In this document: in pieces, positions 1 through 64,000 of the stretch | Layout: every line of letters starts with the position of its first letter | Position numbering within the stretch: the first letter of the stretch is position 1 | From: an uncultured delta proteobacterium | GTDB lineage: Bacteria; Desulfobacterota; Binatia; Binatales; Binataceae | Length of the DNA stretch: 64,000 bases | Assembly (NCBI GenBank): GCA_963743865.1 | Contig: CAVURG010000006.1 | Span: 320,107-384,106 of the forward strand | Direction: 5' to 3' | The notes under the pieces: model-generated | Told to the model about the DNA's origin: nothing | What the model saw: only the letters and a program-made list of their open reading frames with translations | Database searches by the model: none | Made by a program: the position numbers and the translations under genes

Positions 1-948
1 GGGAAGTATTCCGTGGCCGAGATTGAAGATATGTCCGGGGCGTCCGCCCGCCTGATCGAGAATCGCGCGGGCGCGTGTGCGGATTTCGGAAACGTCGGCG
101 AACAGCGCGATCGGATCGAGATTGCCCTGCACCGCCACGCTGTAATTGAGCCGCGCCCACGCCTCGGCCAGATCGACGCGCCAATCCAGGCCGATAACGT
201 CGCCGCCCGCCTCGCGCATCAGCTCGAGCAGGTTTCCGGTCACGGTCCCGAAGTGGATTACGGGCACGTCGGCGGGAATCGCCGCGATCACCGACGCGGT
301 ATGCGGCAGCACGAAGCGGCGATAGTCGTCCGGGCCAAGGCTGCCGACCCAGCTGTCGAAAATCTGGACGATGTCGGCGCCCGCCGCGATTTGCATCTTC
401 AGATAATCCGCCGTGGTGCGCGCCAGCCGCTCCATCAGGCGATGCCACGTTTCGGGCTGCATGTACATGAAAGTTTTGGTCGCCTGGTATTGCCGCGACG
501 AGCCGCCTTCGATCAGGTACGACGCGAGCGTGAACGGCGCCCCGGCAAATCCTATCAGCGGAGTCGTCGCGCCGATCGCGCGATGCACCAGCTTGATCGC
601 GTCGCCAACGAAGCCGAGCGCCGCCACGTCGACGGCGGGAATCCGCTCGAGGTCGGCCTCGGTGCGAATCGGGCGATCGATCACCGGCCCGTCGCCTTTT
701 TCGAAATGCAGCCCGACTTCCATCGGGATCAGTGGCAGCAGGATGTCGGCGAAAATGATCGCCGCATCCACCTTGAGCCGCTCGACCGCCGTGACGGTGA
801 CTTCGGCGGCCAACTCGGGCCGCTTGCACATCTCGAGAAAACCATGTCGCTCGCGAACGCGCCGATACTCCGGCATGTAGCGGCCCGCCTGGCGCATCAG
901 CCAGATAGGAGTGTAGGGGGCGGCTTCGCGCCGGCACGCCTTGAGCAT
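1..948 (-). CDS. hemE: uroporphyrinogen decarboxylase (partial; 3' end runs off the window)
   Basis: Absent from the ORF track because it is open-ended. My minus-strand translation from the ATG at 948 gives MLKACRREAAPYTPIWLMRQAGRYMPEYRRVRERHG, a typical HemE N-terminus. It lies directly downstream of hemD. Confidence 0.85.
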   Translation of the reverse strand, partial: MLKACRREAAPYTPIWLMRQAGRYMPEYRRVRERHGFLEMCKRPELAAEVTVTAVERLKVDAAIIFADILLPLIPMEVGLHFEKGDGPVIDRPIRTEADLERIPAVDVAALGFVGDAIKLVHRAIGATTPLIGFAGAPFTLASYLIEGGSSRQYQATKTFMYMQPETWHRLMERLARTTADYLKMQIAAGADIVQIFDSWVGSLGPDDYRRFVLPHTASVIAAIPADVPVIHFGTVTGNLLELMREAGGDVIGLDWRVDLAEAWARLNYSVAVQGNLDPIALFADVSEIRTRARAILDQAGGRPGHIFNLGHGILP

Positions 949-1022
949 CGGATGGTCGGCGAGCGGAGATCGCGGCGCGTTCGAAGTCGTCCGCGCGCCG
1001 CGAATTCGGCGCCGCGCCCGGT

Positions 1023-1913
1023 TCAATCCGATGCGGTGTCGGCGCGGTTCGCGATCAGAATCGAAGCCGCCTGCGCCGCCGCCGCTTTAACCAGATGGCC
1101 GAGCTTCGAATGCTCCGGCTCGAAGTCCACGCGCAGCCCGTAGGCGCGAATCTGCTCCGAGCATACCGGCCCGATCGAGCCAACCGCCATGCGCGCCAAT
1201 CCGCGCCTGACGCCGTCGCCGATTCCCTCGGCCTCGGCGAGCTGAATGACGTTCGTGACCTGGTTCGAGCTGGTGAAAATAGCCACGTCCGCCGCGCCCG
1301 CCGCGATCGCGTTCAACGCCGCCCGCAGCGGCGCGCGATCGGCCGGCAGCGTCCATCGATAGACCGGAACAATCGTGACCCGGGCGCCGCGCGCCTCGAG
1401 CCCCGCGGTCAGCTCGTGATTGGAAACTCCGTATTCCTGGATCGCGACGCGCTTGCCCTTGAGTTCGACCTGCGACGCGAGCGCGCTCAGCACTTCGCGC
1501 CAGGTATTCGGCTCCGGCACGACTATCGACGGTTCGACCCCAAGATCGCGCATCGCGCGAATCGCTTTCGGGCCGCGCGCCACGGTTGCGATTGCGGCCA
1601 GCGCCGCCACTATCGACGCCCGCTGATGGCGCGTTTCCATCGCCTGGAACAGCGCGCGCGTCCCGACGCCGGTCATAAAAATGACCACCTCGAATTCGCT
1701 TTCGCCGGCCAGCAGGCGATCGGCGAAATCCAGCGCCGCGTGATTGTCCTCGAGCGGCACCTCGCGCATCGCCGGCGCGATTATCGCGACGCCGCCGCGC
1801 CGCTCGATCATCGTCGCCACCTCCGCCGCCATGCGGCTCTCGAACGCGACGACGCGAAGTCCGCCGAAGCCAGGCGTGCTGTCCGAGGAATTGGATTGCG
1901 TCTCTGAGTTCAT
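1023..1913 (-). CDS. hemD: uroporphyrinogen-III synthase
   Basis: Track ORF 1023..1973. It shows a HemD-like two-lobe pattern (VVAFESRMA..., VIFMTGVG, VAIQEYG, VAIFTSSNQV) and sits just upstream of hemE. I prefer the internal ATG at 1913 (MNSETQ). Confidence 0.75.
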   Translation of the reverse strand: MNSETQSNSSDSTPGFGGLRVVAFESRMAAEVATMIERRGGVAIIAPAMREVPLEDNHAALDFADRLLAGESEFEVVIFMTGVGTRALFQAMETRHQRASIVAALAAIATVARGPKAIRAMRDLGVEPSIVVPEPNTWREVLSALASQVELKGKRVAIQEYGVSNHELTAGLEARGARVTIVPVYRWTLPADRAPLRAALNAIAAGAADVAIFTSSNQVTNVIQLAEAEGIGDGVRRGLARMAVGSIGPVCSEQIRAYGLRVDFEPEHSKLGHLVKAAAAQAASILIANRADTASD

Positions 1914-2147
1914 CTGAAGCCGGCGGTGTCTCGAGGATTGGATTGCGTTTCCGGGTTCATCGCGAGCGGCCACGCCGCGTCGTTAATCTTGCCGCGCGCA
2001 CGATGCCCGCGTCCACTCCCCCGGCCCCCGCCTTTGCGCTATGCGGGGCGCGCACGACCGGCGGCAGAAACCGCATTGCCCGTTTTGCAACCGGTGTGTT
2101 AGCTGTCGGCTGTGGCAGATGAATCAAACGTTACGCGGAGAATCGAG

Positions 2148-3021
2148 ATGACTATGAGAATGCGGATTGGAGCCTGCCGGTTGGTCCTGTCAACGATGGC
2201 CGCATTCGCCGCAGTCGCGTGGATCTCGCCGCCAGCGCGCGCGCAGAATGCCCCGGCTGGTGCGAGCGTGGCTGAAAGCGCCCCGATTCCCGCCTCGCAG
2301 ATCCCCAAGGAAATTACCGGCGCGATCAACTCGCCCGATCGGCCGGCCGCGGACAAGGCGCTCGACGCAGGCCGCAGGCCCGATCAGATCATGGCGTTTT
2401 ACGGAATCAAGCCCGGGATGAAGATCGCCGACATATTCGCGGGCGGCGGGTACATGACCGAGCTGTATGCGCGAATTGTCGGATCGACCGGTACGGTTTA
2501 CTCGCAGAACGGTCCGTTCCCTGTGCAGTTCAAGAAAACCGAAGATATCTGGAACGCAACGGCTCAAGGAGCCGGCGCTCAAGAACGTCGTCAAGGTCAG
2601 CAAACCCTTCGATGCGCCCGACCTGTTGCCGGTGCCGCCGGGCTCGCTCGACGCCGTAATCATCCATCTCAACTACCACGACATGGTCGGCTTCAAGCTC
2701 AATCGCGAGAACGTGAACGCGGCGGTGTTCAACGCGCTCAAGCCGGGCGGGATTTACGGGATCGTCGATCACAGCGCGCAGCCGGGCGCCAAGGATACGG
2801 TGACCACCACGCTCCACCGAATCGACGAGAATTTTCTAATCAAGGATGTGGAGAAGGCGGGCTTCAGGCTGTCCGGAGCGTCGAGCGCGCTGCGCCACCC
2901 TGAAGACGATCGCACCTGGATAATGTTCAAGTATCGCGGTCAGACCGATCGCTTCATGCTCAAGTTCACGAAGCGGCCGGCAATCGCGGCGGGCGCAGAT
3001 GGTTCGGGGTTGGGCAAATGA
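2148..3021 (+). CDS. secreted class I SAM-dependent methyltransferase (frameshifted as assembled)
   Basis: Signal peptide (AAVAWISPPARAQ) followed by MTase motifs (KIADIFAGGGYMTELYARIVG; LKPGGIYGIVDH). Track ORFs 2112..2903 and 2467..3021 join if one extra C near 2557 is removed (EDIWN|ERLKEPALKNV). Confidence 0.7.
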
Positions 3022-3901
3022 AAGTCGGCCTGTTCGCGCTGGGAATCGGCACGGGCGCGCGTCCCGGCGTGATCGCGAAGACGGCCGAGGCCGCCGAGCG
3101 TTGTGGAGTTTCAACGCTATGGGCGGCGGAGCACGTCGTGCTTTTCGACCGCCAGGATTCCAGGTATCCCTACGCGGACAGTGGCGTGTTCCCCCTGCCG
3201 GGCGGTGCGGACTGGCTCGATCCATTTATTACGCTGACGTTTGCGGCTGCGGTGACCAGAACGATTCGGCTGGCGACGGGAATCTGCCTGGTGCCGGAGC
3301 ACAACCCCGTCGTGCTGGCCAAGGAAGTCGCGAGCCTGGACCGGCTCTCCAAGGGACGATTCGCGCTGGGGGTGGGGATCGGATGGTCAGCCGAGGAATT
3401 TGCGGCGCTGGGAATTCCGTTCGAGCGGCGCGCGCAGCGGACGCGTGAGTACATCGAAGTGATGCGGCGCTGTGGTCCGAGGAGGTGACGACGTTCCACG
3501 GCGAATTCGTGAATTTTGACGCGGCGAGAAGTTTTCCAAAGCCGGTGCGCGGCGGAAAGCTGCCGATAATCTTCGGCGGCGAAAGCGCGCCCGCGTTGAA
3601 ACGCTCGGCAGACATCGGCAACGGATGGTTCGGCTTCAGCGTTGGACCGGACGAGGCGGCGCCGCTGGCGGACAAGCTTCGCGCGATGCTGAAAGCCAAC
3701 GGACGCGACCCGAGTGAAGTCGAAATCATGGTGTGCCCGTACACCAAGCAGATCACCTCCGACGATTTGAAGAAGTACGGCGCGGCCGGCGTCAACGAAC
3801 TGGTGATACCCGCCTATCCGCCCAACGACGAGTCGGATATCGGCCGATGGGTCGAGCAGATCGCGCGCGACTGGATCGAACCCGCCGCAAAAATCCGCTA
3901 G
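3018..3901 (+). CDS. luciferase-like (LLM class) flavin/F420-dependent oxidoreductase (frameshifted as assembled)
   Basis: Track ORFs 3018..3488 and 3485..3901 together give a complete LLM protein (LWAAEHV..., GRFALGVGIGW, then EEVTTFHGEFVNF). A 1-nt deletion near 3470 is implied (EVMRR-LWSEEV). The ATG overlaps the upstream stop (ATGA). Confidence 0.75.
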
Positions 3902-3902
3902 C

Positions 3903-4067
3903 GCCTAGCAGGGTGTTGAAAAACTCGTATCAAAGGGCAGGTCGGGTCTCGCACCATTCAACACCCTGCATAAAAACTGTCCTCTTACCTACAACATCTC
4001 CCCCTTTGGGGGAGACACGAGAGAGGGAGCAGGCGTTGAAAATTACTTTTTCAACAGCCTGCTAGGC
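3903..4067. repeat. composite hairpin element filling a convergent intergenic gap
   Basis: Outer inverted repeat: gcctagcagggtgttgaaaaa (3903-3923) pairs with tttttcaacagcctgctaggc (4047-4067). Inner 13/13 stem: gcagggtgttgaa (3909) with ttcaacaccctgc (3957). Central hairpin tctccccctttgggggaga (3997-4015). A further stem lies at 4029-4061. Confidence 0.8.
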
Positions 4068-4985
4068 CGCGGACAGGACCTCGCGCACCTTGCTGAGATC
4101 CAGAGCGATCTGCGCCTTGAGCGCATCGGCGTTGTCGAACTTGCGCTCGGCGCGGATTCGTTCGACCAGTTCGAGCTTGATTCGCGCCCCGTAGATGTCG
4201 CGCGTGAAGTCGAAGATATGCGCCTCGATCGATCGCTCGCTCTCCGAAAATGTCGGACGCATCCCGATGTTGGCGATCGCCGGGTAGGCGCCGTCGTCGA
4301 GGATGACGCGGGCGGCGTAAACGCCGTCGGGCGGGATGCATTCTGTCTCGCTGGCGAGATTCGCCGTCGGAAATCCGATTGTCCGTCCGCGCTCGCGTCC
4401 GCGGACCACGCGCCCGCGTAAAAAGTGGTAACGGCCCAGCAGCCTGGCGGCGCCGCGCAGGTCGCCGGCCGCGATCGCCTCGCGCACCTTGGTTGAACTG
4501 ACTTCGATGCCGCCGATTTTGATCGGTCCGACCACCTCCGTATCGAAACCGAATTCGCGACCGAGTTCGACCATCATGGCCGCGTTGCCCGCGCGATTGT
4601 GGCCGAAGCTTACGCTGTGCCCGACGACCACTTCGTGCACGCCGATCTTTGCGCGCAGGTAGTCGCGCACGAAATCGCGCGGCGAGAGCAGGCTCAGCTC
4701 GCGCGTGAAATCGAGCACGATCACGCCGTCGGTGCCCGACAGCCGCAGCATTTCGAGTTTGTCATCCGGGGTCAGGATCAACCGCGGCGCGCGCGCCGGC
4801 GCCAGCAGTTTGGCCGGCAGCGGATCGAAGGTGAGCGCGAACGCGGTGCCGCCGGCCGCGCGCGCGTGATCGATCGCGGCCTTCAAGATCGCGCGATGGC
4901 CGAGGTGGACGCCGTCGAAATTACCGATCGCGGTGACCGGGTAGGGATGGCGCGCGAGCGCTCCGAGGTCGCGAATTATTTCCAT
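4062..4985 (-). CDS. ribF: bifunctional riboflavin kinase / FAD synthetase
   Basis: 307-aa ORF. The N-terminal FMN adenylyltransferase motif is AIGNFDGVHLGHRAIL, and the C-terminal riboflavin kinase part is GFPTANL...IEAHIFDF. Confidence 0.9.
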   Translation of the reverse strand: MEIIRDLGALARHPYPVTAIGNFDGVHLGHRAILKAAIDHARAAGGTAFALTFDPLPAKLLAPARAPRLILTPDDKLEMLRLSGTDGVIVLDFTRELSLLSPRDFVRDYLRAKIGVHEVVVGHSVSFGHNRAGNAAMMVELGREFGFDTEVVGPIKIGGIEVSSTKVREAIAAGDLRGAARLLGRYHFLRGRVVRGRERGRTIGFPTANLASETECIPPDGVYAARVILDDGAYPAIANIGMRPTFSESERSIEAHIFDFTRDIYGARIKLELVERIRAERKFDNADALKAQIALDLSKVREVLSAA

Positions 4986-5009
4986 TCAATCGTGCGCGAA
5001 GGCGCCGCT

Positions 5010-5878
5010 TTAATCGCTCGCGAGGTCTTTCATCATCGTGTCCGCGGCCGTCGCTTCCGGCGTTCCGGCGTGATCGGCGACCAGTTTCTGCAGGGTCAGG
5101 CGCGCGTCGATTCGATCGTTGAGCTTGACGAATGCCTGCGCCTCGCGCAGCAAGGCGGCGCTGGCATATTTGCCCTTGGGAAAACGCATCACGAGATCGT
5201 TGAATTGCAAAATCGCCTGGTCGTAACCGCCGGTTTCAAACAGCGCGTTGGCGGCAAAGTATTCGGCCGGCTCGCTCAGCGGCGATTTCGGGTACGCATG
5301 CTGCAGCTTGGTGAACCTGGTAACCGCGAGCGGATACTTGGCCGCCTTCATCGCGTCGAGGCCTTCGCGATAGATCTTCACGCCCGGCTCGTTCGAAGTC
5401 TCGGCGTCCGCAATTTCCTGATCGAGTTCGCTCGGCCAGGTCGCAGCGATCGCGGCGGGCGTGACGGGCGCAGCCGGCTCCGCCCGGCGGCGCCTCCGCC
5501 GACGCCACTCCCGGCGCGGGCGCCGCGCCGACGGAGTCTGCCGGCGCGCCGGGGAGAGGAGCCGCGCCGGGCGTCGCCGCCATCCCGGCCTGCAATGCTT
5601 TCACTTCGGCCTCGAGGCTCGCGACTCGATCGTTCATCGACGAGGCGTTGCCGCCAGCGCCGGCGGCGCCGTGCTTGAGTCTCCTCGATCTGATCGTTCT
5701 GACGTTGAATCTGCTGCTTGAGGGAGTTGATTTGCTGGCGGTCGCTCGCGATCATCCCGCGCAGCGTGAACTCGTTTTGATTGAGCTGCTGCATGTCGCC
5801 TTGCTCGGCGCATCCCGCCAGCGCGAATGCCGCGGCAAGGGCGGCGATGGCGCCGATCGTCCAGTTCGTTTTTCGCAC
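5010..5878 (-). CDS. cpoB: Tol-Pal system protein CpoB/YbgF (two frameshifts as assembled)
   Basis: Lipoprotein-like signal peptide plus coiled coil (QQINSLKQQIQRQNDQIEE) in ORF 5378..5878. The middle part (MNDRVASLEAEVKALQ) is in ORF 5236..5637, and the TPR C-terminus (KIYREGLDAMKAAKYPLAV) is in ORF 5010..5381. Breaks lie near 5680 and 5483. It is the last gene of the tol-pal cluster. Confidence 0.75.
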
Positions 5879-5889
5879 GCTTCTAATCC

Positions 5890-6414
5890 TTATTCGCTTA
5901 CCGCAAAGTGATCGCGCCGGTTCTGCGACCAGCAGCTTTCGTCATGCTCGGTGCAAAGCGGAAGCTCCTTGCCGTAGCTGATCGTCGAGATCCGGCTGCC
6001 GCCGATTCCCAGCGTCACCAGGTAATCCTTGGCGGCCTGCGCGCGCTTGGCGCCCAGCGCGATATTGTATTCCTCGGAGCCGCGCTCATCGCAATGACCC
6101 TCGACCTGGACCCGCGTCTGCGGATGCGCTTGCAGCCAGCTCGCATTGGATTTCAGCACCGAGCCGTCCTGCTCTTGAATCGTGTACTCATTGTACGCGA
6201 AGTGAATGTCGCTGAGCGGACCTTGCGCGCCGAATTTTCCGTTCTTCCAGTCCTCGAGCGAGTTGCCGCCGCTCTTGCCAACCCCATTTTCACCAAGTTG
6301 ACTTCCATTGGGATTGTTTTCGCCGCCAGTTATCGGCGCCGGCTTCTTCGACGAGCATGCGGCCAGCGCCAGCATCATCGCAACACCCACGATCGCAACA
6401 GCCCTGGCGATCAT
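5890..6414 (-). CDS. pal: peptidoglycan-associated lipoprotein Pal (OmpA-like)
   Basis: Lipobox LALAAC followed by an OmpA C-terminal domain (IHFAYNEYTI...VEGHCDERGSEEYNIALGAKRA). I prefer the start at the MIARAV methionine (6414), which avoids overlap with tolB. Confidence 0.9.
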   Translation of the reverse strand: MIARAVAIVGVAMMLALAACSSKKPAPITGGENNPNGSQLGENGVGKSGGNSLEDWKNGKFGAQGPLSDIHFAYNEYTIQEQDGSVLKSNASWLQAHPQTRVQVEGHCDERGSEEYNIALGAKRAQAAKDYLVTLGIGGSRISTISYGKELPLCTEHDESCWSQNRRDHFAVSE

Positions 6415-6421
6415 CGAACGA

Positions 6422-7762
6422 CTAGTCACCCAACCACCCCGACCACGCTGGACAGGAATCATTACCATTACCCTCCGTCAAAGCGGAAATAATTTTCCGG
6501 TTGCCGACCATCACTATATAGATTCGCGAGTTGTGGCCGCGCGTCGAGCTGAACGCGAGATAGCGTCCGTCGGGCGACCAGCTCGGATACTCGTTGGAGC
6601 CGTTGCCGTCTGTCACTTGCACGGGTTCGCCGCCGCCGGCCGGAATCGTCCAGATGTCGAAACGTCCGTTGTTGCGGCTCTGATATGCGAGCTTGTCGCC
6701 CTTGGGCGAAAACGCCGGCGTGGTGTTGTAATCGCCGCTATAGGTCAGTCGTTTCGGCGCGCCGCCGGCCAGGCTCATCACGTAAATTTGCGGCGAGCCC
6801 GAGCGATCCGAGGTGAACGCAAGCGTGCCGCCGTCGGGGGAAATCGCGGGACTGACGTTGATTCCGTTGGTGTCGGTGAGCTGGCGAATTTCGGCGCCCT
6901 CGCGCGTGATCAGATACAGATTGGTGGTGCCGTCGCGCTCGATCGCGGCGACGATTTGCTCGCCGTCGGGCGAGATCGTTCCGCCGATCACGCGGCCGCG
7001 CGGGCTGTCGAGCTTGGTTTCGCGCTGCTCCTTGAGATCGGCCAGATAAAGCGCCGGCGCCATGCTCTTGTACGAGAGATAGAGCACGTAGCGCGCGCTG
7101 CGATCGAAACTCGGGAACAGGTTGATGGTCGGATTGTCGGTCAGCTTGAACAGGTCCTGGCCGTCGATCGACTGCGTATAAATTTCCTTGAAGCGGCCGC
7201 CGCGGGTCGAGACGAAGGCGAGCTTGGAATCGAACGGACCGCGCTGCCCGGTCGCAGCTTCAAGGATCGCGTCGGCGAATCGGCGCGCCATCCGCGGCAC
7301 GTCGCCCGCGTCGCCGTTGTAACTCTTGCCCATCATGCGCCGCTGCTGCGCCACGTCGTAGAGAAAAGCCGTCAGCTTCACGCCCGCGCCGCTGGCAGAG
7401 ACCGAACCCTTGACCACAAAGTCGGCGTTGATCGATCGCCAGTCGGCGAAATTGAACTGGCCGAGCTCGAAGCCCGACGCTTGCGGGTCCTCGATGTACG
7501 CGTGCGGATCGATAATTCTGAAATAACCCGAAAGCTCGAGGTCGCGCCGCAGCGTGCCGACAAACGCGCTGCCGGTGCGATGGTCGTCGTCGCCGCCGAG
7601 ATTCTTCAGCCCCGACACCGCGATTGCCGAGAGCTGCGAGCCGGGTCCCGCGATCGTAATTGTGATCGGCCCTGCGCCAGCGGGCTGCGCGACGGCCCGG
7701 CCCGCCGTCGCCGCCAGAACAATCGCGCACGCAACCGCGCAAGCTTGAATTATCCGCTTCAT
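6422..7762 (-). CDS. tolB: Tol-Pal system beta-propeller protein TolB
   Basis: Signal peptide, TolB N-domain and repeated propeller blades (SPDGxxLAF / SPxGxxxAY motifs). It lies between tolA and pal. Confidence 0.9.
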   Translation of the reverse strand: MKRIIQACAVACAIVLAATAGRAVAQPAGAGPITITIAGPGSQLSAIAVSGLKNLGGDDDHRTGSAFVGTLRRDLELSGYFRIIDPHAYIEDPQASGFELGQFNFADWRSINADFVVKGSVSASGAGVKLTAFLYDVAQQRRMMGKSYNGDAGDVPRMARRFADAILEAATGQRGPFDSKLAFVSTRGGRFKEIYTQSIDGQDLFKLTDNPTINLFPSFDRSARYVLYLSYKSMAPALYLADLKEQRETKLDSPRGRVIGGTISPDGEQIVAAIERDGTTNLYLITREGAEIRQLTDTNGINVSPAISPDGGTLAFTSDRSGSPQIYVMSLAGGAPKRLTYSGDYNTTPAFSPKGDKLAYQSRNNGRFDIWTIPAGGGEPVQVTDGNGSNEYPSWSPDGRYLAFSSTRGHNSRIYIVMVGNRKIISALTEGNGNDSCPAWSGWLGD

Positions 7763-7825
7763 GTTTTGACACTGAAAAAACAAACACTGATAAAGTTCAT
7801 CCGCACCTCCTGCAGCATCACATCC

Positions 7826-8911
7826 TCAGGACTTGAGTTCGCCGAGTTGAAACAAGGCTTTGATCCCGGAAGAAAACTGGTCGCGAAACTTTTCCGGCGG
7901 CGCGGGAAACGGCGCCGCCCGGCGAATCGCGCGAATCACGGAATCATCGAACGCCGAGTCGTTCGAACTCGTGCCTATCTTCACCGCGGTCAGCGCACCG
8001 TCGGGGCCGATCGCGAAATCGACGGTCGCGGTCAGATCGTTCGATCCGCCGGTAAACGTCCACGACTTTTTGATCTGTTCCTGCACGGTCTTATAGTACA
8101 GGATAAATTCCGGGTCCTGTAGAATCCCGACGCTGCCCTTGCCGGCGCCGACTCCGTAGCCCGCTCCTTCGCTCGCCCGGCTTGCGACGACGGGTCCTCC
8201 TCCCGCCGGACCGCTTGGGATCGGCCTCGGCCGCGTCGGATTCGTCGCCATCTTCATCTTCAGGCGGGTTCTTCGCCAGCTCCTCGACGTGCTCCGCGAG
8301 CAAGCTGGCGCCTCAGTTTCGCAAATCTGCTGCGCGACGCTTGGCGTCGATCCGATCTTTGCCTTTGCTGCCGTCGATTCAGGCTTGGGCCGATTGCGCG
8401 ACGCCTTGTCGGGCGTGGGCCTTGGCTTCGCGTGCTTGGTTGGCTCCGGAGTGGGCTGCGGCGTTGGCGCAATCGTCGGCGCGGTCGTGGGCTCGACAGT
8501 GGGCTCCGCCGTCGCTTCGACAGTTGGCTCGGGCGTGGGGGTCGCGGTCGGAGCGTCGGTCGCCTTCGCATTTATCTTGAGCGCGTTCTTATCGTCGTTG
8601 AGCGCGAGTTCGGTTTTGGGCGGCTCGGTCTTGATCTTCGATTCTTCGGGCTTGGGCGCCGCCTCCCTGGCTTCATCCGCCCGGCGCCGATTGATGCGCG
8701 GCAGATGGGTTCCGAGGTCGCCGGCCGGAATGTTATCGACGATTTTCACCGTGTATGCGGGCGGCGCGGCTTCTTCGGGATGCAAAAAGCGCGGCGCGAT
8801 GAAGAACACCGTCGCGAACAGCGCAGCGTGCCCGAGCGCGGAGATCAGGATCGCCGCGAAATATCCGATTCGCGACGGCTGCTCGTCACCGTTATGGTCC
8901 CGCGATGCCAC
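7826..8911 (-). CDS. tolA: TolA / TonB-C family energy-transducing protein
   Basis: N-terminal TM helix (IGYFAAILISALGHAALFATVFFI), a Pro/Thr/Glu-rich linker, and a C-terminal TonB_C-like domain (YYKTVQEQIKKSWTF...IRAIRRAAPFPAPP). It occupies the tolA position in the tol operon. The middle (about 8200-8340) may hide compensating indels. Confidence 0.75.
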   Translation of the reverse strand: MASRDHNGDEQPSRIGYFAAILISALGHAALFATVFFIAPRFLHPEEAAPPAYTVKIVDNIPAGDLGTHLPRINRRRADEAREAAPKPEESKIKTEPPKTELALNDDKNALKINAKATDAPTATPTPEPTVEATAEPTVEPTTAPTIAPTPQPTPEPTKHAKPRPTPDKASRNRPKPESTAAKAKIGSTPSVAQQICETEAPACSRSTSRSWRRTRLKMKMATNPTRPRPIPSGPAGGGPVVASRASEGAGYGVGAGKGSVGILQDPEFILYYKTVQEQIKKSWTFTGGSNDLTATVDFAIGPDGALTAVKIGTSSNDSAFDDSVIRAIRRAAPFPAPPEKFRDQFSSGIKALFQLGELKS

Positions 8912-9357
8912 GCTCAGCGCTCACTTCGCGCCCGCGCCGGTGCCGCTGCGCCGCCGGCATCTCCGTCACCATCCCGACGTTTTCGATTCCCGCGGCCTTG
9001 ATCGCCGCCATCGTGCGAATCACCTCGCCGTACGGCACCTGGTCGTCGGCGCGGATGAAAACCTGGCGGTCGGGACGCTCGCTGCGCAATCGCCTTCAGC
9101 TTGCCGGTCAAGTCGTCCGCCGAGAGCTTCGCGTCGTTTAGATAAATCTGGCTGTCGCGCGTGATCGACACGACGAACTGCTCTTCCTTGCCGGGCAGCG
9201 CCTCGGCCTTGACGTTGGGCAGCGTGACCTCGACGCCCTGCTGAATAATCGGCGCGGTGACCATGAAGATGACCAGCAGCACCAGCATCACGTCCACCAG
9301 CGGCGTGACGTTGATCTGCGAAACCATCTGCCCGCGCTGTCCTGGATCGAATGCCAT
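8892..9357 (-). CDS. tolR: biopolymer transport protein TolR/ExbD (frameshifted as assembled)
   Basis: MAFDPGQRGQMVSQINVTPLVDVMLVLLVIFMVTAP... continues in ORF 8892..9089 as ...RQVFIRADDQVPYGEVIRTMAAIKAAGIENVGMV. One extra nucleotide lies near 9084. The exact 3' end (8892 or 8914) is uncertain. Confidence 0.8.
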
Positions 9358-9371
9358 CTGCGATGATCCGC

Positions 9372-10086
9372 CTACGAAAGGAAATGACGCTCGGCGATGT
9401 TCAAAAATTCGGACGGTGAAATTATCCATCTCGGTCGCCAGCACTCGCACCCGCGCGATGAAGTAGTTGTAGAACATCTGCGCCGGGATCGCCGCGACCA
9501 GGCCGACCGCGGTCGTGATCAGCGCCTCGGCGATTCCGGGCGCGACCGCCTGGATACTCGACGTATGAGACGCCGACAGGCCCAGGAACGCCGTCATGAT
9601 TCCCCACACCGTGCCGAACAGTCCGATGAACGGGCACGACGATCCGGTGGTGGCCAGGAACGTGATGCCGGATTCGAGCTTGGTCAGCTCGACGTTTTCC
9701 TGGCGCTTCATCGCGCGCATCACGTTGGCGATTCCGCCGAGATCGGTCGAGAAGCCGCCTTCCGCTCCGACCGCCTGGCGCTTGGCGCGGGTAAGTTGCA
9801 GCAGCTCCTGGTAGCCGGCGCGAAAAACCTGCGCGACCGGGCTGCGCTTGAGCCCGACGCTGGCGGTGTGAATCGCGGCGAGGTTCTTCGATTCCCAGAA
9901 GATCGCGATGAAGCGTTCGGACTGGCGCCGCGCGCGCGAAATCTGAATCAGTTTGTAAAGGATGATCCCCCAACTGCCGACCGAAAAGGCCACCAGCAGC
10001 CACAACACGACTGCCACCACCGGGCCCGTGCCCAGCACCAGTTCCACCACACCCAACCCGCCTGCACCACTCACCTGATGGAGCAT
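9372..10086 (-). CDS. tolQ: MotA/TolQ/ExbB proton channel protein TolQ (frameshifted as assembled)
   Basis: TolQ motifs are present (FLATTGSSCPFIGLFGTVWGIM, GIAEALITTAVGL). Removing one C near 9411 restores the usual C-terminus DNFTVEFLNIAERHFLS* with a stop at 9372-9374. Gene length 715 nt (1 mod 3) agrees. The track ORF 8914..10086 is an artificial tolQ-tolR fusion. Confidence 0.85.
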
Positions 10087-10093
10087 AATACCG

Positions 10094-10151
10094 CCATTCG
10101 GCTGAATAATCGTTTATTATAAGGGTATCAGCGCGCCCAAAACCAGCACGC
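10094..10151 (-). promoter_or_regulatory. promoter-like module, copy A (upstream of tolQ)
   Basis: On the minus strand it reads ...GCGCGCTGATACCCTTATAATAAACGATTATTCAGCCGAATGG, with a perfect TATAAT (10121-10116) about 30 nt before the tolQ ATG. A second copy of the roughly 57-bp module lies at 11884-11940. Confidence 0.5.
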
Positions 10152-10189
10152 TCATCTCGCCGCTCGGGCGTCCGCGATTTATCCGGACT

Positions 10190-11794
10190 TCATGACCCGG
10201 AGTGAAGCAGGGCGCGTTGGGCCTGCAACTCGGCCAGCGCCTGCTCGAACATCGCGTCGCTGACCTGGGTGAGGGCCGCGGCCGAGTCCTTAAGTTCCGC
10301 ATGCTCGACGGCGCGCGAAAGGGTCTCAGCCGCGGTGGGTCCGCGTGGCTTGCCGAGGAAGGGCTTGAGAATCAGGTGAGCCACGTCGCGCATCGGCATG
10401 AAGCGCGTGAAACGGCGCAGGAGCGCAGCGGTCTGCAGCGGATAATGAAGCAGCTTGTAAAGGAATATTCTGCGGAAACCGGCGCTGCGCTCGCGGTTGA
10501 TCACCTCGCCCGGGATGCAGGTCCGATCGATCTCGGAGCACTTGAAAAACTTGAACCAGTCTCGGGCCTCGTCCACCAGGTTGCGGCGGATATATTCATT
10601 CCACAACGGGGTGCCGCGATAGACGCATAGGCGGTTGAAGTTGAACGTGTCGAGCGGAAGCCTTGCGGCAAAATCAAAAGTCGCCCGCAGGTCGGCCACG
10701 GTCTCGCCGGGGCTGCCGACCACGAAGAAGCCGTGCACGATTTCGATTCCCGCCCGCTTGGCGTTGGTGACCGCGGTCTCAACTTCCTTTAGGGTCTGGT
10801 CCTTCTCGAGCCGGTCGAGGACCTTCTGACTGCCGCTCTCGATCCCGAACATCACAGTGCGGCAATTGGCCTTGGCCATCAACGGATACAGATGCTCGGC
10901 GACCGAATCGACCCTGCCCTCGCAACCCCAGTGGATGGTCGGACCGCTGTCGATTAGCCCTTTGCAGATGGCTTCGATCCGCTTGGGTTGCAGCAGGAAG
11001 TGATCGTCGACAAAGTACACCGCACCGTAGCCGTGTTCCTTCAGATGCTTGAATTCCGCGAGCACGTGCTGATGGCTGCGCGAGCGCCATTTGCCGTGGT
11101 TGAAGCTCGGAATGTCGCAGAAAACGCAGTGCCGCGGGCATCCGCGCGACGTCTGCATCGTGGTGAATCGGTCCATTGACAGAACCGCCGGCACATCCAG
11201 CGGCATCGACTCGATGAAGTCCAGCGCGAGGCTTTCGCGGTCCGGAAAAGGCCACTGGTCGAGGTCGCGCTCGACAGCCCGGTCCGGATTGTTTACCACC
11301 CGGCCGTCTCGCGCCCAGGTCAGCCCGGCGACCGCCGCGGGATTGTCGAGCTGCTCAACCAGGTCGAGAATCAACTGCTCACCGTCACCGCGGCAGACAA
11401 AATCCACTTCGCTGCATTGCAGTTTCACCAGGGGCGCGTTCAGCGTCGCGAAGGCGCCGCCGATGGCGACTTTGACCTTGGAATCGACCGCGCGGATCTG
11501 GCGGGCTAGAATCTTGGCGTAGGGATAACTGGTCGTGCTCAGAAAACTCAACCCGACCAGTTCGGGCCGCCGCATGCGAATCTGCTCGACGATGACCTGG
11601 TTTGGTGTGTCGCTGTTGGCCTGGTCGAACATCACGCATTCATGGCCGGCGCGTTTGAGCACCGCGGAGAGCGCCATGATCCCGATCGGCGGAAACCCCA
11701 TGATGCGCAGGTTGCCGTTTTTCGCGCGCCCCTCGGCCGGCACGGCGTAAAATTGCGGATCGCGAACATGGATTAGAAATACCAGCATGGCCAC
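10190..11794 (-). CDS. B12-binding domain radical SAM protein (class B)
   Basis: 534-aa ORF. It has an N-terminal cobalamin-binding-like domain (PPIGIMALSAVLKRAGHECVMFD), the radical SAM cluster motif TSRGCPRHCVFCD, and GIESGS. Confidence 0.85.
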   Translation of the reverse strand: MAMLVFLIHVRDPQFYAVPAEGRAKNGNLRIMGFPPIGIMALSAVLKRAGHECVMFDQANSDTPNQVIVEQIRMRRPELVGLSFLSTTSYPYAKILARQIRAVDSKVKVAIGGAFATLNAPLVKLQCSEVDFVCRGDGEQLILDLVEQLDNPAAVAGLTWARDGRVVNNPDRAVERDLDQWPFPDRESLALDFIESMPLDVPAVLSMDRFTTMQTSRGCPRHCVFCDIPSFNHGKWRSRSHQHVLAEFKHLKEHGYGAVYFVDDHFLLQPKRIEAICKGLIDSGPTIHWGCEGRVDSVAEHLYPLMAKANCRTVMFGIESGSQKVLDRLEKDQTLKEVETAVTNAKRAGIEIVHGFFVVGSPGETVADLRATFDFAARLPLDTFNFNRLCVYRGTPLWNEYIRRNLVDEARDWFKFFKCSEIDRTCIPGEVINRERSAGFRRIFLYKLLHYPLQTAALLRRFTRFMPMRDVAHLILKPFLGKPRGPTAAETLSRAVEHAELKDSAAALTQVSDAMFEQALAELQAQRALLHSGS

Positions 11795-11883
11795 CTCTGG
11801 TCGCCGCCAACGCTTCGACTGCGTGCTGTACCCGCGTCGCCCCTCGCCAGCAGGTGAGCCTACTCGCCGGAATCATTCGGCTG

Positions 11884-11940
11884 AAGATTTTTTTATTATA
11901 ACGCTATCGGCGCGCCCCGAACCACCACGCAATCGGCCCC
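11884..11940 (-). promoter_or_regulatory. promoter-like module, copy B (upstream of the B12-radical SAM gene)
   Basis: About 45 of 57 positions are identical to copy A, including TATAAT (11910-11905) and CAGCCGAATG. It lies roughly 90 nt upstream of the ATG at 11794. Confidence 0.5.
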
Positions 11941-11973
11941 GGTCCCTGCGCCTGCATCGCCCTTGCCCGGCAG

Positions 11974-12273
11974 ATGAGCCTGCTTGCGGGGATACGTGCT
12001 ATAAGAGTGGACGTGGTCAGGTTCGATCCTCTGAAAAACGTGCCGCTTCACCGGGTTTGTTTTGCGCTTGCAGCGGTTGGACTAATCACACTCTTAGTCC
12101 AGGTTTTTTTCCCAAACGCTTATCTGCCCCTGATGCGCCAATGGCCTTACGTTCTCGGGATCGTTCCATTAAGTTTATTGACGATCTTTTATTTTCTGAT
12201 CGGGATTTACGTGTGGCGATTCGACCGGGATCAGCATCAGCCGATGCCGCCGTCTGCCAACGCCCACAATTGA
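11974..12273 (+). CDS. hypothetical small membrane protein
   Basis: 99-aa ORF with two hydrophobic stretches (FALAAVGLITLLVQVFF; VLGIVPLSLLTIFYFLIGIYVW). It lies 18 nt upstream of the rhodanese gene on the same strand. I recognise no family. Confidence 0.35.
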   Translation: MSLLAGIRAIRVDVVRFDPLKNVPLHRVCFALAAVGLITLLVQVFFPNAYLPLMRQWPYVLGIVPLSLLTIFYFLIGIYVWRFDRDQHQPMPPSANAHN

Positions 12274-12291
12274 GAAGCTTGAACTGAACCT

Positions 12292-12915
12292 GTGCCCAAC
12301 TCCGACGGCTATTCGTACAATCGAGCGACTTCAGCAGTGTCGATCGCCGCTCAAGATTCGGCGCCCCTGCCTCAAGCGAGGAGTCTCGCCTCGCAGATTG
12401 TGCGCGATCTCGGCCGGGTTGCGATGCTCGCGATCGCGTCGCTGGCGGTTGGACTCGCGATTAACCGGTATTCGCCCGGTCCGCTTCCTATCGTCTATCA
12501 AACGCCGGAGGATCGCTTCGACGCCGAGCTGACGACTTTGGTCGCGGCGGCGCCGTTTAAGATCGCGCCGGCAGCAACCGTCGGACTTGACGAATTCCGT
12601 TCAGCCGTCGAGGGCAAAAGCGCACTCATCCTTGATGCCCGGCCGTCCGTGTTCTTCGAACAGGGGCACGTACCGGGAGCGTTGAATCTCGCGCGAGACG
12701 ACTTCGCCCGCGACTATCGGGGCCTGGCCGGCGTGCTGAAAGCCGCCACTGACAAGCCGATCATCGTGTACTGCTCCGGCGGTGAATGCCATGACAGCCG
12801 GCTCGTCGCCAACGCGTTGCTGAGTCTCGGCTTCGGCAACGTCAGCGTCTTCACCGGCGGGTGGGATGCATGGTCGGCGGCGGGGATGCCGGCCTCTACA
12901 GGGAGCGGACGATGA
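12292..12915 (+). CDS. membrane-anchored rhodanese-like sulfurtransferase domain protein
   Basis: TM helix (VAMLAIASLAVGLAI) followed by a rhodanese domain with the active-site loop IIVYCSGGECHDS. GTG start. Confidence 0.75.
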   Translation: MPNSDGYSYNRATSAVSIAAQDSAPLPQARSLASQIVRDLGRVAMLAIASLAVGLAINRYSPGPLPIVYQTPEDRFDAELTTLVAAAPFKIAPAATVGLDEFRSAVEGKSALILDARPSVFFEQGHVPGALNLARDDFARDYRGLAGVLKAATDKPIIVYCSGGECHDSRLVANALLSLGFGNVSVFTGGWDAWSAAGMPASTGSGR

Positions 12916-13364
12916 TGCCTGACGACAATTCGCGCCGAAACTATGCGGTGCTCGCGGTCAGCATAGCCGTGGCCGCCGTGTTCATTTACGCGGGCATCGA
13001 CAAGATCCGCGACCCGCTGCAGTTCGCCGATAGCACTGCTGCATTCGCGATCCTGCCAGCGGTATTCATCAACCTGCTCGCGCTGGGTCTGCCGCCATTC
13101 GAGATCGCATGCGGCGTCATGCTGCTCGGGTCACGGACCAGGCGGGTCGGAGCGCTCGCGGTCGCCGTCATTTCTGTGGTGTTTTTCACGGCGTTGGCGT
13201 CCGCGCTGCTTCGAGGTCTCACGCTCGACTGCGGATGCTTCGGGGTCGGCGCGCCATCGCGATCGAGAATGTGGCAAGAGCTCGCGCTGGACGCGGTGTT
13301 GTTCTCGGCCGCGGTGTTCGTATATTTGCGCTCGATTACCCGGCTGCCGGCGCAGGCTCAGTAG
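12912..13364 (+). CDS. MauE/DoxX-family membrane protein
   Basis: Four predicted TM helices and the MauE-type DCGCFG motif (LTLDCGCFGVG). The start overlaps the rhodanese stop (ATGATG/TGA). Pairing of rhodanese with MauE genes is common. Confidence 0.7.
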   Translation: MMPDDNSRRNYAVLAVSIAVAAVFIYAGIDKIRDPLQFADSTAAFAILPAVFINLLALGLPPFEIACGVMLLGSRTRRVGALAVAVISVVFFTALASALLRGLTLDCGCFGVGAPSRSRMWQELALDAVLFSAAVFVYLRSITRLPAQAQ

Positions 13365-13439
13365 GTCATCGACGCCGTGCCGGTTCCGTCAGGCTCAATC
13401 TGGGACAAGGAGAGGCTCAGGATCCGGGGCCCCTCGACT

Positions 13440-13840
13440 ATGCAGACTTCGCTCGGGATGACACAAGAGAAGAGCGCACGCCCCCTCGTGTCATTCTGAG
13501 CGAAGGCTGCGGTAGCGAAGAATCTCGACGAACACTCCGGCGTTCGGCGTTGGCCAGGCACGCGCTGGCGCGCGCGAGATCCTTCGCTGCGCTCAGGATG
13601 ACACAAAAAAAGTTCTAACCGGCCGTCAGGGCAGGGGCTGCTCCGTCGCGTAGTCGCGAAAAGATGCGCTGCGCAGATTTTCGCGTCTTATTACTACTGG
13701 GTGCAGGGGTCACCCCTGGCCGTGGCGACGGCAGCGCAGTGAATTAATACTGGCCCGTCGTGCCAACGACCGCCCGCCATCGGCGGGCGGCCTTACTACT
13801 GAGTGCAGGGCTCAGCCCTGCCCCCTGCCCCCTGCATTCG
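13440..13840. repeat. mosaic array of palindromic intergenic repeat modules
   Basis: It contains tgtgtcat(y)c(y)gagcgaag modules in both orientations (13447, 13488, 13577), the gaaaagatgcgctgcgcagattttc palindrome (13658), one full 102-bp unit (13704-13805) and caggg-N-ccctg hairpins. The same modules recur at the other repeat loci listed below. Confidence 0.85.
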
Positions 13841-13976
13841 CGACCCTTCTCGGCGTAGAATTAACCGTCGAATCGCCCTTGCACATCGGACCCGGACTTA
13901 TTTAAGGTTCGGGTCGTTGTATTTCACGGGTTCACGGTTTCACTGACACGCAACGCACTCTCGGGAGGATCGATCG

Positions 13977-14982
<1,006 letters not shown>

Positions 14983-15021
14983 CCGCGGGCAACCGAGCTG
15001 ACCCGGGAGTGAGTGGCTGCG

Positions 15022-16198
15022 ATGCCCGTATTACCGATCACGCGCCTTCAGTTCAAAGACAAGAAGGTGCTGGTGCGATGCGATTTCAACGTGCCGATCG
15101 CCGAGGGAAAAATCCAGGACCCGGCGCGAATCGACGCGAGCCTCGACACCATCCGCTACATCCTCGAACACGGCGGGTCGGCCGTGCTCTGCTCGCATCT
15201 GGGGCGCCCCAAAGAGCGCAGCGCCGAGCTCAGCCTCAAGCCGGTCGCCGAGTATCTATCGAAGGTGCTCGGGCAAAAGGTCGCGCTCGCGCCCGACTGC
15301 ATCGGCGATCACACCGGCAAAATGATCGAGGCGCTCAAGCCGGGCGAAGCGATTCTGCTCGAAAATCTGCGCTTCCACAAAGAAGAGGAAGCCAACGATC
15401 GCGACTTCTCGCATGAACTGGCGCGCCACAAACAGGTCTATGTGAACGACGGCTTCGGCTCCGCACATCGCGCGCACGCCTCGACCGTCGGCGTCACGCG
15501 CTTCATCCCGGAGCGCGCGGCCGGATTCCTGATGATGCGCGAACTCGAGGCGCTGCGCGCGGTCACCGAGAATCCGCAGCACCCGTCGGTCGCGATCCTG
15601 GGCGGCGCAAAAGTCTCCGACAAGATCGGGCTGATCAGAAATCTGCTGACCAAGGTCGATGCGATCCTGATCGGCGGCGCGATGGCGTACACGTTTCTCA
15701 AGGCTCAGGGCGTCGCCGTCGGCCGCTCGCGCGTCGAAGACGACAAGCTCGAGCTCGCCAGCGAATTGCTCGCCGAGGCCGCGCGCAAAGGCGTCAAGAT
15801 CGTCCTGCCGTCGGATCATATCGTCGCATCCGCTCCCGAAGCCGGCGCGACGCCTCATACGGTCGCCGAAATTCCCTCCGAGATGATGGGGCTCGACATC
15901 GGACCGCGATACCGCGGCGGCGTTTATCGCGGAAATCGCGCGCGCCAAAACCGTCATATGGAATGGCCCGCTCGGATTTTTCGAGATTCCGGCGTTCGCC
16001 GGCGGCACGCTGCGAGTCGGCGAGGCGCTCGCCAATCAATCGGGCGTCATTTCGATTATCGGCGGCGGCGACACGGCTGCGGCCTTCGCGCATGCGCCGT
16101 GGGCCAACAAGTTCACGCATATCTCGACCGGCGGCGGCGCCACGCTCGAATATCTGGAAGGCCGCGAGCTGCCGGGCGTGAAGGCGCTCGAAGTCTGA
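15022..16198 (+). CDS. pgk: phosphoglycerate kinase (frameshifted as assembled)
   Basis: [10 protein letters not shown] and GLDIGP are present. It continues in another frame as [25 protein letters not shown]...[24 protein letters not shown]. The break is near 15908 and the stop is at 16196-16198. A GTG at 15013 is an alternative start. Confidence 0.9.
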
Positions 16199-16221
16199 AT
16201 CGGACAGCAGGAAGGACGCGC

Positions 16222-17005
16222 GTGCGCAAGAAACTAATCGCCGGAAACTGGAAGATGCATCTTGGGCCGGCTCGAGGCCCGCGCGCTCATCGCCGCAATC
16301 CGCGCCGAGATCGATCGCGACGCCGCGGCGCTGGCCAAAGATCGCGACGTGATGGTCGCGCCGCCCGCCATTCTCATCCCGGCCGTGGCGCAGGCGCTCG
16401 CCGGCTCGTCGATCGTGCTGGGCGCGCAAAATATGCACTACGAGGACAAAGGCGCGTTCACCGGCGAAGTCTCGCCGCCGATGCTCAAGGCCGTATCGGC
16501 GTGACCCACGTCATCCTCGGCCATTCAGAGCGCCGCCACATTTTTCATGAAAGCGACGAACTGATTAACCGCAAAGTGCTCGCCGCGCTCGAAGCATCGC
16601 AATGGCGCCGATTCTGTGCGTCGGCGAGACCCAGGAGGAACACGACAGCGGCCGCGCGCTCGATGTCGTGATGCACCAGCTCCAGCGCGGGCTCGAGAAC
16701 GTTGGCGACGATCAGGTGCGCCGCAGTGGCGATTGCCTACGAGCCGGTGTGGGCGATCGGCACCGGGCGCACCGCGACGCCCGACGCAGGCCGCAGTCTG
16801 TCCACGGCGCGATCCGCGACGCGATCCTGCGAACGCTACGGGCCCGAGCGCGCGTCGCGCGATGCGGATAATTTACGGCGGCAGCGTAAACGCCGACAAT
16901 GTTGACTCGCTCGTCTCCAAGCCCGATATTGACGGGGCTCTGGTCGGCGGGGCAAGCTTAAAGGCTGACTCGTTCGCGCGCATCGTCAGGGCGCGGACTC
17001 GCTGA
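16222..17005 (+). CDS. tpiA: triose-phosphate isomerase (seven frameshifts as assembled)
   Basis: The conserved blocks are spread over three frames: [11 protein letters not shown]; [25 protein letters not shown]; [13 protein letters not shown]; PILCVGET; [14 protein letters not shown]; RIIYGGSV...GALVGGASL. Frame changes occur near 16268, 16494, 16600, 16722, 16788, 16828 and 16860. Confidence 0.85.
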
Positions 17006-17015
17006 AGAAGACAAA

Positions 17016-17393
17016 ATGGTTTCAATCGTTGTTTCGATTCACGTGATCGTCTGCGTGGCTATGTGCATCATTATCCTGCTGCAGCAGGGCAAGGGTGCGG
17101 AGGTCGGCGCGGTTTTCGGCGGCTCGAGCCAGACCGTCTTCGGCGCCAGCGGCGCAGGCAACGCGCTGACCAAGGCAACGTGGACGCTGGCGACGATTTT
17201 TTTCGCGACCTCGATCTTCCTGGCGCTGGCTTCGACGCGGCGCGTGACCGGCAGTATCTTCGATCGGCCGTTTTCGTCGGCGCCCGCGTCGAGCGTGATG
17301 CCGGCGTCGAAGCAGGCGCCCAGGAACGCGCTTCCCGCGGCCCCGGCCGGTCAACGTCCCGCCGGACCCGCGACGCCGTCGTCGGCGAAGTAA
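17016..17393 (+). CDS. secG: preprotein translocase subunit SecG
   Basis: Two TM helices with LLQQGKGAEVGAVFGGSSQTVFGASG. It sits in the conserved tpiA-secG-tRNA-Leu arrangement. Confidence 0.9.
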   Translation: MVSIVVSIHVIVCVAMCIIILLQQGKGAEVGAVFGGSSQTVFGASGAGNALTKATWTLATIFFATSIFLALASTRRVTGSIFDRPFSSAPASSVMPASKQAPRNALPAAPAGQRPAGPATPSSAK

Positions 17394-17471
17394 TAGAAGC
17401 AGCAGCTGTACTTTCGGATTTGCGCCGGAGCGCTCCAGACCCTCATCCTCGCTCCGGACAACACGCACGAT

Positions 17472-17557
17472 GCGCGGGTGGTGGAATGGCAGACACGCCA
17501 GTTTGAGGGGCTGGTGGTAGCAATACCGTGCGGGTTCAAGTCCCGCTCCGCGCACCA
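17472..17557 (+). tRNA. tRNA-Leu (anticodon GAG)
   Basis: Hand-folded. Acceptor stem GCGCGGG/TCCGCGC, 3-bp D stem, anticodon stem CCAGT/GCTGG with loop TTGAGGG, long variable arm (GGTA gcaa TACC), T arm GCGGG TTCAAGT CCCGC, discriminator A and an encoded CCA. Confidence 0.9.
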
Positions 17558-17855
17558 GCAGGGCTGACCCCTGGCCGTGGCGACGGCAGCGCAGTGAATT
17601 AATACTGGCCCGTCGTGCCAACGACCGCCCGCCAACGGCGGGCGGCCTTAACATTGGGTGCAGGGGTCAGCCCTGGCCGTGGCGACGGCAGCGCAATGAA
17701 TTAATACTGGCCCGTCGTGCCAACGACCGCCCGCCATCGGCGGGCGGCCTTAACATTGGGTGCAGGGGCCGCAGCCCCTGCCCAAGGAAGCGTGAAACCC
17801 AGGCGGGTTTCACATTCAATCAAGTGTATTTGCCTCCCGTCACCCCTGCACCCGG
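17558..17855. repeat. two tandem 102-bp four-hairpin units plus further palindromic modules, directly after tRNA-Leu
   Basis: Units at 17559-17660 and 17661-17762 are near-identical to each other and to 13704-13805. They are followed by caggggccgcagcccctg, gtgaaacccaggcgggtttcac and cacccctgcaccc. Confidence 0.9.
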
Positions 17856-18837
17856 TTACTGGGAAAACAACGAGCGCTGTCGGGGCGACTGTGGTGCGAC
17901 CGCAGCTTGCACCATGCAGCGTTCGTGCTCGATGGGGAAGCCGTAGCGCGCGCGGATGCGATCGAAAATCACGCCCATCCGATCGTCATACGCATGCGGA
18001 ACGTACTCGGCGCGCGCGTAGAACATGTCGATACGCTCCGCCAGATGCGGGAATCGCTCCCTGACCAATGGAATGAACCGGCGCTTCGCTGCGGGTTTCA
18101 GAAACAGCGAACGCCACCACAATCCCGACGCGCCCGCGCGACGCGCCGAGCGAATCACGCTCTCGATCGCCGCCGGATCGTCCGTCAGCCCCGGAATCAT
18201 CGGCATCATGAGCACGTTGCACCGGATTCCCGCCCGCGCCAGCTCCAGCAGCGCGCGCAGCCGCAGGCCCGGGCGCGGCGCTCGCGGCTCGAGGATTCGT
18301 TGCAGTTTTCGGTCGAGTGTTATCAGCGAAAAGTTCACCGACAGTTTCGAGCGCCGATTAATCTTTTTCAGCCAGTCGAGGTCGCGAACGATCAGGCTGG
18401 ATTTGGTCGTGATCGACAGCTCCAGCCCCGACAGTTGCGCGAAAACTTCCAGCATCGAGCGCGTCAGCCCGTAACTTCCGCTCGGCCGGCTGATACGGGT
18501 CGGTCGCCGTGCCGATTGCGATCGCGTCGGTGCCGATCGGCGTGCGCGAGAGCGTGCGCGCCAGCACCTCGGCCGCCATCCGCTTGACGAAAATTTTGCG
18601 CTCGAAGTCCATCGGGTCGCGCAGCTCGAGAAAATCGTGCGTGTATCGCGCGTAGCAGTACACGCATCCGAACTCGCAGCCGCGATACGGGTTGATCGTC
18701 CATCGAAACGGCACGCGCGGGCTGTCGCATCGATTGAGAATCTGCCGCACCGGCATCTCGATAAACTCGACGCCCCGGCTGGCGTCGAGCTCTTCGGGCG
18801 CTGGCGAATAGAGCGGCAATGTGGCGGCGGCTTTCAT
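17856..18837 (-). CDS. radical SAM protein, SplB/DNA-photolyase-like family (frameshifted as assembled)
   Basis: N-terminal INPYRGCEFGCVYCYAR cluster motif (ORF 18358..18837). It continues in ORF 17856..18455 as YGLTRSMLEVFAQLSGLELSITTKSSLIVRD. One extra T lies near 18474. Confidence 0.75.
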
Positions 18838-18954
18838 CTGACGGCGCGCCTATTTTCGCTTTTCCTTCGCTATTCGTCAAGGGTGATTATGTTTCTGTTG
18901 ACTCCGAAGGTCGCCGGAACGTAAAATCCGAGTCAAGGGAAGTGAGAAAAATGA

Positions 18955-19827
18955 ATGCACCTTCCCGAAAAATGTCAGAGTGAAGAAAGACCGCATCGCG
19001 GCTCGCTGCTCGGAATCATCAATGCTGATGGAAGGCCAACGGTAGTGCGCGTCGTTTATTCAGACGAAAGCGGTGTTGGAGATGGAAAAGAACCGATCAC
19101 GGTCGTGACCGGAATCGTCATCAATATGGACAAAGTTTGGGAAGAAGTGCAGGAACGCTTGGAAGACATACTTCAAAAGACTCCTAATATCCTGCTCGAA
19201 GAAAAGCGAAAGACATTCGTACTTAAAGGCAGACTTCTTTATTCGATTCTTCGCAAGCGTCGAACACTGCCGGAACTTGCGACGGGCGCAGAAACGCTCT
19301 TGCACAGAGTTCTCGCGATTCCAGTAGATTGTTGTATTTCGATCTTTTACGGAGCCATTGACCGGAAGAAGTATGAGCGAAGCGAAAAGAAGCGCGGACT
19401 AAGCGAGCGTGAAAAGAAAGCCATTGGTCAGGATGCCACTACTTACGATTTGGCTTTTGATCAGTGTCTGCGCAAAGTAGAGAACATAGCCCGCTCATTC
19501 ACTAACGAGAAAATTCTATGGATAGCCGAACAGAGCGACAAGCAGCGAGAGCCGTCAACCAGGATGCTGCACAGAGTTCATGGATTGCGTGTGGAAAGTG
19601 ATGGGGAATCCCCGAATCTGAATCGGCCTCATCAGAGTCCAATAGCCGACACAATTTATTTTGGAGACCCTATAGCATCTGTCGCTTTACAGTTGGCCGA
19701 CGTTATTTGTTCTACGGTGACGCTTTACTTACTGGAGAAACACTACCGCTGGAGACCTGTGGCGACTCCGTTTTACAAATTCATTGAGGGCAACGTCATC
19801 GAAGCCACTCCGCCGATGCTGCTATAG
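18955..19827 (+). CDS. DUF3800 domain protein (cargo of the IS1595-family element)
   Basis: 290-aa ORF with the N-terminal VVYSDESG motif and C-terminal ALQLADVICS motif that I associate with DUF3800 (Pfam PF12686, from memory). The gene is low in GC. Confidence 0.6.
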   Translation: MHLPEKCQSEERPHRGSLLGIINADGRPTVVRVVYSDESGVGDGKEPITVVTGIVINMDKVWEEVQERLEDILQKTPNILLEEKRKTFVLKGRLLYSILRKRRTLPELATGAETLLHRVLAIPVDCCISIFYGAIDRKKYERSEKKRGLSEREKKAIGQDATTYDLAFDQCLRKVENIARSFTNEKILWIAEQSDKQREPSTRMLHRVHGLRVESDGESPNLNRPHQSPIADTIYFGDPIASVALQLADVICSTVTLYLLEKHYRWRPVATPFYKFIEGNVIEATPPMLL

Positions 19828-19863
19828 ACTTCGATTCTTCCGCATCAAAATACCCGTTGTGAT

Positions 19864-19986
19864 TGGCCTGCACCCCAATTTCCCGCCATTCATAAGTAGA
19901 GTCCGCCGGTTATTTGGCCCCCTCCTGGGGCGCGTTGTTTGTGGTTTTGGTTTCATCTTCATCCCAGTTTTTCCGGCCGCCCTTCA
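19864..19986 (+). mobile_element. 123-bp MITE-like deletion derivative of an IS3/IS407-type IS
   Basis: The left end tggcctgcaccccaatttcccgccattcataagtagagtccgcc parallels the IRL region of the neighbouring IS (tggcctgccccccgaaaactccgccgaaatgaggtagagtccgtc). The right end cagtttttccggccgcccttca parallels its IRR (cagtttttcggccgccctca). It has no coding capacity. Confidence 0.7.
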
Positions 19987-20922
19987 CTCTCTGAGGGCGG
20001 CCGAAAAACTGTCAGGTTTTGGATCCGAGGTCGGCGCGCCTTGCACCGCGCCGGCCAGCGCTTGGGCTGGCCAAGCGGTGCGCGCGATGGCCGAGCTCCC
20101 TTGATTCCTTGCCGCGAACTCCTCCGGCGCCAGGTAGCCGAGACTCGAGTGCGGGCGCAGCTGGTTGTAGTCGTGCCGCCACGCCTCGATGATCGCGCGC
20201 GCTTCCCCGAGGCTGCTGAACACGTACTCGTTAAGGCACTCGTCGCGCAACTTGCTGTTGAATGATTCGATGAAGGCGTTCTGCACGGGCTTGCCCGGCT
20301 CGATGTAGTGCCACGCGACCCTTCTCGTGGCCCAGCGCAGCACCGCACCACTGGTCAGTTCGGTCCCATTGTCGCTAACCACCGTCTCCGGCAGCGCTCG
20401 TTCGAGCGTGAGCCGCTCCAGTTCGCGCACCACCCGTACCCCGCCCAGCGAGGTGTCGACCACCGTCGCCAGACACTCGCGGCTGAAGTCGTCCACCACG
20501 CACAGGATGCGGAAGCGGCGGCCGTCGCTCAGCGTGTCCGAGACGAAGTCGAGCGACCAGCGCTGATTGATCGCACTCGGCAGCGTCATCGGTGCCCGCG
20601 TACCTAGTGCCCGCTTTCGCCCTCGACGCCGGCGCACCATCAGCCGCTCTTCGCGGTACAGCCGATAGAGCTTCTTGTGGTTCAGCGCGTGACCTTCGCG
20701 CGCCAGCATCCAGCCTAAGCGCCGGTACCCGAAGCGCCGCCGCTCCGCGGCCAGCTCCCGCAGTCGTTGCCTCAATGCCGAGTCGTCCGGTCGTCTGCAC
20801 CGGTAGCGCAAAGTCGAACGATCCAGCTCCACCAACTCGCACGCATGCCGCTGACTCAGCCCGTGACGCTCCATTACCCGAATCACTGCTACTCGCCGCG
20901 CCGCAGGCTTCAGACGTTTTTT
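19984..20922 (-). CDS. IS3-family transposase OrfB (DDE/rve domain; expressed as OrfAB by -1 frameshifting)
   Basis: Track ORF 19984..20886. The rve-type catalytic core shows WSLDFVSD...[11 protein letters not shown]...[16 protein letters not shown]. The reading frame is open upstream to the slippery site at 20916-20922. The stop codon lies 6 nt outside the inferred IS end. Confidence 0.85.
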
Positions 20923-21242
20923 CCGAGCAGGTCCTTGAGCGCCGCGTTGTCCAGCAGCGACTCGGCCAACAGTCGCTTCAGGCGCCGGTTCTCATCCTCC
21001 AGCGCCTTCAGCCGCCTGGCGTCCGATACCTCCAGCCCGCCGTACTTCGACTTCCACTTGTAAAAGGTCGCGCTCGAGATCCCGTGGCGCCGGCACACCT
21101 CTTCGGTCCTCGCCCCGGCCTCCTGCTCCCGCAGCACCCCGATGATCTGCTCCTCCGTGAAGCGGCTTCCTTTCATCGCCCGTCTCCTTTTTCAGGCGAC
21201 GGACTCTACCTCATTTCGGCGGAGTTTTCGGGGGGCAGGCCA
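19992..21242 (-). mobile_element. IS3-family insertion sequence (IS407-like), about 1.25 kb
   Basis: It ends in TG...CA (IRL read from 21242: TGGCCTGCCCCCCGAAAACTCC; IRR read from 19992: TGAGGGCGGCCGAAAAACTG). It carries orfA and orfB with an A_AAA_AAC slippery site. I found no target-site duplication. Confidence 0.8.
20910..21176 (-). CDS. IS3-family transposase OrfA (HTH)
   Basis: 88-aa protein: [47 protein letters not shown]... followed by a leucine-zipper-like tail. It ends in GGA AAA AAC GTC TGA, which contains the frameshift heptamer. Confidence 0.9.
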
Positions 21243-22137
21243 CGGGATCATTGCGCCCGTTGAATCGGAAGGCAAATTCATTGACGTAGAGCGGCAGATA
21301 TTCGCGTGTGACGTGATGGAAGCTGCCCATGATGCCGCGTTTGAGCAGCGACCAAAACGATTCGATAGTCTGTGTGTGAACCGTGCCGGTAACGTACTGA
21401 TGTTTGCTGTGATTGACCGTCTGATGGACGAAACCGTGAGCGCCAAGATGGCGATAGCCGGGGTGTTCATCGGTCACGACCAACTTCGCTTTGGTGGACA
21501 CCGCTTCTTTGACGAAATCCCCCATCGTCGTGAATCCCATTTCATCAACGGAGCGAGCGATGACGCTGCCCTTGCGCGCGATTGCGGCGATCACGGTCGC
21601 CTTGGTGCTGCCGCCCGGAATGCCGGTCTTTTTGTTCCAATGCCGATTCTTGTCCTTGCCGCCGATATACGTCTCATCAACTTCAACGACGCCCTCAAGC
21701 TGATCGATGCCGCCGCGCATCGCGCAACGGAGCCGATGGCACATGAACCAGCTTGTGCGGTAATCGGAGCCGGAATCTTCGCCGAACACGGTACGATGAA
21801 TTTGTAGAGCGCTGATTCCTTTCTTGCTGGTCAGCATCAGGTAGGCAACGCGAAACCAAATATCGAGCGGAATCTTCGTGTCCTGAAAGATCGTCTTCGT
21901 GATCACGGAGAAGCGATAGCCGCCGTTCTTGCTGCAAGTAACCGGCTTGCCTTCCGTGTCCATCGTGATCTTTCCGCTCTTGCAGACCCAATGAAACGGG
22001 CGCGCCTTGAGCGTAATCACGCGGGCATTACCGCATCGCGGGCAGACCGGACCATCAGGCCAGCGACATTCAGCCAGCAGCTTCTTACATGCATCTTCGT
22101 TAGGGAAATCAGCCTCAAAGGCTTTCAACGTCTTCAT
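21211..22137 (-). CDS. IS1595-family (ISXO2-like) transposase, 3' end interrupted by the IS3-family insertion
   Basis: N-terminal zinc ribbon (CPRCGN) and a DDE region (VEVDETYIGG...VVTDEHPGY...TQTIESFWSLLKRG...YVNEFAFRFN). The last 10 codons of the track ORF (VACPPKTPPK) are read from the IS3 inverted repeat beyond 21242. Skipping 19864..21242 would extend the frame by about 22 codons to a stop near 19796. Confidence 0.8.
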   Translation of the reverse strand: MKTLKAFEADFPNEDACKKLLAECRWPDGPVCPRCGNARVITLKARPFHWVCKSGKITMDTEGKPVTCSKNGGYRFSVITKTIFQDTKIPLDIWFRVAYLMLTSKKGISALQIHRTVFGEDSGSDYRTSWFMCHRLRCAMRGGIDQLEGVVEVDETYIGGKDKNRHWNKKTGIPGGSTKATVIAAIARKGSVIARSVDEMGFTTMGDFVKEAVSTKAKLVVTDEHPGYRHLGAHGFVHQTVNHSKHQYVTGTVHTQTIESFWSLLKRGIMGSFHHVTREYLPLYVNEFAFRFNGRNDPVACPPKTPPK

Positions 22138-22339
22138 GGCTCAGACTCTACGCTTTTTCACTGTTGGAGTCAATAGCAACATAATCCCCTCGTCAAGTTG
22201 CGCCGGCCAGACGCCTTTCCAGCGAGCGGGATTGCGGCATCATCCGAGGCTATACAGGAGCATCTGGAGCGGCAAAGCTGCTAGGTTCTAGCGGGAGCGC
22301 ATGGCGCGGGGTACCGCGCCGCAATTGGAGGAAAAGGCG

Positions 22340-23161
22340 ATGGCAGGAAATGGGCGCAAATATCGTGAGAAGTACGGCGAGTGGGCTCTCGTCACGGGCG
22401 CGTCGGCGGGAATTGGCCTTGAGTTTGCACGCGCGCTCGCGCGCGAGGGCATGTCGATCGTGCTGACGGCCAGGCGCGAGGAACGGCTCAACGCGCTCGC
22501 CGCGGAACTGCGCCAGAATTTTCACGTCGATACGCGGGTGGTCGCGGCCGATCTCGCGGCGCCGGACGGCGCGGATCGTCTGGCCGACGCGGTGGCGGAT
22601 TTGCCGATCTCATTTCTGGTCAACAACGCGGGCTTCGGCTACGCGGGCCGTTTCGACAAGCAGGCAATCGACCGGCTGCGCGCGATGGTGGTCGTAAACT
22701 GCGTCGTGCCGGTGGTGCTGACCAGCCGCATCATGCCCGGGATGGTCAAGCGAGGACGCGGCGCGGTGATCATTGTGGGATCGGTGGCGGGACGCCAGCC
22801 GCTGCCGCTGCATGCGGTTTACAGCGCAACCAAGGGCTTCGATCTGCTGTTCGGCGAGGGGTTGTGGGGCGAGCTGCGCGGGACGGGCATCGATGCGCTG
22901 GTGATAGAGCCGGGACCCACGAAGACCGAGTTCCAGGCGGTGGCGGGAGAGAGCGTGGGGCCTGACCACGGCGAGCCGGCGGCAAACGTGGTGCGGGTCG
23001 CGCTCGACGCGCTCGGCAAGCAGCCGAGCGTTATCTCGGGATGGTTCAACTGGGTGCGCGCCAATGCGACGCGGCTGGTGCCTCGATCGACGGCGGTGAT
23101 CATCGCGAAGAAGGTGACCGAAGGGTCAGACCCCGCAAGAGCTGCGATAGAGCCGCAGTAA
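22340..23161 (+). CDS. SDR-family oxidoreductase
   Basis: ALVTGASAGIGLEFA (TGxxxGxG), NNAG, and the YSATKGF catalytic Tyr-xxx-Lys. I prefer the start at MAGNGRKY. Confidence 0.85.
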   Translation: MAGNGRKYREKYGEWALVTGASAGIGLEFARALAREGMSIVLTARREERLNALAAELRQNFHVDTRVVAADLAAPDGADRLADAVADLPISFLVNNAGFGYAGRFDKQAIDRLRAMVVVNCVVPVVLTSRIMPGMVKRGRGAVIIVGSVAGRQPLPLHAVYSATKGFDLLFGEGLWGELRGTGIDALVIEPGPTKTEFQAVAGESVGPDHGEPAANVVRVALDALGKQPSVISGWFNWVRANATRLVPRSTAVIIAKKVTEGSDPARAAIEPQ

Positions 23162-23199
23162 AGCGAATAGTCAGCTGGTTCGAGCCGCCAGTAGCTGAC

Positions 23200-24204
23200 T
23201 CATGGAATTGTTGCCAGGTCGTAGGCGGGCGGCAGTTTCTCCGCGATCGTCGCAAGCGACGATCCGTCAGCGGTTGCGCGAACGACGGCGCCGTCGTTGC
23301 AGACCGCGAAGAAGCCGCCGCTTTCCGGATCGGCCCTCAGCCGCATCACCATGCCGCGCCCGAAAGTCTGTTCGGTGGAAATCGGGGTAAAACTTTCGCC
23401 GCGATCGACGCTGCGGAACAGCATCGCGTCGGCGCCCGCCGGTCCGACCCGCCAGGTGGGCGGCGGGCCCATCGCGGCCACGGTAAAAACGTCTTCGCCC
23501 TCCGGTCGGCTTACCAGCAGCGGGACAGTGTAGCTGCGGTTGAGCCCGCGCGTTACCTGTTGCCACGATTTGCCGGCGTTTCCGGACAAGTAGAACCCAT
23601 TGCCGGTGGTGGCGTAGAGGCGGCGCGAATCGCGCGAGTCCACCGCGACGGTATGAACATCCCAATAGAGACCGTCGTTGAGCGGCTCGAAGGACGCGCC
23701 GTCGTTGCGCGAGCGGAAGACGCCGCCCTCCTCGACGCCGACGTACATCGTGGAAGGGTCATGCGGATCGAAGGCGATGGAACGCACGTGCGGGATATGC
23801 GGCGCCGGCGGAAACGTCCAGCGGTCGCGCCCCGGGATTTTCAGGAAGCCGTCGGATTCCTTGAAGATGCGCCCGCGATCGTCGCTGCGGAACAGGCGGG
23901 CATGCGACGTCCCGACGAATACGCGATCCTTCACCGCAGGAGAGGCGGCGATCGACCAGACCTCTTCCTCGCGCGCGAGCGGGGGAGTCACGTCGGTCCA
24001 GGTTCTGCCGCTGTCGGTCGAGCGCGCGAGCGTGCCCTTGCCGCGGATGCTCTCGGTTGAACCGGCGTAGATGAGCGTGGGATCGACGGTATCCTGCGCC
24101 ATGCACCAGACGGCTGACGGATCGGCAAGCACCATCAGCGGAGTCCCGCCGCGCGAGGGATCCAGAATTACAATGCCCTTGGCCGTCCCGATGCACAGGC
24201 GCAT
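23200..24204 (-). CDS. BNR/Asp-box repeat beta-propeller protein (sialidase-like / Ycf48-like)
   Basis: Repeated Asp-box motifs are present: STDSGRTW, SDDRGRIF, SRNDGASF, SGNAGKSW, SVDRGESF. Confidence 0.7.
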   Translation of the reverse strand: MRLCIGTAKGIVILDPSRGGTPLMVLADPSAVWCMAQDTVDPTLIYAGSTESIRGKGTLARSTDSGRTWTDVTPPLAREEEVWSIAASPAVKDRVFVGTSHARLFRSDDRGRIFKESDGFLKIPGRDRWTFPPAPHIPHVRSIAFDPHDPSTMYVGVEEGGVFRSRNDGASFEPLNDGLYWDVHTVAVDSRDSRRLYATTGNGFYLSGNAGKSWQQVTRGLNRSYTVPLLVSRPEGEDVFTVAAMGPPPTWRVGPAGADAMLFRSVDRGESFTPISTEQTFGRGMVMRLRADPESGGFFAVCNDGAVVRATADGSSLATIAEKLPPAYDLATIP

Positions 24205-24282
24205 GCCGGTAAACCTCTAGTGACCGCGGCCGATCGTAGCGCAAAGTGGACGCAACAGCGGCGGGAAGAGAACTTGATTGTA

Positions 24283-24370
24283 ACGAAACCCACCGTGGGT
24301 TTCGTGCTTCCTTGGGCGGGTGACCCCTGCACCAATGTTAAGAAAAGATGCGGGACTTTGTCCCTGTTAA
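24283..24370. repeat. palindromic repeat modules
   Basis: cgaaacccaccgtgggtttcg + cttccttgggc + gggtgacccctgcacc + aagatgcgggactttgtccctgtta. The same module order, in either orientation, occurs at 53195-53292; the aagatgcggga module also occurs at 28988. Confidence 0.85.
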
Positions 24371-24419
24371 ACTTGGCCGGCGGAGCATCTTCTGGTTTGC
24401 GGCGCGCCTTGATAGAGAG

Positions 24420-24749
24420 ATGCACATGAAGCTTCGCCACGGCGCCCCGCTCGCAATCGTTGCCTGGTATCTGATGATCCCGCCGATCAATGCCGACAAC
24501 AGAGTTGACGCAGGTGCGCCCTTGTCGAGGTGGAGAAAAAGCGTGAGCTTTGATTCCGCGAAGGAATGCGAGGCGTCTCTGAAGGACTCAATCGAAAACC
24601 CAATGACACCATCCGAATATCAAGCAGCAGCGCAGGCGACGCTGAAGGCTAAAATGCATCCCCTTAGCAAGCCGGAAATGACCAGACGGATGCAGGAATC
24701 CGTATGCGTCTCGGCCGACGATCCCCGCCTCGAGCCAAAAGCAAAATAA
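24420..24749 (+). CDS. hypothetical small secreted protein
   Basis: Signal-like N-terminus (MHMKLRHGAPLAIVAWYLMIPPINA) with two Cys. I recognise no family. The 5' part of track ORF 24348 reads through a repeat module, so I chose the later start. Confidence 0.4.
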   Translation: MHMKLRHGAPLAIVAWYLMIPPINADNRVDAGAPLSRWRKSVSFDSAKECEASLKDSIENPMTPSEYQAAAQATLKAKMHPLSKPEMTRRMQESVCVSADDPRLEPKAK

Positions 24750-24765
24750 GGGCGGCGCGGACAAC

Positions 24766-25686
24766 CTACGTCAGCTTGGCGCCGACGCGGAGATCGCCGG
24801 CGGCTGCGAGCTCGGCGGGTGCTATTTTTTTGGGGTTTGGATCGATTCGCGCCCGCTTGACCTTAATCGTCCCGCCCGCGAGTGCGATTTTCATTCCCTC
24901 CGAATCCAGCGCAACTATCGTTCCCGGTTCGCTGTCCGAGCGGCCCGCTGAGAAGCTGGCTTCGTAGAGCCGCAGCCGTTTATCATCGGCGTTGGCGAAC
25001 GCGCCCGGCTGCGGGTCGCATCCGCGAATCAGATTGAAGACCTCGCGCGCCGGTTTTGCAAAATCGATCTTCGCGTGCTCGTCGCGGCACGGCGGCTCGT
25101 AGGTCGCCTTGCTCTCGTCCTGCACAAGCGCGGGCGCGTTGCCGGATTTGATCAGATCGACCGCCTCGACCATCGCGTCGATTCCCATCGGGAAGAGCGT
25201 GTTGAAGTAAATCGAGCCGACGGTGTCGTTCTCCGCGATCGGCACGCGCTTCTGAACGAGGATCGGTCCGGTGTCGATCCCCTTATCCGGCCAGAACCAC
25301 GTGACTCCTGTTTCCCCGTCGCCCTGGATTATCGCCCAGTTGATCCCGCTGGCGCCGCGATGGCGCGGGAGCAGCGAAGGGTGAAAGCAGATCGACTTGT
25401 AGCGCGGCGAGTAGAGAATCCGCTCGGGAACTATCAGCGTGACGAACGCGAGGATGGCCAGCTCGGCGTCGAGCGCCTTGAAGTGCTCGTAGGCGGCGTC
25501 GTTCTTGAACGACCTGGGCTGGCTGAGCGGCAGGCCCATCGCGCGCGCCTTGGCGGCCAGCGGATCCGCCTTGCCGGCGGGCGAATCGGGAGGTGCGAAG
25601 ACGTGAACGATTTCGTTACCGTGATTGACGAGCGCCTCGAGCGCTTTTTCCGCGAATGCAGCCTGGCCGAGCAACGCGATACGCAA
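24766..25686 (-). CDS. formyltransferase-family protein (Fmt / 10-formyl-THF dehydrogenase N-domain-like)
   Basis: The formyl-transferase catalytic motif is HPSLLPRHRGASGINWAII...DTGPIL, and a C-terminal Fmt-like domain follows. The N-terminus (MRIALLGQAAFAEKALEAL) does not look like canonical Fmt. Confidence 0.7.
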   Translation of the reverse strand: MRIALLGQAAFAEKALEALVNHGNEIVHVFAPPDSPAGKADPLAAKARAMGLPLSQPRSFKNDAAYEHFKALDAELAILAFVTLIVPERILYSPRYKSICFHPSLLPRHRGASGINWAIIQGDGETGVTWFWPDKGIDTGPILVQKRVPIAENDTVGSIYFNTLFPMGIDAMVEAVDLIKSGNAPALVQDESKATYEPPCRDEHAKIDFAKPAREVFNLIRGCDPQPGAFANADDKRLRLYEASFSAGRSDSEPGTIVALDSEGMKIALAGGTIKVKRARIDPNPKKIAPAELAAAGDLRVGAKLT

Positions 25687-25816
25687 AGTGGTGATCCTCC
25701 GAAATTTCTGCGCTCACGCTACCAAATCAAAAATCTCCTTGCACCTTGAAACGACGTGTCGGTTGCTGCGTACATTGAACGGGGGATCGAGCCAGAGCTT
25801 CAGGGGACACTGACCG

Positions 25817-26815
25817 ATGCGCAGTTTTGGTATTTCAAGTTTTTCAGTGGCCGTCGCCGTGGCGATATTGACGGCTGCGGTATTATCCGCGACGGCGGGC
25901 GCGCCGGCGTATCAGCCGGTGCCGGCGGCGGGGAATCACGACGAGTCGCTCGAGGTCGGCGCCGGCGCCATCAAGACGGCGCGCACGTTCGTCGTGCATC
26001 TGCCTCCTCGATTCGACGGCAAATCGAAACTTCCGGTGGTAATTATGCTCCACGGAGCGGGCGGCAGCGGTGCGGGTGCAATCGCCCAAACGGGATGGGG
26101 CGCGAAGTCCGATCGCGAGGGCTTCATCGCGGTTTTTCCCGACGGCACTCCGCCGCGCGCCGCGTTTCCGGCCCGATTCCTGACCAATCCGCGGCTGTGG
26201 AACGACGGCTCCGGCCGCGGCGCGATTGGCGTGGACAAGGTGGACGACCTCGGCTTTATCTCCGCGATGATCGATTTCCTGGAGGCGCGCTACGGCGCCG
26301 ACCCGGCCCGAATCTATTGCACGGGTTTTTCCAACGGCGCGTCGATGACGTTCAGCGTGGGGCTCAACCTGTCGAATCGAATCGCCGCGATAGCGCCCGT
26401 CTCCGGCCATCTCTGGTACCGGGAAAAACAACTCACGTATCCCGTTGCGTTGCTCTTCATCATCGGAACGAAAGACCCGCTCAACCCGATCGACGGCGGC
26501 AACGTGAAAATCCCGTGGGGAATGACTCAGTACCATCCGCCGGTCGAGGATTCACTCAAGGAATGGGAACGGATGCTCGGTTGCGGACCGGAAGTGCGGA
26601 CGGCTCGCGGCAACGGCGTGCTGGAAATCACCTACGATCGCTGCGCCAAGGGCGGAGAGGTCGAGTACTACCGGGTCAGAGGATTGGGCCATGTGTGGCC
26701 CGGCGGGCTGAATCAACTGCCGGAAAAATGGGTCGGCAAGCCGAGCGACAATCTGAATGCGACCGACGTCATCTGGGAATTCTTCAAGACGCATCCGCGG
26801 ACACCGGCGCCTTGA
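25817..26815 (+). CDS. secreted alpha/beta hydrolase, PHB depolymerase / LpqC-like esterase
   Basis: Signal peptide, VVIMLHGAGGSG, the nucleophile elbow TGFSNGA, and GLGHVWPG near the C-terminus. Confidence 0.7.
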   Translation: MRSFGISSFSVAVAVAILTAAVLSATAGAPAYQPVPAAGNHDESLEVGAGAIKTARTFVVHLPPRFDGKSKLPVVIMLHGAGGSGAGAIAQTGWGAKSDREGFIAVFPDGTPPRAAFPARFLTNPRLWNDGSGRGAIGVDKVDDLGFISAMIDFLEARYGADPARIYCTGFSNGASMTFSVGLNLSNRIAAIAPVSGHLWYREKQLTYPVALLFIIGTKDPLNPIDGGNVKIPWGMTQYHPPVEDSLKEWERMLGCGPEVRTARGNGVLEITYDRCAKGGEVEYYRVRGLGHVWPGGLNQLPEKWVGKPSDNLNATDVIWEFFKTHPRTPAP

Positions 26816-26876
26816 GCCAACGCTTCGCTGAATTTCATCGAAGATCGATTGACACGGTCGGTTGCGGGCCGCTTTG

Positions 26877-28808
26877 ATGACCGATCGAATGTTATTCACC
26901 CGACGCTCGCCCAAAATTCTCGTTTTCCGTCTCTTTTTTGTAGTTGCGGCAGCCGCGTTTGTGGCCGCGCCTGCCCGGGCGCAAGTCCATTCCGATGCGC
27001 ATCGCGGGCGCGGCCGTATCGTGGTGCTGATGGTGTGGGATGGGCTGCGGCCCGACTCCGTCACGCAACGCGACACGCCGAATCTTTACCGGCTGGCCCG
27101 CGAGGGCGTGCGCTTTGACCGCCATCACGCGATCTTCCCGACCCTTACGATGGTAAACGCCACCGCGCTTGCCACCGGAGCGCCGCCCGGCGTCAACGGA
27201 CTCGAGGGCAACGTGTTCTATGTGCCGGCGGATGCGGCGCAGGCCATCGGCAACAGTCCTCCCTTTGAGGCCAAGCCCGGAGCGCCCACGATTGCGAAAG
27301 ATGAGAAGGGCCGGATGGTCTGGGCGGAGGGCGCCAGGGCGATCGTCAACTTAAACGGGGCGGATGGATTCAAGGGCCGTTTGATCGGGTTGGACACGAT
27401 CGCGCAGGAGGTCGCGCGCGAGGGCGGCTACATCGCCGTGATCGGCAAGCAGGGACCGACCTCGGTGTTCGACAATCGCGTCGAAACGGTCGTCGAAGGC
27501 AAGGATATTCTCGGCGAGCCGCACAAGGATTACCTGTTCGCCTCGGACGATCTGGTCGAGCCCGAGTTGGTGAGTCAGAAAATAAGCGCCGCGATGCCGC
27601 CCGATTCGACAACCGCGGTGGCCGACGGGCAGCGCGACTTGTACTTCGCCCGGCTGTCCGTGGAAGACGCTTTGCCGGCGGCCAAGCGCGTGGCGGATGC
27701 GGGCCGGCCTGCGTTGGTTGTTTTCTGGCAGCACAATCCCGATCTCACGCAGCACATTGGCGGCTTGGGCACGTCGCCCGCGATCGAGGCGCTCAGCCTT
27801 TGCGACAACAACCTGATGCGTCTTCGCGCGGCGATCGACGCGTTGGGCATCGCGGACAAAACCGACCTGATGGTGGTCTCGGACCACGGCTTCGCGACGA
27901 TTAAGTTCCGCATCGTCCTGTCGGAAATGCTGGTGGCGGCGGGAATCAAGAAATCGCACGACAGCACCGACATCATCGTCGCTCCCAACGGCGGCGCGGA
28001 CCTGGTTTACCTGTCGCCGACGGAATTTTCCACGCCGCAGTCGCGTCGCGCGGTGCTGCAGAAGATCGTCAACTTTGCCGAGGCGCAGGAATGGTGCGGA
28101 CCGATCTTCTCGCGCGAGTCCGCGACTGCGCCCGATGAGCCGAGCCGTCGTGGCCGCCGCCGGCGCGCGCCGAAACCGTACCTCGGATGGATCGACGGCA
28201 CCTTCAGCCAGCGCGTCGTGGGTCTTTACAATTCCGCGCGCTCACCGGACCTGGTGATTTCATTTCGCGAGGAGCCCAACGCCGACAACAAGGGCCTTAC
28301 CGGGCCGGGCAATCCCGCGTTCCTGATCGGCGGAAGCGGACAGGTCTCGACGCCGAACAAGTCCGCCGAACTGGTGCGTCCGGTAAAAGGACTCGTGTAC
28401 GAGGATAGCGGGACCAGCAAAACGTTCACCACCGGGATGGGAATGCATGGCGCGGCAGGCGAGCGCGAGATTCATAACTTTTGCGCCGCGATTGGCCCGG
28501 ACTTCCGGCGCGGGTTCGTCGATCTCAACCCCACCGCGAACACCGACGTTGCGCCGACGATCACGCAGATACTGGGTGTGCTGCCCAATATCGGCCCCGG
28601 CGGTGTGGCGCCCGCCGGACGCGCGATGGCCGAGGCGTTGACCGATGGCCGCCGCAGCGCAGGCGGAGCGCATACGCAAACGATGACGGCGGACCTGATG
28701 CTGCAAGGCGTCGAGGCCGTGACGACGATTCGAGTCACCTGGCTCGGCGACGAGCCGTATCTCGACGGCTCCACGGTCGAGCACAAGCCGTTGGGCAGCT
28801 CACCGTGA
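26877..28808 (+). CDS. secreted alkaline phosphatase / nucleotide pyrophosphatase (NPP) superfamily protein
   Basis: Signal peptide followed by VVLMVWDGLRPD...FPTLTMVNATALATG (metal-ligand Asp and nucleophile Thr region) and later VVSDHGF. Confidence 0.75.
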   Translation: MTDRMLFTRRSPKILVFRLFFVVAAAAFVAAPARAQVHSDAHRGRGRIVVLMVWDGLRPDSVTQRDTPNLYRLAREGVRFDRHHAIFPTLTMVNATALATGAPPGVNGLEGNVFYVPADAAQAIGNSPPFEAKPGAPTIAKDEKGRMVWAEGARAIVNLNGADGFKGRLIGLDTIAQEVAREGGYIAVIGKQGPTSVFDNRVETVVEGKDILGEPHKDYLFASDDLVEPELVSQKISAAMPPDSTTAVADGQRDLYFARLSVEDALPAAKRVADAGRPALVVFWQHNPDLTQHIGGLGTSPAIEALSLCDNNLMRLRAAIDALGIADKTDLMVVSDHGFATIKFRIVLSEMLVAAGIKKSHDSTDIIVAPNGGADLVYLSPTEFSTPQSRRAVLQKIVNFAEAQEWCGPIFSRESATAPDEPSRRGRRRRAPKPYLGWIDGTFSQRVVGLYNSARSPDLVISFREEPNADNKGLTGPGNPAFLIGGSGQVSTPNKSAELVRPVKGLVYEDSGTSKTFTTGMGMHGAAGEREIHNFCAAIGPDFRRGFVDLNPTANTDVAPTITQILGVLPNIGPGGVAPAGRAMAEALTDGRRSAGGAHTQTMTADLMLQGVEAVTTIRVTWLGDEPYLDGSTVEHKPLGSSP

Positions 28809-28824
28809 ACGCATAAGGAAGGAA

Positions 28825-29330
28825 CTTAACTGTAGTGAAACCCGCCGTGGGTTTGCAGGGGTGACCCCTGCACCCAGTATTAAGGCCGCCCGCCGTTGGC
28901 GGGCGCGGCCGCTGCCAACGGCTTAATACTGCGCTGCCGTCGCCACGGCCAGGGGTAACCCCTGCACCTTAGTAAGAAGAGAAGAAAAGATGCGGGACTT
29001 CGTCCCTGTTAGAACAGGTTAGGGAGGAAGTGGTGGCTTTGTTTTTGTGTCATTCTAGAGCGAAGCGAAGAATCCCGGTTCCTTCCTAGCCTCGCCCTGC
29101 AAGGGAGAGGATCAAGGTGAGGGTCCGATTACAGCGCGCCCTGTTTCCCCTTCTTAGTACTGGCCTCCCGTGCCAACGGGTCTTAACCCTGGCTACCCGT
29201 GCCCACGGGCGCGCGATTCAGGATTCTGCGTCCGAATCCTTTAGCCGTCCGCTTCTTATCTTTGCGTCATCCCGAGCGAAGCCGAGGGACCTCGGATCTT
29301 GTCCATTTGCGCGGCTAATCCGGACGCCTA
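28825..29330. repeat. mosaic array of palindromic repeat modules (includes an inverted variant of the 102-bp unit)
   Basis: gtgaaacccgccgtgggttt (28835); inverted unit variant at 28856-28964; aagatgcgggacttcgtccctgtta (28988); tgtgtcattctagagcgaagcgaagaatc (29046); ccctgcaagggagagg...ggtgaggg (29095); gcgtcatcccgagcgaagccgagggacc (29264). Confidence 0.85.
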
Positions 29331-29418
29331 GCAGGGAGAATCCTTTGTCCCACCCGATTAGGGCTCGATTTGGGCGACGTTGCGCGCGCGAAGGCGACGG
29401 CGGTGCGCCTAAGCTGCC

Positions 29419-30011
29419 TTATCTCTGCTGGTTCAAAAACGAGATAAGCGCTTGGAGCCCCTTCAGGGCTTCCTTCTTCTGAGGTGCTAGGAGCCGGGGT
29501 CGCGTGCTGTCGAGCAGGCCAGAATCGGACAATTTCCTGCGGCTGATCAACAATCGTCGGTGATGTTCGTATTTTTCTGCCGATTCATCATCGAGCTTTC
29601 TGGGTCGATAAGCGTCGTCGGCGTCGCTCCATTCAAAGCCTCCGCGCCGCAAGAGGTCTTCGGCTTCGATCAATATGCTCGGCTTCACAGAGAGTGGTCC
29701 TATCAGGACTCGAAGGCCACGAACAAGGCCGCGAAGGCCTTTAGAAGGAGTAATTAATCTTTTCGCGCGGAGCGCCGGAGCAGACCAGAAACGAAAATAA
29801 TGGATTCCACGATCACGAAGCAAAAGGAGATGACGAGCAAGCCGAGTATCCCGGCGATGACTATATGGCCCATTGTCAAATCGAAAATGCTGGAGCGTGT
29901 ATAGAGATTTGCAACAACGGAGATCGCAAGAGATGCAACCAACCATGCAATCAGCCAATTTCGACTGCTCATTTTCCACCAGTTCCTAATCGTTCGGCGT
30001 TCCGAAGGCAA
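29419..30011 (-). CDS. hypothetical membrane-anchored protein (frameshifted as assembled)
   Basis: Track ORF 29754..30011 (two TM helices: WLIAWLVASLAISVVANL; IVIAGILGLLVISFCFVIVESIIF) fuses to the C-terminal 112 codons of ORF 29419..29979 if the A4 run at 29760-29763 is read as A5 (…RRSARK|RLITPSKGL…). The region is AT-richer and I recognise no family. Confidence 0.4.
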
Positions 30012-30061
30012 AATGGCGCGCTAAAGAGCGGGGTAAGGTAGCAGTCTGCGCCGCGCGATCA

Positions 30062-30535
30062 CTACTTGGCCCTTTTCTTTCGGGTCGTCCAGATATCCAT
30101 CCGAATCCCGGGACTCCTACCGGGTGCCGACCTGAACAGGACTCTCAAGCTTGCCTCAAGTGGTTCTTCTGATGCGATTTCTGCTGAAATTGGATGTGGA
30201 ACCCATCCGAGTTGCTCTCGCCGCCCCACACCTGTTTCGTCCAACCAGGTTCCAATTACCTTTACCGCGCAAGAATCAAAATGGTTGCCGGGGTCCCGCT
30301 CCAGCGCGAGTCGTTGGCAACTCCCCTCTATAAAACTGGAAGCTGGGCCAAGGCGCTCAGGCTGCGAAATTCCTGCTACCATGGCGTTGCGCGCGAGCCG
30401 CCGATCCATGCCGAGGGGGCGCTCCTCGTCGATGCGCACGACGTGCGCACGTGGAACCCCGCGCGGCATTCCGCCGCGCGCACCACGCCATAGCAGGAAG
30501 AAAACGGCGGCGAGACTAAAAGCGAGTATCGTCAC
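30062..30535 (-). CDS. membrane-anchored HIRAN-domain-like protein
   Basis: N-terminal TM helix (MTILAFSLAAVFFLLW) followed by VAGISQPERL...CQRLALERDPGNHFDSCAVKVIG...QLGWVPHPISAEI. This follows the HIRAN pattern (VxGxxxx...LxREPxNxxDxxAIxV...xGYxPxxxA) as I remember it. Confidence 0.55.
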   Translation of the reverse strand: MTILAFSLAAVFFLLWRGARGGMPRGVPRAHVVRIDEERPLGMDRRLARNAMVAGISQPERLGPASSFIEGSCQRLALERDPGNHFDSCAVKVIGTWLDETGVGRREQLGWVPHPISAEIASEEPLEASLRVLFRSAPGRSPGIRMDIWTTRKKRAK

Positions 30536-30794
30536 CCGGCCATCTCCAACTCGGCCTTAGCCAAGCTCATTCAATGGCGAGTATCCGATGCGCACACCGA
30601 CAGTCAACGAGGAACCGGACTCAAGAGACCAGCGAGCCGTTAACCCTTCGTAGTGTCGGGCTATTCCAAGGTAGGAATAACTCGGAATCGGTAAGAACCG
30701 CCCTTCGACCTCATTCGATCTCATTCGGCCCCGACCCCGGCCGACCTTGCCCGATGCCCTTGTTTTTTCTCTGGTAAAATCGCGAGTTGGTTGA

Positions 30795-30845
30795 TGGGCA
30801 GGGAGTGAATCGAACACTCGACACAAGGATTTTCAGTCCATGTGT
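30795..30845 (-). pseudogene. tRNA-Phe(GAA) 3' fragment (anticodon arm to discriminator), no 5' half
   Basis: The minus strand reads CACATGGACTGAAAATCCTTGTGTCGAGTGTTCGATTCACTCCCTGCCCA. This gives anticodon loop CTGAAAA, T arm GAGTG TTCGATT CACTC and acceptor 3' strand CCTGCCC+A. No complementary GGGCAGG or D arm lies upstream, where the MFS stop codon sits at 30855. Confidence 0.7.
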
Positions 30846-30854
30846 AATCTCGGC

Positions 30855-32138
30855 TTAATCCAGCGCGGTGATTGAGCGGCCGCGCGTCTCGGGCAGTATC
30901 CAGACCATCAAAGCGCCCGTCGTCGAGAAGACCGCGCCGAGTGAAAGCGTCGCGCCGAAACCAAACCGCGCGCCGAGCGCCGCAATCAGGATCGGCGTGA
31001 AGAACTGAAATCCGCGCGTGACGTTGAGCAGCAGCCCGAGCGACGTATTGCGAATCCGCGTCGGCAACAGCTCGGCGATCATCGGCGCGACTCCGGCCCA
31101 GATACCGGTGCCGAATCCCGCCGTGAACATCGCAGCCGAGATGAGTCCGGGCACGGCAATCGCTGGGTTCCATAGTACCGTCGGCGGGATGGTGCCGACC
31201 GCCATCAGCATCCCGTATGCGCAAAACGCGGGCCGGCGGCCGAATCGGTCCGCGACGCGGCCAAACGTCAGGTAGCCGAGCACGCCGCCGACCTGCATTT
31301 CCATCATCATGCGGCCGGCGCCCGCGGCGGTAAGCCCGCGCTTGAGTTCCAGGTATCCCGGCATCCAGGTGTAGGTGAACCAATACGCCTCGGAGTTCAG
31401 CAGCACGACTACGAACAGCAGCACGAAGACCCGCTTGTGCAGGAGAATCGCGCGCAAATCGACGCCGCGGTTCAGCTTGGTGCGCGTGCGCTGCCAGACG
31501 TCGCTCTCCGGCATCCACTTCAGCACCGCGGCGACGACAAATACGGCGGGGATGGCGGAAACCATGAACGTCAGACGCCATCCGATCGCGGGTGCGAGAT
31601 AACCGCCCGCTGCCGCCGCCAACAGAACCCCAAGCGGCGCTCCCGTCTGCACGTATGCTGCGTATCGTGCGCGGCGCTCGGCCGGCACGCTTTCGGCAAC
31701 CAGGCTTTGTCCGGGGGCCCATCCGCCGCCCATCCCGAGCCCGGTTATCGATCGAAACACGATCAGTTGGGGCAGAGTATGGCTCAGTCCGCACAGTGCG
31801 GTGCCGACGCCGTAGATCGCGACCGTGGCTGCGATCGTTGGTTTTCGCCCGAAGCGATCGCCGAGGAAGCCGAAAATGACTCCGCCGAGCGCCGTCATCA
31901 GCAGCGATGTACCCAGCGCCAGCGACGACTGCTCCGGCGTCAGGTGGAGTTCGCGCGCAACCGGGACCAGCAGGAACGAGTAGAGAATCAGATCGTAGAA
32001 GTCGAAAATCCAGGCGGCGAAGGCGAGTGCGACGATTCTCAGATGAATCGCGCCGGGCGCGCGCTGATTCATCAGCAGTTCGCGTGGATTGCCCCGGACG
32101 CCGGGCTGGGGCGGCTGTGTATTGGCGACTGGCTCCAT
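30855..32138 (-). CDS. MFS transporter
   Basis: 427-aa ORF with about 12 hydrophobic segments and the MFS loop motif GFLGDRFGRKP. Confidence 0.85.
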   Translation of the reverse strand: MEPVANTQPPQPGVRGNPRELLMNQRAPGAIHLRIVALAFAAWIFDFYDLILYSFLLVPVARELHLTPEQSSLALGTSLLMTALGGVIFGFLGDRFGRKPTIAATVAIYGVGTALCGLSHTLPQLIVFRSITGLGMGGGWAPGQSLVAESVPAERRARYAAYVQTGAPLGVLLAAAAGGYLAPAIGWRLTFMVSAIPAVFVVAAVLKWMPESDVWQRTRTKLNRGVDLRAILLHKRVFVLLFVVVLLNSEAYWFTYTWMPGYLELKRGLTAAGAGRMMMEMQVGGVLGYLTFGRVADRFGRRPAFCAYGMLMAVGTIPPTVLWNPAIAVPGLISAAMFTAGFGTGIWAGVAPMIAELLPTRIRNTSLGLLLNVTRGFQFFTPILIAALGARFGFGATLSLGAVFSTTGALMVWILPETRGRSITALD

Positions 32139-32258
32139 GGAATCGGGTATGGTTGGCTATCCTTGCCGGGTGCGACTGTCAAGGGAACGCGCCCGGCGCC
32201 GCGTCATTTTGACTCCGCCAAGGCCGCAGCGGCGCGCTTTCGCAGTTCGGAGGAGCGA

Positions 32259-34001
32259 ATGTTCAGAAGATTTTTTCGATGGATTTTTCGAACAGCGATC
32301 ATAATCGCGGTGCATTCGCGATCGTCGCCATCTCGGATTACATCTCGCATCGGGTGCAGCCCAACTCGGTTCTGGCGGTCGAACTCAACGGACCGGTTGT
32401 CGAGCGCGGCGGCAGCGGCCTGCTCGGCCTGTTGAGTAAAAATCAGACGTCGCTCAACGTTCTGCGCAATGCGATCGACCAGGCTGCGAAGGATCCGAAG
32501 ATCGTCGGCCTGGAAATCAGGGTTATCAACCCCGAGATGGAACTGGCGCAGGCGCAGGAGATCGTCGGACTGATCAAGCTCGTTCAAGAGCCACGGCAAA
32601 TGGACGACCGCGTACATCGAGACCGCCGGCGAATCGGGCTTGGGCAATCTGCCCTACCTCGTTGCGAGCGCCGCCGATGAAGTCTCGCTGATGCCGCGGG
32701 GAGACCTCAACCTGATGGGAGTGCAGCTGCGCGAGCTGTTCATGCGCGGCACGCTCGACTGGCTGGGGATCACGCCGAACTTTGCCTCGGCGGGGCAGTA
32801 CAAGAGCGCGGCCAACATGTTCACCGACAAGGACTTCACGGCGGCGCAAAAGGAAGAGGACGAAGGGCTGGCCGGGAGCTTGTTCGATCAGATCGTCGCG
32901 GCAATCGGCGCCGAGCGTAAGCTCAGTCCCGACGCGGTCAAGACCTTGATCGATCAAGCGCCGTTGAATGCGGACGCGGGCCTGAAGGCGCGGCTGGTGG
33001 ATCGACTCGAGTACGAGGACGAATTCAGCGATCGGGTGAAGCATCATGGCGGCTCGCTTCACAAGGTGGTCGACTACGCCAATTACGCGCGTGCGAGCCT
33101 GTTCTCCAACTTTGGCGGCGGAGATCAAATCGCGGTGATTTACGGGGAGGGAGAGATCCAGCGCGGCGGCGAAGGCTTCAATCCATTTTCAAGCCCCGGC
33201 ACCGAAGCGATGACTTCCGACGACATGACCAAAGCGTTCAAGTCCGCGCGCGAGGATGACGACGTTCGCGCCGTTATTTTGCGGGTCGATTCACCCGGAG
33301 GCTCGATGCTCGCGTCGGAACTCATCGCCCGCGAGGTCGAGCTCACGGCAAAGAAAAAACCCGTGGTCGTCAGCATGTCGGGATACGCCGCTTCGGGCGG
33401 ATACTTGATATCGATTCCCGCGGCGAAGATTGTCGCCGAGCCCGGCACGATCACCGGCTCGATTGGCGTGCTCGGCGGCAAGTTCAACGTCTCGCCCGCC
33501 GTGCAAAAGATTTATGCGAACACCGACGCGGTGAGCCGCGGAGCAAACGTCGGAATGTTCGACATGTGGACCGACTTCACGCCCGCGCAATCCAAACAGT
33601 TCCAGGATGAGATTATGCGCGACTACCAGTACTTCCTGAAACTGGTCGCGGCCGGCCGCCATATCACGGTGGAGCAGGCCGATGCGGTCGCGCAGGGACG
33701 GGTCTGGACAGGGGAGCAGGCGCTCAAGATCAAGCTGGTCGATTCGCTTGGCGGACTCGATGACGCGATCGCGGCCGCGAAAGGATTGGCGCGCCTCGCT
33801 CCCGATCAGCCGGTCGGAATCATCGAGCTTCCCGAGCAGCCGGGACTGCTGCAATCGCTGACCAGCGGCAAGATGGTCGCGTCGATCACGCAGCGCCCGG
33901 CTGCGCGAATCGTCGAGCCGGTCATCGAGCTGATTCGCCTGGCGCTCAGCGGTCACGCGATTTTCAGCGCTGCGTATTGCCCGGTGGCGCCGATGCTCTG
34001 A
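32259..34001 (+). CDS. sppA: signal peptide peptidase SppA, 67K type (two frameshifts as assembled)
   Basis: ATG at 32259 with a GGAGGA ribosome-binding site. The N-terminal TM anchor is MFRRFFRWIFRTAIIIAV. Two S49 domains are present (…ILRVDSPGGSMLASE…VVSMSGYAASGGYLIS…). The pieces lie in three track ORFs and join with indels near 32310 and 32582. Confidence 0.85.
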
Positions 34002-34021
34002 TCGCATTCGGAGCAAGTCTC

Positions 34022-34270
34022 GTGCGGCAAACAATCATCGGCCTGCTGATGGTGGCGTTGACGGCGGCGTTTTTCTACTGGGTGGGAAGGCGCCGTTACA
34101 AGTGCCCGTACTGCGGACGCGTCGTCAGGTATGGCGACGTCAACTGTCCGCACTGCGGCAACGACATGAAGTATCGCCATCGCGCCGGTCCCGAGGCGGT
34201 TCCCAGGGCGGCGGCGGACCTGCGGCCGGCCAGGCGCCGGCCTTCCGGCGGCCGCTCTTCACGGAGTTGA
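34022..34270 (+). CDS. hypothetical small membrane-anchored zinc-ribbon protein
   Basis: From the GTG at 34022: one TM helix (TIIGLLMVALTAAFFYWV) followed by CPYCGRVVRYGDVNCPHCG. The tail is Arg/Pro-rich. Support is weak. Confidence 0.3.
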   Translation: MRQTIIGLLMVALTAAFFYWVGRRRYKCPYCGRVVRYGDVNCPHCGNDMKYRHRAGPEAVPRAAADLRPARRRPSGGRSSRS

Positions 34271-34317
34271 GGGCGGCTCGGGCGCGGCGCGACCGGCACA
34301 TTGCTCGAAAATCGCGG

Positions 34318-34821
34318 CTACAGGCCCTGCTGGGCGTGGCAGTCGGAGCAGATTCCGTACAGTTCCATCTTGTGCCGGGTCAGCGTCACGCCGAGATCGC
34401 GGGCGACGATGTTTTGCATGCGCTCGATCGCGGCGTTCTCGAACTCGATGATCCGGCCGCATCGCTCGCAGATGAAATGATCGTGATGGCGCTCGCCGAC
34501 GGCTTCGTAACGCGCCTGGCCCTCGTCAAAATGGCGCTCGTACAGCAGCGCGCATTCCTTGAGCAGGCGCAGCGTCCGGTAAATCGTCGCATAGCCGACG
34601 TGCGGGTTGATCTTCTTGACCTTCGCATGCAGTTCTTCGGCGCTGATATGATGTCCGAGCTCGAAGAATACGCGTGCGATGTCGTCGCGCTGGCCGGTGG
34701 ACTTGAGCCCGCGCTCCTTGAGCCGGACGTGGAAGACATGCATCCGCTCTTCCGCGCTGATCGCAGGTTTGCGATCGATTACGGTGTGACCAGCCGACGC
34801 GGTTTCGCCGGGACGCGGCAT
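34318..34821 (-). CDS. fur: Fur-family transcriptional regulator
   Basis: LKSTGQRDDIARVF...HISAEELH...GYATIYRTLRLL (winged helix), HHDHFICERCGRIIEF and CSDC metal sites. The true start may be an internal Met. Confidence 0.85.
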   Translation of the reverse strand: MPRPGETASAGHTVIDRKPAISAEERMHVFHVRLKERGLKSTGQRDDIARVFFELGHHISAEELHAKVKKINPHVGYATIYRTLRLLKECALLYERHFDEGQARYEAVGERHHDHFICERCGRIIEFENAAIERMQNIVARDLGVTLTRHKMELYGICSDCHAQQGL

Positions 34822-34829
34822 CGCAGTGC

Positions 34830-35123
34830 TCAGGCTGGGGCGTCTCCGAGGTGAACGACGCGCCGCGCCGCGGGCGACAGGTATAAGGATTCGAGATCGC
34901 GCAAGCGCAGCGCCTCGGCAATCACTTCGAGCTGCTCGGCGGCAGGCTGATCGCGATCGATAATGACGAGGTTCTTGTCGCGCAACCGGCAGGCGCCGCC
35001 GCGCGTGCGGTAGCCGATTTCGCGCATGATCTTTTCACGACGGACCTCGAGCCCGACGCGCTCGGCAGCCTCGGCGAGCTCGTCCACGATTCTCATCATC
35101 CGCGCCTCGCTAAGTTCGCTCAT
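34830..35123 (-). CDS. hypothetical protein upstream of fur
   Basis: About 97 aa from MSELSEARMMRIVDELAEAAERVGLEV.... It lies 9 nt upstream of fur on the same strand. I recognise no family. Confidence 0.4.
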   Translation of the reverse strand: MSELSEARMMRIVDELAEAAERVGLEVRREKIMREIGYRTRGGACRLRDKNLVIIDRDQPAAEQLEVIAEALRLRDLESLYLSPAARRVVHLGDAPA

Positions 35124-35227
35124 TTCACCCGCCTGCTTGCGCAATCGATTGTGGCTGCGGCCGCGCCCCCTCTTGAGGCAGCACCGCGCGGCATGTTATC
35201 GCGGTAATTGACGCGGAGGTCACGCAC

Positions 35228-36065
35228 TTGATCAAGAAGATCCTCGTCGGCATCGACACCTCCGAGCACTCCCGACAACGCACAGGCGTACGCCTTCTAT
35301 TTTGCCCGAATCTTCAATGCGTCGCTGATCGGATTGCATGTCGTCGATATCGTATCGATCGAAGGCTCCTTTTTCCATGATATATCAGGTTCGCTTGGGC
35401 TGGAACCATATTTGGACTTCTCGTCCAAGATGCGCGAGGTGCTGACCGCCCGGGGCCGCGGCGCGCTCGACGAATTTGCCGCTGCGGCACGCCGCGAGAA
35501 TGTCGCCGTCGAGACCGTGATCGACATGGGGATCGTGGCCAACCAGATTTGCGAGCGGGCGCGCAGCGCCGACCTCGTGATGATCGGCCATCGCGGCGTC
35601 AACGAAAAGTTCTCGACCGGGCTTTTGGGTTCGACCGCGGAAAGCGTCGCGCGCAAATCTCCACGCCAGTTGTTCATCTCGCCGAGACGATTTCGCGAGG
35701 TCAAACGCCCCGTGCTGGCGTACGACGGCAGCGAACGCGCATCGCGCGCGATGCGCTCGGCGGCGGAAATCGCCAACGGCCTCGGCGTTCCGATCACCGT
35801 CATTACCTGCGCGCGCGATCCCAAGCTGGGCGAGCGCACTCTGGCCGAAGCGCGCACCTACTTCGAGAACTACACGCCCAAGGCCGAGTTCAAGCTGTTG
35901 CAGGGTCACGCCAACGAGGAAATTGTGAAGTTCCTCAAAGAGCACGATGCCGACCTGCTCTTCATCGGCGCCTACGGGCACAGCAGGATTATCGAGATGG
36001 TGCTCGGCTCGACCACCGAGTTCGTGCTGCGCAACTCGCCCTGCCCGGTGTTCCTGGCGCGCTAG
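35228..36065 (+). CDS. tandem universal stress protein (UspA family) (frameshifted as assembled)
   Basis: TTG at 35228 follows GGAGGT. LIKKILVGIDTSEHS continues after one extra C (35271-35273) as DNAQAYAFYFARIFNASLIGLHVVDI and then runs into track ORF 35334..36065. The second Usp domain ends GAYGHSRIIEMVLGSTTEFVLRNSPCPVFL. Confidence 0.8.
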
Positions 36066-36667
36066 GCTTGCGGTTCCTCGGCGCGCTGACGGATGAAGCG
36101 GCCGAGCAACAAGCGCATCGATTCGATCGGCTGTATCCCGATCATCGGGAAGTCGCCCAGGATAAACGTCGGGAAACCGAGCGCGGAAAATTCGTCGGCC
36201 TCGCGCTTGTGCTCAGCCAGCCGCGCGGACATCGCTCCGCTGTCGAGCGCCGCGCGAAACTTCGATCGATCGATGCCGGCGCGCTGTGCAATCGCGCCGA
36301 GCACCCCGCGATCCGCGATATCGGCGCCTTGCTCGAATGCCGCGCGAAAGACCGCGTCGTGATACGCCGGGAAAACGCCCGCGTCACGCGCGATTTCCGA
36401 TCCTTGCAGCGCGGGCGCCGAATCGATCCAGCTCGGCGGCGGCGCAACGCCAATGCCCGTCTCCGCCGCGACCAGCAGTACCTTTTGCCGCTCGCGCTCG
36501 CCCAGTACGCGGCCGGGCTTGAAGCGAAAATCGCGCATCGCGATAGGCACGCCCTTCCACAGCGCCTCGAAGCCGAGTTCGTTCTCGAGCTCGGCGACGA
36601 TTCGCCACGCGATGTAGCAAAGCGTCGAGGCGTAATCGAAGTAGATTGGAATCCGAATCCGGCTCAT
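36062..36667 (-). CDS. DsbA-family thioredoxin-fold protein (FrnE/HCCA-isomerase-like; STLC instead of CxxC)
   Basis: IPIYFDYASTLCYIAW at the N-terminus and GFPTFILGD near the C-terminus. I prefer the start at MSRIRIP. Confidence 0.6.
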   Translation of the reverse strand: MSRIRIPIYFDYASTLCYIAWRIVAELENELGFEALWKGVPIAMRDFRFKPGRVLGERERQKVLLVAAETGIGVAPPPSWIDSAPALQGSEIARDAGVFPAYHDAVFRAAFEQGADIADRGVLGAIAQRAGIDRSKFRAALDSGAMSARLAEHKREADEFSALGFPTFILGDFPMIGIQPIESMRLLLGRFIRQRAEEPQA

Positions 36668-36793
36668 ATCTTCACGACGCCATCCGTTCGCGCTGACTGC
36701 GATAATCTCCCGTTCAAGCGTCGCCTGCAATTGGCTCGGGCAGCCCGCGCGGCGCTTGCGCGGCTCGCGCCGCGCGCACATTCTTGATGCACA

Positions 36794-37334
36794 ATGTCTT
36801 CAAATCGCCGGCCAGTTCTCAAATTGGGTGTCGTTGACTTCGGCGTCGAGAGCGCGACGCTGCCCGGAGGCGTGCAGGTCGATCTCGCCGTCATCAGGCA
36901 TCCCGGCGCCAGCGCGATCGTCGCACTCGATTCTGATCCCGACCTGAATGTTGCGATGCTGCGTCAGTATCGGCACGCGATCGGCGGCTGGATGTGGGAG
37001 GTTCCCGCGGGATGCCGCAACGCCGGCGAGGACGCGCTCGAATGCGCGCGGCGCGAACTCGGCGAAGAGGCCAGCGTCGCGGCCGCGCGATGGGACCATC
37101 TTGGGTCGATTATCACGATTCCAAGTTTCTGCGACGAGCGAATCGAGCTCTACCTGGCGCGCGAGTTGTCAGCGGGAGCGGGCACGCTCGATCACGACGA
37201 GGTAATCGCTGTCAGCCGCGTGCCCCTCCGAGGAGACGTTTGCGATGATTCGTCGCGGCGACATCGTCGATGCGAAAACAATCGTCGCGCTTTATCGCGC
37301 CCGCGACTTTCTCGAGCTGGAGCGCCGCGGCTAA
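36794..37334 (+). CDS. NUDIX hydrolase (ADP-ribose pyrophosphatase-like) (frameshifted as assembled)
   Basis: The Nudix box is GCRNAGEDALECARRELGEEASV. After VSRVPL the frame shifts (one extra C near 37227) into EETFAMIRRGDIVDAKTIVALYRARDFLELERRG*. Confidence 0.8.
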
Positions 37335-37397
37335 GACTCGCTAACCGGCGCATCCATTGCGTGTGAACGGTGAACGGCGGCGTGCGCCGCAGACCTG

Positions 37398-37604
37398 CTA
37401 CTGGATTACTACTTCGTCCGGAAAGAGGAACGTGGTGGCGCCGTCGTCGAATTGCACTAGATACATGCGCCGGTCCAGATTATTTACCTCACGCAGGATG
37501 CGTGGTTGTTCGCTGAATCGACTGCGCCCATCGTGGTCGCGCACGGGTTTCTGCAGCTTGCAATGCCTTCCGACTAGTTTCTCTGTGTTTATGCTGCTCA
37601 TCAT
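37398..37604 (-). CDS. hypothetical small protein in an AT-rich spacer
   Basis: 68 aa from MMSSINTEKLVGRHCKLQ...MYLVQFDDGATTFLFPDEVVIQ. It is the only plausible ORF in the AT-rich region 37340-37950. I recognise no family. Confidence 0.3.
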   Translation of the reverse strand: MMSSINTEKLVGRHCKLQKPVRDHDGRSRFSEQPRILREVNNLDRRMYLVQFDDGATTFLFPDEVVIQ

Positions 37605-37952
37605 ATTTCTACCCCTCCTCTTCCTCCTGGCCATCGACCACACCCTCATCCTGCCTCTAATACTAGCAATCTTTGGGCCTAATATTTATACGTCTGGCAG
37701 GGGTCCACGTTTCATTTATCCAGAGCTGTGGAAAACCGCGCAAATCAAGGGGTTTCATGTTTTCCAGGCGAGATTTGAGCATCGACGCCCTTGCCTGCGT
37801 TACCGATTCGCGACACTGCACTGACCGATTACAGGCATCTTTTTGCTAAGTTCGGGACTTGATGCTCAGATAAGCACCGGAAAGACAAATCGCGAAAAAC
37901 CGGGTCCGGATCGATCCGATGACGAAACCCAGCTCAGGAAAGCACTAATCAG

Positions 37953-39719
37953 ATGCCTACAATGTATCCGCTCGTAATGGGCCGGCGCGCGATACTCGCA
38001 ACGGAGCACTATCTTTCCGCCTCTGCCGGTGCGCGAATCTTCGCTCGTGGCGGAAATGCCACCGACGCTGCCGTTGCTGCAACATTCGTCGAGGGCGTCG
38101 TCAACCCGCACATGCACACGATCGGCGGCGAGGCGCCGATGCTGATTTATTCGGCATCTGCCCGCCGCGTGGTCGCAATCAACGGCAATATGATGGCGCC
38201 AGAGCGCGCGACAATTGCCTATTACCGGTCTCTCGGTCTCGAACTGATCCCTGGGACCGGGCTGCTTGCCGCCGGTGTCCCCGCAGCCTTCGACGCCTTG
38301 GTGACTGCGCTAAGAGATTTCGGGACCAAATCTCTGGCCGACGTTCTCGAGCCGGCGCTGGAACTTGCGGGCGACGGTTTCCCGATGCACGTGGGACTGT
38401 CTGGTGAGGCTGGCGGCCCTGACGATGCGGTCGCTCGGGCGGGCGCGTCGATTCGGAGCAACGCCCGGCGGTTCCTTACCAAATGGCCGTCTTCAGGGCG
38501 CGTTTATCTGCCCGATGGCAAAGTCCCGCAGCCCGGAAGCGTGCTCAAGAATCCTGCGCTTGCCGACTTTTTCAAGCGCGTGCTCGATGCCGAATCAGCC
38601 GCGAGGAATCGTGGGCGCGAGGCCGGCCTCGACGCCGCACGCGAGCGCTTCTATCGGGGCGACATTGCGCGCGAAATCGTCGCCTGGTCCGACGCCAACG
38701 GCGGCCTGCTCGCCGCCTCCGACCTCGCGCGCTTCACCACGCGGACCGAATCGCCCGTGAGCGCGGACTATCGCGGCGCCACGGTCTTCAAGTGCGGGCC
38801 ATGGTCGCAGGGTCCCGTGTTCCTTCAGCAGCTCAAGTTGCTCGAAGGCTTCGACCTGGCCGCGATGGGCCACAATTCCGCCGGCTATATCCACACGGTC
38901 ATCGAGGCCGCCAAGCTCTCGTTCGCCGATCGCGAGGCTTACTACGGAGATCCTGAATTCATCGACGTTCCGCTTGCCGGGTTGCTGAGCGATCGTTATG
39001 CGGCGATTCGCCGCGAGCTTATCGATTCCGGGCGCGCCTCGATGGATCAGCGGCCGGGCGATCCGATTGCGATGCGTGCGTTGCGCGACGCTCCCGCCGC
39101 CGGCGCGCGCCCGTGGGGTGCGGGCACGATTCACGTCGCCGCTGCCGACCGCGACGGCAACATGATCGCCGTCACCGCCAGCGGCGGATGGATTCCCAGC
39201 TCGCCGGTGATCGACGCGCTTGGCTTTCCGCTGGGAACGCGGATGCAGACTTTTTATCTCGACGAGCGCCATCCCAACGCGCTCGAACCCGGCAAGCGCC
39301 CCCGCACCACGCTGTCGCCGTCGCTCGCGATGGTGAAGGGCGAGCCGTACCTGGCGTTCGGCACGGAAGGCGGCGATCAGCAGGATCAATGGACGCTGCA
39401 ATTTTTTCTCAACGTGGTTGATTTCGGAATGGACTTGCAGGCCGCGATCGAGGCGCCCAAGTTTTCGACGCTGCATTTCCCCTCGACGTTCTATCCCCAC
39501 GACAATCGCCCCGGAGTCGTGCGCATCGAGGATCGAATCCCCGCGAGCGTGCGCGACGCGCTCGCCGCGCGCGGCCATCAGATCGAAGTCCGGCCGCCGT
39601 GGTCCGAGGGTCACGTGCTCGCGGTGCAGATCGACACGAAAACCGGCGTGCTCTCGGGCGGCGCCGATCCGCGCGGTCAGGCCGCGCCCGTCATGCCCGC
39701 GCAAGTGATCGGCTGGTAG
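37953..39719 (+). CDS. ggt: gamma-glutamyltransferase family protein
   Basis: 588-aa ORF. GGNATDAAVAA is near the N-terminus, and the autoprocessing/nucleophile region is GAGTIHVAAADRDGNMIAVTASGG. Confidence 0.85.
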   Translation: MPTMYPLVMGRRAILATEHYLSASAGARIFARGGNATDAAVAATFVEGVVNPHMHTIGGEAPMLIYSASARRVVAINGNMMAPERATIAYYRSLGLELIPGTGLLAAGVPAAFDALVTALRDFGTKSLADVLEPALELAGDGFPMHVGLSGEAGGPDDAVARAGASIRSNARRFLTKWPSSGRVYLPDGKVPQPGSVLKNPALADFFKRVLDAESAARNRGREAGLDAARERFYRGDIAREIVAWSDANGGLLAASDLARFTTRTESPVSADYRGATVFKCGPWSQGPVFLQQLKLLEGFDLAAMGHNSAGYIHTVIEAAKLSFADREAYYGDPEFIDVPLAGLLSDRYAAIRRELIDSGRASMDQRPGDPIAMRALRDAPAAGARPWGAGTIHVAAADRDGNMIAVTASGGWIPSSPVIDALGFPLGTRMQTFYLDERHPNALEPGKRPRTTLSPSLAMVKGEPYLAFGTEGGDQQDQWTLQFFLNVVDFGMDLQAAIEAPKFSTLHFPSTFYPHDNRPGVVRIEDRIPASVRDALAARGHQIEVRPPWSEGHVLAVQIDTKTGVLSGGADPRGQAAPVMPAQVIGW

Positions 39720-39724
39720 GCAGG

Positions 39725-39900
39725 GTGCAGGGGCCAGCCCCTGCACCCGGGTAAGGAGAACGCGGGAGAGGCTTCTTTGATTACCTCGCCCGTTATTTCA
39801 CGGGAGAGGAGGCCGACCGCTTGGCGGTCGGTAGGTGAGGGTGTGCGGCCGCTCGCTTTTTTTTGTGTCATCCCGAGCGTAGCCGAGGGACCCCGGATCT
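39725..39900. repeat. palindromic repeat modules
   Basis: gtgcaggggccagcccctgcaccc (39725); hairpin ccgaccgcttggcggtcgg (39812); tgtgtcatcccgagcgtagccgagggacc (39864). Confidence 0.8.
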
Positions 39901-40225
39901 GATTCCTTAATGCTGACCGTCGCGCTCGGCATCGCGCGAGCGGGCTTCGCGTCAGAAGCGAATAGTCCGGCGGCCCGACCCGGATTTTTGCCGTGATGCC
40001 GTGACGGTTGCGGCAACCGGAGAAGATGAATATTCGTTTATGACGCGCGACAATTTCGGACATGGGTAAGAATTCCATGCTATGCTCCATGTCCGAAATG
40101 GTTGATCGCCCACGCAGAAGGTAGAAAACTAGCGGCGGACAGATAAACATCGCCTGCGGTTGGCTGGGGAACTGTCGCAGCCGTTGGCAGGCATGAAAAC
40201 TGCTCCCCGTGGAAGGAGGAAGCTC

Positions 40226-40580
40226 GTGCGGACAAATGTGGCGTCGATAATTAAAGGTCTGCTCGTGGCGATTGCGATCGTGGCGGTCATGGGATGCTCG
40301 GGACAGCCACTCTCGACACGTGAGAAGGGCACGTTCATCGGCACCGGAGTCGGAGCCGCAACCGGCGCGATTATAGGCGCCGCGGTGGCGTAACCCGCTG
40401 GCAGGTGCGGCAATCGGCGGCGGCATCGGCGCGCTTGGCGGATACGTGGTCGGCAACGAGATGCAGAATCAGGAAAACGCCAACGCTCAAACTCAGACGC
40501 AGATTCAATCGCAGCAAAAGCAGATCGAAAATCAGCAACAGCAGATTCAGCAATTGAAGAGCCAGAGCGAAACCGAATAG
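40226..40580 (+). CDS. glycine-zipper lipoprotein with Q-rich coiled-coil tail, paralogue 1 (frameshifted as assembled)
   Basis: GTG start after AAGGAGGA. Lipobox AVMGC, then SGQPLSTREKGTFIGTGVGAATGAIIGAAV. One extra T at 40391 creates a stop. The protein continues as NPLAGAAIGGGIGALGGYVVGNEMQNQENANAQTQTQIQSQQKQIENQQQQIQQLKSQSETE*. Confidence 0.75.
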
Positions 40581-40596
40581 CAGGCGGAGAAGGGAT

Positions 40597-40943
40597 ATGC
40601 GCAAACATGCAATTGCGACAGGTACATTCGCCGTTGCCGCGCTTTTCCTTGTCGCCGGATGCTCCGGGACGCCGCTTTCCACGCGTGAGGAAGGCACTCT
40701 GGGCGGTGCGGGTATCGGCGCGGCCACCGGCGCGATTATTGGCGCCGCGGTCGGCGCACCGCGCAGGCGCTGCAATCGGCGCCGCGACTGGGAGGAGTAG
40801 GCGGCTTCGCGGTCGGCAACGCGATGCAGAATCAGGAGAACGCCAACCAGCAGACCCAGGCGCAGATCCAGCAGCAGCAACAGGAATTGGAACAGCAGCG
40901 TCAGCAGATTCAGCAATTGAAGGGACAGCAGGAAACCGAATAG
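40597..40943 (+). CDS. glycine-zipper lipoprotein with Q-rich coiled-coil tail, paralogue 2 (two frameshifts as assembled)
   Basis: MRKHAIATGTFAVAALFLVAGC SGTPLSTREEGTLGGAGIGAATGAIIGAAVGAP. It continues through two 1-nt insertions (about 40762 and 40793) to AGAAIGAATG and then GVGGFAVGNAMQNQENANQQTQAQIQQQQQELEQQRQQIQQLKGQQETE*. Confidence 0.75.
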
Positions 40944-40984
40944 CTCGGCTGACGTATAAACATTGGAAGATGGAGGTTCTCATT

Positions 40985-41333
40985 ATGCGCAAAAGTATTG
41001 GAGTAATCATGAGTCTGGCGCTGGCGGGAACGCTCGTTCTTGCAGGATGCACGGGGCAGCCGCTCTCGACTCGTGAGGAAGGCACCCTCGGCGGCACGGC
41101 GCTTGGGCGCAGGTGGCGGGGCAATCGTAGGCGCGGCTGTAGGCCATCCTCTGGCGGGCGCCGCGATCGGCGGTGTTCTGGGCGGCGGTACCGGCTATGT
41201 AGTCGGCAATCCGATGCAGAATCAGGAAAACGCCAACGCACAGACCCAGCAGCAGGTGCAGCAGCAACAGCAAGAGATCGAGAATCAACGCCAGCAGATT
41301 CAACAGCTCAAATCGCAGTCGGAAACCGAGTAA
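40985..41333 (+). CDS. glycine-zipper lipoprotein with Q-rich coiled-coil tail, paralogue 3 (frameshifted as assembled)
   Basis: MRKSIGVIMSLALAGTLVLAGC TGQPLSTREEGTLGGTAL. An extra G lies in the run at about 41105. It continues as GAGGGAIVGAAVGHPLAGAAIGGVLGGGTGYVVGNPMQNQENANAQTQQQVQQQQQEIENQRQQIQQLKSQSETE*. Confidence 0.75.
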
Positions 41334-41354
41334 TCGGACAGCGAGATCGGACTG

Positions 41355-41395
41355 AAAAGGGCGACGCCGCATTCGGCGCCGCTCTTTTTCTTTCT
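41355..41395. terminator. bidirectional intrinsic terminator between convergent genes
   Basis: The 11-bp stem gggcgacgccg (41359-69) / cggcgccgctc (41374-84) has one mismatch, one G-U pair and the loop catt. It is preceded by gaaaa and followed by tttttctttctc. Confidence 0.65.
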
Positions 41396-41408
41396 CAGCC
41401 GGCCTGAT

Positions 41409-42212
41409 TCACGCAGGCTTGCACAGCTTGCATGCTCTCAGCCCGGCGTGTCCCGCGCACTTGGCATCCGCGAAGATCAGCATCTTTGCCGGATCCGCGC
41501 GCCGCGCCGCCGGGCAGCCGGGTCGGCAGAAGATTCCGGTGCGTCGATGCCCCATCACGGCGAGCGCCGGCAATCGCAGGTCGCGCCCGACTTCGAATCC
41601 CTCCGCGCGCAGCAGCTTGATCTTGTTGTCCACGCCGCCGCCGTAATTGCCGATCGTTCCGTCGGAGCGAATCACGCGATGACACGGCACGAAGATCGGA
41701 ATCGGATTCGACGCCATCGTGTTGCCGATCGCGCGCTGGCTGTCGGGCTGTCCAACCGTCGCGGCCAGCCCGTGATAAGTGATCACCGCGCCGGGCGGGA
41801 CTTTTCGAAGCGAGGTGTACGTGCGGCGCTGGAAGTCGCTCTCGACCAGGCTCAGATCCACCGGATGCGCCATCGCACTGAAGTCGCCCTCGAACACGCG
41901 ATCGATTTCCGCGCCGATCCGGCGGGCACTCGCCTCATTCTCGATCAGATCGAACTTCCTGCGCAGCATCGCGAGCGTCCGCTCGCCCCCGCTTATGAAG
42001 AGAAAGTGAATCGCCGCGAGGCCGCGGTCGCTCTCCGCGATCAGCAGCTGCCCAAGCGGCGACGCAATCACGCCGACCCGCGCCTGCGGGCGGCGGATAA
42101 TCTTCATCGCGCGCTCGATGCGGGGCCGCGTCTGCCGGATCATTGCGTCGAGCACCCGGTCGTCGATCGGCGCACTCTCCTTCGCTTGCGTCGCCATCGG
42201 ATTGGTCTTCAT
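41409..42212 (-). CDS. Ada-like protein without HTH: MGMT (O6-alkylguanine-DNA alkyltransferase) core plus C-terminal Ada Cys4 zinc module
   Basis: MGMT N-domain region, active site IPIFVPCHRVIRSDGTIGNYGGG, then the C-terminal TGIFCRPGCPAARRADPAKMLIFADAKCAGHAGLRACKLCKP (compare E. coli Ada N-terminus TGIFCRPSC...FRPCKRCQP, from memory). The ATG at 42212 lies 5 nt after the sigma factor stop. Confidence 0.8.
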   Translation of the reverse strand: MKTNPMATQAKESAPIDDRVLDAMIRQTRPRIERAMKIIRRPQARVGVIASPLGQLLIAESDRGLAAIHFLFISGGERTLAMLRRKFDLIENEASARRIGAEIDRVFEGDFSAMAHPVDLSLVESDFQRRTYTSLRKVPPGAVITYHGLAATVGQPDSQRAIGNTMASNPIPIFVPCHRVIRSDGTIGNYGGGVDNKIKLLRAEGFEVGRDLRLPALAVMGHRRTGIFCRPGCPAARRADPAKMLIFADAKCAGHAGLRACKLCKPA

Positions 42213-42217
42213 CTTGA

Positions 42218-42739
42218 TTACTCGTCCAGCCTGAGTTTCTTCAGTTTTTTCACTGCCTGATAGACGCTGGCCCGCGCGCTCTCGGCCGAGCAATTCAGCG
42301 CCGTGCCGATCTCCGCATATTCGAGCCCCGCGAACTTGCGCATCATCAATGCCTGACCCTGCTTGCCGGGCAGCCGCGCGATGGCTCTCTTCAAATGGAG
42401 CGCGCCCTCGGGTCCGCCATCGAGCCGGTTCGGCGCGTTATCGGCCGGTGCTGCGCCGTCCGCAGTCTCGCTGGCGATCACGCGCCCGCGGCGCATCCTG
42501 TCCCGCGCGCGATTGCGGCACAGGTTCGATGCGATTCGAAAAATCCACGGCCGCAGCCCGTCTTCCGATTGCAGCGTGGGGTAGGCGCGATAGGCGCGCA
42601 GCCACGTCTCCTGGAACAGGTCCATCGCATCTTCGCGGTCGCCGGTCGAGCGCATCAGGAAGCGCATGATCTCGCGTTCCATGCTTTTCACCGCCTCTTC
42701 GAACGGCGGCGGAATCCCTATTCCGAATGCCCTGCCCAT
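42218..42739 (-). CDS. ECF-type RNA polymerase sigma-70 factor
   Basis: About 174 aa from MGRAFG. Region 2 is DREDAMDLFQETWLRAYRAY...RPWIFRIASNLCRNRARD, and region 4 is KQGQALMMRKFAGLEYAEIGTALNCSAESARASVYQAVKKLKKL. Confidence 0.85.
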   Translation of the reverse strand: MGRAFGIGIPPPFEEAVKSMEREIMRFLMRSTGDREDAMDLFQETWLRAYRAYPTLQSEDGLRPWIFRIASNLCRNRARDRMRRGRVIASETADGAAPADNAPNRLDGGPEGALHLKRAIARLPGKQGQALMMRKFAGLEYAEIGTALNCSAESARASVYQAVKKLKKLRLDE

Positions 42740-42901
42740 TACGATATCTATAACCCCGCTCAAGCCGATTCGTGAATCGAGCCGGGTCGCGCCGATACCG
42801 CCGGTCCGCAACCGGCGCGCTGCATTTGACGCAAGCCGCGATCCTGCGATCATCGTGCCGGCGCGGAGCCTCGACTACTGGGCGATCGCGCGGAGGTCTC
42901 T

Positions 42902-43594
42902 ATGGATGCGACTGTCTGGATCGCGCTGTGGGCGGTTTTGTTCGTGGCCGGCCATCTGATCATATCGTCGTCTGCCGTTCGACCTCGGTTGATAAATGCG
43001 GTCGGCGATCAGCCATATCTCGGCATTTATTCACTAATCTCGTTCGCGACGCTGGGACCGTTAATCTACGAATTCGCGCGCCACAAGCACGCCGGCCCCT
43101 TGCTTTGGGCTCTGCGCTCGGTGCCCCCGTTTCGAGAGCTTGCGTGGTTGCTAATGTTGGCAGCGCTGATCCTGTTGGTCGGGAGTTTCATCACTCCGAA
43201 TCCGGGCACGATGGGCGCGCCTGCCGCCGGGAGCGAACCGCGCGGCCTCCTGAAGATCACGCGGCATCCGGCTTTTGTTGGATTCACCCTGTTTGGAATT
43301 GCGCACATGCTGATGAACGGACGGGCCGGCGACGTGATTTTCTTCGGGCTGTTCCCGGTGCTCGGAATTATCGGCGGGATGCATCAGGACCGGCGCAAGA
43401 TTCGCGAACTTGGCGATCGCTATCGCCAGTTCGTCGCGAAGACCTCGTTCGTGCCGTTCGCGGCGCTAATCGGCGGGCGCGTTCGATGGGCCGCCGGTAA
43501 CATGCCGTGGGCGGCGATCGGCGTGGGCATAGTGCTGACGGTTGCAATCGTCGCGCTGCATCCGATGATCTTCGGCGGCCATCCGCTCGGTTAG
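42902..43594 (+). CDS. NnrU-family membrane protein
   Basis: Multi-pass membrane protein with LLKITRHPAFVGFTLFGIAHML. It is divergent from the sigma factor gene. Confidence 0.7.
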   Translation: MDATVWIALWAVLFVAGHLIISSSAVRPRLINAVGDQPYLGIYSLISFATLGPLIYEFARHKHAGPLLWALRSVPPFRELAWLLMLAALILLVGSFITPNPGTMGAPAAGSEPRGLLKITRHPAFVGFTLFGIAHMLMNGRAGDVIFFGLFPVLGIIGGMHQDRRKIRELGDRYRQFVAKTSFVPFAALIGGRVRWAAGNMPWAAIGVGIVLTVAIVALHPMIFGGHPLG

Positions 43595-44394
43595 GCGGGT
43601 CGCGCTGGCGTGTTTGCCGGTGGCGGAAGCCTGAACAGGCGCGCGGCGTTCGCAATCACCTGCGCACCGAGCGCAGCGGCGTCAGCGCGTCGAAGATTCG
43701 CGAGCATTTCGAGCGTGCGAGTGACATAGGCTGGCTCGTTGCGCTTGCCCCGATACGGCTCGGGCGCGAGATAAGGCGCGTCCGTCTCCACCATCACCCG
43801 GTCATCGGGAACGATCGACGCGGCCTCGCGAACCGACGCGGAATTTTTGAACGTGATGATGCCCGAGAACGAGATGCACAGTCCGAGCGCGAGGAACTCC
43901 CGCGCCGCGCTGGTGTCGCCGGTGAAGCAATGAATCACGCCGCCGCGCGGTGGAATCCCGGTCTCGCGCACGATCTCGACGAGCCGGCGCTCCGCGTCGC
44001 GGCAATGAATCACGATTGGCAGGTCGAGTTCGGCGGCGAGCGCAAGATGCGCGCGCAACGACGCTTCCTGCGCTTGCGGCGGCGAGTGCATGTAATGGAA
44101 ATCGAGTCCGCTCTCGCCGATCGCGACAACTTTTTTCGACGCGGCGAGCTCGCGCAACTGTGCGATTCGCTCTCGCGTGCAATCCCGGGCGTCGTGAGGA
44201 TGCACGCCGATGGCGGCGAAGACATTGCGGTGACGCTCGGCGATTGCAACGGTCAATCGATCGTTGTCGATCGGTCCGATCGCGCCGACCGAGATGAGCT
44301 GCGCCACGCCGGCGCCGGACGCGCGCGCGATCACGGCTTCGACGTCGCCGCGGAACTTTGCGTCGGCGAGATGGCAATGCGTATCGACGATCAT
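43591..44394 (-). CDS. tatD: TatD-family metal-dependent hydrolase/DNase
   Basis: MIVDTHCHL..., ESGLDFHY, VIHCRDA, VETDAPYLAP. Confidence 0.9.
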   Translation of the reverse strand: MIVDTHCHLADAKFRGDVEAVIARASGAGVAQLISVGAIGPIDNDRLTVAIAERHRNVFAAIGVHPHDARDCTRERIAQLRELAASKKVVAIGESGLDFHYMHSPPQAQEASLRAHLALAAELDLPIVIHCRDAERRLVEIVRETGIPPRGGVIHCFTGDTSAAREFLALGLCISFSGIITFKNSASVREAASIVPDDRVMVETDAPYLAPEPYRGKRNEPAYVTRTLEMLANLRRADAAALGAQVIANAARLFRLPPPANTPARPA

Positions 44395-45947
44395 CAGGTG
44401 CGGGCTTTCTTGTCGATGCGCGGGAACAGCGGCGTCGTCGGATTTACGCGATGCCCCGGCTTGATGCCGTCCCCATACGGCGCGCGTGCGAGTCTCTCAT
44501 CGACATTGAGCAGGCCGAGAATCTTTTTCGACGCTACCGGCATGAACGGCTCGAGCGTGTCGGCGACAACGCGCAATCCCTCGACCAGGTTGGCGAGGAT
44601 TTGCGCGACGCGCGGCAGCTTGGCGGGATCTTTGGCGAGCGTGAACGGCGAGGTCGCGACAATATACTTGTTGGCCGCATCGAGCGCTTGCCAGATGGCT
44701 TCCAGAGCGCGATTGAACGCAAGCTCCTCGACCAGCGGCGCGACCCGCGCCGGTATCGCGGCGAAGGTATCGGCGAGCGCAACGTCGCGCGGGTCGGCGC
44801 CTGCGCCCGCGCCGGGCGCCGCCGTGATCGCGCCCTGGAAGTATCGCGCCGCCATCGAGAGCACGCGGCTGGTCAGATTGCCGAGATCGTTGGCCAGGTC
44901 CGAGTTGTAGCGATCGATCACGCGCTCTTCGGAGAAATCGCCGTCGAGGCCGTAGGTGAATTCGCGCAAGATGAAGAAGCGTAAAGCGTCGGGGCCGACA
45001 GTTTGCTGATAGGCGACGGGGTCCTCGATGTTGCCCGAGCTCTTCGACAGCCGCGCGCCGCCGAAATTCATAAATCCGTGGACGTTCAGATGACGATAGG
45101 TCGGCAAGCCGACCGCCATCAGCATCGCGGGCCAGTACACCGCGTGCGTCTTGAGGATGTCCTTGCCGATGAAATGTTCGGTGACCGGCAGGATTGCGGT
45201 CAGTGACGCGTCGTCCGTGTTGGGCAGCTCGCTCATGTAGGCCCACAGCGCGTCGTACCAGACGTAGGTGACGTACTTGTCGTCGAACGGCAGCGCGATG
45301 CCCCAATCGAGGCGCGCCTTGGGACGCGAGATGCAAAGATCCTCGAGCGGTTCGTCGAGCATCCGCAGCGCCTCGTTGCGATAGCGCTCGGGGCGGATGA
45401 AGTCGGGGTTTTTCTCGATGTTGCGGCGGATAGCCTCGCGGTATTTCTCGAGCTTCAGGAAATAGTTGCCTTCCTTGATAGGCTCGACGGGCCGATTGTG
45501 CACCGGACAGATGTTGCCGGGCAGCAGTTCCTTCTCGGTATAAAAGCGCTCGCATCCAACGCAGTAGAGGCCTTCGTAGTCCTTGAAGTAGATGTCGCCG
45601 GACTGGTAAGTGCGCGCGAGCATCCTCTGCACGAACGCCTCATGCACGGGGTCGGTGGTGCGGACAAAGATATCGTAGCTGATGTCCAGCCCGGCCCATC
45701 CTTGTCGAAACAGCGCGCTGATTTTGTCGGCGAAGGCCTTCGGATGGAGTCCGATCGCGTCGGCGGCGCGCTTGTTTTTGTCGCCGTGCTCGTCGGTGCC
45801 GGTGAGGAAGCTGACGTTGGCGCGGCCGAGCTTGCGTCGCTGAAATCGCGCGAACGCGTCGGTCGCCAGCATTTCGTAGGCATGGCCGACATGGGGCGGG
45901 CCGTTGCTGTAGATGATCGCGGTCGTGATGTGGATGCGATTTGCCAT
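44394..45947 (-). CDS. metG: methionine--tRNA ligase
   Basis: Class I signatures PHVGHAYE (HIGH) and RLSKSSGN (KMSKS). It also has the CVGCERF...CPVH zinc knuckle. Confidence 0.9.
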   Translation of the reverse strand: MANRIHITTAIIYSNGPPHVGHAYEMLATDAFARFQRRKLGRANVSFLTGTDEHGDKNKRAADAIGLHPKAFADKISALFRQGWAGLDISYDIFVRTTDPVHEAFVQRMLARTYQSGDIYFKDYEGLYCVGCERFYTEKELLPGNICPVHNRPVEPIKEGNYFLKLEKYREAIRRNIEKNPDFIRPERYRNEALRMLDEPLEDLCISRPKARLDWGIALPFDDKYVTYVWYDALWAYMSELPNTDDASLTAILPVTEHFIGKDILKTHAVYWPAMLMAVGLPTYRHLNVHGFMNFGGARLSKSSGNIEDPVAYQQTVGPDALRFFILREFTYGLDGDFSEERVIDRYNSDLANDLGNLTSRVLSMAARYFQGAITAAPGAGAGADPRDVALADTFAAIPARVAPLVEELAFNRALEAIWQALDAANKYIVATSPFTLAKDPAKLPRVAQILANLVEGLRVVADTLEPFMPVASKKILGLLNVDERLARAPYGDGIKPGHRVNPTTPLFPRIDKKART

Positions 45948-45987
45948 CAGGAGTTCAAGAGTAGCGGGTCACTCGGCGCCGCGCGAG

Positions 45988-46030
45988 CAGGGGCCAGCCC
46001 CTGCACCTTAGTCAGGAGAAGATGCGGATG
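45988..46030. repeat. palindromic repeat modules
   Basis: gcaggggccagcccctgcacc followed by ttagtcaggagaagatgcgg. The same modules occur at 39725 and 28965. Confidence 0.75.
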
Positions 46031-46081
46031 GCGTTAAGCTGCGACAGTGTTAGATAATGGTCCGCACGGAGGAATTGCCGC

Positions 46082-46708
46082 ATGATTGTCGTCCATCACC
46101 TCAACGATTCCCGCTCGCAACGTATCCTGTGGCTGCTGGAAGAGCTCGGCCTGCCGTACGAAATCAAGCCCTACCAGCGCGATGCGCAAACCCGGCTGGC
46201 GCCAGCGGAATTGAAGAAGGTTCACCCGCTGGGCAAGTCACCGGTCATCACTGATGGCAATCGGACCATCATCGAATCGGGCGCGATAATCGACTACCTG
46301 ATTCGCCGCCACGGCAAAGGCCGCCTGCAGCCCGCGCCCGAGAGTCCGGCGTATGACGAGTACGTGCAGTGGATGCACTATGCCGAAGGCTCGGCGATGC
46401 TTCCGCTGATGCTCAACCTTTATGTCACGCGCCTGGGTGCAGCGGCGGCGCCACTGATGCCGCGCATCGAGAGCGAGATTGCCAATCACCTCGGTTACCT
46501 CGACGGCGCTTTGAAGGGCCGGCAGTTCCTGGTGGGGGACACCCTGACCGGCGCTGACATCCAGATGAGCTTCGTAGCCGAGATTGCCGGCGCGTTCGGC
46601 AAGCGCGCGCCGTATCCCAACCTCGACGCGTGGATCCGGCGCTTGCACGAGCGGCCGGCCTACAAGAAGGCGCTGGAACGCGGTGGCGCGTACAACTTTG
46701 CGAACTGA
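46082..46708 (+). CDS. glutathione S-transferase family protein
   Basis: The N-terminal thioredoxin-like domain is SRSQRILWLLEELGLPYE...PLGKSPVI...ESGAIIDYL, and a helical C-domain follows. Confidence 0.8.
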   Translation: MIVVHHLNDSRSQRILWLLEELGLPYEIKPYQRDAQTRLAPAELKKVHPLGKSPVITDGNRTIIESGAIIDYLIRRHGKGRLQPAPESPAYDEYVQWMHYAEGSAMLPLMLNLYVTRLGAAAAPLMPRIESEIANHLGYLDGALKGRQFLVGDTLTGADIQMSFVAEIAGAFGKRAPYPNLDAWIRRLHERPAYKKALERGGAYNFAN

Positions 46709-46790
46709 AGACGCGCCGCTGATCACGAATGCGATAGTCGGCAATCAGATTCAGGCGCCGCGGCGGGACGTGAGGCGGTAGGGACGCTTG

Positions 46791-47636
46791 CTACTGCGGG
46801 CGCGAGGCGACCAGATCTTCTAGCGTCACTTCGACCACGCCGCCGTCTTCCTCGCGCTGAACCAGCACCGTCTGCTTCAGCGTGTTCTGTCGAACCACTC
46901 TGCCGTCGCCCTTGACGCATTGCACGCGCTTGCCGACGTTGGGCAGCGCGCGCTTGAGTTCGACGTAGCTGGCGTATTCGTAGCGCAGGCAGCATTTGAG
47001 CCGCCCGCACATCCCGGCCAGGCGCGAGGGGTTGAGCGCGAGACCCTGCTCGCGCGCCATCTTGACCGTGACCGCCTCGAAGTCGCGCAGCCAACTGGAG
47101 CAGCATAGCTCGCGTCCGCACGGACCCATCCCACCCGTGACTTTGGTCTCATCGCGGGCGCCAATCTGTTTCATCTCGACGCGAACGCGCAGCGAGTTGG
47201 CGAGATCGCGGACCAGCTCGCGGAAATCGATGCGGCCCTCGGCAACGAAATAGAAGACGACCTTGCGCCCGTCGAAGGTATAGTCGGCGCTGACGAGCTT
47301 CATCTGGATGCGGCTCTCGCGGATGCGCTCGACGCACAAGCGGCGTGCGTGCGCCTCACGCGAGAGGGTTTCGCGCTCGGCGTGGAAATCGCTCTCGGAA
47401 GCAATGCGGATAACGGGACGCAGCGCGGAAAGATCGATCGTTTGCGCGGGTTCGTGGGGCTCGATCTCGACGGTGCCGAGGCGGGCGCCGTTGTCGCTTT
47501 CGACCAGCACGCGTTCGCCGCGGCGCAGGGTCCGGTCGCCGGCCAGAAAATTATACAGATGGCCGGCCTGCTGGAGACTGACGGCGACGATTTTCGCAGT
47601 TGGTTGCGAGCCTTCAAACGGATCGATGTCAGCCAC
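46791..47636 (-). CDS. ricT: PSP1/RicT (YaaT) domain protein
   Basis: The PSP1 C-terminal core is GRKVVFYFVAEGRIDFRELVRDLA...GPCGRELCCSSWL...GMCGRLKCCLRYEY. It lies downstream of holB, as in the tmk-holB-ricT arrangement. Confidence 0.8.
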   Translation of the reverse strand: MADIDPFEGSQPTAKIVAVSLQQAGHLYNFLAGDRTLRRGERVLVESDNGARLGTVEIEPHEPAQTIDLSALRPVIRIASESDFHAERETLSREAHARRLCVERIRESRIQMKLVSADYTFDGRKVVFYFVAEGRIDFRELVRDLANSLRVRVEMKQIGARDETKVTGGMGPCGRELCCSSWLRDFEAVTVKMAREQGLALNPSRLAGMCGRLKCCLRYEYASYVELKRALPNVGKRVQCVKGDGRVVRQNTLKQTVLVQREEDGGVVEVTLEDLVASRPQ

Positions 47637-47642
47637 TATCTT

Positions 47643-48723
47643 CTACTCACCCCGCATCGCATGGCCGGCGATAGTCCACCAATTCTCAGCCTGCAGCCGG
47701 GGATTGGCGTTCGCTTCGACCGCTTCGCTGGCGCGCAGTGCCGCGTCGATACATTTCACCACCGCATCGACCCCGAAACTATCCGCCAGACTCGCCAATT
47801 GCGGCCTGGACTCGGGCGCAAACGCCACGAAATCGGCCTTCAGCAGTTTGTAGCATAGTATTTCTTCGAGCAGTCTTGCGAGCAGCTCGAAATTGCCGGT
47901 GGCGGCGTCGCGGTTGGCGAAGAACTCCTGGGCGAGAGACTGCGCGCGGGCGAAATCGATCGATTTTGCAGTGCTCAGCGCGTCGAGCAGCTCCTTCATC
48001 GGCGGTTCATCGCCGTCGGCGAGTGCGATCGCATTTGCAGCGCTGCCGCGAGCCAGCAACGCAAGCGCACTGGCGCGAGCTTTATCGCCGACGCCATGCG
48101 CGGCAAGGATAGCCTCGAGATCGGCGGTCTGGAGCGCGGGAAATCTGACCGTGCGCGTGCGCGAGCGGACGGTGTCGAGCAGGGCGCGCTCGCTGGCCGA
48201 TACCATGATGATGATTGCGTGGCCGGGCGGCTCTTCGAGCGTTTTCAGGAGCGCGTTCTGCGCGGGGATGCCGAGGGTCTCGGCGTCGTCGATAATTGCC
48301 ATACGAACCGATGAGCGCGACGGCCGGATTCCAAGCCGCGCAATCAGTTCGCGGACCTGGTCGATCAGAACTTCGGTGCGGCCGGCCGGCCGCGACACGT
48401 AGGTGAAATCCGGATGCACGCCGGTCGCGATTTGCACGCACGCAGAGCAGCAGTCGCATCGCGGCGCGTCCGCATCGTCGGCGCGCGCGCGCGTACGCTC
48501 GGTCTGCGGCGCAATGCGGACAGGGCATCGCGCGGTAGTGCAGCAGAAATTCTCGCCGGGCGATCGCTCGCACATCATGGCGTGGACCAGGCTGGTTGCT
48601 GACGAGCGCCTTGCCGACGCCGCGCGGGCCCGCGAAGAGGTAGGCGTGCGAGGGCCGGCTGCGCAATTCGGCGAGCAGCCGGCTTGCGGCTTCGCGATGC
48701 CCGCGGATCGAAGTTATGGGCAT
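47643..48723 (-). CDS. holB: DNA polymerase III subunit delta' (frameshifted as assembled)
   Basis: The N-terminus HAYLFAGPRGVGK (ORF 48082..48792) continues in ORF 47643..48578 with CSACVQIATGVHPDF, IIDDAE and NALLKTLEEPP. The break is near 48595. Confidence 0.8.
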
Positions 48724-48733
48724 GGTGATTGGC

Positions 48734-49375
48734 TCATCGGCGGGCGAGCAGCTCGTCCACGGCGTGGCGGATGTCGGCGCTGACGGCGGCAACCGGACGG
48801 TCGGCGTCGATCACGACGACCCGCGCGGGCTCGGCCTTCGCGATCGCGAGAAAACCGTCGCGCACTCTGCGATGGAAGTCGGCGCGCTCGCCCTCGAAGC
48901 GGTCGGAGCCGCGTCCGGTGCCCATCGCTCGCGCGCGGGTGCGCTCGAGACCGGTCTCGACCGGCAGGTCGAGGACGATAGTCAGGTCGGGCGTCACGTT
49001 GTCGCTGGCGAGCCGGTTCAGCTCGCCGAGCAGTTTGAGATCGAAGCCGCGGCCGTGGCCCTGGTAGGCGGTGGTCGAATCCGAATAGCGATCGGAAATC
49101 ACGATTTCGCCGGCGGCGAGCGCGGGCCGGAGTTTTTCGCGGACGTGCTGCGCGCGATCGGCAAGCACCAGCAGCAGTTCCGCGGCTACGTCGAGCGAAA
49201 CGGCGGGATCGAGAAAAATCGCGCGAATCGTTTCGCCGGCGCGCGTGCCGCCCGGCTCATGGGTGACCGTTACGCGCCGCCCGCTTTTGCGCAGCGCGTC
49301 GCCCAGGATTGCGGCCTGGGTGGTCTTGCCACTTCCTTCGACGCCTTCGAGCGTGATGAATACACCGGCTGCCAT
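48734..49375 (-). CDS. tmk: dTMP (thymidylate) kinase
   Basis: P-loop FITLEGVEGSGKTT, the DRY motif (ISDRYSDS) and the LID region. Confidence 0.9.
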   Translation of the reverse strand: MAAGVFITLEGVEGSGKTTQAAILGDALRKSGRRVTVTHEPGGTRAGETIRAIFLDPAVSLDVAAELLLVLADRAQHVREKLRPALAAGEIVISDRYSDSTTAYQGHGRGFDLKLLGELNRLASDNVTPDLTIVLDLPVETGLERTRARAMGTGRGSDRFEGERADFHRRVRDGFLAIAKAEPARVVVIDADRPVAAVSADIRHAVDELLARR

Positions 49376-49405
49376 CGGTTAGCTGGATTGGAGCGTTGCG
49401 CGTCC

Positions 49406-50247
49406 TTATCCGCCAAGATACCAGCGCGTCAGTTGCGGCTGAAAGAGAGCGAAGATGCCGGCGGCCAGCGCCAGATACGGACCGAACGGAACTTCGGTGC
49501 GCAGAATCGAGACGTCTGCTTCCTCCGGATCGCTCACGGGGTCGCCCAGCGGAGCGGGTGAAGTCGCGCCACCGCCGGTGAGCGCGAACGCGATTCCGCC
49601 GATCGCGCCGATTACCGAACCGAAAAACAAAGTGAACAAAACTCCCGGCCAGCCGAGAAATCCACCGACCATCCCCAGCAGCCACACGTCGCCCAGGCCC
49701 ACGCCCTCGCGCCCGCGGACCAGCTGGTAGAAATAGCCGGTACCATACAGGACGCCGCCGCCGAGCGCGATTCCGATCAAGCGAACTCTTCCAGCCGACC
49801 TCCGGCATCATCAGCGACGCGGCGATGAATCCCACCAGTCGTCCCGGGCCAGGTAATGATGTTCGGAATCAGCCGCCAGTCGTAGTCGACGATCGCGACG
49901 ACCCACAGCGCGGCGCATAGTACGAAGCGCGCGAACGCGTCGGGGATGGGGAAGGCGAGGTAGAGATAGAGAGCGATGATGGCGAGTCCGAATTCGGCGA
50001 GAAAATGGCGGAACGGGATCGGCGCGCTGCACATCACGCATCGCCCGCGCAATCCAAGGTAGGCGAGAATCGGGATGTTCGCCCACCATGGAATCGCGCG
50101 CTCGCAACTCTCGCAAAATGAGCGCGGCGTGACGATCGAAAGATCGCGGGGGAGCCGATACGCAACCATGCAGATGAAGCTGCCGACGCTCGCGCCGAAG
50201 ATGAACGCAATTGCGGCGCCGATTCCGGTGGGCATGTCGAGTGTCAT
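49406..50247 (-). CDS. pilD: prepilin peptidase (A24 family) (two frameshifts as assembled)
   Basis: The zinc-binding Cys pairs are CESC...CVMC. The catalytic Asp regions are VAIVDYDWRLIP and GLGDVWLLGMVGGFLG. The three track ORFs join with extra nucleotides near 49839 and 49783. Confidence 0.8.
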
Positions 50248-50329
50248 AGCGTCACCGTTTCTTCCAATTCGACCTCCGAGTGTCAATTCCAATAACATAC
50301 ACGTTCGCGCGCCGAAAATTGACTCGGCG

Positions 50330-51164
50330 TCAGTGCTGGCATTCCGGACAATAGAAGCTGGCGCGCTGGCCCACGATCACATTTTTGATCGGCGTCGAGC
50401 ATGTGTAGCACGGTTTTCCCTCGCGGCCGTAAACTCGCAAGCGCGCGGCGAATCGCCCGGGCTGTCCGCGTGAATCGCGGTAACTGCGAAAGGTGGTGCC
50501 GTTACTGCCGATCGCGGCGCGCAGGATTACCGGCACGGCGGCCGCGATTTTTTCGATCTCGATTCGCGTCACGCGGCCGGCCCGCCGCGCGGGACGCACG
50601 CCGGCGCGAAACAGAATCTCGGATGCGTAGATATTGCCGATACCGGCGACGATTCGCTGATCCATGATCAGGCTCTTGATCGCCGCCATCCGGCCGCGGG
50701 CCTTCGCGGCGAGGTAGCCGGCGTTGAATCGGTGCGACAACGGCTCAGGGCCGAGACCCTTCAGTTCCGCCGTGGAAGCCAGCGCGGCGCGCCGGACGAG
50801 ACTGACCATGCCGAAGCGCCGCGGATCGTTGTAAACCAGGCGCGAGGCGTCATCGAGCGAAAATTCGAGATGGTCGTGGCGCGGATCGAGGTCGCCGGCG
50901 CGGAAGCCGTCGTGGCGATGAGTCAGACTGCCGGACATCCCGAGGTGCACCAGCATCACGTCGTCGCCGTCGAGCTCGACGATCAAATATTTGGCGCGGC
51001 GTGACAGTTTCACAATTTGCCGGCCGGCGATCGCCGCGGCAAAATCCACGGTGACGCCGCGGCGCAGCCGCTTCTCGCCGATTCGAACACTCACGATCGT
51101 TCTGCCGACGGCGGTGCGAACGAGTATCCGGCGCAAGCGATTCTACTTCCGGCAGTTCAGGCAT
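50330..51164 (-). CDS. mutM: formamidopyrimidine-DNA glycosylase (frameshifted as assembled)
   Basis: MPELPEVE (ORF 50850..51164) joins LRRILVRTAVG... (ORF 50330..51136) after removal of one C near 51137. The H2TH motif and the C-terminal zinc finger CYTC...CPECQ are present. Confidence 0.85.
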
Positions 51165-52098
51165 CGCGCGTGACGATCCTGCCGGCCAGTTCGATTCGCA
51201 GCGCGTGCGCGAGTCTTAAAAAGTCGGGTACGCCGAGCCTCTCGGCGCGCGTGGCCGGATCGATCGCCGCGCGTTCGAGCGCGCGCGCGATCCGCGCGCT
51301 GTCGATTCCAAGCGCGTGGCTGAGCGCATTGCGAATTGTCTTGCGCGGCGCAGAGAACGAGGCGCGCACGGTTTCGAGCACGTCGCGTTCGTTTTCGTTG
51401 CCGGCCGCAAACGTCTGCGTCGCCCTGGGCGTGAAAGCGAGAACTTCGGCGTCGATCTTGGGACGCGGATGGAAGCTGCCCGCGGCGACGCTGAAATGCA
51501 GGTCGATCTCCCAGTAAAGCGCGTTGAATACGCTCAACGCGCCATACGCCTCGTCGCCGGGGGTCGCGCGAATCCGCGCGGCGACTTCGCGTTGAAACAT
51601 CAGGACCATTCTCGAAATCATGCGCGCGTTGTCGCTGAGCCGGCGCAGGATGGCCGCCGCGACATTGAACGGAAGATTGCCGATTACCTTGACTGGCGGA
51701 TCGGTGACCAGCGCCGCGAAATCGATCGCAAGAAAGTCGGCGTTGATGACGCGAACGTTCGCGTCGCCGCCGTCTGCGAAGCGCTCCCGGAGCCGGGCGG
51801 CGAGGCGCGGGTCGAGTTCCACCAGCGTCAGCGAGCGCAACGGCCGCGCCGCGATTTTCTCGGTCAGGATGCCCAGGCCGGGACCTATCTCGACCACCGG
51901 GTCCGATTCGGACAGCTCCGCCGCGGCGACGATTCGATCGGCGACGGCGCCGCTGGTCAGGAAATTCTGGCCGCGCGATTTTGCCGGCCGCACGCCGGCT
52001 GCTCGCCAGCGCCGGTGCGGGACGCGACGGCGTTTCAGTTCCGCCGGCGGTGCTGTTGGCTGGCTTAAGTTTGCGGCGCGCGTGCGATTTTCGTGCAA
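51157..52098 (-). CDS. rsmA: 16S rRNA (adenine1518/1519-N6)-dimethyltransferase
   Basis: GQNFL, VVEIGPGLGILT and VIGNLPFNV motifs. Confidence 0.9.
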   Translation of the reverse strand: MHENRTRAANLSQPTAPPAELKRRRVPHRRWRAAGVRPAKSRGQNFLTSGAVADRIVAAAELSESDPVVEIGPGLGILTEKIAARPLRSLTLVELDPRLAARLRERFADGGDANVRVINADFLAIDFAALVTDPPVKVIGNLPFNVAAAILRRLSDNARMISRMVLMFQREVAARIRATPGDEAYGALSVFNALYWEIDLHFSVAAGSFHPRPKIDAEVLAFTPRATQTFAAGNENERDVLETVRASFSAPRKTIRNALSHALGIDSARIARALERAAIDPATRAERLGVPDFLRLAHALRIELAGRIVTRDA

Positions 52099-52116
52099 TC
52101 GTCATCTGCTCCGGAT

Positions 52117-53121
52117 TCAAAGCGCGAGATTGGCTTCCGCGTCGATGCTGAGCGCGTCGCGCTCGCCGCGAATCAGACGGTAGCTGCCCGCGAGCGCGAT
52201 CATCGCCGCATTATCGGTGCAATATTCGAGCGCGGGTGCGACCAGCCGGCGGCCATCGGCCGCCGCTGCCTCGGCCAGCCTGTCGCGCAATCTCGAATTT
52301 GCCGCGACGCCGCCGGTCAGTGCGATGGTGTCCGCGCCCAGTTCGCGCGCGGCGGCGATGGTCGGCTTCACCAGCATATCGACGACAGCTTCCTGAAAGC
52401 TCGCGGCGAGATCCTCGGGCCGCTCGGCGCGGCCATCCTCGCTGGCCAGAATAGTTGCGACCGCCGTCTTCACGCCGCTGAAACTGAAATCCATGGGCGC
52501 GCCCCTGACATGGGCGCGCGGGATTCGCACGCGCTTTCGATTGCCGCGGCGCGACATCTCGTCGATCGCGCGACCGCCCGGATAGCCCAGTCCCATCAGC
52601 TTGGCGACCTTGTCGAACGCCTCGCCGGCGGCGTCGTCGCGAGTGCATCCGATCCGGCGGTAGCGCCCGAAATCCTCGACCGCGAACAGTGCAGTGTGAC
52701 CGCCGGATACGACCAGCGCCAGGTACGGCATCGCGATGCGATTTTCCAGCAGCGGCGCCAGCAGATGGCCCTCGATATGATTCACGCCGACCATCGCCAC
52801 GCCGCTCGCCTGCGCCAGCCCCTTGGCGAACATCAAGCCGACCAGCAACGAGCCGACCAATCCCGGCCCGCGCGTGACTGCGATTCCCTCGATGTCCACG
52901 AGCCGGCATCCGGCGCCGCCCAGCGCGCGCTCGATGACGGGCGCAATCGTGACGACGTGGCTGCGCGACGCGAGTTCGGGAACGATACCGCCGTAAGCGC
53001 GATGGATGTCGTCCTGATTGGCTACCGTGCTGGAGCGAATGTCGGCGATGCCCGGGGCGGTGGTTTCGAGCACCGCGGCGGCAGCGTCGTCGCACGAAGA
53101 TTCAATTCCGAGTATCAGCAT
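52117..53121 (-). CDS. tsaD: tRNA N6-adenosine threonylcarbamoyltransferase
   Basis: MLILGIESSCDD, HIEGH, SGGHT and LTGGVAANSRLR. I chose the start at MLILG because the upstream 13 codons of the track ORF are a translated repeat module. Confidence 0.9.
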   Translation of the reverse strand: MLILGIESSCDDAAAAVLETTAPGIADIRSSTVANQDDIHRAYGGIVPELASRSHVVTIAPVIERALGGAGCRLVDIEGIAVTRGPGLVGSLLVGLMFAKGLAQASGVAMVGVNHIEGHLLAPLLENRIAMPYLALVVSGGHTALFAVEDFGRYRRIGCTRDDAAGEAFDKVAKLMGLGYPGGRAIDEMSRRGNRKRVRIPRAHVRGAPMDFSFSGVKTAVATILASEDGRAERPEDLAASFQEAVVDMLVKPTIAAARELGADTIALTGGVAANSRLRDRLAEAAAADGRRLVAPALEYCTDNAAMIALAGSYRLIRGERDALSIDAEANLAL

Positions 53122-53130
53122 CGCGAGTTT

Positions 53131-53292
53131 GCTCAGGATGACACAAAAGCAGGATGACACAAGAAAACGGACGCGCGGGCTATTTCCTTACCAACCCCTT
53201 CTAACAGGGCGAAGCCCGCATCTTTTCTTAATACTAAGGTGCAGGGGTTACCCCTGCCCAAGGAAGTGGGAAACCCACGGTGGGTTTCACGT
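53131..53292. repeat. palindromic repeat modules
   Basis: gctcaggatgacaca occurs twice. Then come taacagggcgaagcccgcatctt, ggtgcaggggttacccctgcc, caaggaag and gggaaacccacggtgggtttcac. This is the inverted order of the array at 24283-24370. Confidence 0.85.
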
Positions 53293-53314
53293 TAGATTAA
53301 GTCGCTCCGCGTGT

Positions 53315-54245
53315 TCAGTCTGCCGGAGCGGGCGGCGGCAAAGCAGGTGCTTCGTCCGGCGCTGGCGGAGCTTCGGGCTCTGCGGGCGCGGGCTGGTCGA
53401 GATCCGCGGCTGATGCCGACGCGCTCGCAGCGGCAGGCACGAATACGGACACGCGCGTAACGCCGACTCGCGCAGTCAGGTTGCCCGGACTCGCGGCGAG
53501 AGCCTTCTGATAGGCGGCGGCGGCCTCGGCGGATTTACCCGACTCCTCTAGACTGAGCCCTTCGAACGCGTAGATTTCGCCGAGCCACGCGGAATCCGAT
53601 GCGAGCCCGATTTCCGCGCGCTTGAAGAACGTCTGCGCCTGCGTGTAGTCCTTGCGCGTGACGTATGCGCGCCCCAGGTAGAAGTACGCGTACGAGTTGC
53701 TCGGATCGATCGAAATCGCGTGCGCCAGTTCGCGAATCGCGCTCGTCAGTGTGCCCCTGCTCGAGCTCGACGCGCTGCTGCTCGGTGATTCTCAACGATG
53801 CGGCACGGGCGGGAGTTGGCGCAGTATCGATCAGCGGTGCCAGCGAAGAGTCGCTGATTTGGGGCGTCGTCGCGATCGAACCTACGTCGATCGCAGGCGC
53901 GACATCGGGCGGTTCGGCTTCTGAGGGGCGCGTGGGCGCCGGAGTTGGCGTCGGTTTGGAAGGAAGCCCCTGCTGCTGGCCGGGCTCTGGCTGCTCGGCG
54001 GGCGTCGGTTTCGCGGCAGGCACCTGTTCCCAATCACCGGAATCGGGATTTGTGTCGGGATTGGGATTTGCCTCTGCGGAGGTAGATGACGGCGCGGCGG
54101 GACCAGGCTGAGCCGCGAGATCCTGCGCTGGAATCGATTCCTCTTCGAGTTTCGCGACAACCATCGGCTGCCGCTGCGATGCGCTCGCGGAAATCGGCAG
54201 CATCGACAGAAATATTGCGAAAGCGAATGAGCCCAGTCGCTTCAT
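53315..54245 (-). CDS. secreted Pro-rich / TPR-repeat protein (frameshifted as assembled)
   Basis: A signal peptide (MKRLGSFAFAIFLSMLPISASA) is followed by a low-complexity Pro/Thr region. After one extra G in a G-run near 53754 come the TPR-like repeats TLTSAIRELAHAISIDPSNSYAYFYLGRAYVTRKDYTQAQTFFKRA. Confidence 0.6.
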
Positions 54246-54252
54246 TAGCGGA

Positions 54253-56621
54253 CTAGTCATTGGGATCAGCAACTGGATTCGGCTCCTCCGGCGTCTTGTG
54301 GTCCACGGCCGTCAACGACGTCGCCGAACTATGATACGGGCAGTCCTGAGTTGGCGCCATACCCTCCGGATACACGCCCATCATAGTCACCGGGCAATAG
54401 GGCTGTCGCCTTATAGCCGGTAGTCGGATCGACTTTCACCTCGACGATTCCCGGCGGAGCGGTGAAATCGAGCGGCGGGCGCGACGCGGTCGCCGCCTTC
54501 ATAAAAGCAGTCCACGCCGGCAGCGAAGCCTGCGCGCCGGTCAGGCCCAGCTCTTCCTTTTGATCGAAACCGGTCCAGACCACCGCCAGCAGGTTGGGCG
54601 TAAAGCCCGCGAACCATGCGTCCTTGTCATCGTTGGTGGTGCCGGTCTTGCCCGCCGCCGGCCGCGTGAAACCCATCGCGCGCGCGCCCGCGCCGGTGCC
54701 GTGATTGATCACGTTTTCGAGCATGAACTGCATCATGTACGCGAGCTGGGGCGAAATCACCTGTTCGGCGGTCAGTTCGTGGCCCTCGATTACCTTGTTG
54801 TTTTCATCGACCACGGCGGTAACGGCGTAGGGTTGGATCTCCATCCCGTCGTTGGCAATTACGGCGTAGGCGCGCGCGACCTGCATCGGCGAGACTTCGA
54901 TTCCGCCGAGCACGATCGACGGGTACGGCGGCAAGTCGCCAAAGCCGAGCTTCGACGCCATCGCGCGGATTCGATCCAGTCCGACGCTGTTGGCCAGCCG
55001 CGCGGTCGCGGAGTTGAGCGACTCGCCGAGCGCGAACTCGAGCGTGACGTGGCCGAAGAAGCGGTCGCGATAGTTATTCGGCGTCCAGCTCATGTCGCCG
55101 TACTGCCAGGTGAAGGGCGCGTCCTCGATATAGGTAGTCGGCAGGAACTTCTCCGCTCCTCCCGACAGGGTCTCGTCGAAGGCCGCCAGATAGGTAACCG
55201 GCTTGAAGACCGAACCGGGCTGACGTTTGGACTGAGTAACGCGATTGAACTGGCTCGAGCGGTAGTTGCGTCCACCGACCATCGCGCGAATCTTTCCGCT
55301 CTGCGGCTCGAGAGCGACAAGGCACGACTCGAGGCGATTGTTGGCCTCGCGCCGGACCAGCTTGGGATGCTTGGCTTCCAGATCGCTGAGATTGTGCGCG
55401 ATTGCGCTCTCGGCGAGCTTTTCCATGTGCACGTCGAGCGAGGTGAAGATGCGCAAACCCTCGCCGCTCAGCACCTGCGGCGGATAACGCTCGGCCAGTT
55501 CTTTCTTGACGAAATCGACAAAGTAGGGCGCGTCGTTGCCCTCGGCATAAACTTCCCGCGGATGCAGCGGCTCGCTGACCGCCGCGTCGTAAGCGGTTTT
55601 GCCGATGTAGCCATCCTCGAGCATCGCGGCCAGGACCTCGTTGCGTCGCGGGCGCGCGGCGTCGGGATGGTGCAGCGGATTGAGCCGGTTGGGCGAACTG
55701 ATCAAGCCGGCAATCAGTAGCCATTTCGCCAATAGTCAGATCGCGCGGCTCCTTGGAGAAGTAGTACTCAGACGCTTCCCAGACGCCGTATATGCCTTCC
55801 TGTCCGCGCTGGCCCAAGTAGATATCGTTAATATAGTTCTCCAGGATTTCATCCTTGGAGTATCTGCGCTCCGCGATGTACGCCATCATCGCTTCCTTGA
55901 GCTTGCGCTTGTAGCTTCGCTCGCCGCTCAGGAAGAAGTTCTTCATCAGCTGCTGGGTGAGCGTCGAGCCGCCCTGGCGCACGTGCCCCGAGGTAAAATC
56001 GATATACGCGGCCTTGATGATGCGGACCAGGTCAACGCCGTGATGCTCGTAAAAGCGATGGTCCTCGGCGGCCAGGATCGCATTGATCATCGTGGGCGGA
56101 ATCTGGCTCAGGCGCACCAGCCGGCGCTGCTCCCATTCGCCTTCGAAGATGCCGCTGATGAGTTCGGGTTCCAGCTCGATCGAGAAGATCGGTTTATGGG
56201 TCACCGGATCCCCCATCGACTCGATCGTATCTCCCTTAAGAGTCAGCTCGACGAATTCGCCGCCGAAGTTGCGGTACGGATACGCGAAACTATGCAGAAA
56301 GATGTCGAGCTTGCCGCGCTTGCGATCGAAGCTGTACTCGCCGCGAGAGTCGACGTGGCCCGGATCGACCCGATGGTAATTCAGGCGCGCGAGTCGCTCG
56401 AAGAAACCGAGATCCTGAAGATCCTGGCCGGGGTAAATGAGCACCGAGTCGGAATAAATGCGCGACGGGATGTTCCAGCGCTTGCCCGAGAACCGCGCGA
56501 CGACTTCATTTTCGAGCTGATTGTAGTAGCTGAAGAACAGCCACAGGGTCGGCGGGATGGCGAACAAGATGATCGCGCCCGCGCCGATGAGCGCGAATTT
56601 CAGGATTCGTTTCGGGGACAT
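54253..56621 (-). CDS. mrcA: penicillin-binding protein 1A (bifunctional glycosyltransferase/transpeptidase) (two frameshifts as assembled)
   Basis: The GT51 motifs are AAEDHRFYEHHG and GGSTLTQQL. The transpeptidase motifs are SVFKP (SxxK) and KTGTTND. The breaks are near 55717 (EMA|LIAGLISSP) and 54400. The corrected C-terminus YCPVTMMGVYPEGMAPTQDCPYH ends at TAG 54253-54255. Length 2369 nt is 2 mod 3. Confidence 0.85.
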
Positions 56622-56640
56622 CGGAAATCCGTCCCCCGGC

Positions 56641-58140
56641 TCAGGCCTCCGGCTTGACGGTCACGTAGATGGTGGCGTCGCCGCGCCTGACGAGCAGCAG
56701 GACTATCTTGCCCTTGGCGCTGGTCTTCAGCGCATGTTGGTACGAGTCGATGTTCTTGACGACCGCGCGATTGACCTCGAGGATCACGTCGCGAGCGCGA
56801 AGGCCTGCCTCGTCGGCGCGGCTGCCGGGCTGCACCGACGAAATCACGACGCCGCCGGAAGCGTCGAGCCCGAGTTCTTTGGCGAGGTCGGGACTCAGGT
56901 CCTTGACGTGAAGGCCGAAGGGCGAGACGGCGCCGAGGTCGGGCTTTTGCGATTTTTCTTCAGACGCCACGATTTCGGGCTCGCGCGACTGCGTAATCGT
57001 GACCGGCAGATCGATCGTCTGCTTGTCGCGAATCACCTTGAGAGTCCCTTTGTGGCCCAGGTCGGTGCGGCCGATCAGCAGCGGCAATTCGCGCGAGTCG
57101 CTGACCGGTTGATTGTCGAACGCGACGATTACGTCGCCGCGCTTGACGCCGGCCACTTTGGCTGGTCCGCCGTCGAGCACCTTGGCAACCAGCGCGCCGC
57201 GTGAATCCGCCAGCCCCAGCGACTCGGCCAGCTCGGGCGTCACCTTCTGGATGTACACGCCGAGCCATCCGCGCACGACTTTGCCCGAGCTCTTGAGTTG
57301 CGGCAGCTCTTCCTTGACCAGTTCGATGGGAACCGCAAAGCCGATTCCCATGCTGGTGCCGGTGTGCGTGTAGATCGCGCAATTGACGCCGACCACGTCG
57401 CCGCGCAGATCGATCAGCGGACCGCCCGAGTTGCCGGGATTTATCGACGCGTCGGTCTGGATGAAATCCTCGTAGTTGCCCGGGATGAAGCGTCCCTTGG
57501 CGCTGACGATTCCGGCCGTCACGGAATGGTCGAAGCCGAACGGATTTCCGATCGCCATCACCCATTCTCCCACCTTCAAGTCGTCGGAGTTGCCCAGCGG
57601 CGCGACCGCCAGGTCGTGCTTCGCATCGATCTTCAGCAGCGCGATGTCGCTCTTCTCGTCATGCCCGACGATCTTGGCGGCGTAGTTGTGGCCGTCCTGC
57701 GTGGTCACCGTGACCGTGCCCGGATTCTCGACGACGTGCTCGTTGGTCAGGATGTAGCCGTCCTTGGTGATGATGAAGCCGGAGCCAAGCGCCTTGGAGT
57801 GCGGCGAGCCGCCGAACTCCTCGAAAGGATGCGAGTGCGGTGGCGTGAGAAGGCCGTGCGGAGAATCTTCGGGCGATGGCTCGCCGGCTTGCGCGGGTTC
57901 TGCGGGTTCGTCGGTCGAGATGTTCACGACGGCGGGGCTGAGCTTGGCTGCGAGATCGACGAAGTCCGGCATCGACTGGGCTTTCGCCACGTGAGCGGGG
58001 TCGGCCGGCTCGGTCCAGAAGCGCGTGGGCGGCGCGGAATCCGCCGCACGTGCCGGCATGCCAGAGGCAATCAAAGTGAACGTCGCGATAAAAATCGCGA
58101 CGCCAGGAAAGACGATGGGTCGGGAGAAATTATGCGTCAT
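56641..58140 (-). CDS. htrA: Do/DegP-family periplasmic serine endoprotease with two PDZ domains
   Basis: The catalytic triad context is TNEHVV, DIALLKI and GNSGGPL. Two PDZ-like segments follow. Confidence 0.9.
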   Translation of the reverse strand: MTHNFSRPIVFPGVAIFIATFTLIASGMPARAADSAPPTRFWTEPADPAHVAKAQSMPDFVDLAAKLSPAVVNISTDEPAEPAQAGEPSPEDSPHGLLTPPHSHPFEEFGGSPHSKALGSGFIITKDGYILTNEHVVENPGTVTVTTQDGHNYAAKIVGHDEKSDIALLKIDAKHDLAVAPLGNSDDLKVGEWVMAIGNPFGFDHSVTAGIVSAKGRFIPGNYEDFIQTDASINPGNSGGPLIDLRGDVVGVNCAIYTHTGTSMGIGFAVPIELVKEELPQLKSSGKVVRGWLGVYIQKVTPELAESLGLADSRGALVAKVLDGGPAKVAGVKRGDVIVAFDNQPVSDSRELPLLIGRTDLGHKGTLKVIRDKQTIDLPVTITQSREPEIVASEEKSQKPDLGAVSPFGLHVKDLSPDLAKELGLDASGGVVISSVQPGSRADEAGLRARDVILEVNRAVVKNIDSYQHALKTSAKGKIVLLLVRRGDATIYVTVKPEA

Positions 58141-58164
58141 GTGTGATTATGCGAAGACGGCCGC

Positions 58165-58650
58165 TCAACGGCCCGGCGGTCTCGCCAATTCAACGTACTT
58201 CATTTGCAGGCTGGAAAGAATCTCTTTGAGCAAGGCTTGTTCGTGGGGGTCGAGATTTCCCCGCGTCTTGTCACGCAACATTATGATGATATCGATCATC
58301 TGCTGAGCCAAAATCAGGTCGTGCGTCACCTGACCGCTTGCCGGGTCGGGTATTTCGCCCAGCGCCGCCAGGGCCTGCTCTGACAGGCTCCATAGAAACG
58401 CCGCGAATGTCAGCTCGAGCGGCGCTTGACTCGAATCGCGACTCGCCGCGGGCTGTGAGGCGGCGGCTCGCGGCTTGGAAATCGACTCCGGCTCGGGCGC
58501 GTCGGCTTTGGATTTTATTTCCAACGCTTCGCCGCTCTCAGATGGCGCCTCGTCGCCAGCCTTGGCCTCGCCTTCGGCGGAGAAGCGCCGGCGATCCTGA
58601 ACCTTGAATCCGCGCTTGTCTTCTGAATCTTCCATCGACGACGCCCTCAC
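58165..58650 (-). CDS. DUF1844 domain protein
   Basis: FKVQDRRRF is at the N-terminus, and the conserved core is FAAFLWSLSEQALAALGEIPDP...IDIIIMLRDKTRGNL. The GTG start overlaps the htpX stop (GTGA). Confidence 0.7.
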   Translation of the reverse strand: MRASSMEDSEDKRGFKVQDRRRFSAEGEAKAGDEAPSESGEALEIKSKADAPEPESISKPRAAASQPAASRDSSQAPLELTFAAFLWSLSEQALAALGEIPDPASGQVTHDLILAQQMIDIIIMLRDKTRGNLDPHEQALLKEILSSLQMKYVELARPPGR

Positions 58651-59504
58651 CCTTGTCCAATCTGCCCGGCCGACATCTGCTCGAGGCGGTGGATTCGCTC
58701 CTCGATCGGCGGATGGGTCGAGAACAGCCGCGAAATTCCCGCCGCGCTCAGCGGATTGACGATAAACAGGTGGGCCGTCGCAGGGCTGGCGTCCATCGGC
58801 ATCCGCTCGTTGGCGGCCTCGAGCTTGCGCAGCGCGCTGGCCAGGTACAAGGGATTATGCGTGAGCGCGGCGCCGCTCGCATCGGCCTGGTACTCGCGCG
58901 TGCGCGAAATCGCCAGCTGAATGAGGCTCGCCGCGATCGGCGCGAGGATGCCCGCGACCAGCAGCCCCGCCAGCCCGCCTTCCTCGTCGTCGCGACCGCC
59001 CAGTCCGAAGATCGCGCCCCATCGAACCATCGAGCCGATCATCATCACGGCGCCGGCCATGGTGGCCGCGATCGAGCTGGTCAATATGTCGTGATTGGTC
59101 ACGTGCGAAAGTTCATGGCCGATGACGCCCTTCAACTCCTCGCGCGTGCAGATTCGCATGATCCCGCGTGTCACGGCGACGGCGGCATGATGCACGTTGC
59201 GGCCGGTCGCAAACGCGTTGGGCGTGTCGGAATCGATAAGGTACAGCCGCGGCATCGGGATTGCCGCCGAATGCGCCAGCTCGTTGACGATCGAGTAGAG
59301 TTCCGGCGCCGAACCCGCGTCGAGTTCCTGCGCTCCGTAAGCGCGCAGCACAATCTTGTCGGAGAACCAGTAGCTGAAGAAGTTCATCACCGCGGCGATG
59401 ACGAAAAAGATCGCGACGCCGCGCGAACCTCCGAGCAGCCCGCCGATTACCATCAGCAGACCCGTCATCAGGCCCAGCAGCATCGTCGTCTTGAAGAAGC
59501 TCAT
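58647..59504 (-). CDS. htpX: zinc metalloprotease HtpX (M48)
   Basis: Four TM segments and the HELSHV zinc motif. Confidence 0.9.
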   Translation of the reverse strand: MSFFKTTMLLGLMTGLLMVIGGLLGGSRGVAIFFVIAAVMNFFSYWFSDKIVLRAYGAQELDAGSAPELYSIVNELAHSAAIPMPRLYLIDSDTPNAFATGRNVHHAAVAVTRGIMRICTREELKGVIGHELSHVTNHDILTSSIAATMAGAVMMIGSMVRWGAIFGLGGRDDEEGGLAGLLVAGILAPIAASLIQLAISRTREYQADASGAALTHNPLYLASALRKLEAANERMPMDASPATAHLFIVNPLSAAGISRLFSTHPPIEERIHRLEQMSAGQIGQG

Positions 59505-59572
59505 AGCCCCTTTTTCACTCCCTCGCGCGACCTGACATATGTTGCCCGATGATGCATGCCCCTTTCAGTGTA

Positions 59573-60538
59573 TTAGTTTTGACGCTGCGCCACAAATTTT
59601 GACAACGCGCCGGCGACTTCATCGGCCTCGATGGAATCGATGGGGTTGCGCCTGAGAACTTCGATCTGTCCACCCGCGCCCGGCGCCAGCGGACGCCATC
59701 GCGCGGGATCGGTCGGCCCGAAGATCACCACGCCGGACGCGCCGGCCGCGGCCGCCAGATGCGACACGCCCGAATCGACCCCGACGAACGCCGACGCGAC
59801 GCGCGCGATCGCCGCGACCGTCGGCAAATCGAGGTGCTTCAGGACCGCGACGCCGGACTGGCGAAAGATCGGTTCCAGCGATATTTCGGCGGGGCCCAGG
59901 ATGACCGCGACGCTCGCTCGATTCGACAGTTTCGATGCGAGCGCCGCGAATTTATCCGCCGGCCAGTTCTTGCCGGGACTTCCGCTGCCGGGAAAAATCA
60001 CAATCAAATTCGAGCTGCCGCATCCCGATTGCGCAATCGCGCGCGCGGCTGCCGCGAGGTCGTCCGGGGTCGGTTCGAGCCGCTGATATATCGGCGAAGC
60101 GGTCTCGTCAATTTCAATTTGAGTTGCGCGCAAGTAGGCCGCCGATACGTGGCCGTCACCGCCGGGGCGGAACGGATGAAACGAGACGTGCCCATCGGTC
60201 GCCGCCGACAATCGCGCGCGAAAACGCCGGTCGTCCGAGGCGAAGAACGAGTAGATGCGATCGAAGTCCGCGAAGAATCGACGCGCGTCGGCCGAAGTGT
60301 CATCGGTGAATAACGCGCCGACCTCGCGAGCGTCTATCGAATGACCGCGTGCGACGACGGTTCTTCCGGCTGCGAGCCGGGCCAGCTCCAAGCGCGCCAT
60401 CAGCTCGACGCAAGCGCCCGGGTGGCGCCGCGCGATCGCCCCAAGCGCCGGCATCAAGCACATGAGATCGCCAAGCGCGCCCGGAAAAATGACCAGCACG
60501 CGCCGGATGGGACGCGCGATGCTCTCCTGCGGCATCAT
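59573..60538 (-). CDS. glycosyltransferase family 9 (heptosyltransferase-like)
   Basis: RRVLVIFPGALGDLMCLMPAL is at the N-terminus and GVDSGVSHLAAAAG is near the C-terminus. I chose the start at MMPQES because the upstream part of the track ORF is a translated repeat. Confidence 0.75.
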   Translation of the reverse strand: MMPQESIARPIRRVLVIFPGALGDLMCLMPALGAIARRHPGACVELMARLELARLAAGRTVVARGHSIDAREVGALFTDDTSADARRFFADFDRIYSFFASDDRRFRARLSAATDGHVSFHPFRPGGDGHVSAAYLRATQIEIDETASPIYQRLEPTPDDLAAAARAIAQSGCGSSNLIVIFPGSGSPGKNWPADKFAALASKLSNRASVAVILGPAEISLEPIFRQSGVAVLKHLDLPTVAAIARVASAFVGVDSGVSHLAAAAGASGVVIFGPTDPARWRPLAPGAGGQIEVLRRNPIDSIEADEVAGALSKFVAQRQN

Positions 60539-60544
60539 TGGGGG

Positions 60545-60905
60545 TAGTCTAGCACTGCGATTGAATGTGAAACCCACCGTGGGTTTCACACTTCCCTGGG
60601 CAGGGGCTGCACCCCTGCACCCGCAGTGAGAAGACGTGAAAATCTGCGCAGCGCATCTTTTCACGACTACGCGATGGCAGAGGGTGACGCCTGGCCACCG
60701 TTAATCGAAAAATCCGCAGGATGCGTCTTTTTCTCACACGGCCGAGAGCGAGAGACGCGCTGCGCGTATCTCGCTCTCGCGCGAGAAACCGAGAGAAAAG
60801 GGCGCTTCGGCGCACTTTTCGATTGATACTGCGGGTGCAGGGGCCGCAGCCCCTGCCGCCCACCGCGCAGGTGATTCTCCCTTCATGCCGCCGTCCGTTG
60901 GCGGG
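60545..60905. repeat. largest mosaic array of palindromic repeat modules (about 360 bp)
   Basis: gtgaaacccaccgtgggtttcac; gggcaggggctgcacccctgcaccc; gtgaaaatctgcgcagcgcatcttttcac; gaaaaatccgcaggatgcgtctttttc; gagagcgagagacgcgctgcgcgtatctcgctctc; gaaaagggcgcttcggcgcacttttc; ggtgcaggggccgcagcccctgcc; gccgccgtccgttggcgggggcgg. Confidence 0.85.
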
Positions 60906-60910
60906 GGCGG

Positions 60911-62161
60911 TCAGGAGGGGCGGACGAGCACCAGGCTTGCCCCGACCAGGCTTAGCACGTCGTTGGTGCCGTCCTCGATCAGCGCGGCGCGCGCGTCGCG
61001 GAAGATTTTTTCGATCGGATACTCCTTGCTGAGGCCGTTGCCGCCGAGAAGCTGAAGCGCGTCGCTGGCGACCTCAAATGCCGCCTGCGTGCAGAAGGTC
61101 TTCGACGCAATCGAGTATTCCATCGCGGGTACGGCCGCGTCGGTGTTGTAGGTTATCGCCGCGCGCGAGAGCAGGCGGCATGCCTCGACCTTGGTGAACA
61201 TTTCGAACAGATGCTTTTGCACGAGCTGATGCTCGCAAATCGGCTTGCCACCCTGGATGCGCTGCCTGGAGTAATCGAGCGCAATCTCGAAGGCCGCACG
61301 CGCCACTCCGGTGAAGACCGCACCCACCATCGCGTTCGGACCGCCGCCCCTGCCGTAGGCCGCCCCAGCGGGCTTGTCGGGCGCGACCAGCATGTAGCTG
61401 CTCGGAATCCTGACCTCATCGAAGAAAATCTCGCCCTGGTTGAGCGCGCGCTGGCCGAGCTTGTTGAGCGGCTTGCCCTTCGATACGCCGGGCAAGTCAA
61501 ACGGCACGAAAGCAACGCCTCGGCCGAGCACCGCGCCGCGTGAGGGGTCCGCGATCAGAATCACCAGGCCGTGCGTCGCGATGGTTCCGTTGGAAACCCA
61601 AGCCGACTTTTGCCCGCTGATCACGTACGAATCGCCGTCGCGCCGCGCGATCACGTGACCCGCCAGGTCATGGTGTTCCCGGTTCCACTGCCCGGTCACC
61701 CAGTCCGATCCATGTTGCGGCTCGGTCACCGGCCAGCATCCGATGTACCGCGCCTCGCGATCCTGAACGAACGGCATGACATGCTTTTCGATCAGTTCGC
61801 GATCGCCGGTGGCCGCAAGCGCGCCGAAAGGCATCCCCGCAATGCCAACTGTCAGCGCGAGGTCGGCGCTGCCCCATCCCAGCTCCTCGAGGTAGATATG
61901 CTGCCCCAGGCCGCTCAGTCCGAGTCCGCCGAACTGGGTGGGAAATCCGGCCTTATTGTAGCCGAGCCGATATGCCTGCTTGAGGAAGTCCCACAGCGGC
62001 GAGCCGGGGGCGATTGCCGCGCTCGGATCGGCGAGCCGGTCCAGAGCGGCCGCCGTCGGGCGCATCACCTCCCGCGCGAACCGATGAATGTTGTCCTTGA
62101 GCGTCCGGTAATGGTCGGGCAGGTGGGTGTCGAGCTCGACATATGTGTCCATGGCCTGCAC
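60911..62161 (-). CDS. acyl-CoA dehydrogenase family protein
   Basis: 416-aa ORF with ACAD N/M/C domain signatures (GCWPVTEPQHGSDW; ...ALQLLGGNGLSKEYPIEKIFRDARA). Confidence 0.8.
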   Translation of the reverse strand: MQAMDTYVELDTHLPDHYRTLKDNIHRFAREVMRPTAAALDRLADPSAAIAPGSPLWDFLKQAYRLGYNKAGFPTQFGGLGLSGLGQHIYLEELGWGSADLALTVGIAGMPFGALAATGDRELIEKHVMPFVQDREARYIGCWPVTEPQHGSDWVTGQWNREHHDLAGHVIARRDGDSYVISGQKSAWVSNGTIATHGLVILIADPSRGAVLGRGVAFVPFDLPGVSKGKPLNKLGQRALNQGEIFFDEVRIPSSYMLVAPDKPAGAAYGRGGGPNAMVGAVFTGVARAAFEIALDYSRQRIQGGKPICEHQLVQKHLFEMFTKVEACRLLSRAAITYNTDAAVPAMEYSIASKTFCTQAAFEVASDALQLLGGNGLSKEYPIEKIFRDARAALIEDGTNDVLSLVGASLVLVRPS

Positions 62162-62167
62162 CTCAAT

Positions 62168-62285
62168 CGAGCAGGGGTGACCCCTGCACCCAATGTTAAG
62201 GCCGCGCTCCGTTGTCGCGCGCGGCCACTGCCGCCGGCGCGCGGCTTCTTAATACTGGCCAGCCATGCCGGCGGCATGAGCTGGG
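62168..62285. repeat. palindromic repeat modules (diverged inverted relative of the 102-bp unit)
   Basis: gcaggggtgacccctgcacccaatgttaaggccgcg...cgcggcc...ttcttaatactggcc...catgccggcggcatg. Confidence 0.75.
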
Positions 62286-62463
62286 TCATGAACACTACCA
62301 CCAGCTCCTCCGTGGGGTCCATCGGGAAGATGGCGGGGGCTGCTCCGCCGCAACAGCAGTCGCCTTCGCCGGGCGCGCCCGGGGAAAATAGCGATCACGC
62401 GCCGGATCGAACTCCCGTGGCAAGATTCGCAACAGGCCGTATTTTCCGGCTAGAATCGCCGCC

Positions 62464-63400
62464 ATGCCTATCAGCGTCGCGCGATCGCCGCTTGAACTTA
62501 TCGGCAACACGCCCGTCGTCCGGCTCAATCGAATCCCCGGCAAGGACGACGCCGAAGTATGGGCGAAGCTCGAGAACTTCAATCCCGGCGGCAGCGTCAA
62601 GGACCGAATCTGTCTGGCGATGGTCGAGGCGGCCGAGAATTCCGGGCGGCTAAAGCCGGGCGATACGATCGTCGAGCCGACCTCGGGCAACACCGGGATC
62701 GGTCTGGCGCTGGTCGCGGCGGTGAAAGGCTACAAGCTAATCCTTACGATGCCGGAGACGATGAGCGAGGAACGGCGCTCGTTGCTGCTCGCTTACGGCG
62801 CGGAGCTGGTGCTGACGCCGGACACGCGCGGGATGCATGGCGCGATCGCGAAGGCCGAGGAGCTGTGCCGCGAGAATCCCGGCTACTTCATGCCGCAGCA
62901 ATTCAGCAACGCCGCCAATCCCGACATCCACTATCGATCAACCGGGCCCGAGCTGCTCGAACAGCTCCCGCGCATCGACGCGTTCATCTCCGGCGTAGGG
63001 ACGGGCGGAACGATCACCGGCGCGGGCCACTATTTGCGCGAGCATCTCGACAAGAAAATCCTGATCGTCGCCGTCGAGCCGAAAAACTCGCCGGTGTTGT
63101 CGGGCGGCAAGCCGGGCTTTCACAAGATTCAGGGCATCGGCGCCGGCTTCGTGCCGGGCAATCTCGACACCAAAGTTTACGATGAGATAATCGCCGTCAG
63201 CGACGAAGATGCGACCGCTGTACGCGCGCCGTCTCGCGCGCGAAGAGGGCATGCTGGTCGGCATCTCGTCGGGCGCAAGCTGCTGCGCGGCTATCCAGAT
63301 AGCCAGGCGGCTTGGCAAGGGCAGCATCGTGGCCGCGGTATTCTGTGACACCGGCGAGCGATATCTGACGACCGATCTTTTCCAGGCCGCGGGAATCTAG
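62464..63400 (+). CDS. cysK: cysteine synthase A (O-acetylserine sulfhydrylase) (frameshifted as assembled)
   Basis: The PLP-Lys region is NPGGSVKDR, with [10 protein letters not shown] and [10 protein letters not shown]. After VSDEDA the protein continues in ORF 63209..63400 ([20 protein letters not shown]...). The break is near 63214. Confidence 0.85.
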
Positions 63401-63412
63401 CAGGCTGATTCG

Positions 63413-64000
63413 ATGGACACAGCGAAAACGCCGGAGGCGAAGCTTGAGCGGATGCGCGCGATATTTGCGCCGATGCGCAGCCTGATCGTGGCGTTTTCCG
63501 GCGGCGTCGATTCCACCCTGGTGCTGAAAGTCGCGCATGACGTGCTTGGCGACTCCGTGCTCGCGCTGACGACGACTTCGCCCACGATGCCCGACGAGGA
63601 TCGCGACTCGGCGCTTGCGATGGCGCGCCTGATCGGCGCGCGCCACCTGGTGGTCGAATCCAACGAGCTCGAGATTCCGGGCTACGCGGCAAATCCGCTC
63701 AACCGATGCTACCTGTGCAAGCACAATCTGTTTACGGTTTGCGAGGCAAAGGGCGCCGAGCTTGGCATCGACGAGATAGTGGACGGGCTTAACCTGGACG
63801 ATCTGCACGACTATCGCCCCGGGATGCAGGCGGCGAGCGAGAAACGCGTGCGCCATCCGCTGGTCGAAGCCGAAATGACCAAGGCCGAGGTTCGCGCGCT
63901 CTCGCGCTCGATGGGGTTGCCGACCTGGGATCGTCCCGCGTCGCCATGCCTGTCGTCGCGCTTTCCATACGGCACGGAGATAACGCTCGAGGGGCTTGAG
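63413..64000 (+). CDS. larE: PP-loop ATP-utilising enzyme, LarE-like sulfur transferase (partial; runs off the window end)
   Basis: Open-ended, so not in the track. My translation from the ATG at 63413 gives MDTAKTPEAKLERMRAIFAPMRSLIVAFSGGVDSTLVL...NRCYLCKHNLF...PASPCLSSRFPYGTEIT. Confidence 0.75.
   Translation, partial: MDTAKTPEAKLERMRAIFAPMRSLIVAFSGGVDSTLVLKVAHDVLGDSVLALTTTSPTMPDEDRDSALAMARLIGARHLVVESNELEIPGYAANPLNRCYLCKHNLFTVCEAKGAELGIDEIVDGLNLDDLHDYRPGMQAASEKRVRHPLVEAEMTKAEVRALSRSMGLPTWDRPASPCLSSRFPYGTEITLEGLE

Follow-up and report, generated by a model that had tools for sequence, protein, structure and literature searches.

Polar arrays of REP-like hairpin repeats in a Candidatus Binatus genome without a matching RAYT transposase gene

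Results

Hairpin repeats in the intergenic gaps of the window

The window, i.e., the whole stretch of 64,000 nucleotides that was analysed, contains nine intergenic loci built from hairpin modules, which are denoted here by letters with arrowheads for direction. All of the nine loci and all of the modules that had been listed in the initial annotation proved to be real, and they are arranged as follows.

13447..13823, minus strand: D< D> D< E< A< H< J< F A<, the forward direction of the array being the minus strand
13447-13466, 13487-13530 and 13581-13606: D arms of this array
13650-13653 and 13654-13685: GTAG tag and the E hairpin after it
13704-13718 and 13806-13820: A hairpins
13719-13789: U1 body (H, J, F)
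17558..17855, minus strand: A hairpin, two tandem 102-nt U1 units (H< J< F A<) and B> with the ACATTCAATCAAG flank, beginning 1 nt past a tRNA-Leu gene (17472-17557, ARAGORN)
24272..24370, plus strand: B-A-C unit of ~100 nt, its A hairpin being degenerate, located between a BNR-repeat gene (5' end) and the next ORF
28835..29300, plus strand: near full-length B A> F H> A> C> D> ... D>, beginning 27 nt past the stop codon of a phosphodiesterase gene
39727..39899, plus strand: A hairpin, an extra CCTCGCCCG...GGTGAGGG hairpin block and a D arm, starting just past the stop codon of a gamma-glutamyltranspeptidase gene
45987..46030, plus strand: A hairpin and truncated C in the divergent metG/GST gap
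53131..53302, minus strand: D< (two partial arms) C< A< B>, ~190 nt inserted inside an operon, between the stop codon of the upstream gene and the start codon of tsaD
60564..60878, plus strand: B< A> E>, further hairpins and A, between a GT9 gene and an acyl-CoA dehydrogenase gene
62171..62264, plus strand: A> L G unit (U1, G variant) in the divergent gap between the acyl-CoA dehydrogenase gene and a PALP-enzyme gene

The 5' extension of the tsaD reading frame, already suspected to be spurious, is indeed so: relatives conserve the start (CAT) at 53120-53122 and not at 53160. The window also contains, at 3909-4061, a true MITE, which has terminal inverted repeats as well as a CTAG duplication and is unrelated to the modules.

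Repeat families and their modules

When consensus units were built up from 14-mers, the modules were found to be pieces of about four longer repeat families that differ in age and spread: namely, U1 (A-L-F/G-H, ~102 nt, with tandem repetition possible), U2 (an A variant, CAGGGGCTGCGGCCCCTG, followed by a 17-nt linker and E, a GTAG-tagged hairpin with a stem of ~14 bp), B-A-C (~105 nt), and D (a TGTC/CGTC-tagged hairpin with a GCGNAGC DNA mini-hairpin at its centre, often in inverted pairs). The families are joined together by the A hairpin (GCAGGGG-N3-8-CCCCTGCACCC), which they share, and conserved linkers include CACCCAGTATTAAGG and CTTCCTTGGG. Module A is polar, with CAC(C) on exactly one side in 213 of 260 copies, and its flanks read CACCC/CACCT (GGGTG on the opposite strand) in 202 copies. 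The stem of A covaries (CAGGGGT/ACCCCTG in 122 copies, CAGGGGC/GCCCCTG in 51, and CAGGGCT/AGCCCTG in 37), and all modules form stable hairpins with compensatory changes.

REP families with GTAG and with CGTC/TGTC tags have been described by Di Nocera et al. 2013 (PMC3733652). The GTAG tag is missing from A, the commonest hairpin, and is present in 49 of the 53 copies of E, which is long-stemmed like the published GTAG families (PMC3733652) and has identical cores in 31 of the 53 copies. The families also differ in range: D is cross-phylum, A is genus-wide, and E occurs only in a subclade of six genomes. U2 is confined to these six close genomes and looks young. The initial annotation had proposed an expanded combinatorial system; the expansion holds, whereas the single combinatorial vocabulary does not, since several families of different age and spread are involved.

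Abundance and genomic location

Modules were counted on both strands of the 3.57-Mb contig (C6) and compared with five third-order Markov simulations, which gave the following numbers.

A (CAGGGG-N3-6-CCCCTG): 384 observed, 0-2 simulated
A including the CACC flank: 162 observed, 0 simulated
B: 56 observed, 0-2 simulated
C: 27 observed, 0 simulated
D: 50 observed, 1-2 simulated
E: 53 observed, 0 simulated
F: 94 observed, 0-2 simulated
TTAATACTGG: 86 observed, 0-1 simulated

Both A (~260 copies) and E (53 copies) are extragenic, hairpin-folding and present at the high copy number that REPs have. Arrays of at least two modules number ~155 on this contig and span ~27 kb, and the window has eight arrays, where 2.8 would be expected from the genome average. 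Only 0-4% of the module copies lie in coding-like DNA, as called by a home-made gene model, although such DNA makes up 80.6% of the genome. Among gaps of at least 150 nt, repeats are carried by 43 of 176 convergent, 96 of 770 tandem, and 27 of 342 divergent gaps (odds ratio for convergent versus divergent, 3.8; p = 5e-7). No replichore strand bias of the arrays was found, and a module lies within 60 nt of a tRNA gene in only 3 of 49 cases. The genome-wide over-representation of the modules and the preference for intergenic and 3'-end positions, on which the initial annotation had made its proposal depend, are both borne out. The intergenic blocks are non-coding, mosaic-forming extragenic hairpin repeats of the REP/BIME kind, as had been supposed from the window; indeed, E and D bear published REP tags (PMC3733652).

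It might be argued that the repeats are an artefact of assembly or binning, or else ordinary MITEs mobilised by a DDE transposase. The assembly does have indel-type frame breaks and small duplicate contigs, and the true MITE in the window (3909-4061, with its CTAG duplication) would be in line with the latter idea. The modules are, however, evenly distributed over the 3.57 Mb, and the same modules are carried by 32 independently assembled genomes of the genus, both short-read and long-read, so that misassembly, which had been raised as a concern at the outset, is excluded. The main families, furthermore, have no terminal inverted repeats or target-site duplication at clean filled/empty pairs (see below), and we regard this explanation as extremely improbable.

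Order and polarity of modules within arrays

Arrays follow one order in a single direction, B-A-(E-A)n-(F/G-H-A)n-C-D. The polarity of A, E, H, G, and C is shared within arrays; 92% of the polar modules agree with the polarity of their own array, and 101 of 131 arrays show no exception at all. The most frequent neighbours are A>F (49), A>E> (45), B<A> (44), A>G> (41), A>C> (34), and C>D> (18), A coming before F, E, G, and C and after H and B. B opens 49 of 55 arrays, A stands immediately in front of E> in 45 of 47 cases, and C> is followed by the end of the array in 29 cases, by D> in 17, and by another module in only two. The initial impression that the modules are used in both orientations and in varying order is therefore not upheld, since order and polarity are largely fixed within arrays. 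Orientation relative to the flanking genes, which had also been suggested as a check, turned out to be unrelated to transcription: in tandem gaps, 51 arrays are co-directional and 46 anti-directional, with no bias.

Distribution and turnover among relatives

Module A occurs in 32 of 36 Ca. Binatus genomes, and the 24 genomes that belong to other families all lack it; single-contig or few-contig genomes rich in A include G007 (88 copies) and G033 (163 copies). In G002, with 93% nucleotide identity to the genome under study, only ~14 of ~39 true module copies are conserved, and E copies occupy differing locations in the two genomes. Arrays of sister species differ by whole cassettes bounded by A, and orthologous gaps were found empty, filled, and cassette-swapped, with precise empty sites among them.

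The window offers several examples. In G002, the gap of the 13447..13823 array reads D< D> D< H< G< A<, the E cassette being missing and F being replaced by G; at the 17558..17855 gap, the flanking junctions “tRNA-A” and “A-B>” are retained, while the inner cassettes are A> G> E< A<, and G013 has only A in this gap. The 24272..24370 unit is missing in the orthologous gap of G002, and that of G013 reads B< A> D>. The synteny with G002 stops at 28854, within the first A hairpin of the 28835..29300 array. At the 39727..39899 gap, G002 has A> A> G> and G013 has none. In the metG/GST gap, a complete C-A-B with B abutting the metG ATG is present in L001 (96% amino acid identity), and G002 has B< A>. 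In front of tsaD, finally, the site is empty (0 nt) in G005, and only 19 nt separate the anchor genes in G004 and G013; A-B is partial in G009, D< C< A< B> is accompanied by extra sequence in G001, and the 80-105 nt of G002 are unrelated. Neither a target-site duplication nor terminal inverted repeats nor a conserved target were found at the two clean filled/empty pairs (tsaD and 24265-24407), and 14 aligned B-A-C copies gave no convincing terminal repeats or target duplication. Differences in the arrays between species could in principle represent differential loss from a richer ancestor and not new insertion.

Module D in other phyla

Across more than 20 phyla of bacteria, and in viral contigs too, the 26-nt arm of D is nearly invariant. 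Its carriers include cultured bacteria, for example strains of Mucilaginibacter, Pedobacter, and Hymenobacter. Of 52 arms in the genome under study, 45 carry the TGTC tag and four the CGTC tag. Nine positions, among them a tandem G.A/A.G step, make up the stem, which always starts with AT because the search pattern was built that way. A 3-nt GNA forms the loop in 25 arms, a longer insert of 13-15 nt is present in 15, and the tail consists of C plus variable bases, not CCA. The core motif, GCGNAGC, is described as an extraordinarily stable DNA mini-hairpin (PMC13037366). Both variable pairs are Watson-Crick in 48 of 52 copies here and in 144 of 151 in other phyla, where the pattern used for the search did not require pairing. 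An inverted partner lies within 130 nt, with the tags outside, for 60 of the 151 arms in other phyla, and the pairs in the genome under study are head-to-head in six cases and tail-to-tail in four. No recurrent gene was found beside D in 120 cross-phylum loci (a GIY-YIG gene in only three of 120), and full-text literature searches for the D sequence and for Binatota repeats gave no match.

D resembles the CGTC/TGTC superfamily (PMC3733652) in its tag, in the A-T start of the stem, in that part of its arms form inverted dimers with the tags outside, in its occurrence in several phyla, and in having no recurrent transposase neighbour; CGTC-type REPs are indeed without a dedicated transposase (PMC3733652). 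The published families differ from D in having 8-9-bp stems and 4-5-nt loops, and D has no CCA tail. The range of D, more than 20 phyla and viral contigs, also by far exceeds the five phyla reported for that superfamily (PMC3733652).

Search for a transposase

REP-type elements can be substrates of RAYT transposases, and no RAYT gene had been noticed in the window. None was detected in the whole assembly either: Pfam Y1_Tnp (PF01797) gave no match, and tblastn with the Y1 proteins of relatives gave nothing better than E = 0.05. The sole multi-copy transposase found is a three-copy IS3-family element. Across the genus, a Y1_Tnp match occurs in only 13 of 47 genomes and does not correlate with repeat load. 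As a driver of the repeats, which the initial annotation had implied, RAYT is therefore rejected, the searches of the assembly and the genus having given nothing that tracks them.

Could these nonetheless be classical REP/REPIN populations copied by a RAYT whose gene has been lost very recently or is missing from the assemblies? The defining GTAG tag and the long stem of E would suit such an origin, and units of REP and RAYT (REPtrons) can be lost and are deleted in some strains (PMC3733652). Some members of the genus do have Y1_Tnp, and the gene in G018 is flanked by its own REP-like inverted repeats. The assembly, moreover, is rated 82.6% complete and has frame-breaking indels, so that a single-copy gene could be missing or broken. 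Y1_Tnp is, however, absent from all six genomes with at least 10 E copies, including ones rated 94-98% complete, and from the A-rich G007 and G033, and none of the Y1 genes of relatives is flanked by any of the modules. Also, A lacks GTAG, and the arrays are direct and polar instead of inverted REPIN doublets. We therefore consider a lost or missing RAYT unlikely.

Possible roles in transcription and RNA function

Arrays might alternatively be kept by selection as RNA or DNA signals, such as terminators, stabilisers of mRNA 3' ends, small RNAs, or protein-binding sites. The strong extragenic bias, the 3.8-fold preference for convergent over divergent gaps, and the stable hairpins with compensatory changes in all modules are as would be expected of signals, and the convergent-gap enrichment also fits a selected role at transcript 3' ends. 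Read on the reverse strand, C scores as a terminator-like hairpin with a T-rich tail; in the fold of the C-D junction, the T-run pairs with a purine-rich tract that lies upstream of the hairpin of C. No enrichment of terminator-like sites was seen, however (22 versus 17.2 +/- 3.7 in shuffles), and with only reverse-strand C scoring, the terminator idea was rejected. In many species, a copy of B with GTGAAA-18 nt-TACAAT precedes the metG ATG by 7 nt, but the ends of B face the 5' end of a gene in only ~16 of 41 cases by a genome-wide hand count, and of the five copies that the window contains, three are directed into the 3' ends of convergent genes. B was thus rejected as a general promoter, and at most an occasional exaptation is indicated.

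Several observations further weigh against selection as signals. Array direction is unrelated to transcription, about two-thirds of the copies are unconserved at 93% identity, and one array sits within an operon right before a start codon (tsaD), with close relatives doing without it. In Rfam, only the tRNA was matched in the window, and nothing better than E = 1.8 was obtained in 13380-13900. A strand-specific RNA role is not supported, and maintenance of the arrays as signals appears quite improbable.

Discussion

The arrays of Ca. Binatus are, in our judgement, a polar, RAYT-less variant of the REP/BIME/NIME-type mosaics and are new as such. They are unusual because they combine a single fixed order and direction with fast change among sister species and have no matching transposase gene. 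Like the REP/BIME elements of enterobacteria and pseudomonads, they consist of short extragenic palindromes in hundreds of copies, form mosaics with conserved linkers, favour 3' ends and convergent gaps, show compensatory changes in the stems, and in the case of E bear GTAG. Unlike REPIN-RAYT systems, on the other hand, the genome under study has no RAYT, and its main hairpin, A, is flanked by GGGTG/CACCC where GTAG would be expected. One A hairpin follows another in direct orientation, in contrast to the alternating ones of BIMEs; the units run head-to-tail in one polarity, in contrast to the inverted doublets of REPINs; and the order of modules is fixed with distinct end modules (B at one end and C-D at the other), which is not so in REP/BIME.

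Neisseria offers another comparison. Filamentous prophages are known to integrate at dRS3 repeats, for which no counterpart was seen at the arrays of Ca. Binatus. CGTC-1/dRS3 repeats also form mosaics in Neisseria (PMC3733652). NIME arrays share with those described here a make-up of differing non-coding units of 50-150 nt with one common short palindrome at their boundaries, the interleaving with other repeat families, and the lack of a dedicated transposase, and D belongs to the tag superfamily of dRS3. The bounding palindrome here, however, is A (CAGGGG-N3-8-CCCCTG) and not dRS3 (ATTCCC-N8-GGGAAT, CGTC-1); the dRS3-like D is terminal and not bounding, the polarity is fixed, and the host belongs to another phylum. 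MITEs differ as well, given that the families of Ca. Binatus have neither terminal inverted repeats nor target-site duplication at the filled/empty pairs and in the 14 B-A-C copies.

We consider it probable that the arrays are non-autonomous REP-type repeats that form mosaics at ~150-200 loci, spread independently of RAYT, exchange cassettes at the A hairpin, and are mainly selfish or neutral. Copies would reach new gaps by a RAYT-independent route acting on single-stranded DNA hairpins, the agent possibly being a trans-acting enzyme or host replication/repair at the hairpins. Arrays may then grow, shrink, and swap cassettes through recombination or template switching at A. Being mainly selfish or neutral DNA, the repeats would be tolerated where they do the least harm, for instance at 3' ends and in convergent gaps, and effects on neighbouring genes would be incidental, as when B provides the sequence directly before metG in many species.

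By analogy, A may also be likened to integron attC sites and to the subterminal hairpins of IS200/IS605 elements, in which a folded, polar single-strand hairpin stands at the joints of cassettes in one orientation; these systems differ in that no integrase or Y1 partner was found here, and the cassettes are non-coding and ~50-100 nt long. A joint reading, unlikely in our estimation, would combine an attC/dif-like A with a spreading D into hairpin-based mobility without a dedicated transposase. A host or other enzyme would add, remove, and swap hairpin cassettes at the polar A in one orientation, which would account for the fixed grammar and the young, RAYT-less expansion of E, and D would spread horizontally as a single-strand DNA element, recognised by a factor that most bacteria share.

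For practical purposes, the arrays produce false ORFs and false 5' extensions, as seen for tsaD, and break the short-read contigs of Binatus MAGs, those of G008 ending inside repeats. Masking of the modules would improve gene calls in a widespread uncultured lineage of soil and peat, and the cassette variation at orthologous gaps provides high-resolution markers for strain typing in metagenomes. The near-invariance of the D arm across phyla and viral contigs, furthermore, extends the known range of CGTC-type REPs and gives a concrete sequence for tracking down whatever recognises them. Finally, the REPIN-RAYT model in its current form does not accommodate a young-looking GTAG REP family without RAYT combined with polar chaining at a hairpin that the units share, and the RAYT-less E family and the head-to-tail chaining point to another propagation route for hairpin repeats.

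Genome assembly and gene calls

The assembly amounts to 3.67 Mb (G+C, 62%), the window being C6:320107-384106, and the methionyl-tRNA synthetase encoded in the window shares 92-96% identity with its counterparts in soil and peat MAGs of Candidatus Binatus, which places the organism among the uncultured Binatota. Three genes (gap, pgk, and tpiA; 13977-16671) are broken across reading frames, with segment breaks near 14867/14872, 15908/15930, and 16195/16268; indel errors of the long-read assembly are the probable cause, the alternative being that the genes are pseudogenes. Frame breaks of this indel type reduce the rated completeness to 82.6% and also depress the measured coding fraction across the genome. 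Because genes are split between frames, coding status was scored on frameshift-tolerant dicodon segments instead of whole ORFs. The ten small contigs (C1-C5 and C7-C11) are near-duplicate stretches of the main contig, C6, and probably represent strain variants; since C1 matches C6 at both ends (first 6.5 kb and last 5 kb), C6 is probably a closed circle.

Abundance and placement of the repeats

The initial annotation had described hairpin modules at nine intergenic loci, and every one of these loci and modules was found to be present. As it had proposed, the modules are over-represented across the genome, with 27-384 copies on both strands of C6 versus 0-2 in five third-order Markov simulations, and they prefer intergenic DNA; only 0-4% of the copies lie in coding-like sequence, though such sequence makes up 80.6% of the genome. 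C6 has approximately 155 arrays of at least two modules (together, about 27 kb), and eight arrays are observed in the window versus 2.8 expected. Among gaps of at least 150 nt, repeats are carried by 24% of the convergent, 12.5% of the tandem, and 8% of the divergent ones (convergent versus divergent: odds ratio 3.8, p = 5e-7). Misassembly, which would have confined the modules to this contig, is excluded because the same repeats occur in independently assembled relatives. Also, the 5' extension of the tsaD ORF is spurious as had been suspected: alignment with six relatives places the start codon at 53120-53122, and the ORF stretch out to 53160 is hence repeat sequence.

Modules and their polar order

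Assembly of over-represented 14-mers yields two consensus units, each about 107 nt long, along with some shorter ones. The first unit, U1, reads AGGGGTGACCCCTGCACCCAGTATTAAGG-CCGCCCGCCGTTGGCGGGCG-...-CTTAATACTGCGCTGCCGTCGCCACGGCC-AGGGGTGACCCCT and is composed of the A hairpin, a linker L, the GC hairpin F (or its variant G), and a block H, followed by the next A; the second, U2, is composed of a variant of A (CAGGGGCTGCGGCCCCTG), then CACCCGCAGTGAGAAGA, and then the hairpin E with ACTAC. B-A-C forms a separate unit about 105 nt long, and BLAST with the tsaD region (window 51500-54400) as the query revealed dozens of copies (82-93% identity) with the same ends in all genus genomes tested. A is polar, having CAC(C) on exactly one side in 213 of 260 copies. 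On its opposite strand, E reads GTAG-TCGCGAAAAGATGCG-CTG-CGCAGATTTTCGCG, with the GTAG tag in 49 and an identical core in 31 of the 53 copies, and D reads (T/C)GTC-ATYCY-GA-GCGNAGC-GA-RGRAT-C. All modules fold into a stable hairpin on either strand. An additional hairpin block, CCTCGCCC...GGGAGAGG...GGTGAGGG, recurs beside D arms; it was absent from the initial list.

Occurrences of the further hairpin block
Window 29085-29260: hairpin block
Window 39770-39850: hairpin block
G001 (a relative's genome), gap upstream of tsaD: hairpin block

The modules had been thought to combine freely and in varying order, but this view needs correcting: when all modules were annotated with their orientation (> or <), the arrays turned out to be collinear and polar, in the order B< A> (E> A>)n (F/G H> A>)n C> D>, chained via A. 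The commonest adjacent pairs are A>F (49), A>E> (45), B<A> (44), and A>G> (41), followed by A>C> (34), H>A> (31+15), F-H> (29), and C>D> (18). Of the polar modules, 92% match the majority polarity of their own array, and in 101 of 131 arrays all of them do. B comes first in 49 of the 55 arrays containing it, A directly precedes E> in 45 of 47 cases, and C> closes the array in 29 cases and otherwise precedes D> (17) or something else (2).

Age and spread of the families

The repeat families differ in age. Of 36 genomes in the genus, 32 carry the polar A pattern, each with 30-200 copies; a single chance match aside, it is missing from all 24 genomes that represent other families within the class. 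E is limited to the closest relatives (53 copies in the studied genome and 85, 81, 40, 17, and 10 in G002, G005, G008, G031, and G034, respectively), and this family appears to be young, given that its copies are near-identical.

D is present in 35 of the 36 genus genomes and in three of the 24 others. Its 26-nt pattern, TGTCATYCYGAGCGNAGCGARGRATC, has at least 120 matches in a collection of species-representative genomes (calculated chance expectation, about 0.03); among the matches listed are Acidobacteriota, Chloroflexota, Nitrospirota, Bacteroidota, Bacillota, Planctomycetota, Verrucomicrobiota, Gemmatimonadota, several classes of Proteobacteria, candidate-phyla-radiation groups, and one Nanoarchaeota bin. 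The 26-nt arm also occurs in at least 120 viral contigs of IMG/VR, at times several per contig (loci L331-L410). Among the genome-collection matches listed, both variable pairs are Watson-Crick in 144 of 151 cross-phylum copies; since the search pattern accepted all pair combinations, this is unbiased covariation of the hairpin. In the same 151 arms, any base may occupy the N of GCGNAGC (C 53, A 50, T 27, and G 21), and 60 have an inverted partner 12-98 nt off with the tags outward. According to PMC13037366, GCGNAGC is a DNA mini-hairpin of extraordinary stability, which favors recognition of the D fold in the form of single-stranded DNA.

Relation to known REP classes

REPs fall into two superfamilies, tagged by GTAG and CGTC (Di Nocera et al. 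2013, PMC3733652). GTAG REPs accompany RAYT (REP-associated tyrosine transposase) genes, and these REP-RAYT units (REPtrons) are sometimes lost; CGTC REPs, the tag of which is often TGTC and the stem of which begins with A-T, mostly form head-to-head dimers without an associated transposase (PMC3733652). One CGTC REP, Neisseria dRS3, builds extensive mosaics between genes, in which other repeats are interleaved (PMC3733652). The initial assignment to a REP/BIME-like class was right. By its tag, E fits the GTAG superfamily; D agrees with the CGTC superfamily in tag and A-T stem but not in loop and tail; and A carries neither tag. Furthermore, REPs in BIMEs alternate in orientation and REPINs are inverted doublets, but the Binatus arrays are collinear and keep one polarity. 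No Rfam family was matched by the repeats, and our literature search found no paper on Binatota repeats and none printing the D sequence.

Search for a transposase

No RAYT gene had been seen in the window, and the same holds for the whole assembly, where the Pfam Y1_Tnp profile gave no match while positive controls responded; tblastn with Y1 proteins of relatives gave nothing better than E = 0.05. A Y1_Tnp match was found in 13 of 47 genus genomes with no relation to repeat load: there is none in G005 (200 A copies), G002 (172), G033 (163; four contigs), and G007 (88; one contig) and none in the six genomes with at least 10 E copies, and three matches occur in G018, which has no A copies. It is possible that a single-copy RAYT gene is simply missing from incomplete MAGs; the repeat-rich genomes without a match nonetheless include those assembled in one and four contigs. 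None of the modules was found flanking the Y1 genes of relatives. In the sister species G018 (L079 = G018:C115, 1300-1990 and 2780-2830), the Y1 gene has its own two-hairpin inverted repeats on both sides, CTTCGGCGCTGAAAGCGCCGAAGG and CCCAGGGCGTTGCCCTGGG, with a third copy 900 nt away, and resembles a conventional REP/TIR-RAYT unit belonging to another family.

The sole multi-copy transposase of the studied genome belongs to an IS3-family element.

IS3-family element in the window
19864-21243 (1380 nt): element with three genome copies, inside the segment 18884-22200
20910-21176, minus strand: ORF
19984-20886, minus strand: ORF

The 3.3-kb segment 18884-22200 has a lower G+C content (55% around 18-20 kb) and corresponds to 5 nt in G002.

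Other elements

A MITE of 153 nt at 3909-4061, with terminal inverted repeats CAGGGTGTTGAAAAA and TTTTTCAACAGCCTG and a CTAG target duplication, is separate from and unrelated to the hairpin mosaics. Its exact empty site is found in G002 (GCGCCTAGGCCGC), which has a second copy of about 237 nt at a site matching window 12222, and the studied genome has 36 occurrences of its end motif, GCAGGGTGTTGAA. Three tandem units (40281-41332; about 365-390 nt each, 62-77% identical) overlap a minus-strand ORF (40129-41241) without a Pfam match and could represent either a repeat array or a repetitive protein. The gene 10190-11794 is flanked on both sides, at 10095-10151 and 11874-11930, by an AT-richer direct repeat of 57 nt (82% identical; CATTCGGCTGAA...TTTATTATAA...). 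Outside the window, a CRISPR array (C6:1105332-1107012) has 28 copies of GGTCTATCCCCGCGTGCGCGGGGGAACC.

Turnover at orthologous gaps

Syntenic DNA was compared from six relatives. G002 is collinear over 2-60617, nearly the whole window, at 93% identity, yet of some 39 true module copies it retains only about 14. At tsaD, a D-C-A-B array of 190 nt sits within an operon in the window; the site is precisely empty in G005, where the upstream gene stops within a few bases of the tsaD ATG and no DNA intervenes, and only 19 nt separate the anchor genes in G004 and G013. This gap contains a partial A-B in G009, D-C-A-B plus an extra hairpin in G001, and an unrelated 80-105 nt in G002. At the tRNA-Leu gap, the outer "tRNA-A" and "A-B" parts are common to the window and G002, but the inner cassettes bounded by A differ in identity and orientation (two tandem U1 in the window; a G-type unit and E in G002). 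Similarly, the mauE/gap spacer has an E cassette in the window but not in G002, where F is replaced by G, and the B-A-C unit at 24272-24370 is missing from G002. Neither target duplication nor terminal inverted repeats were seen at these joints. We also noted that the acyl-CoA dehydrogenase gene (60911-62161) with its flanking arrays (60634-62409) corresponds to 392 nt in G005.

Such differences could possibly reflect differential loss from a richer ancestor; the gaps include precise empty sites, and E copies, apparently young, sit at differing loci in sister genomes. We infer that copies would disperse to new gaps through a RAYT-independent route acting on single-strand hairpins and that arrays would be remodelled locally at A by recombination or template switching.

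Function and significance

Array direction shows no relation to the flanking genes in tandem gaps (51 co-directional versus 46 anti-directional) or to chromosome position, and the repeats are neither enriched in terminator-like sites nor preferentially near tRNA genes. With no preference for direction, terminators, or tRNA, the repeats are read as mostly selfish or neutral DNA that is occasionally exapted, and their enrichment at 3' ends would mark sites where insertion is tolerated. A hand count over annotated arrays showed no preference of B ends for facing the start of a gene. In many species, module B lies immediately upstream of the metG start codon in place of the "native" sequence, GAGTCTCCCGCTATTCTCGATCTCCTG-ATG (window 45948-46081; loci L001-L030, about 2900-3000); the B version, GTGAAACCCACnnTGGGTTTCGCATACAATTAAGnnG-ATG, lacks a Shine-Dalgarno sequence and has a -10-like TACAAT 7 nt before ATG, features that hint at a candidate leaderless transcript driven from the repeat.

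In conclusion, these arrays are best classified as a new polar, RAYT-less variant of REP/BIME/NIME-type mosaics. The most unexpected by-product is the breadth of D-arm conservation over phyla and viral contigs; viruses or prophages could ferry the D arm between phyla.
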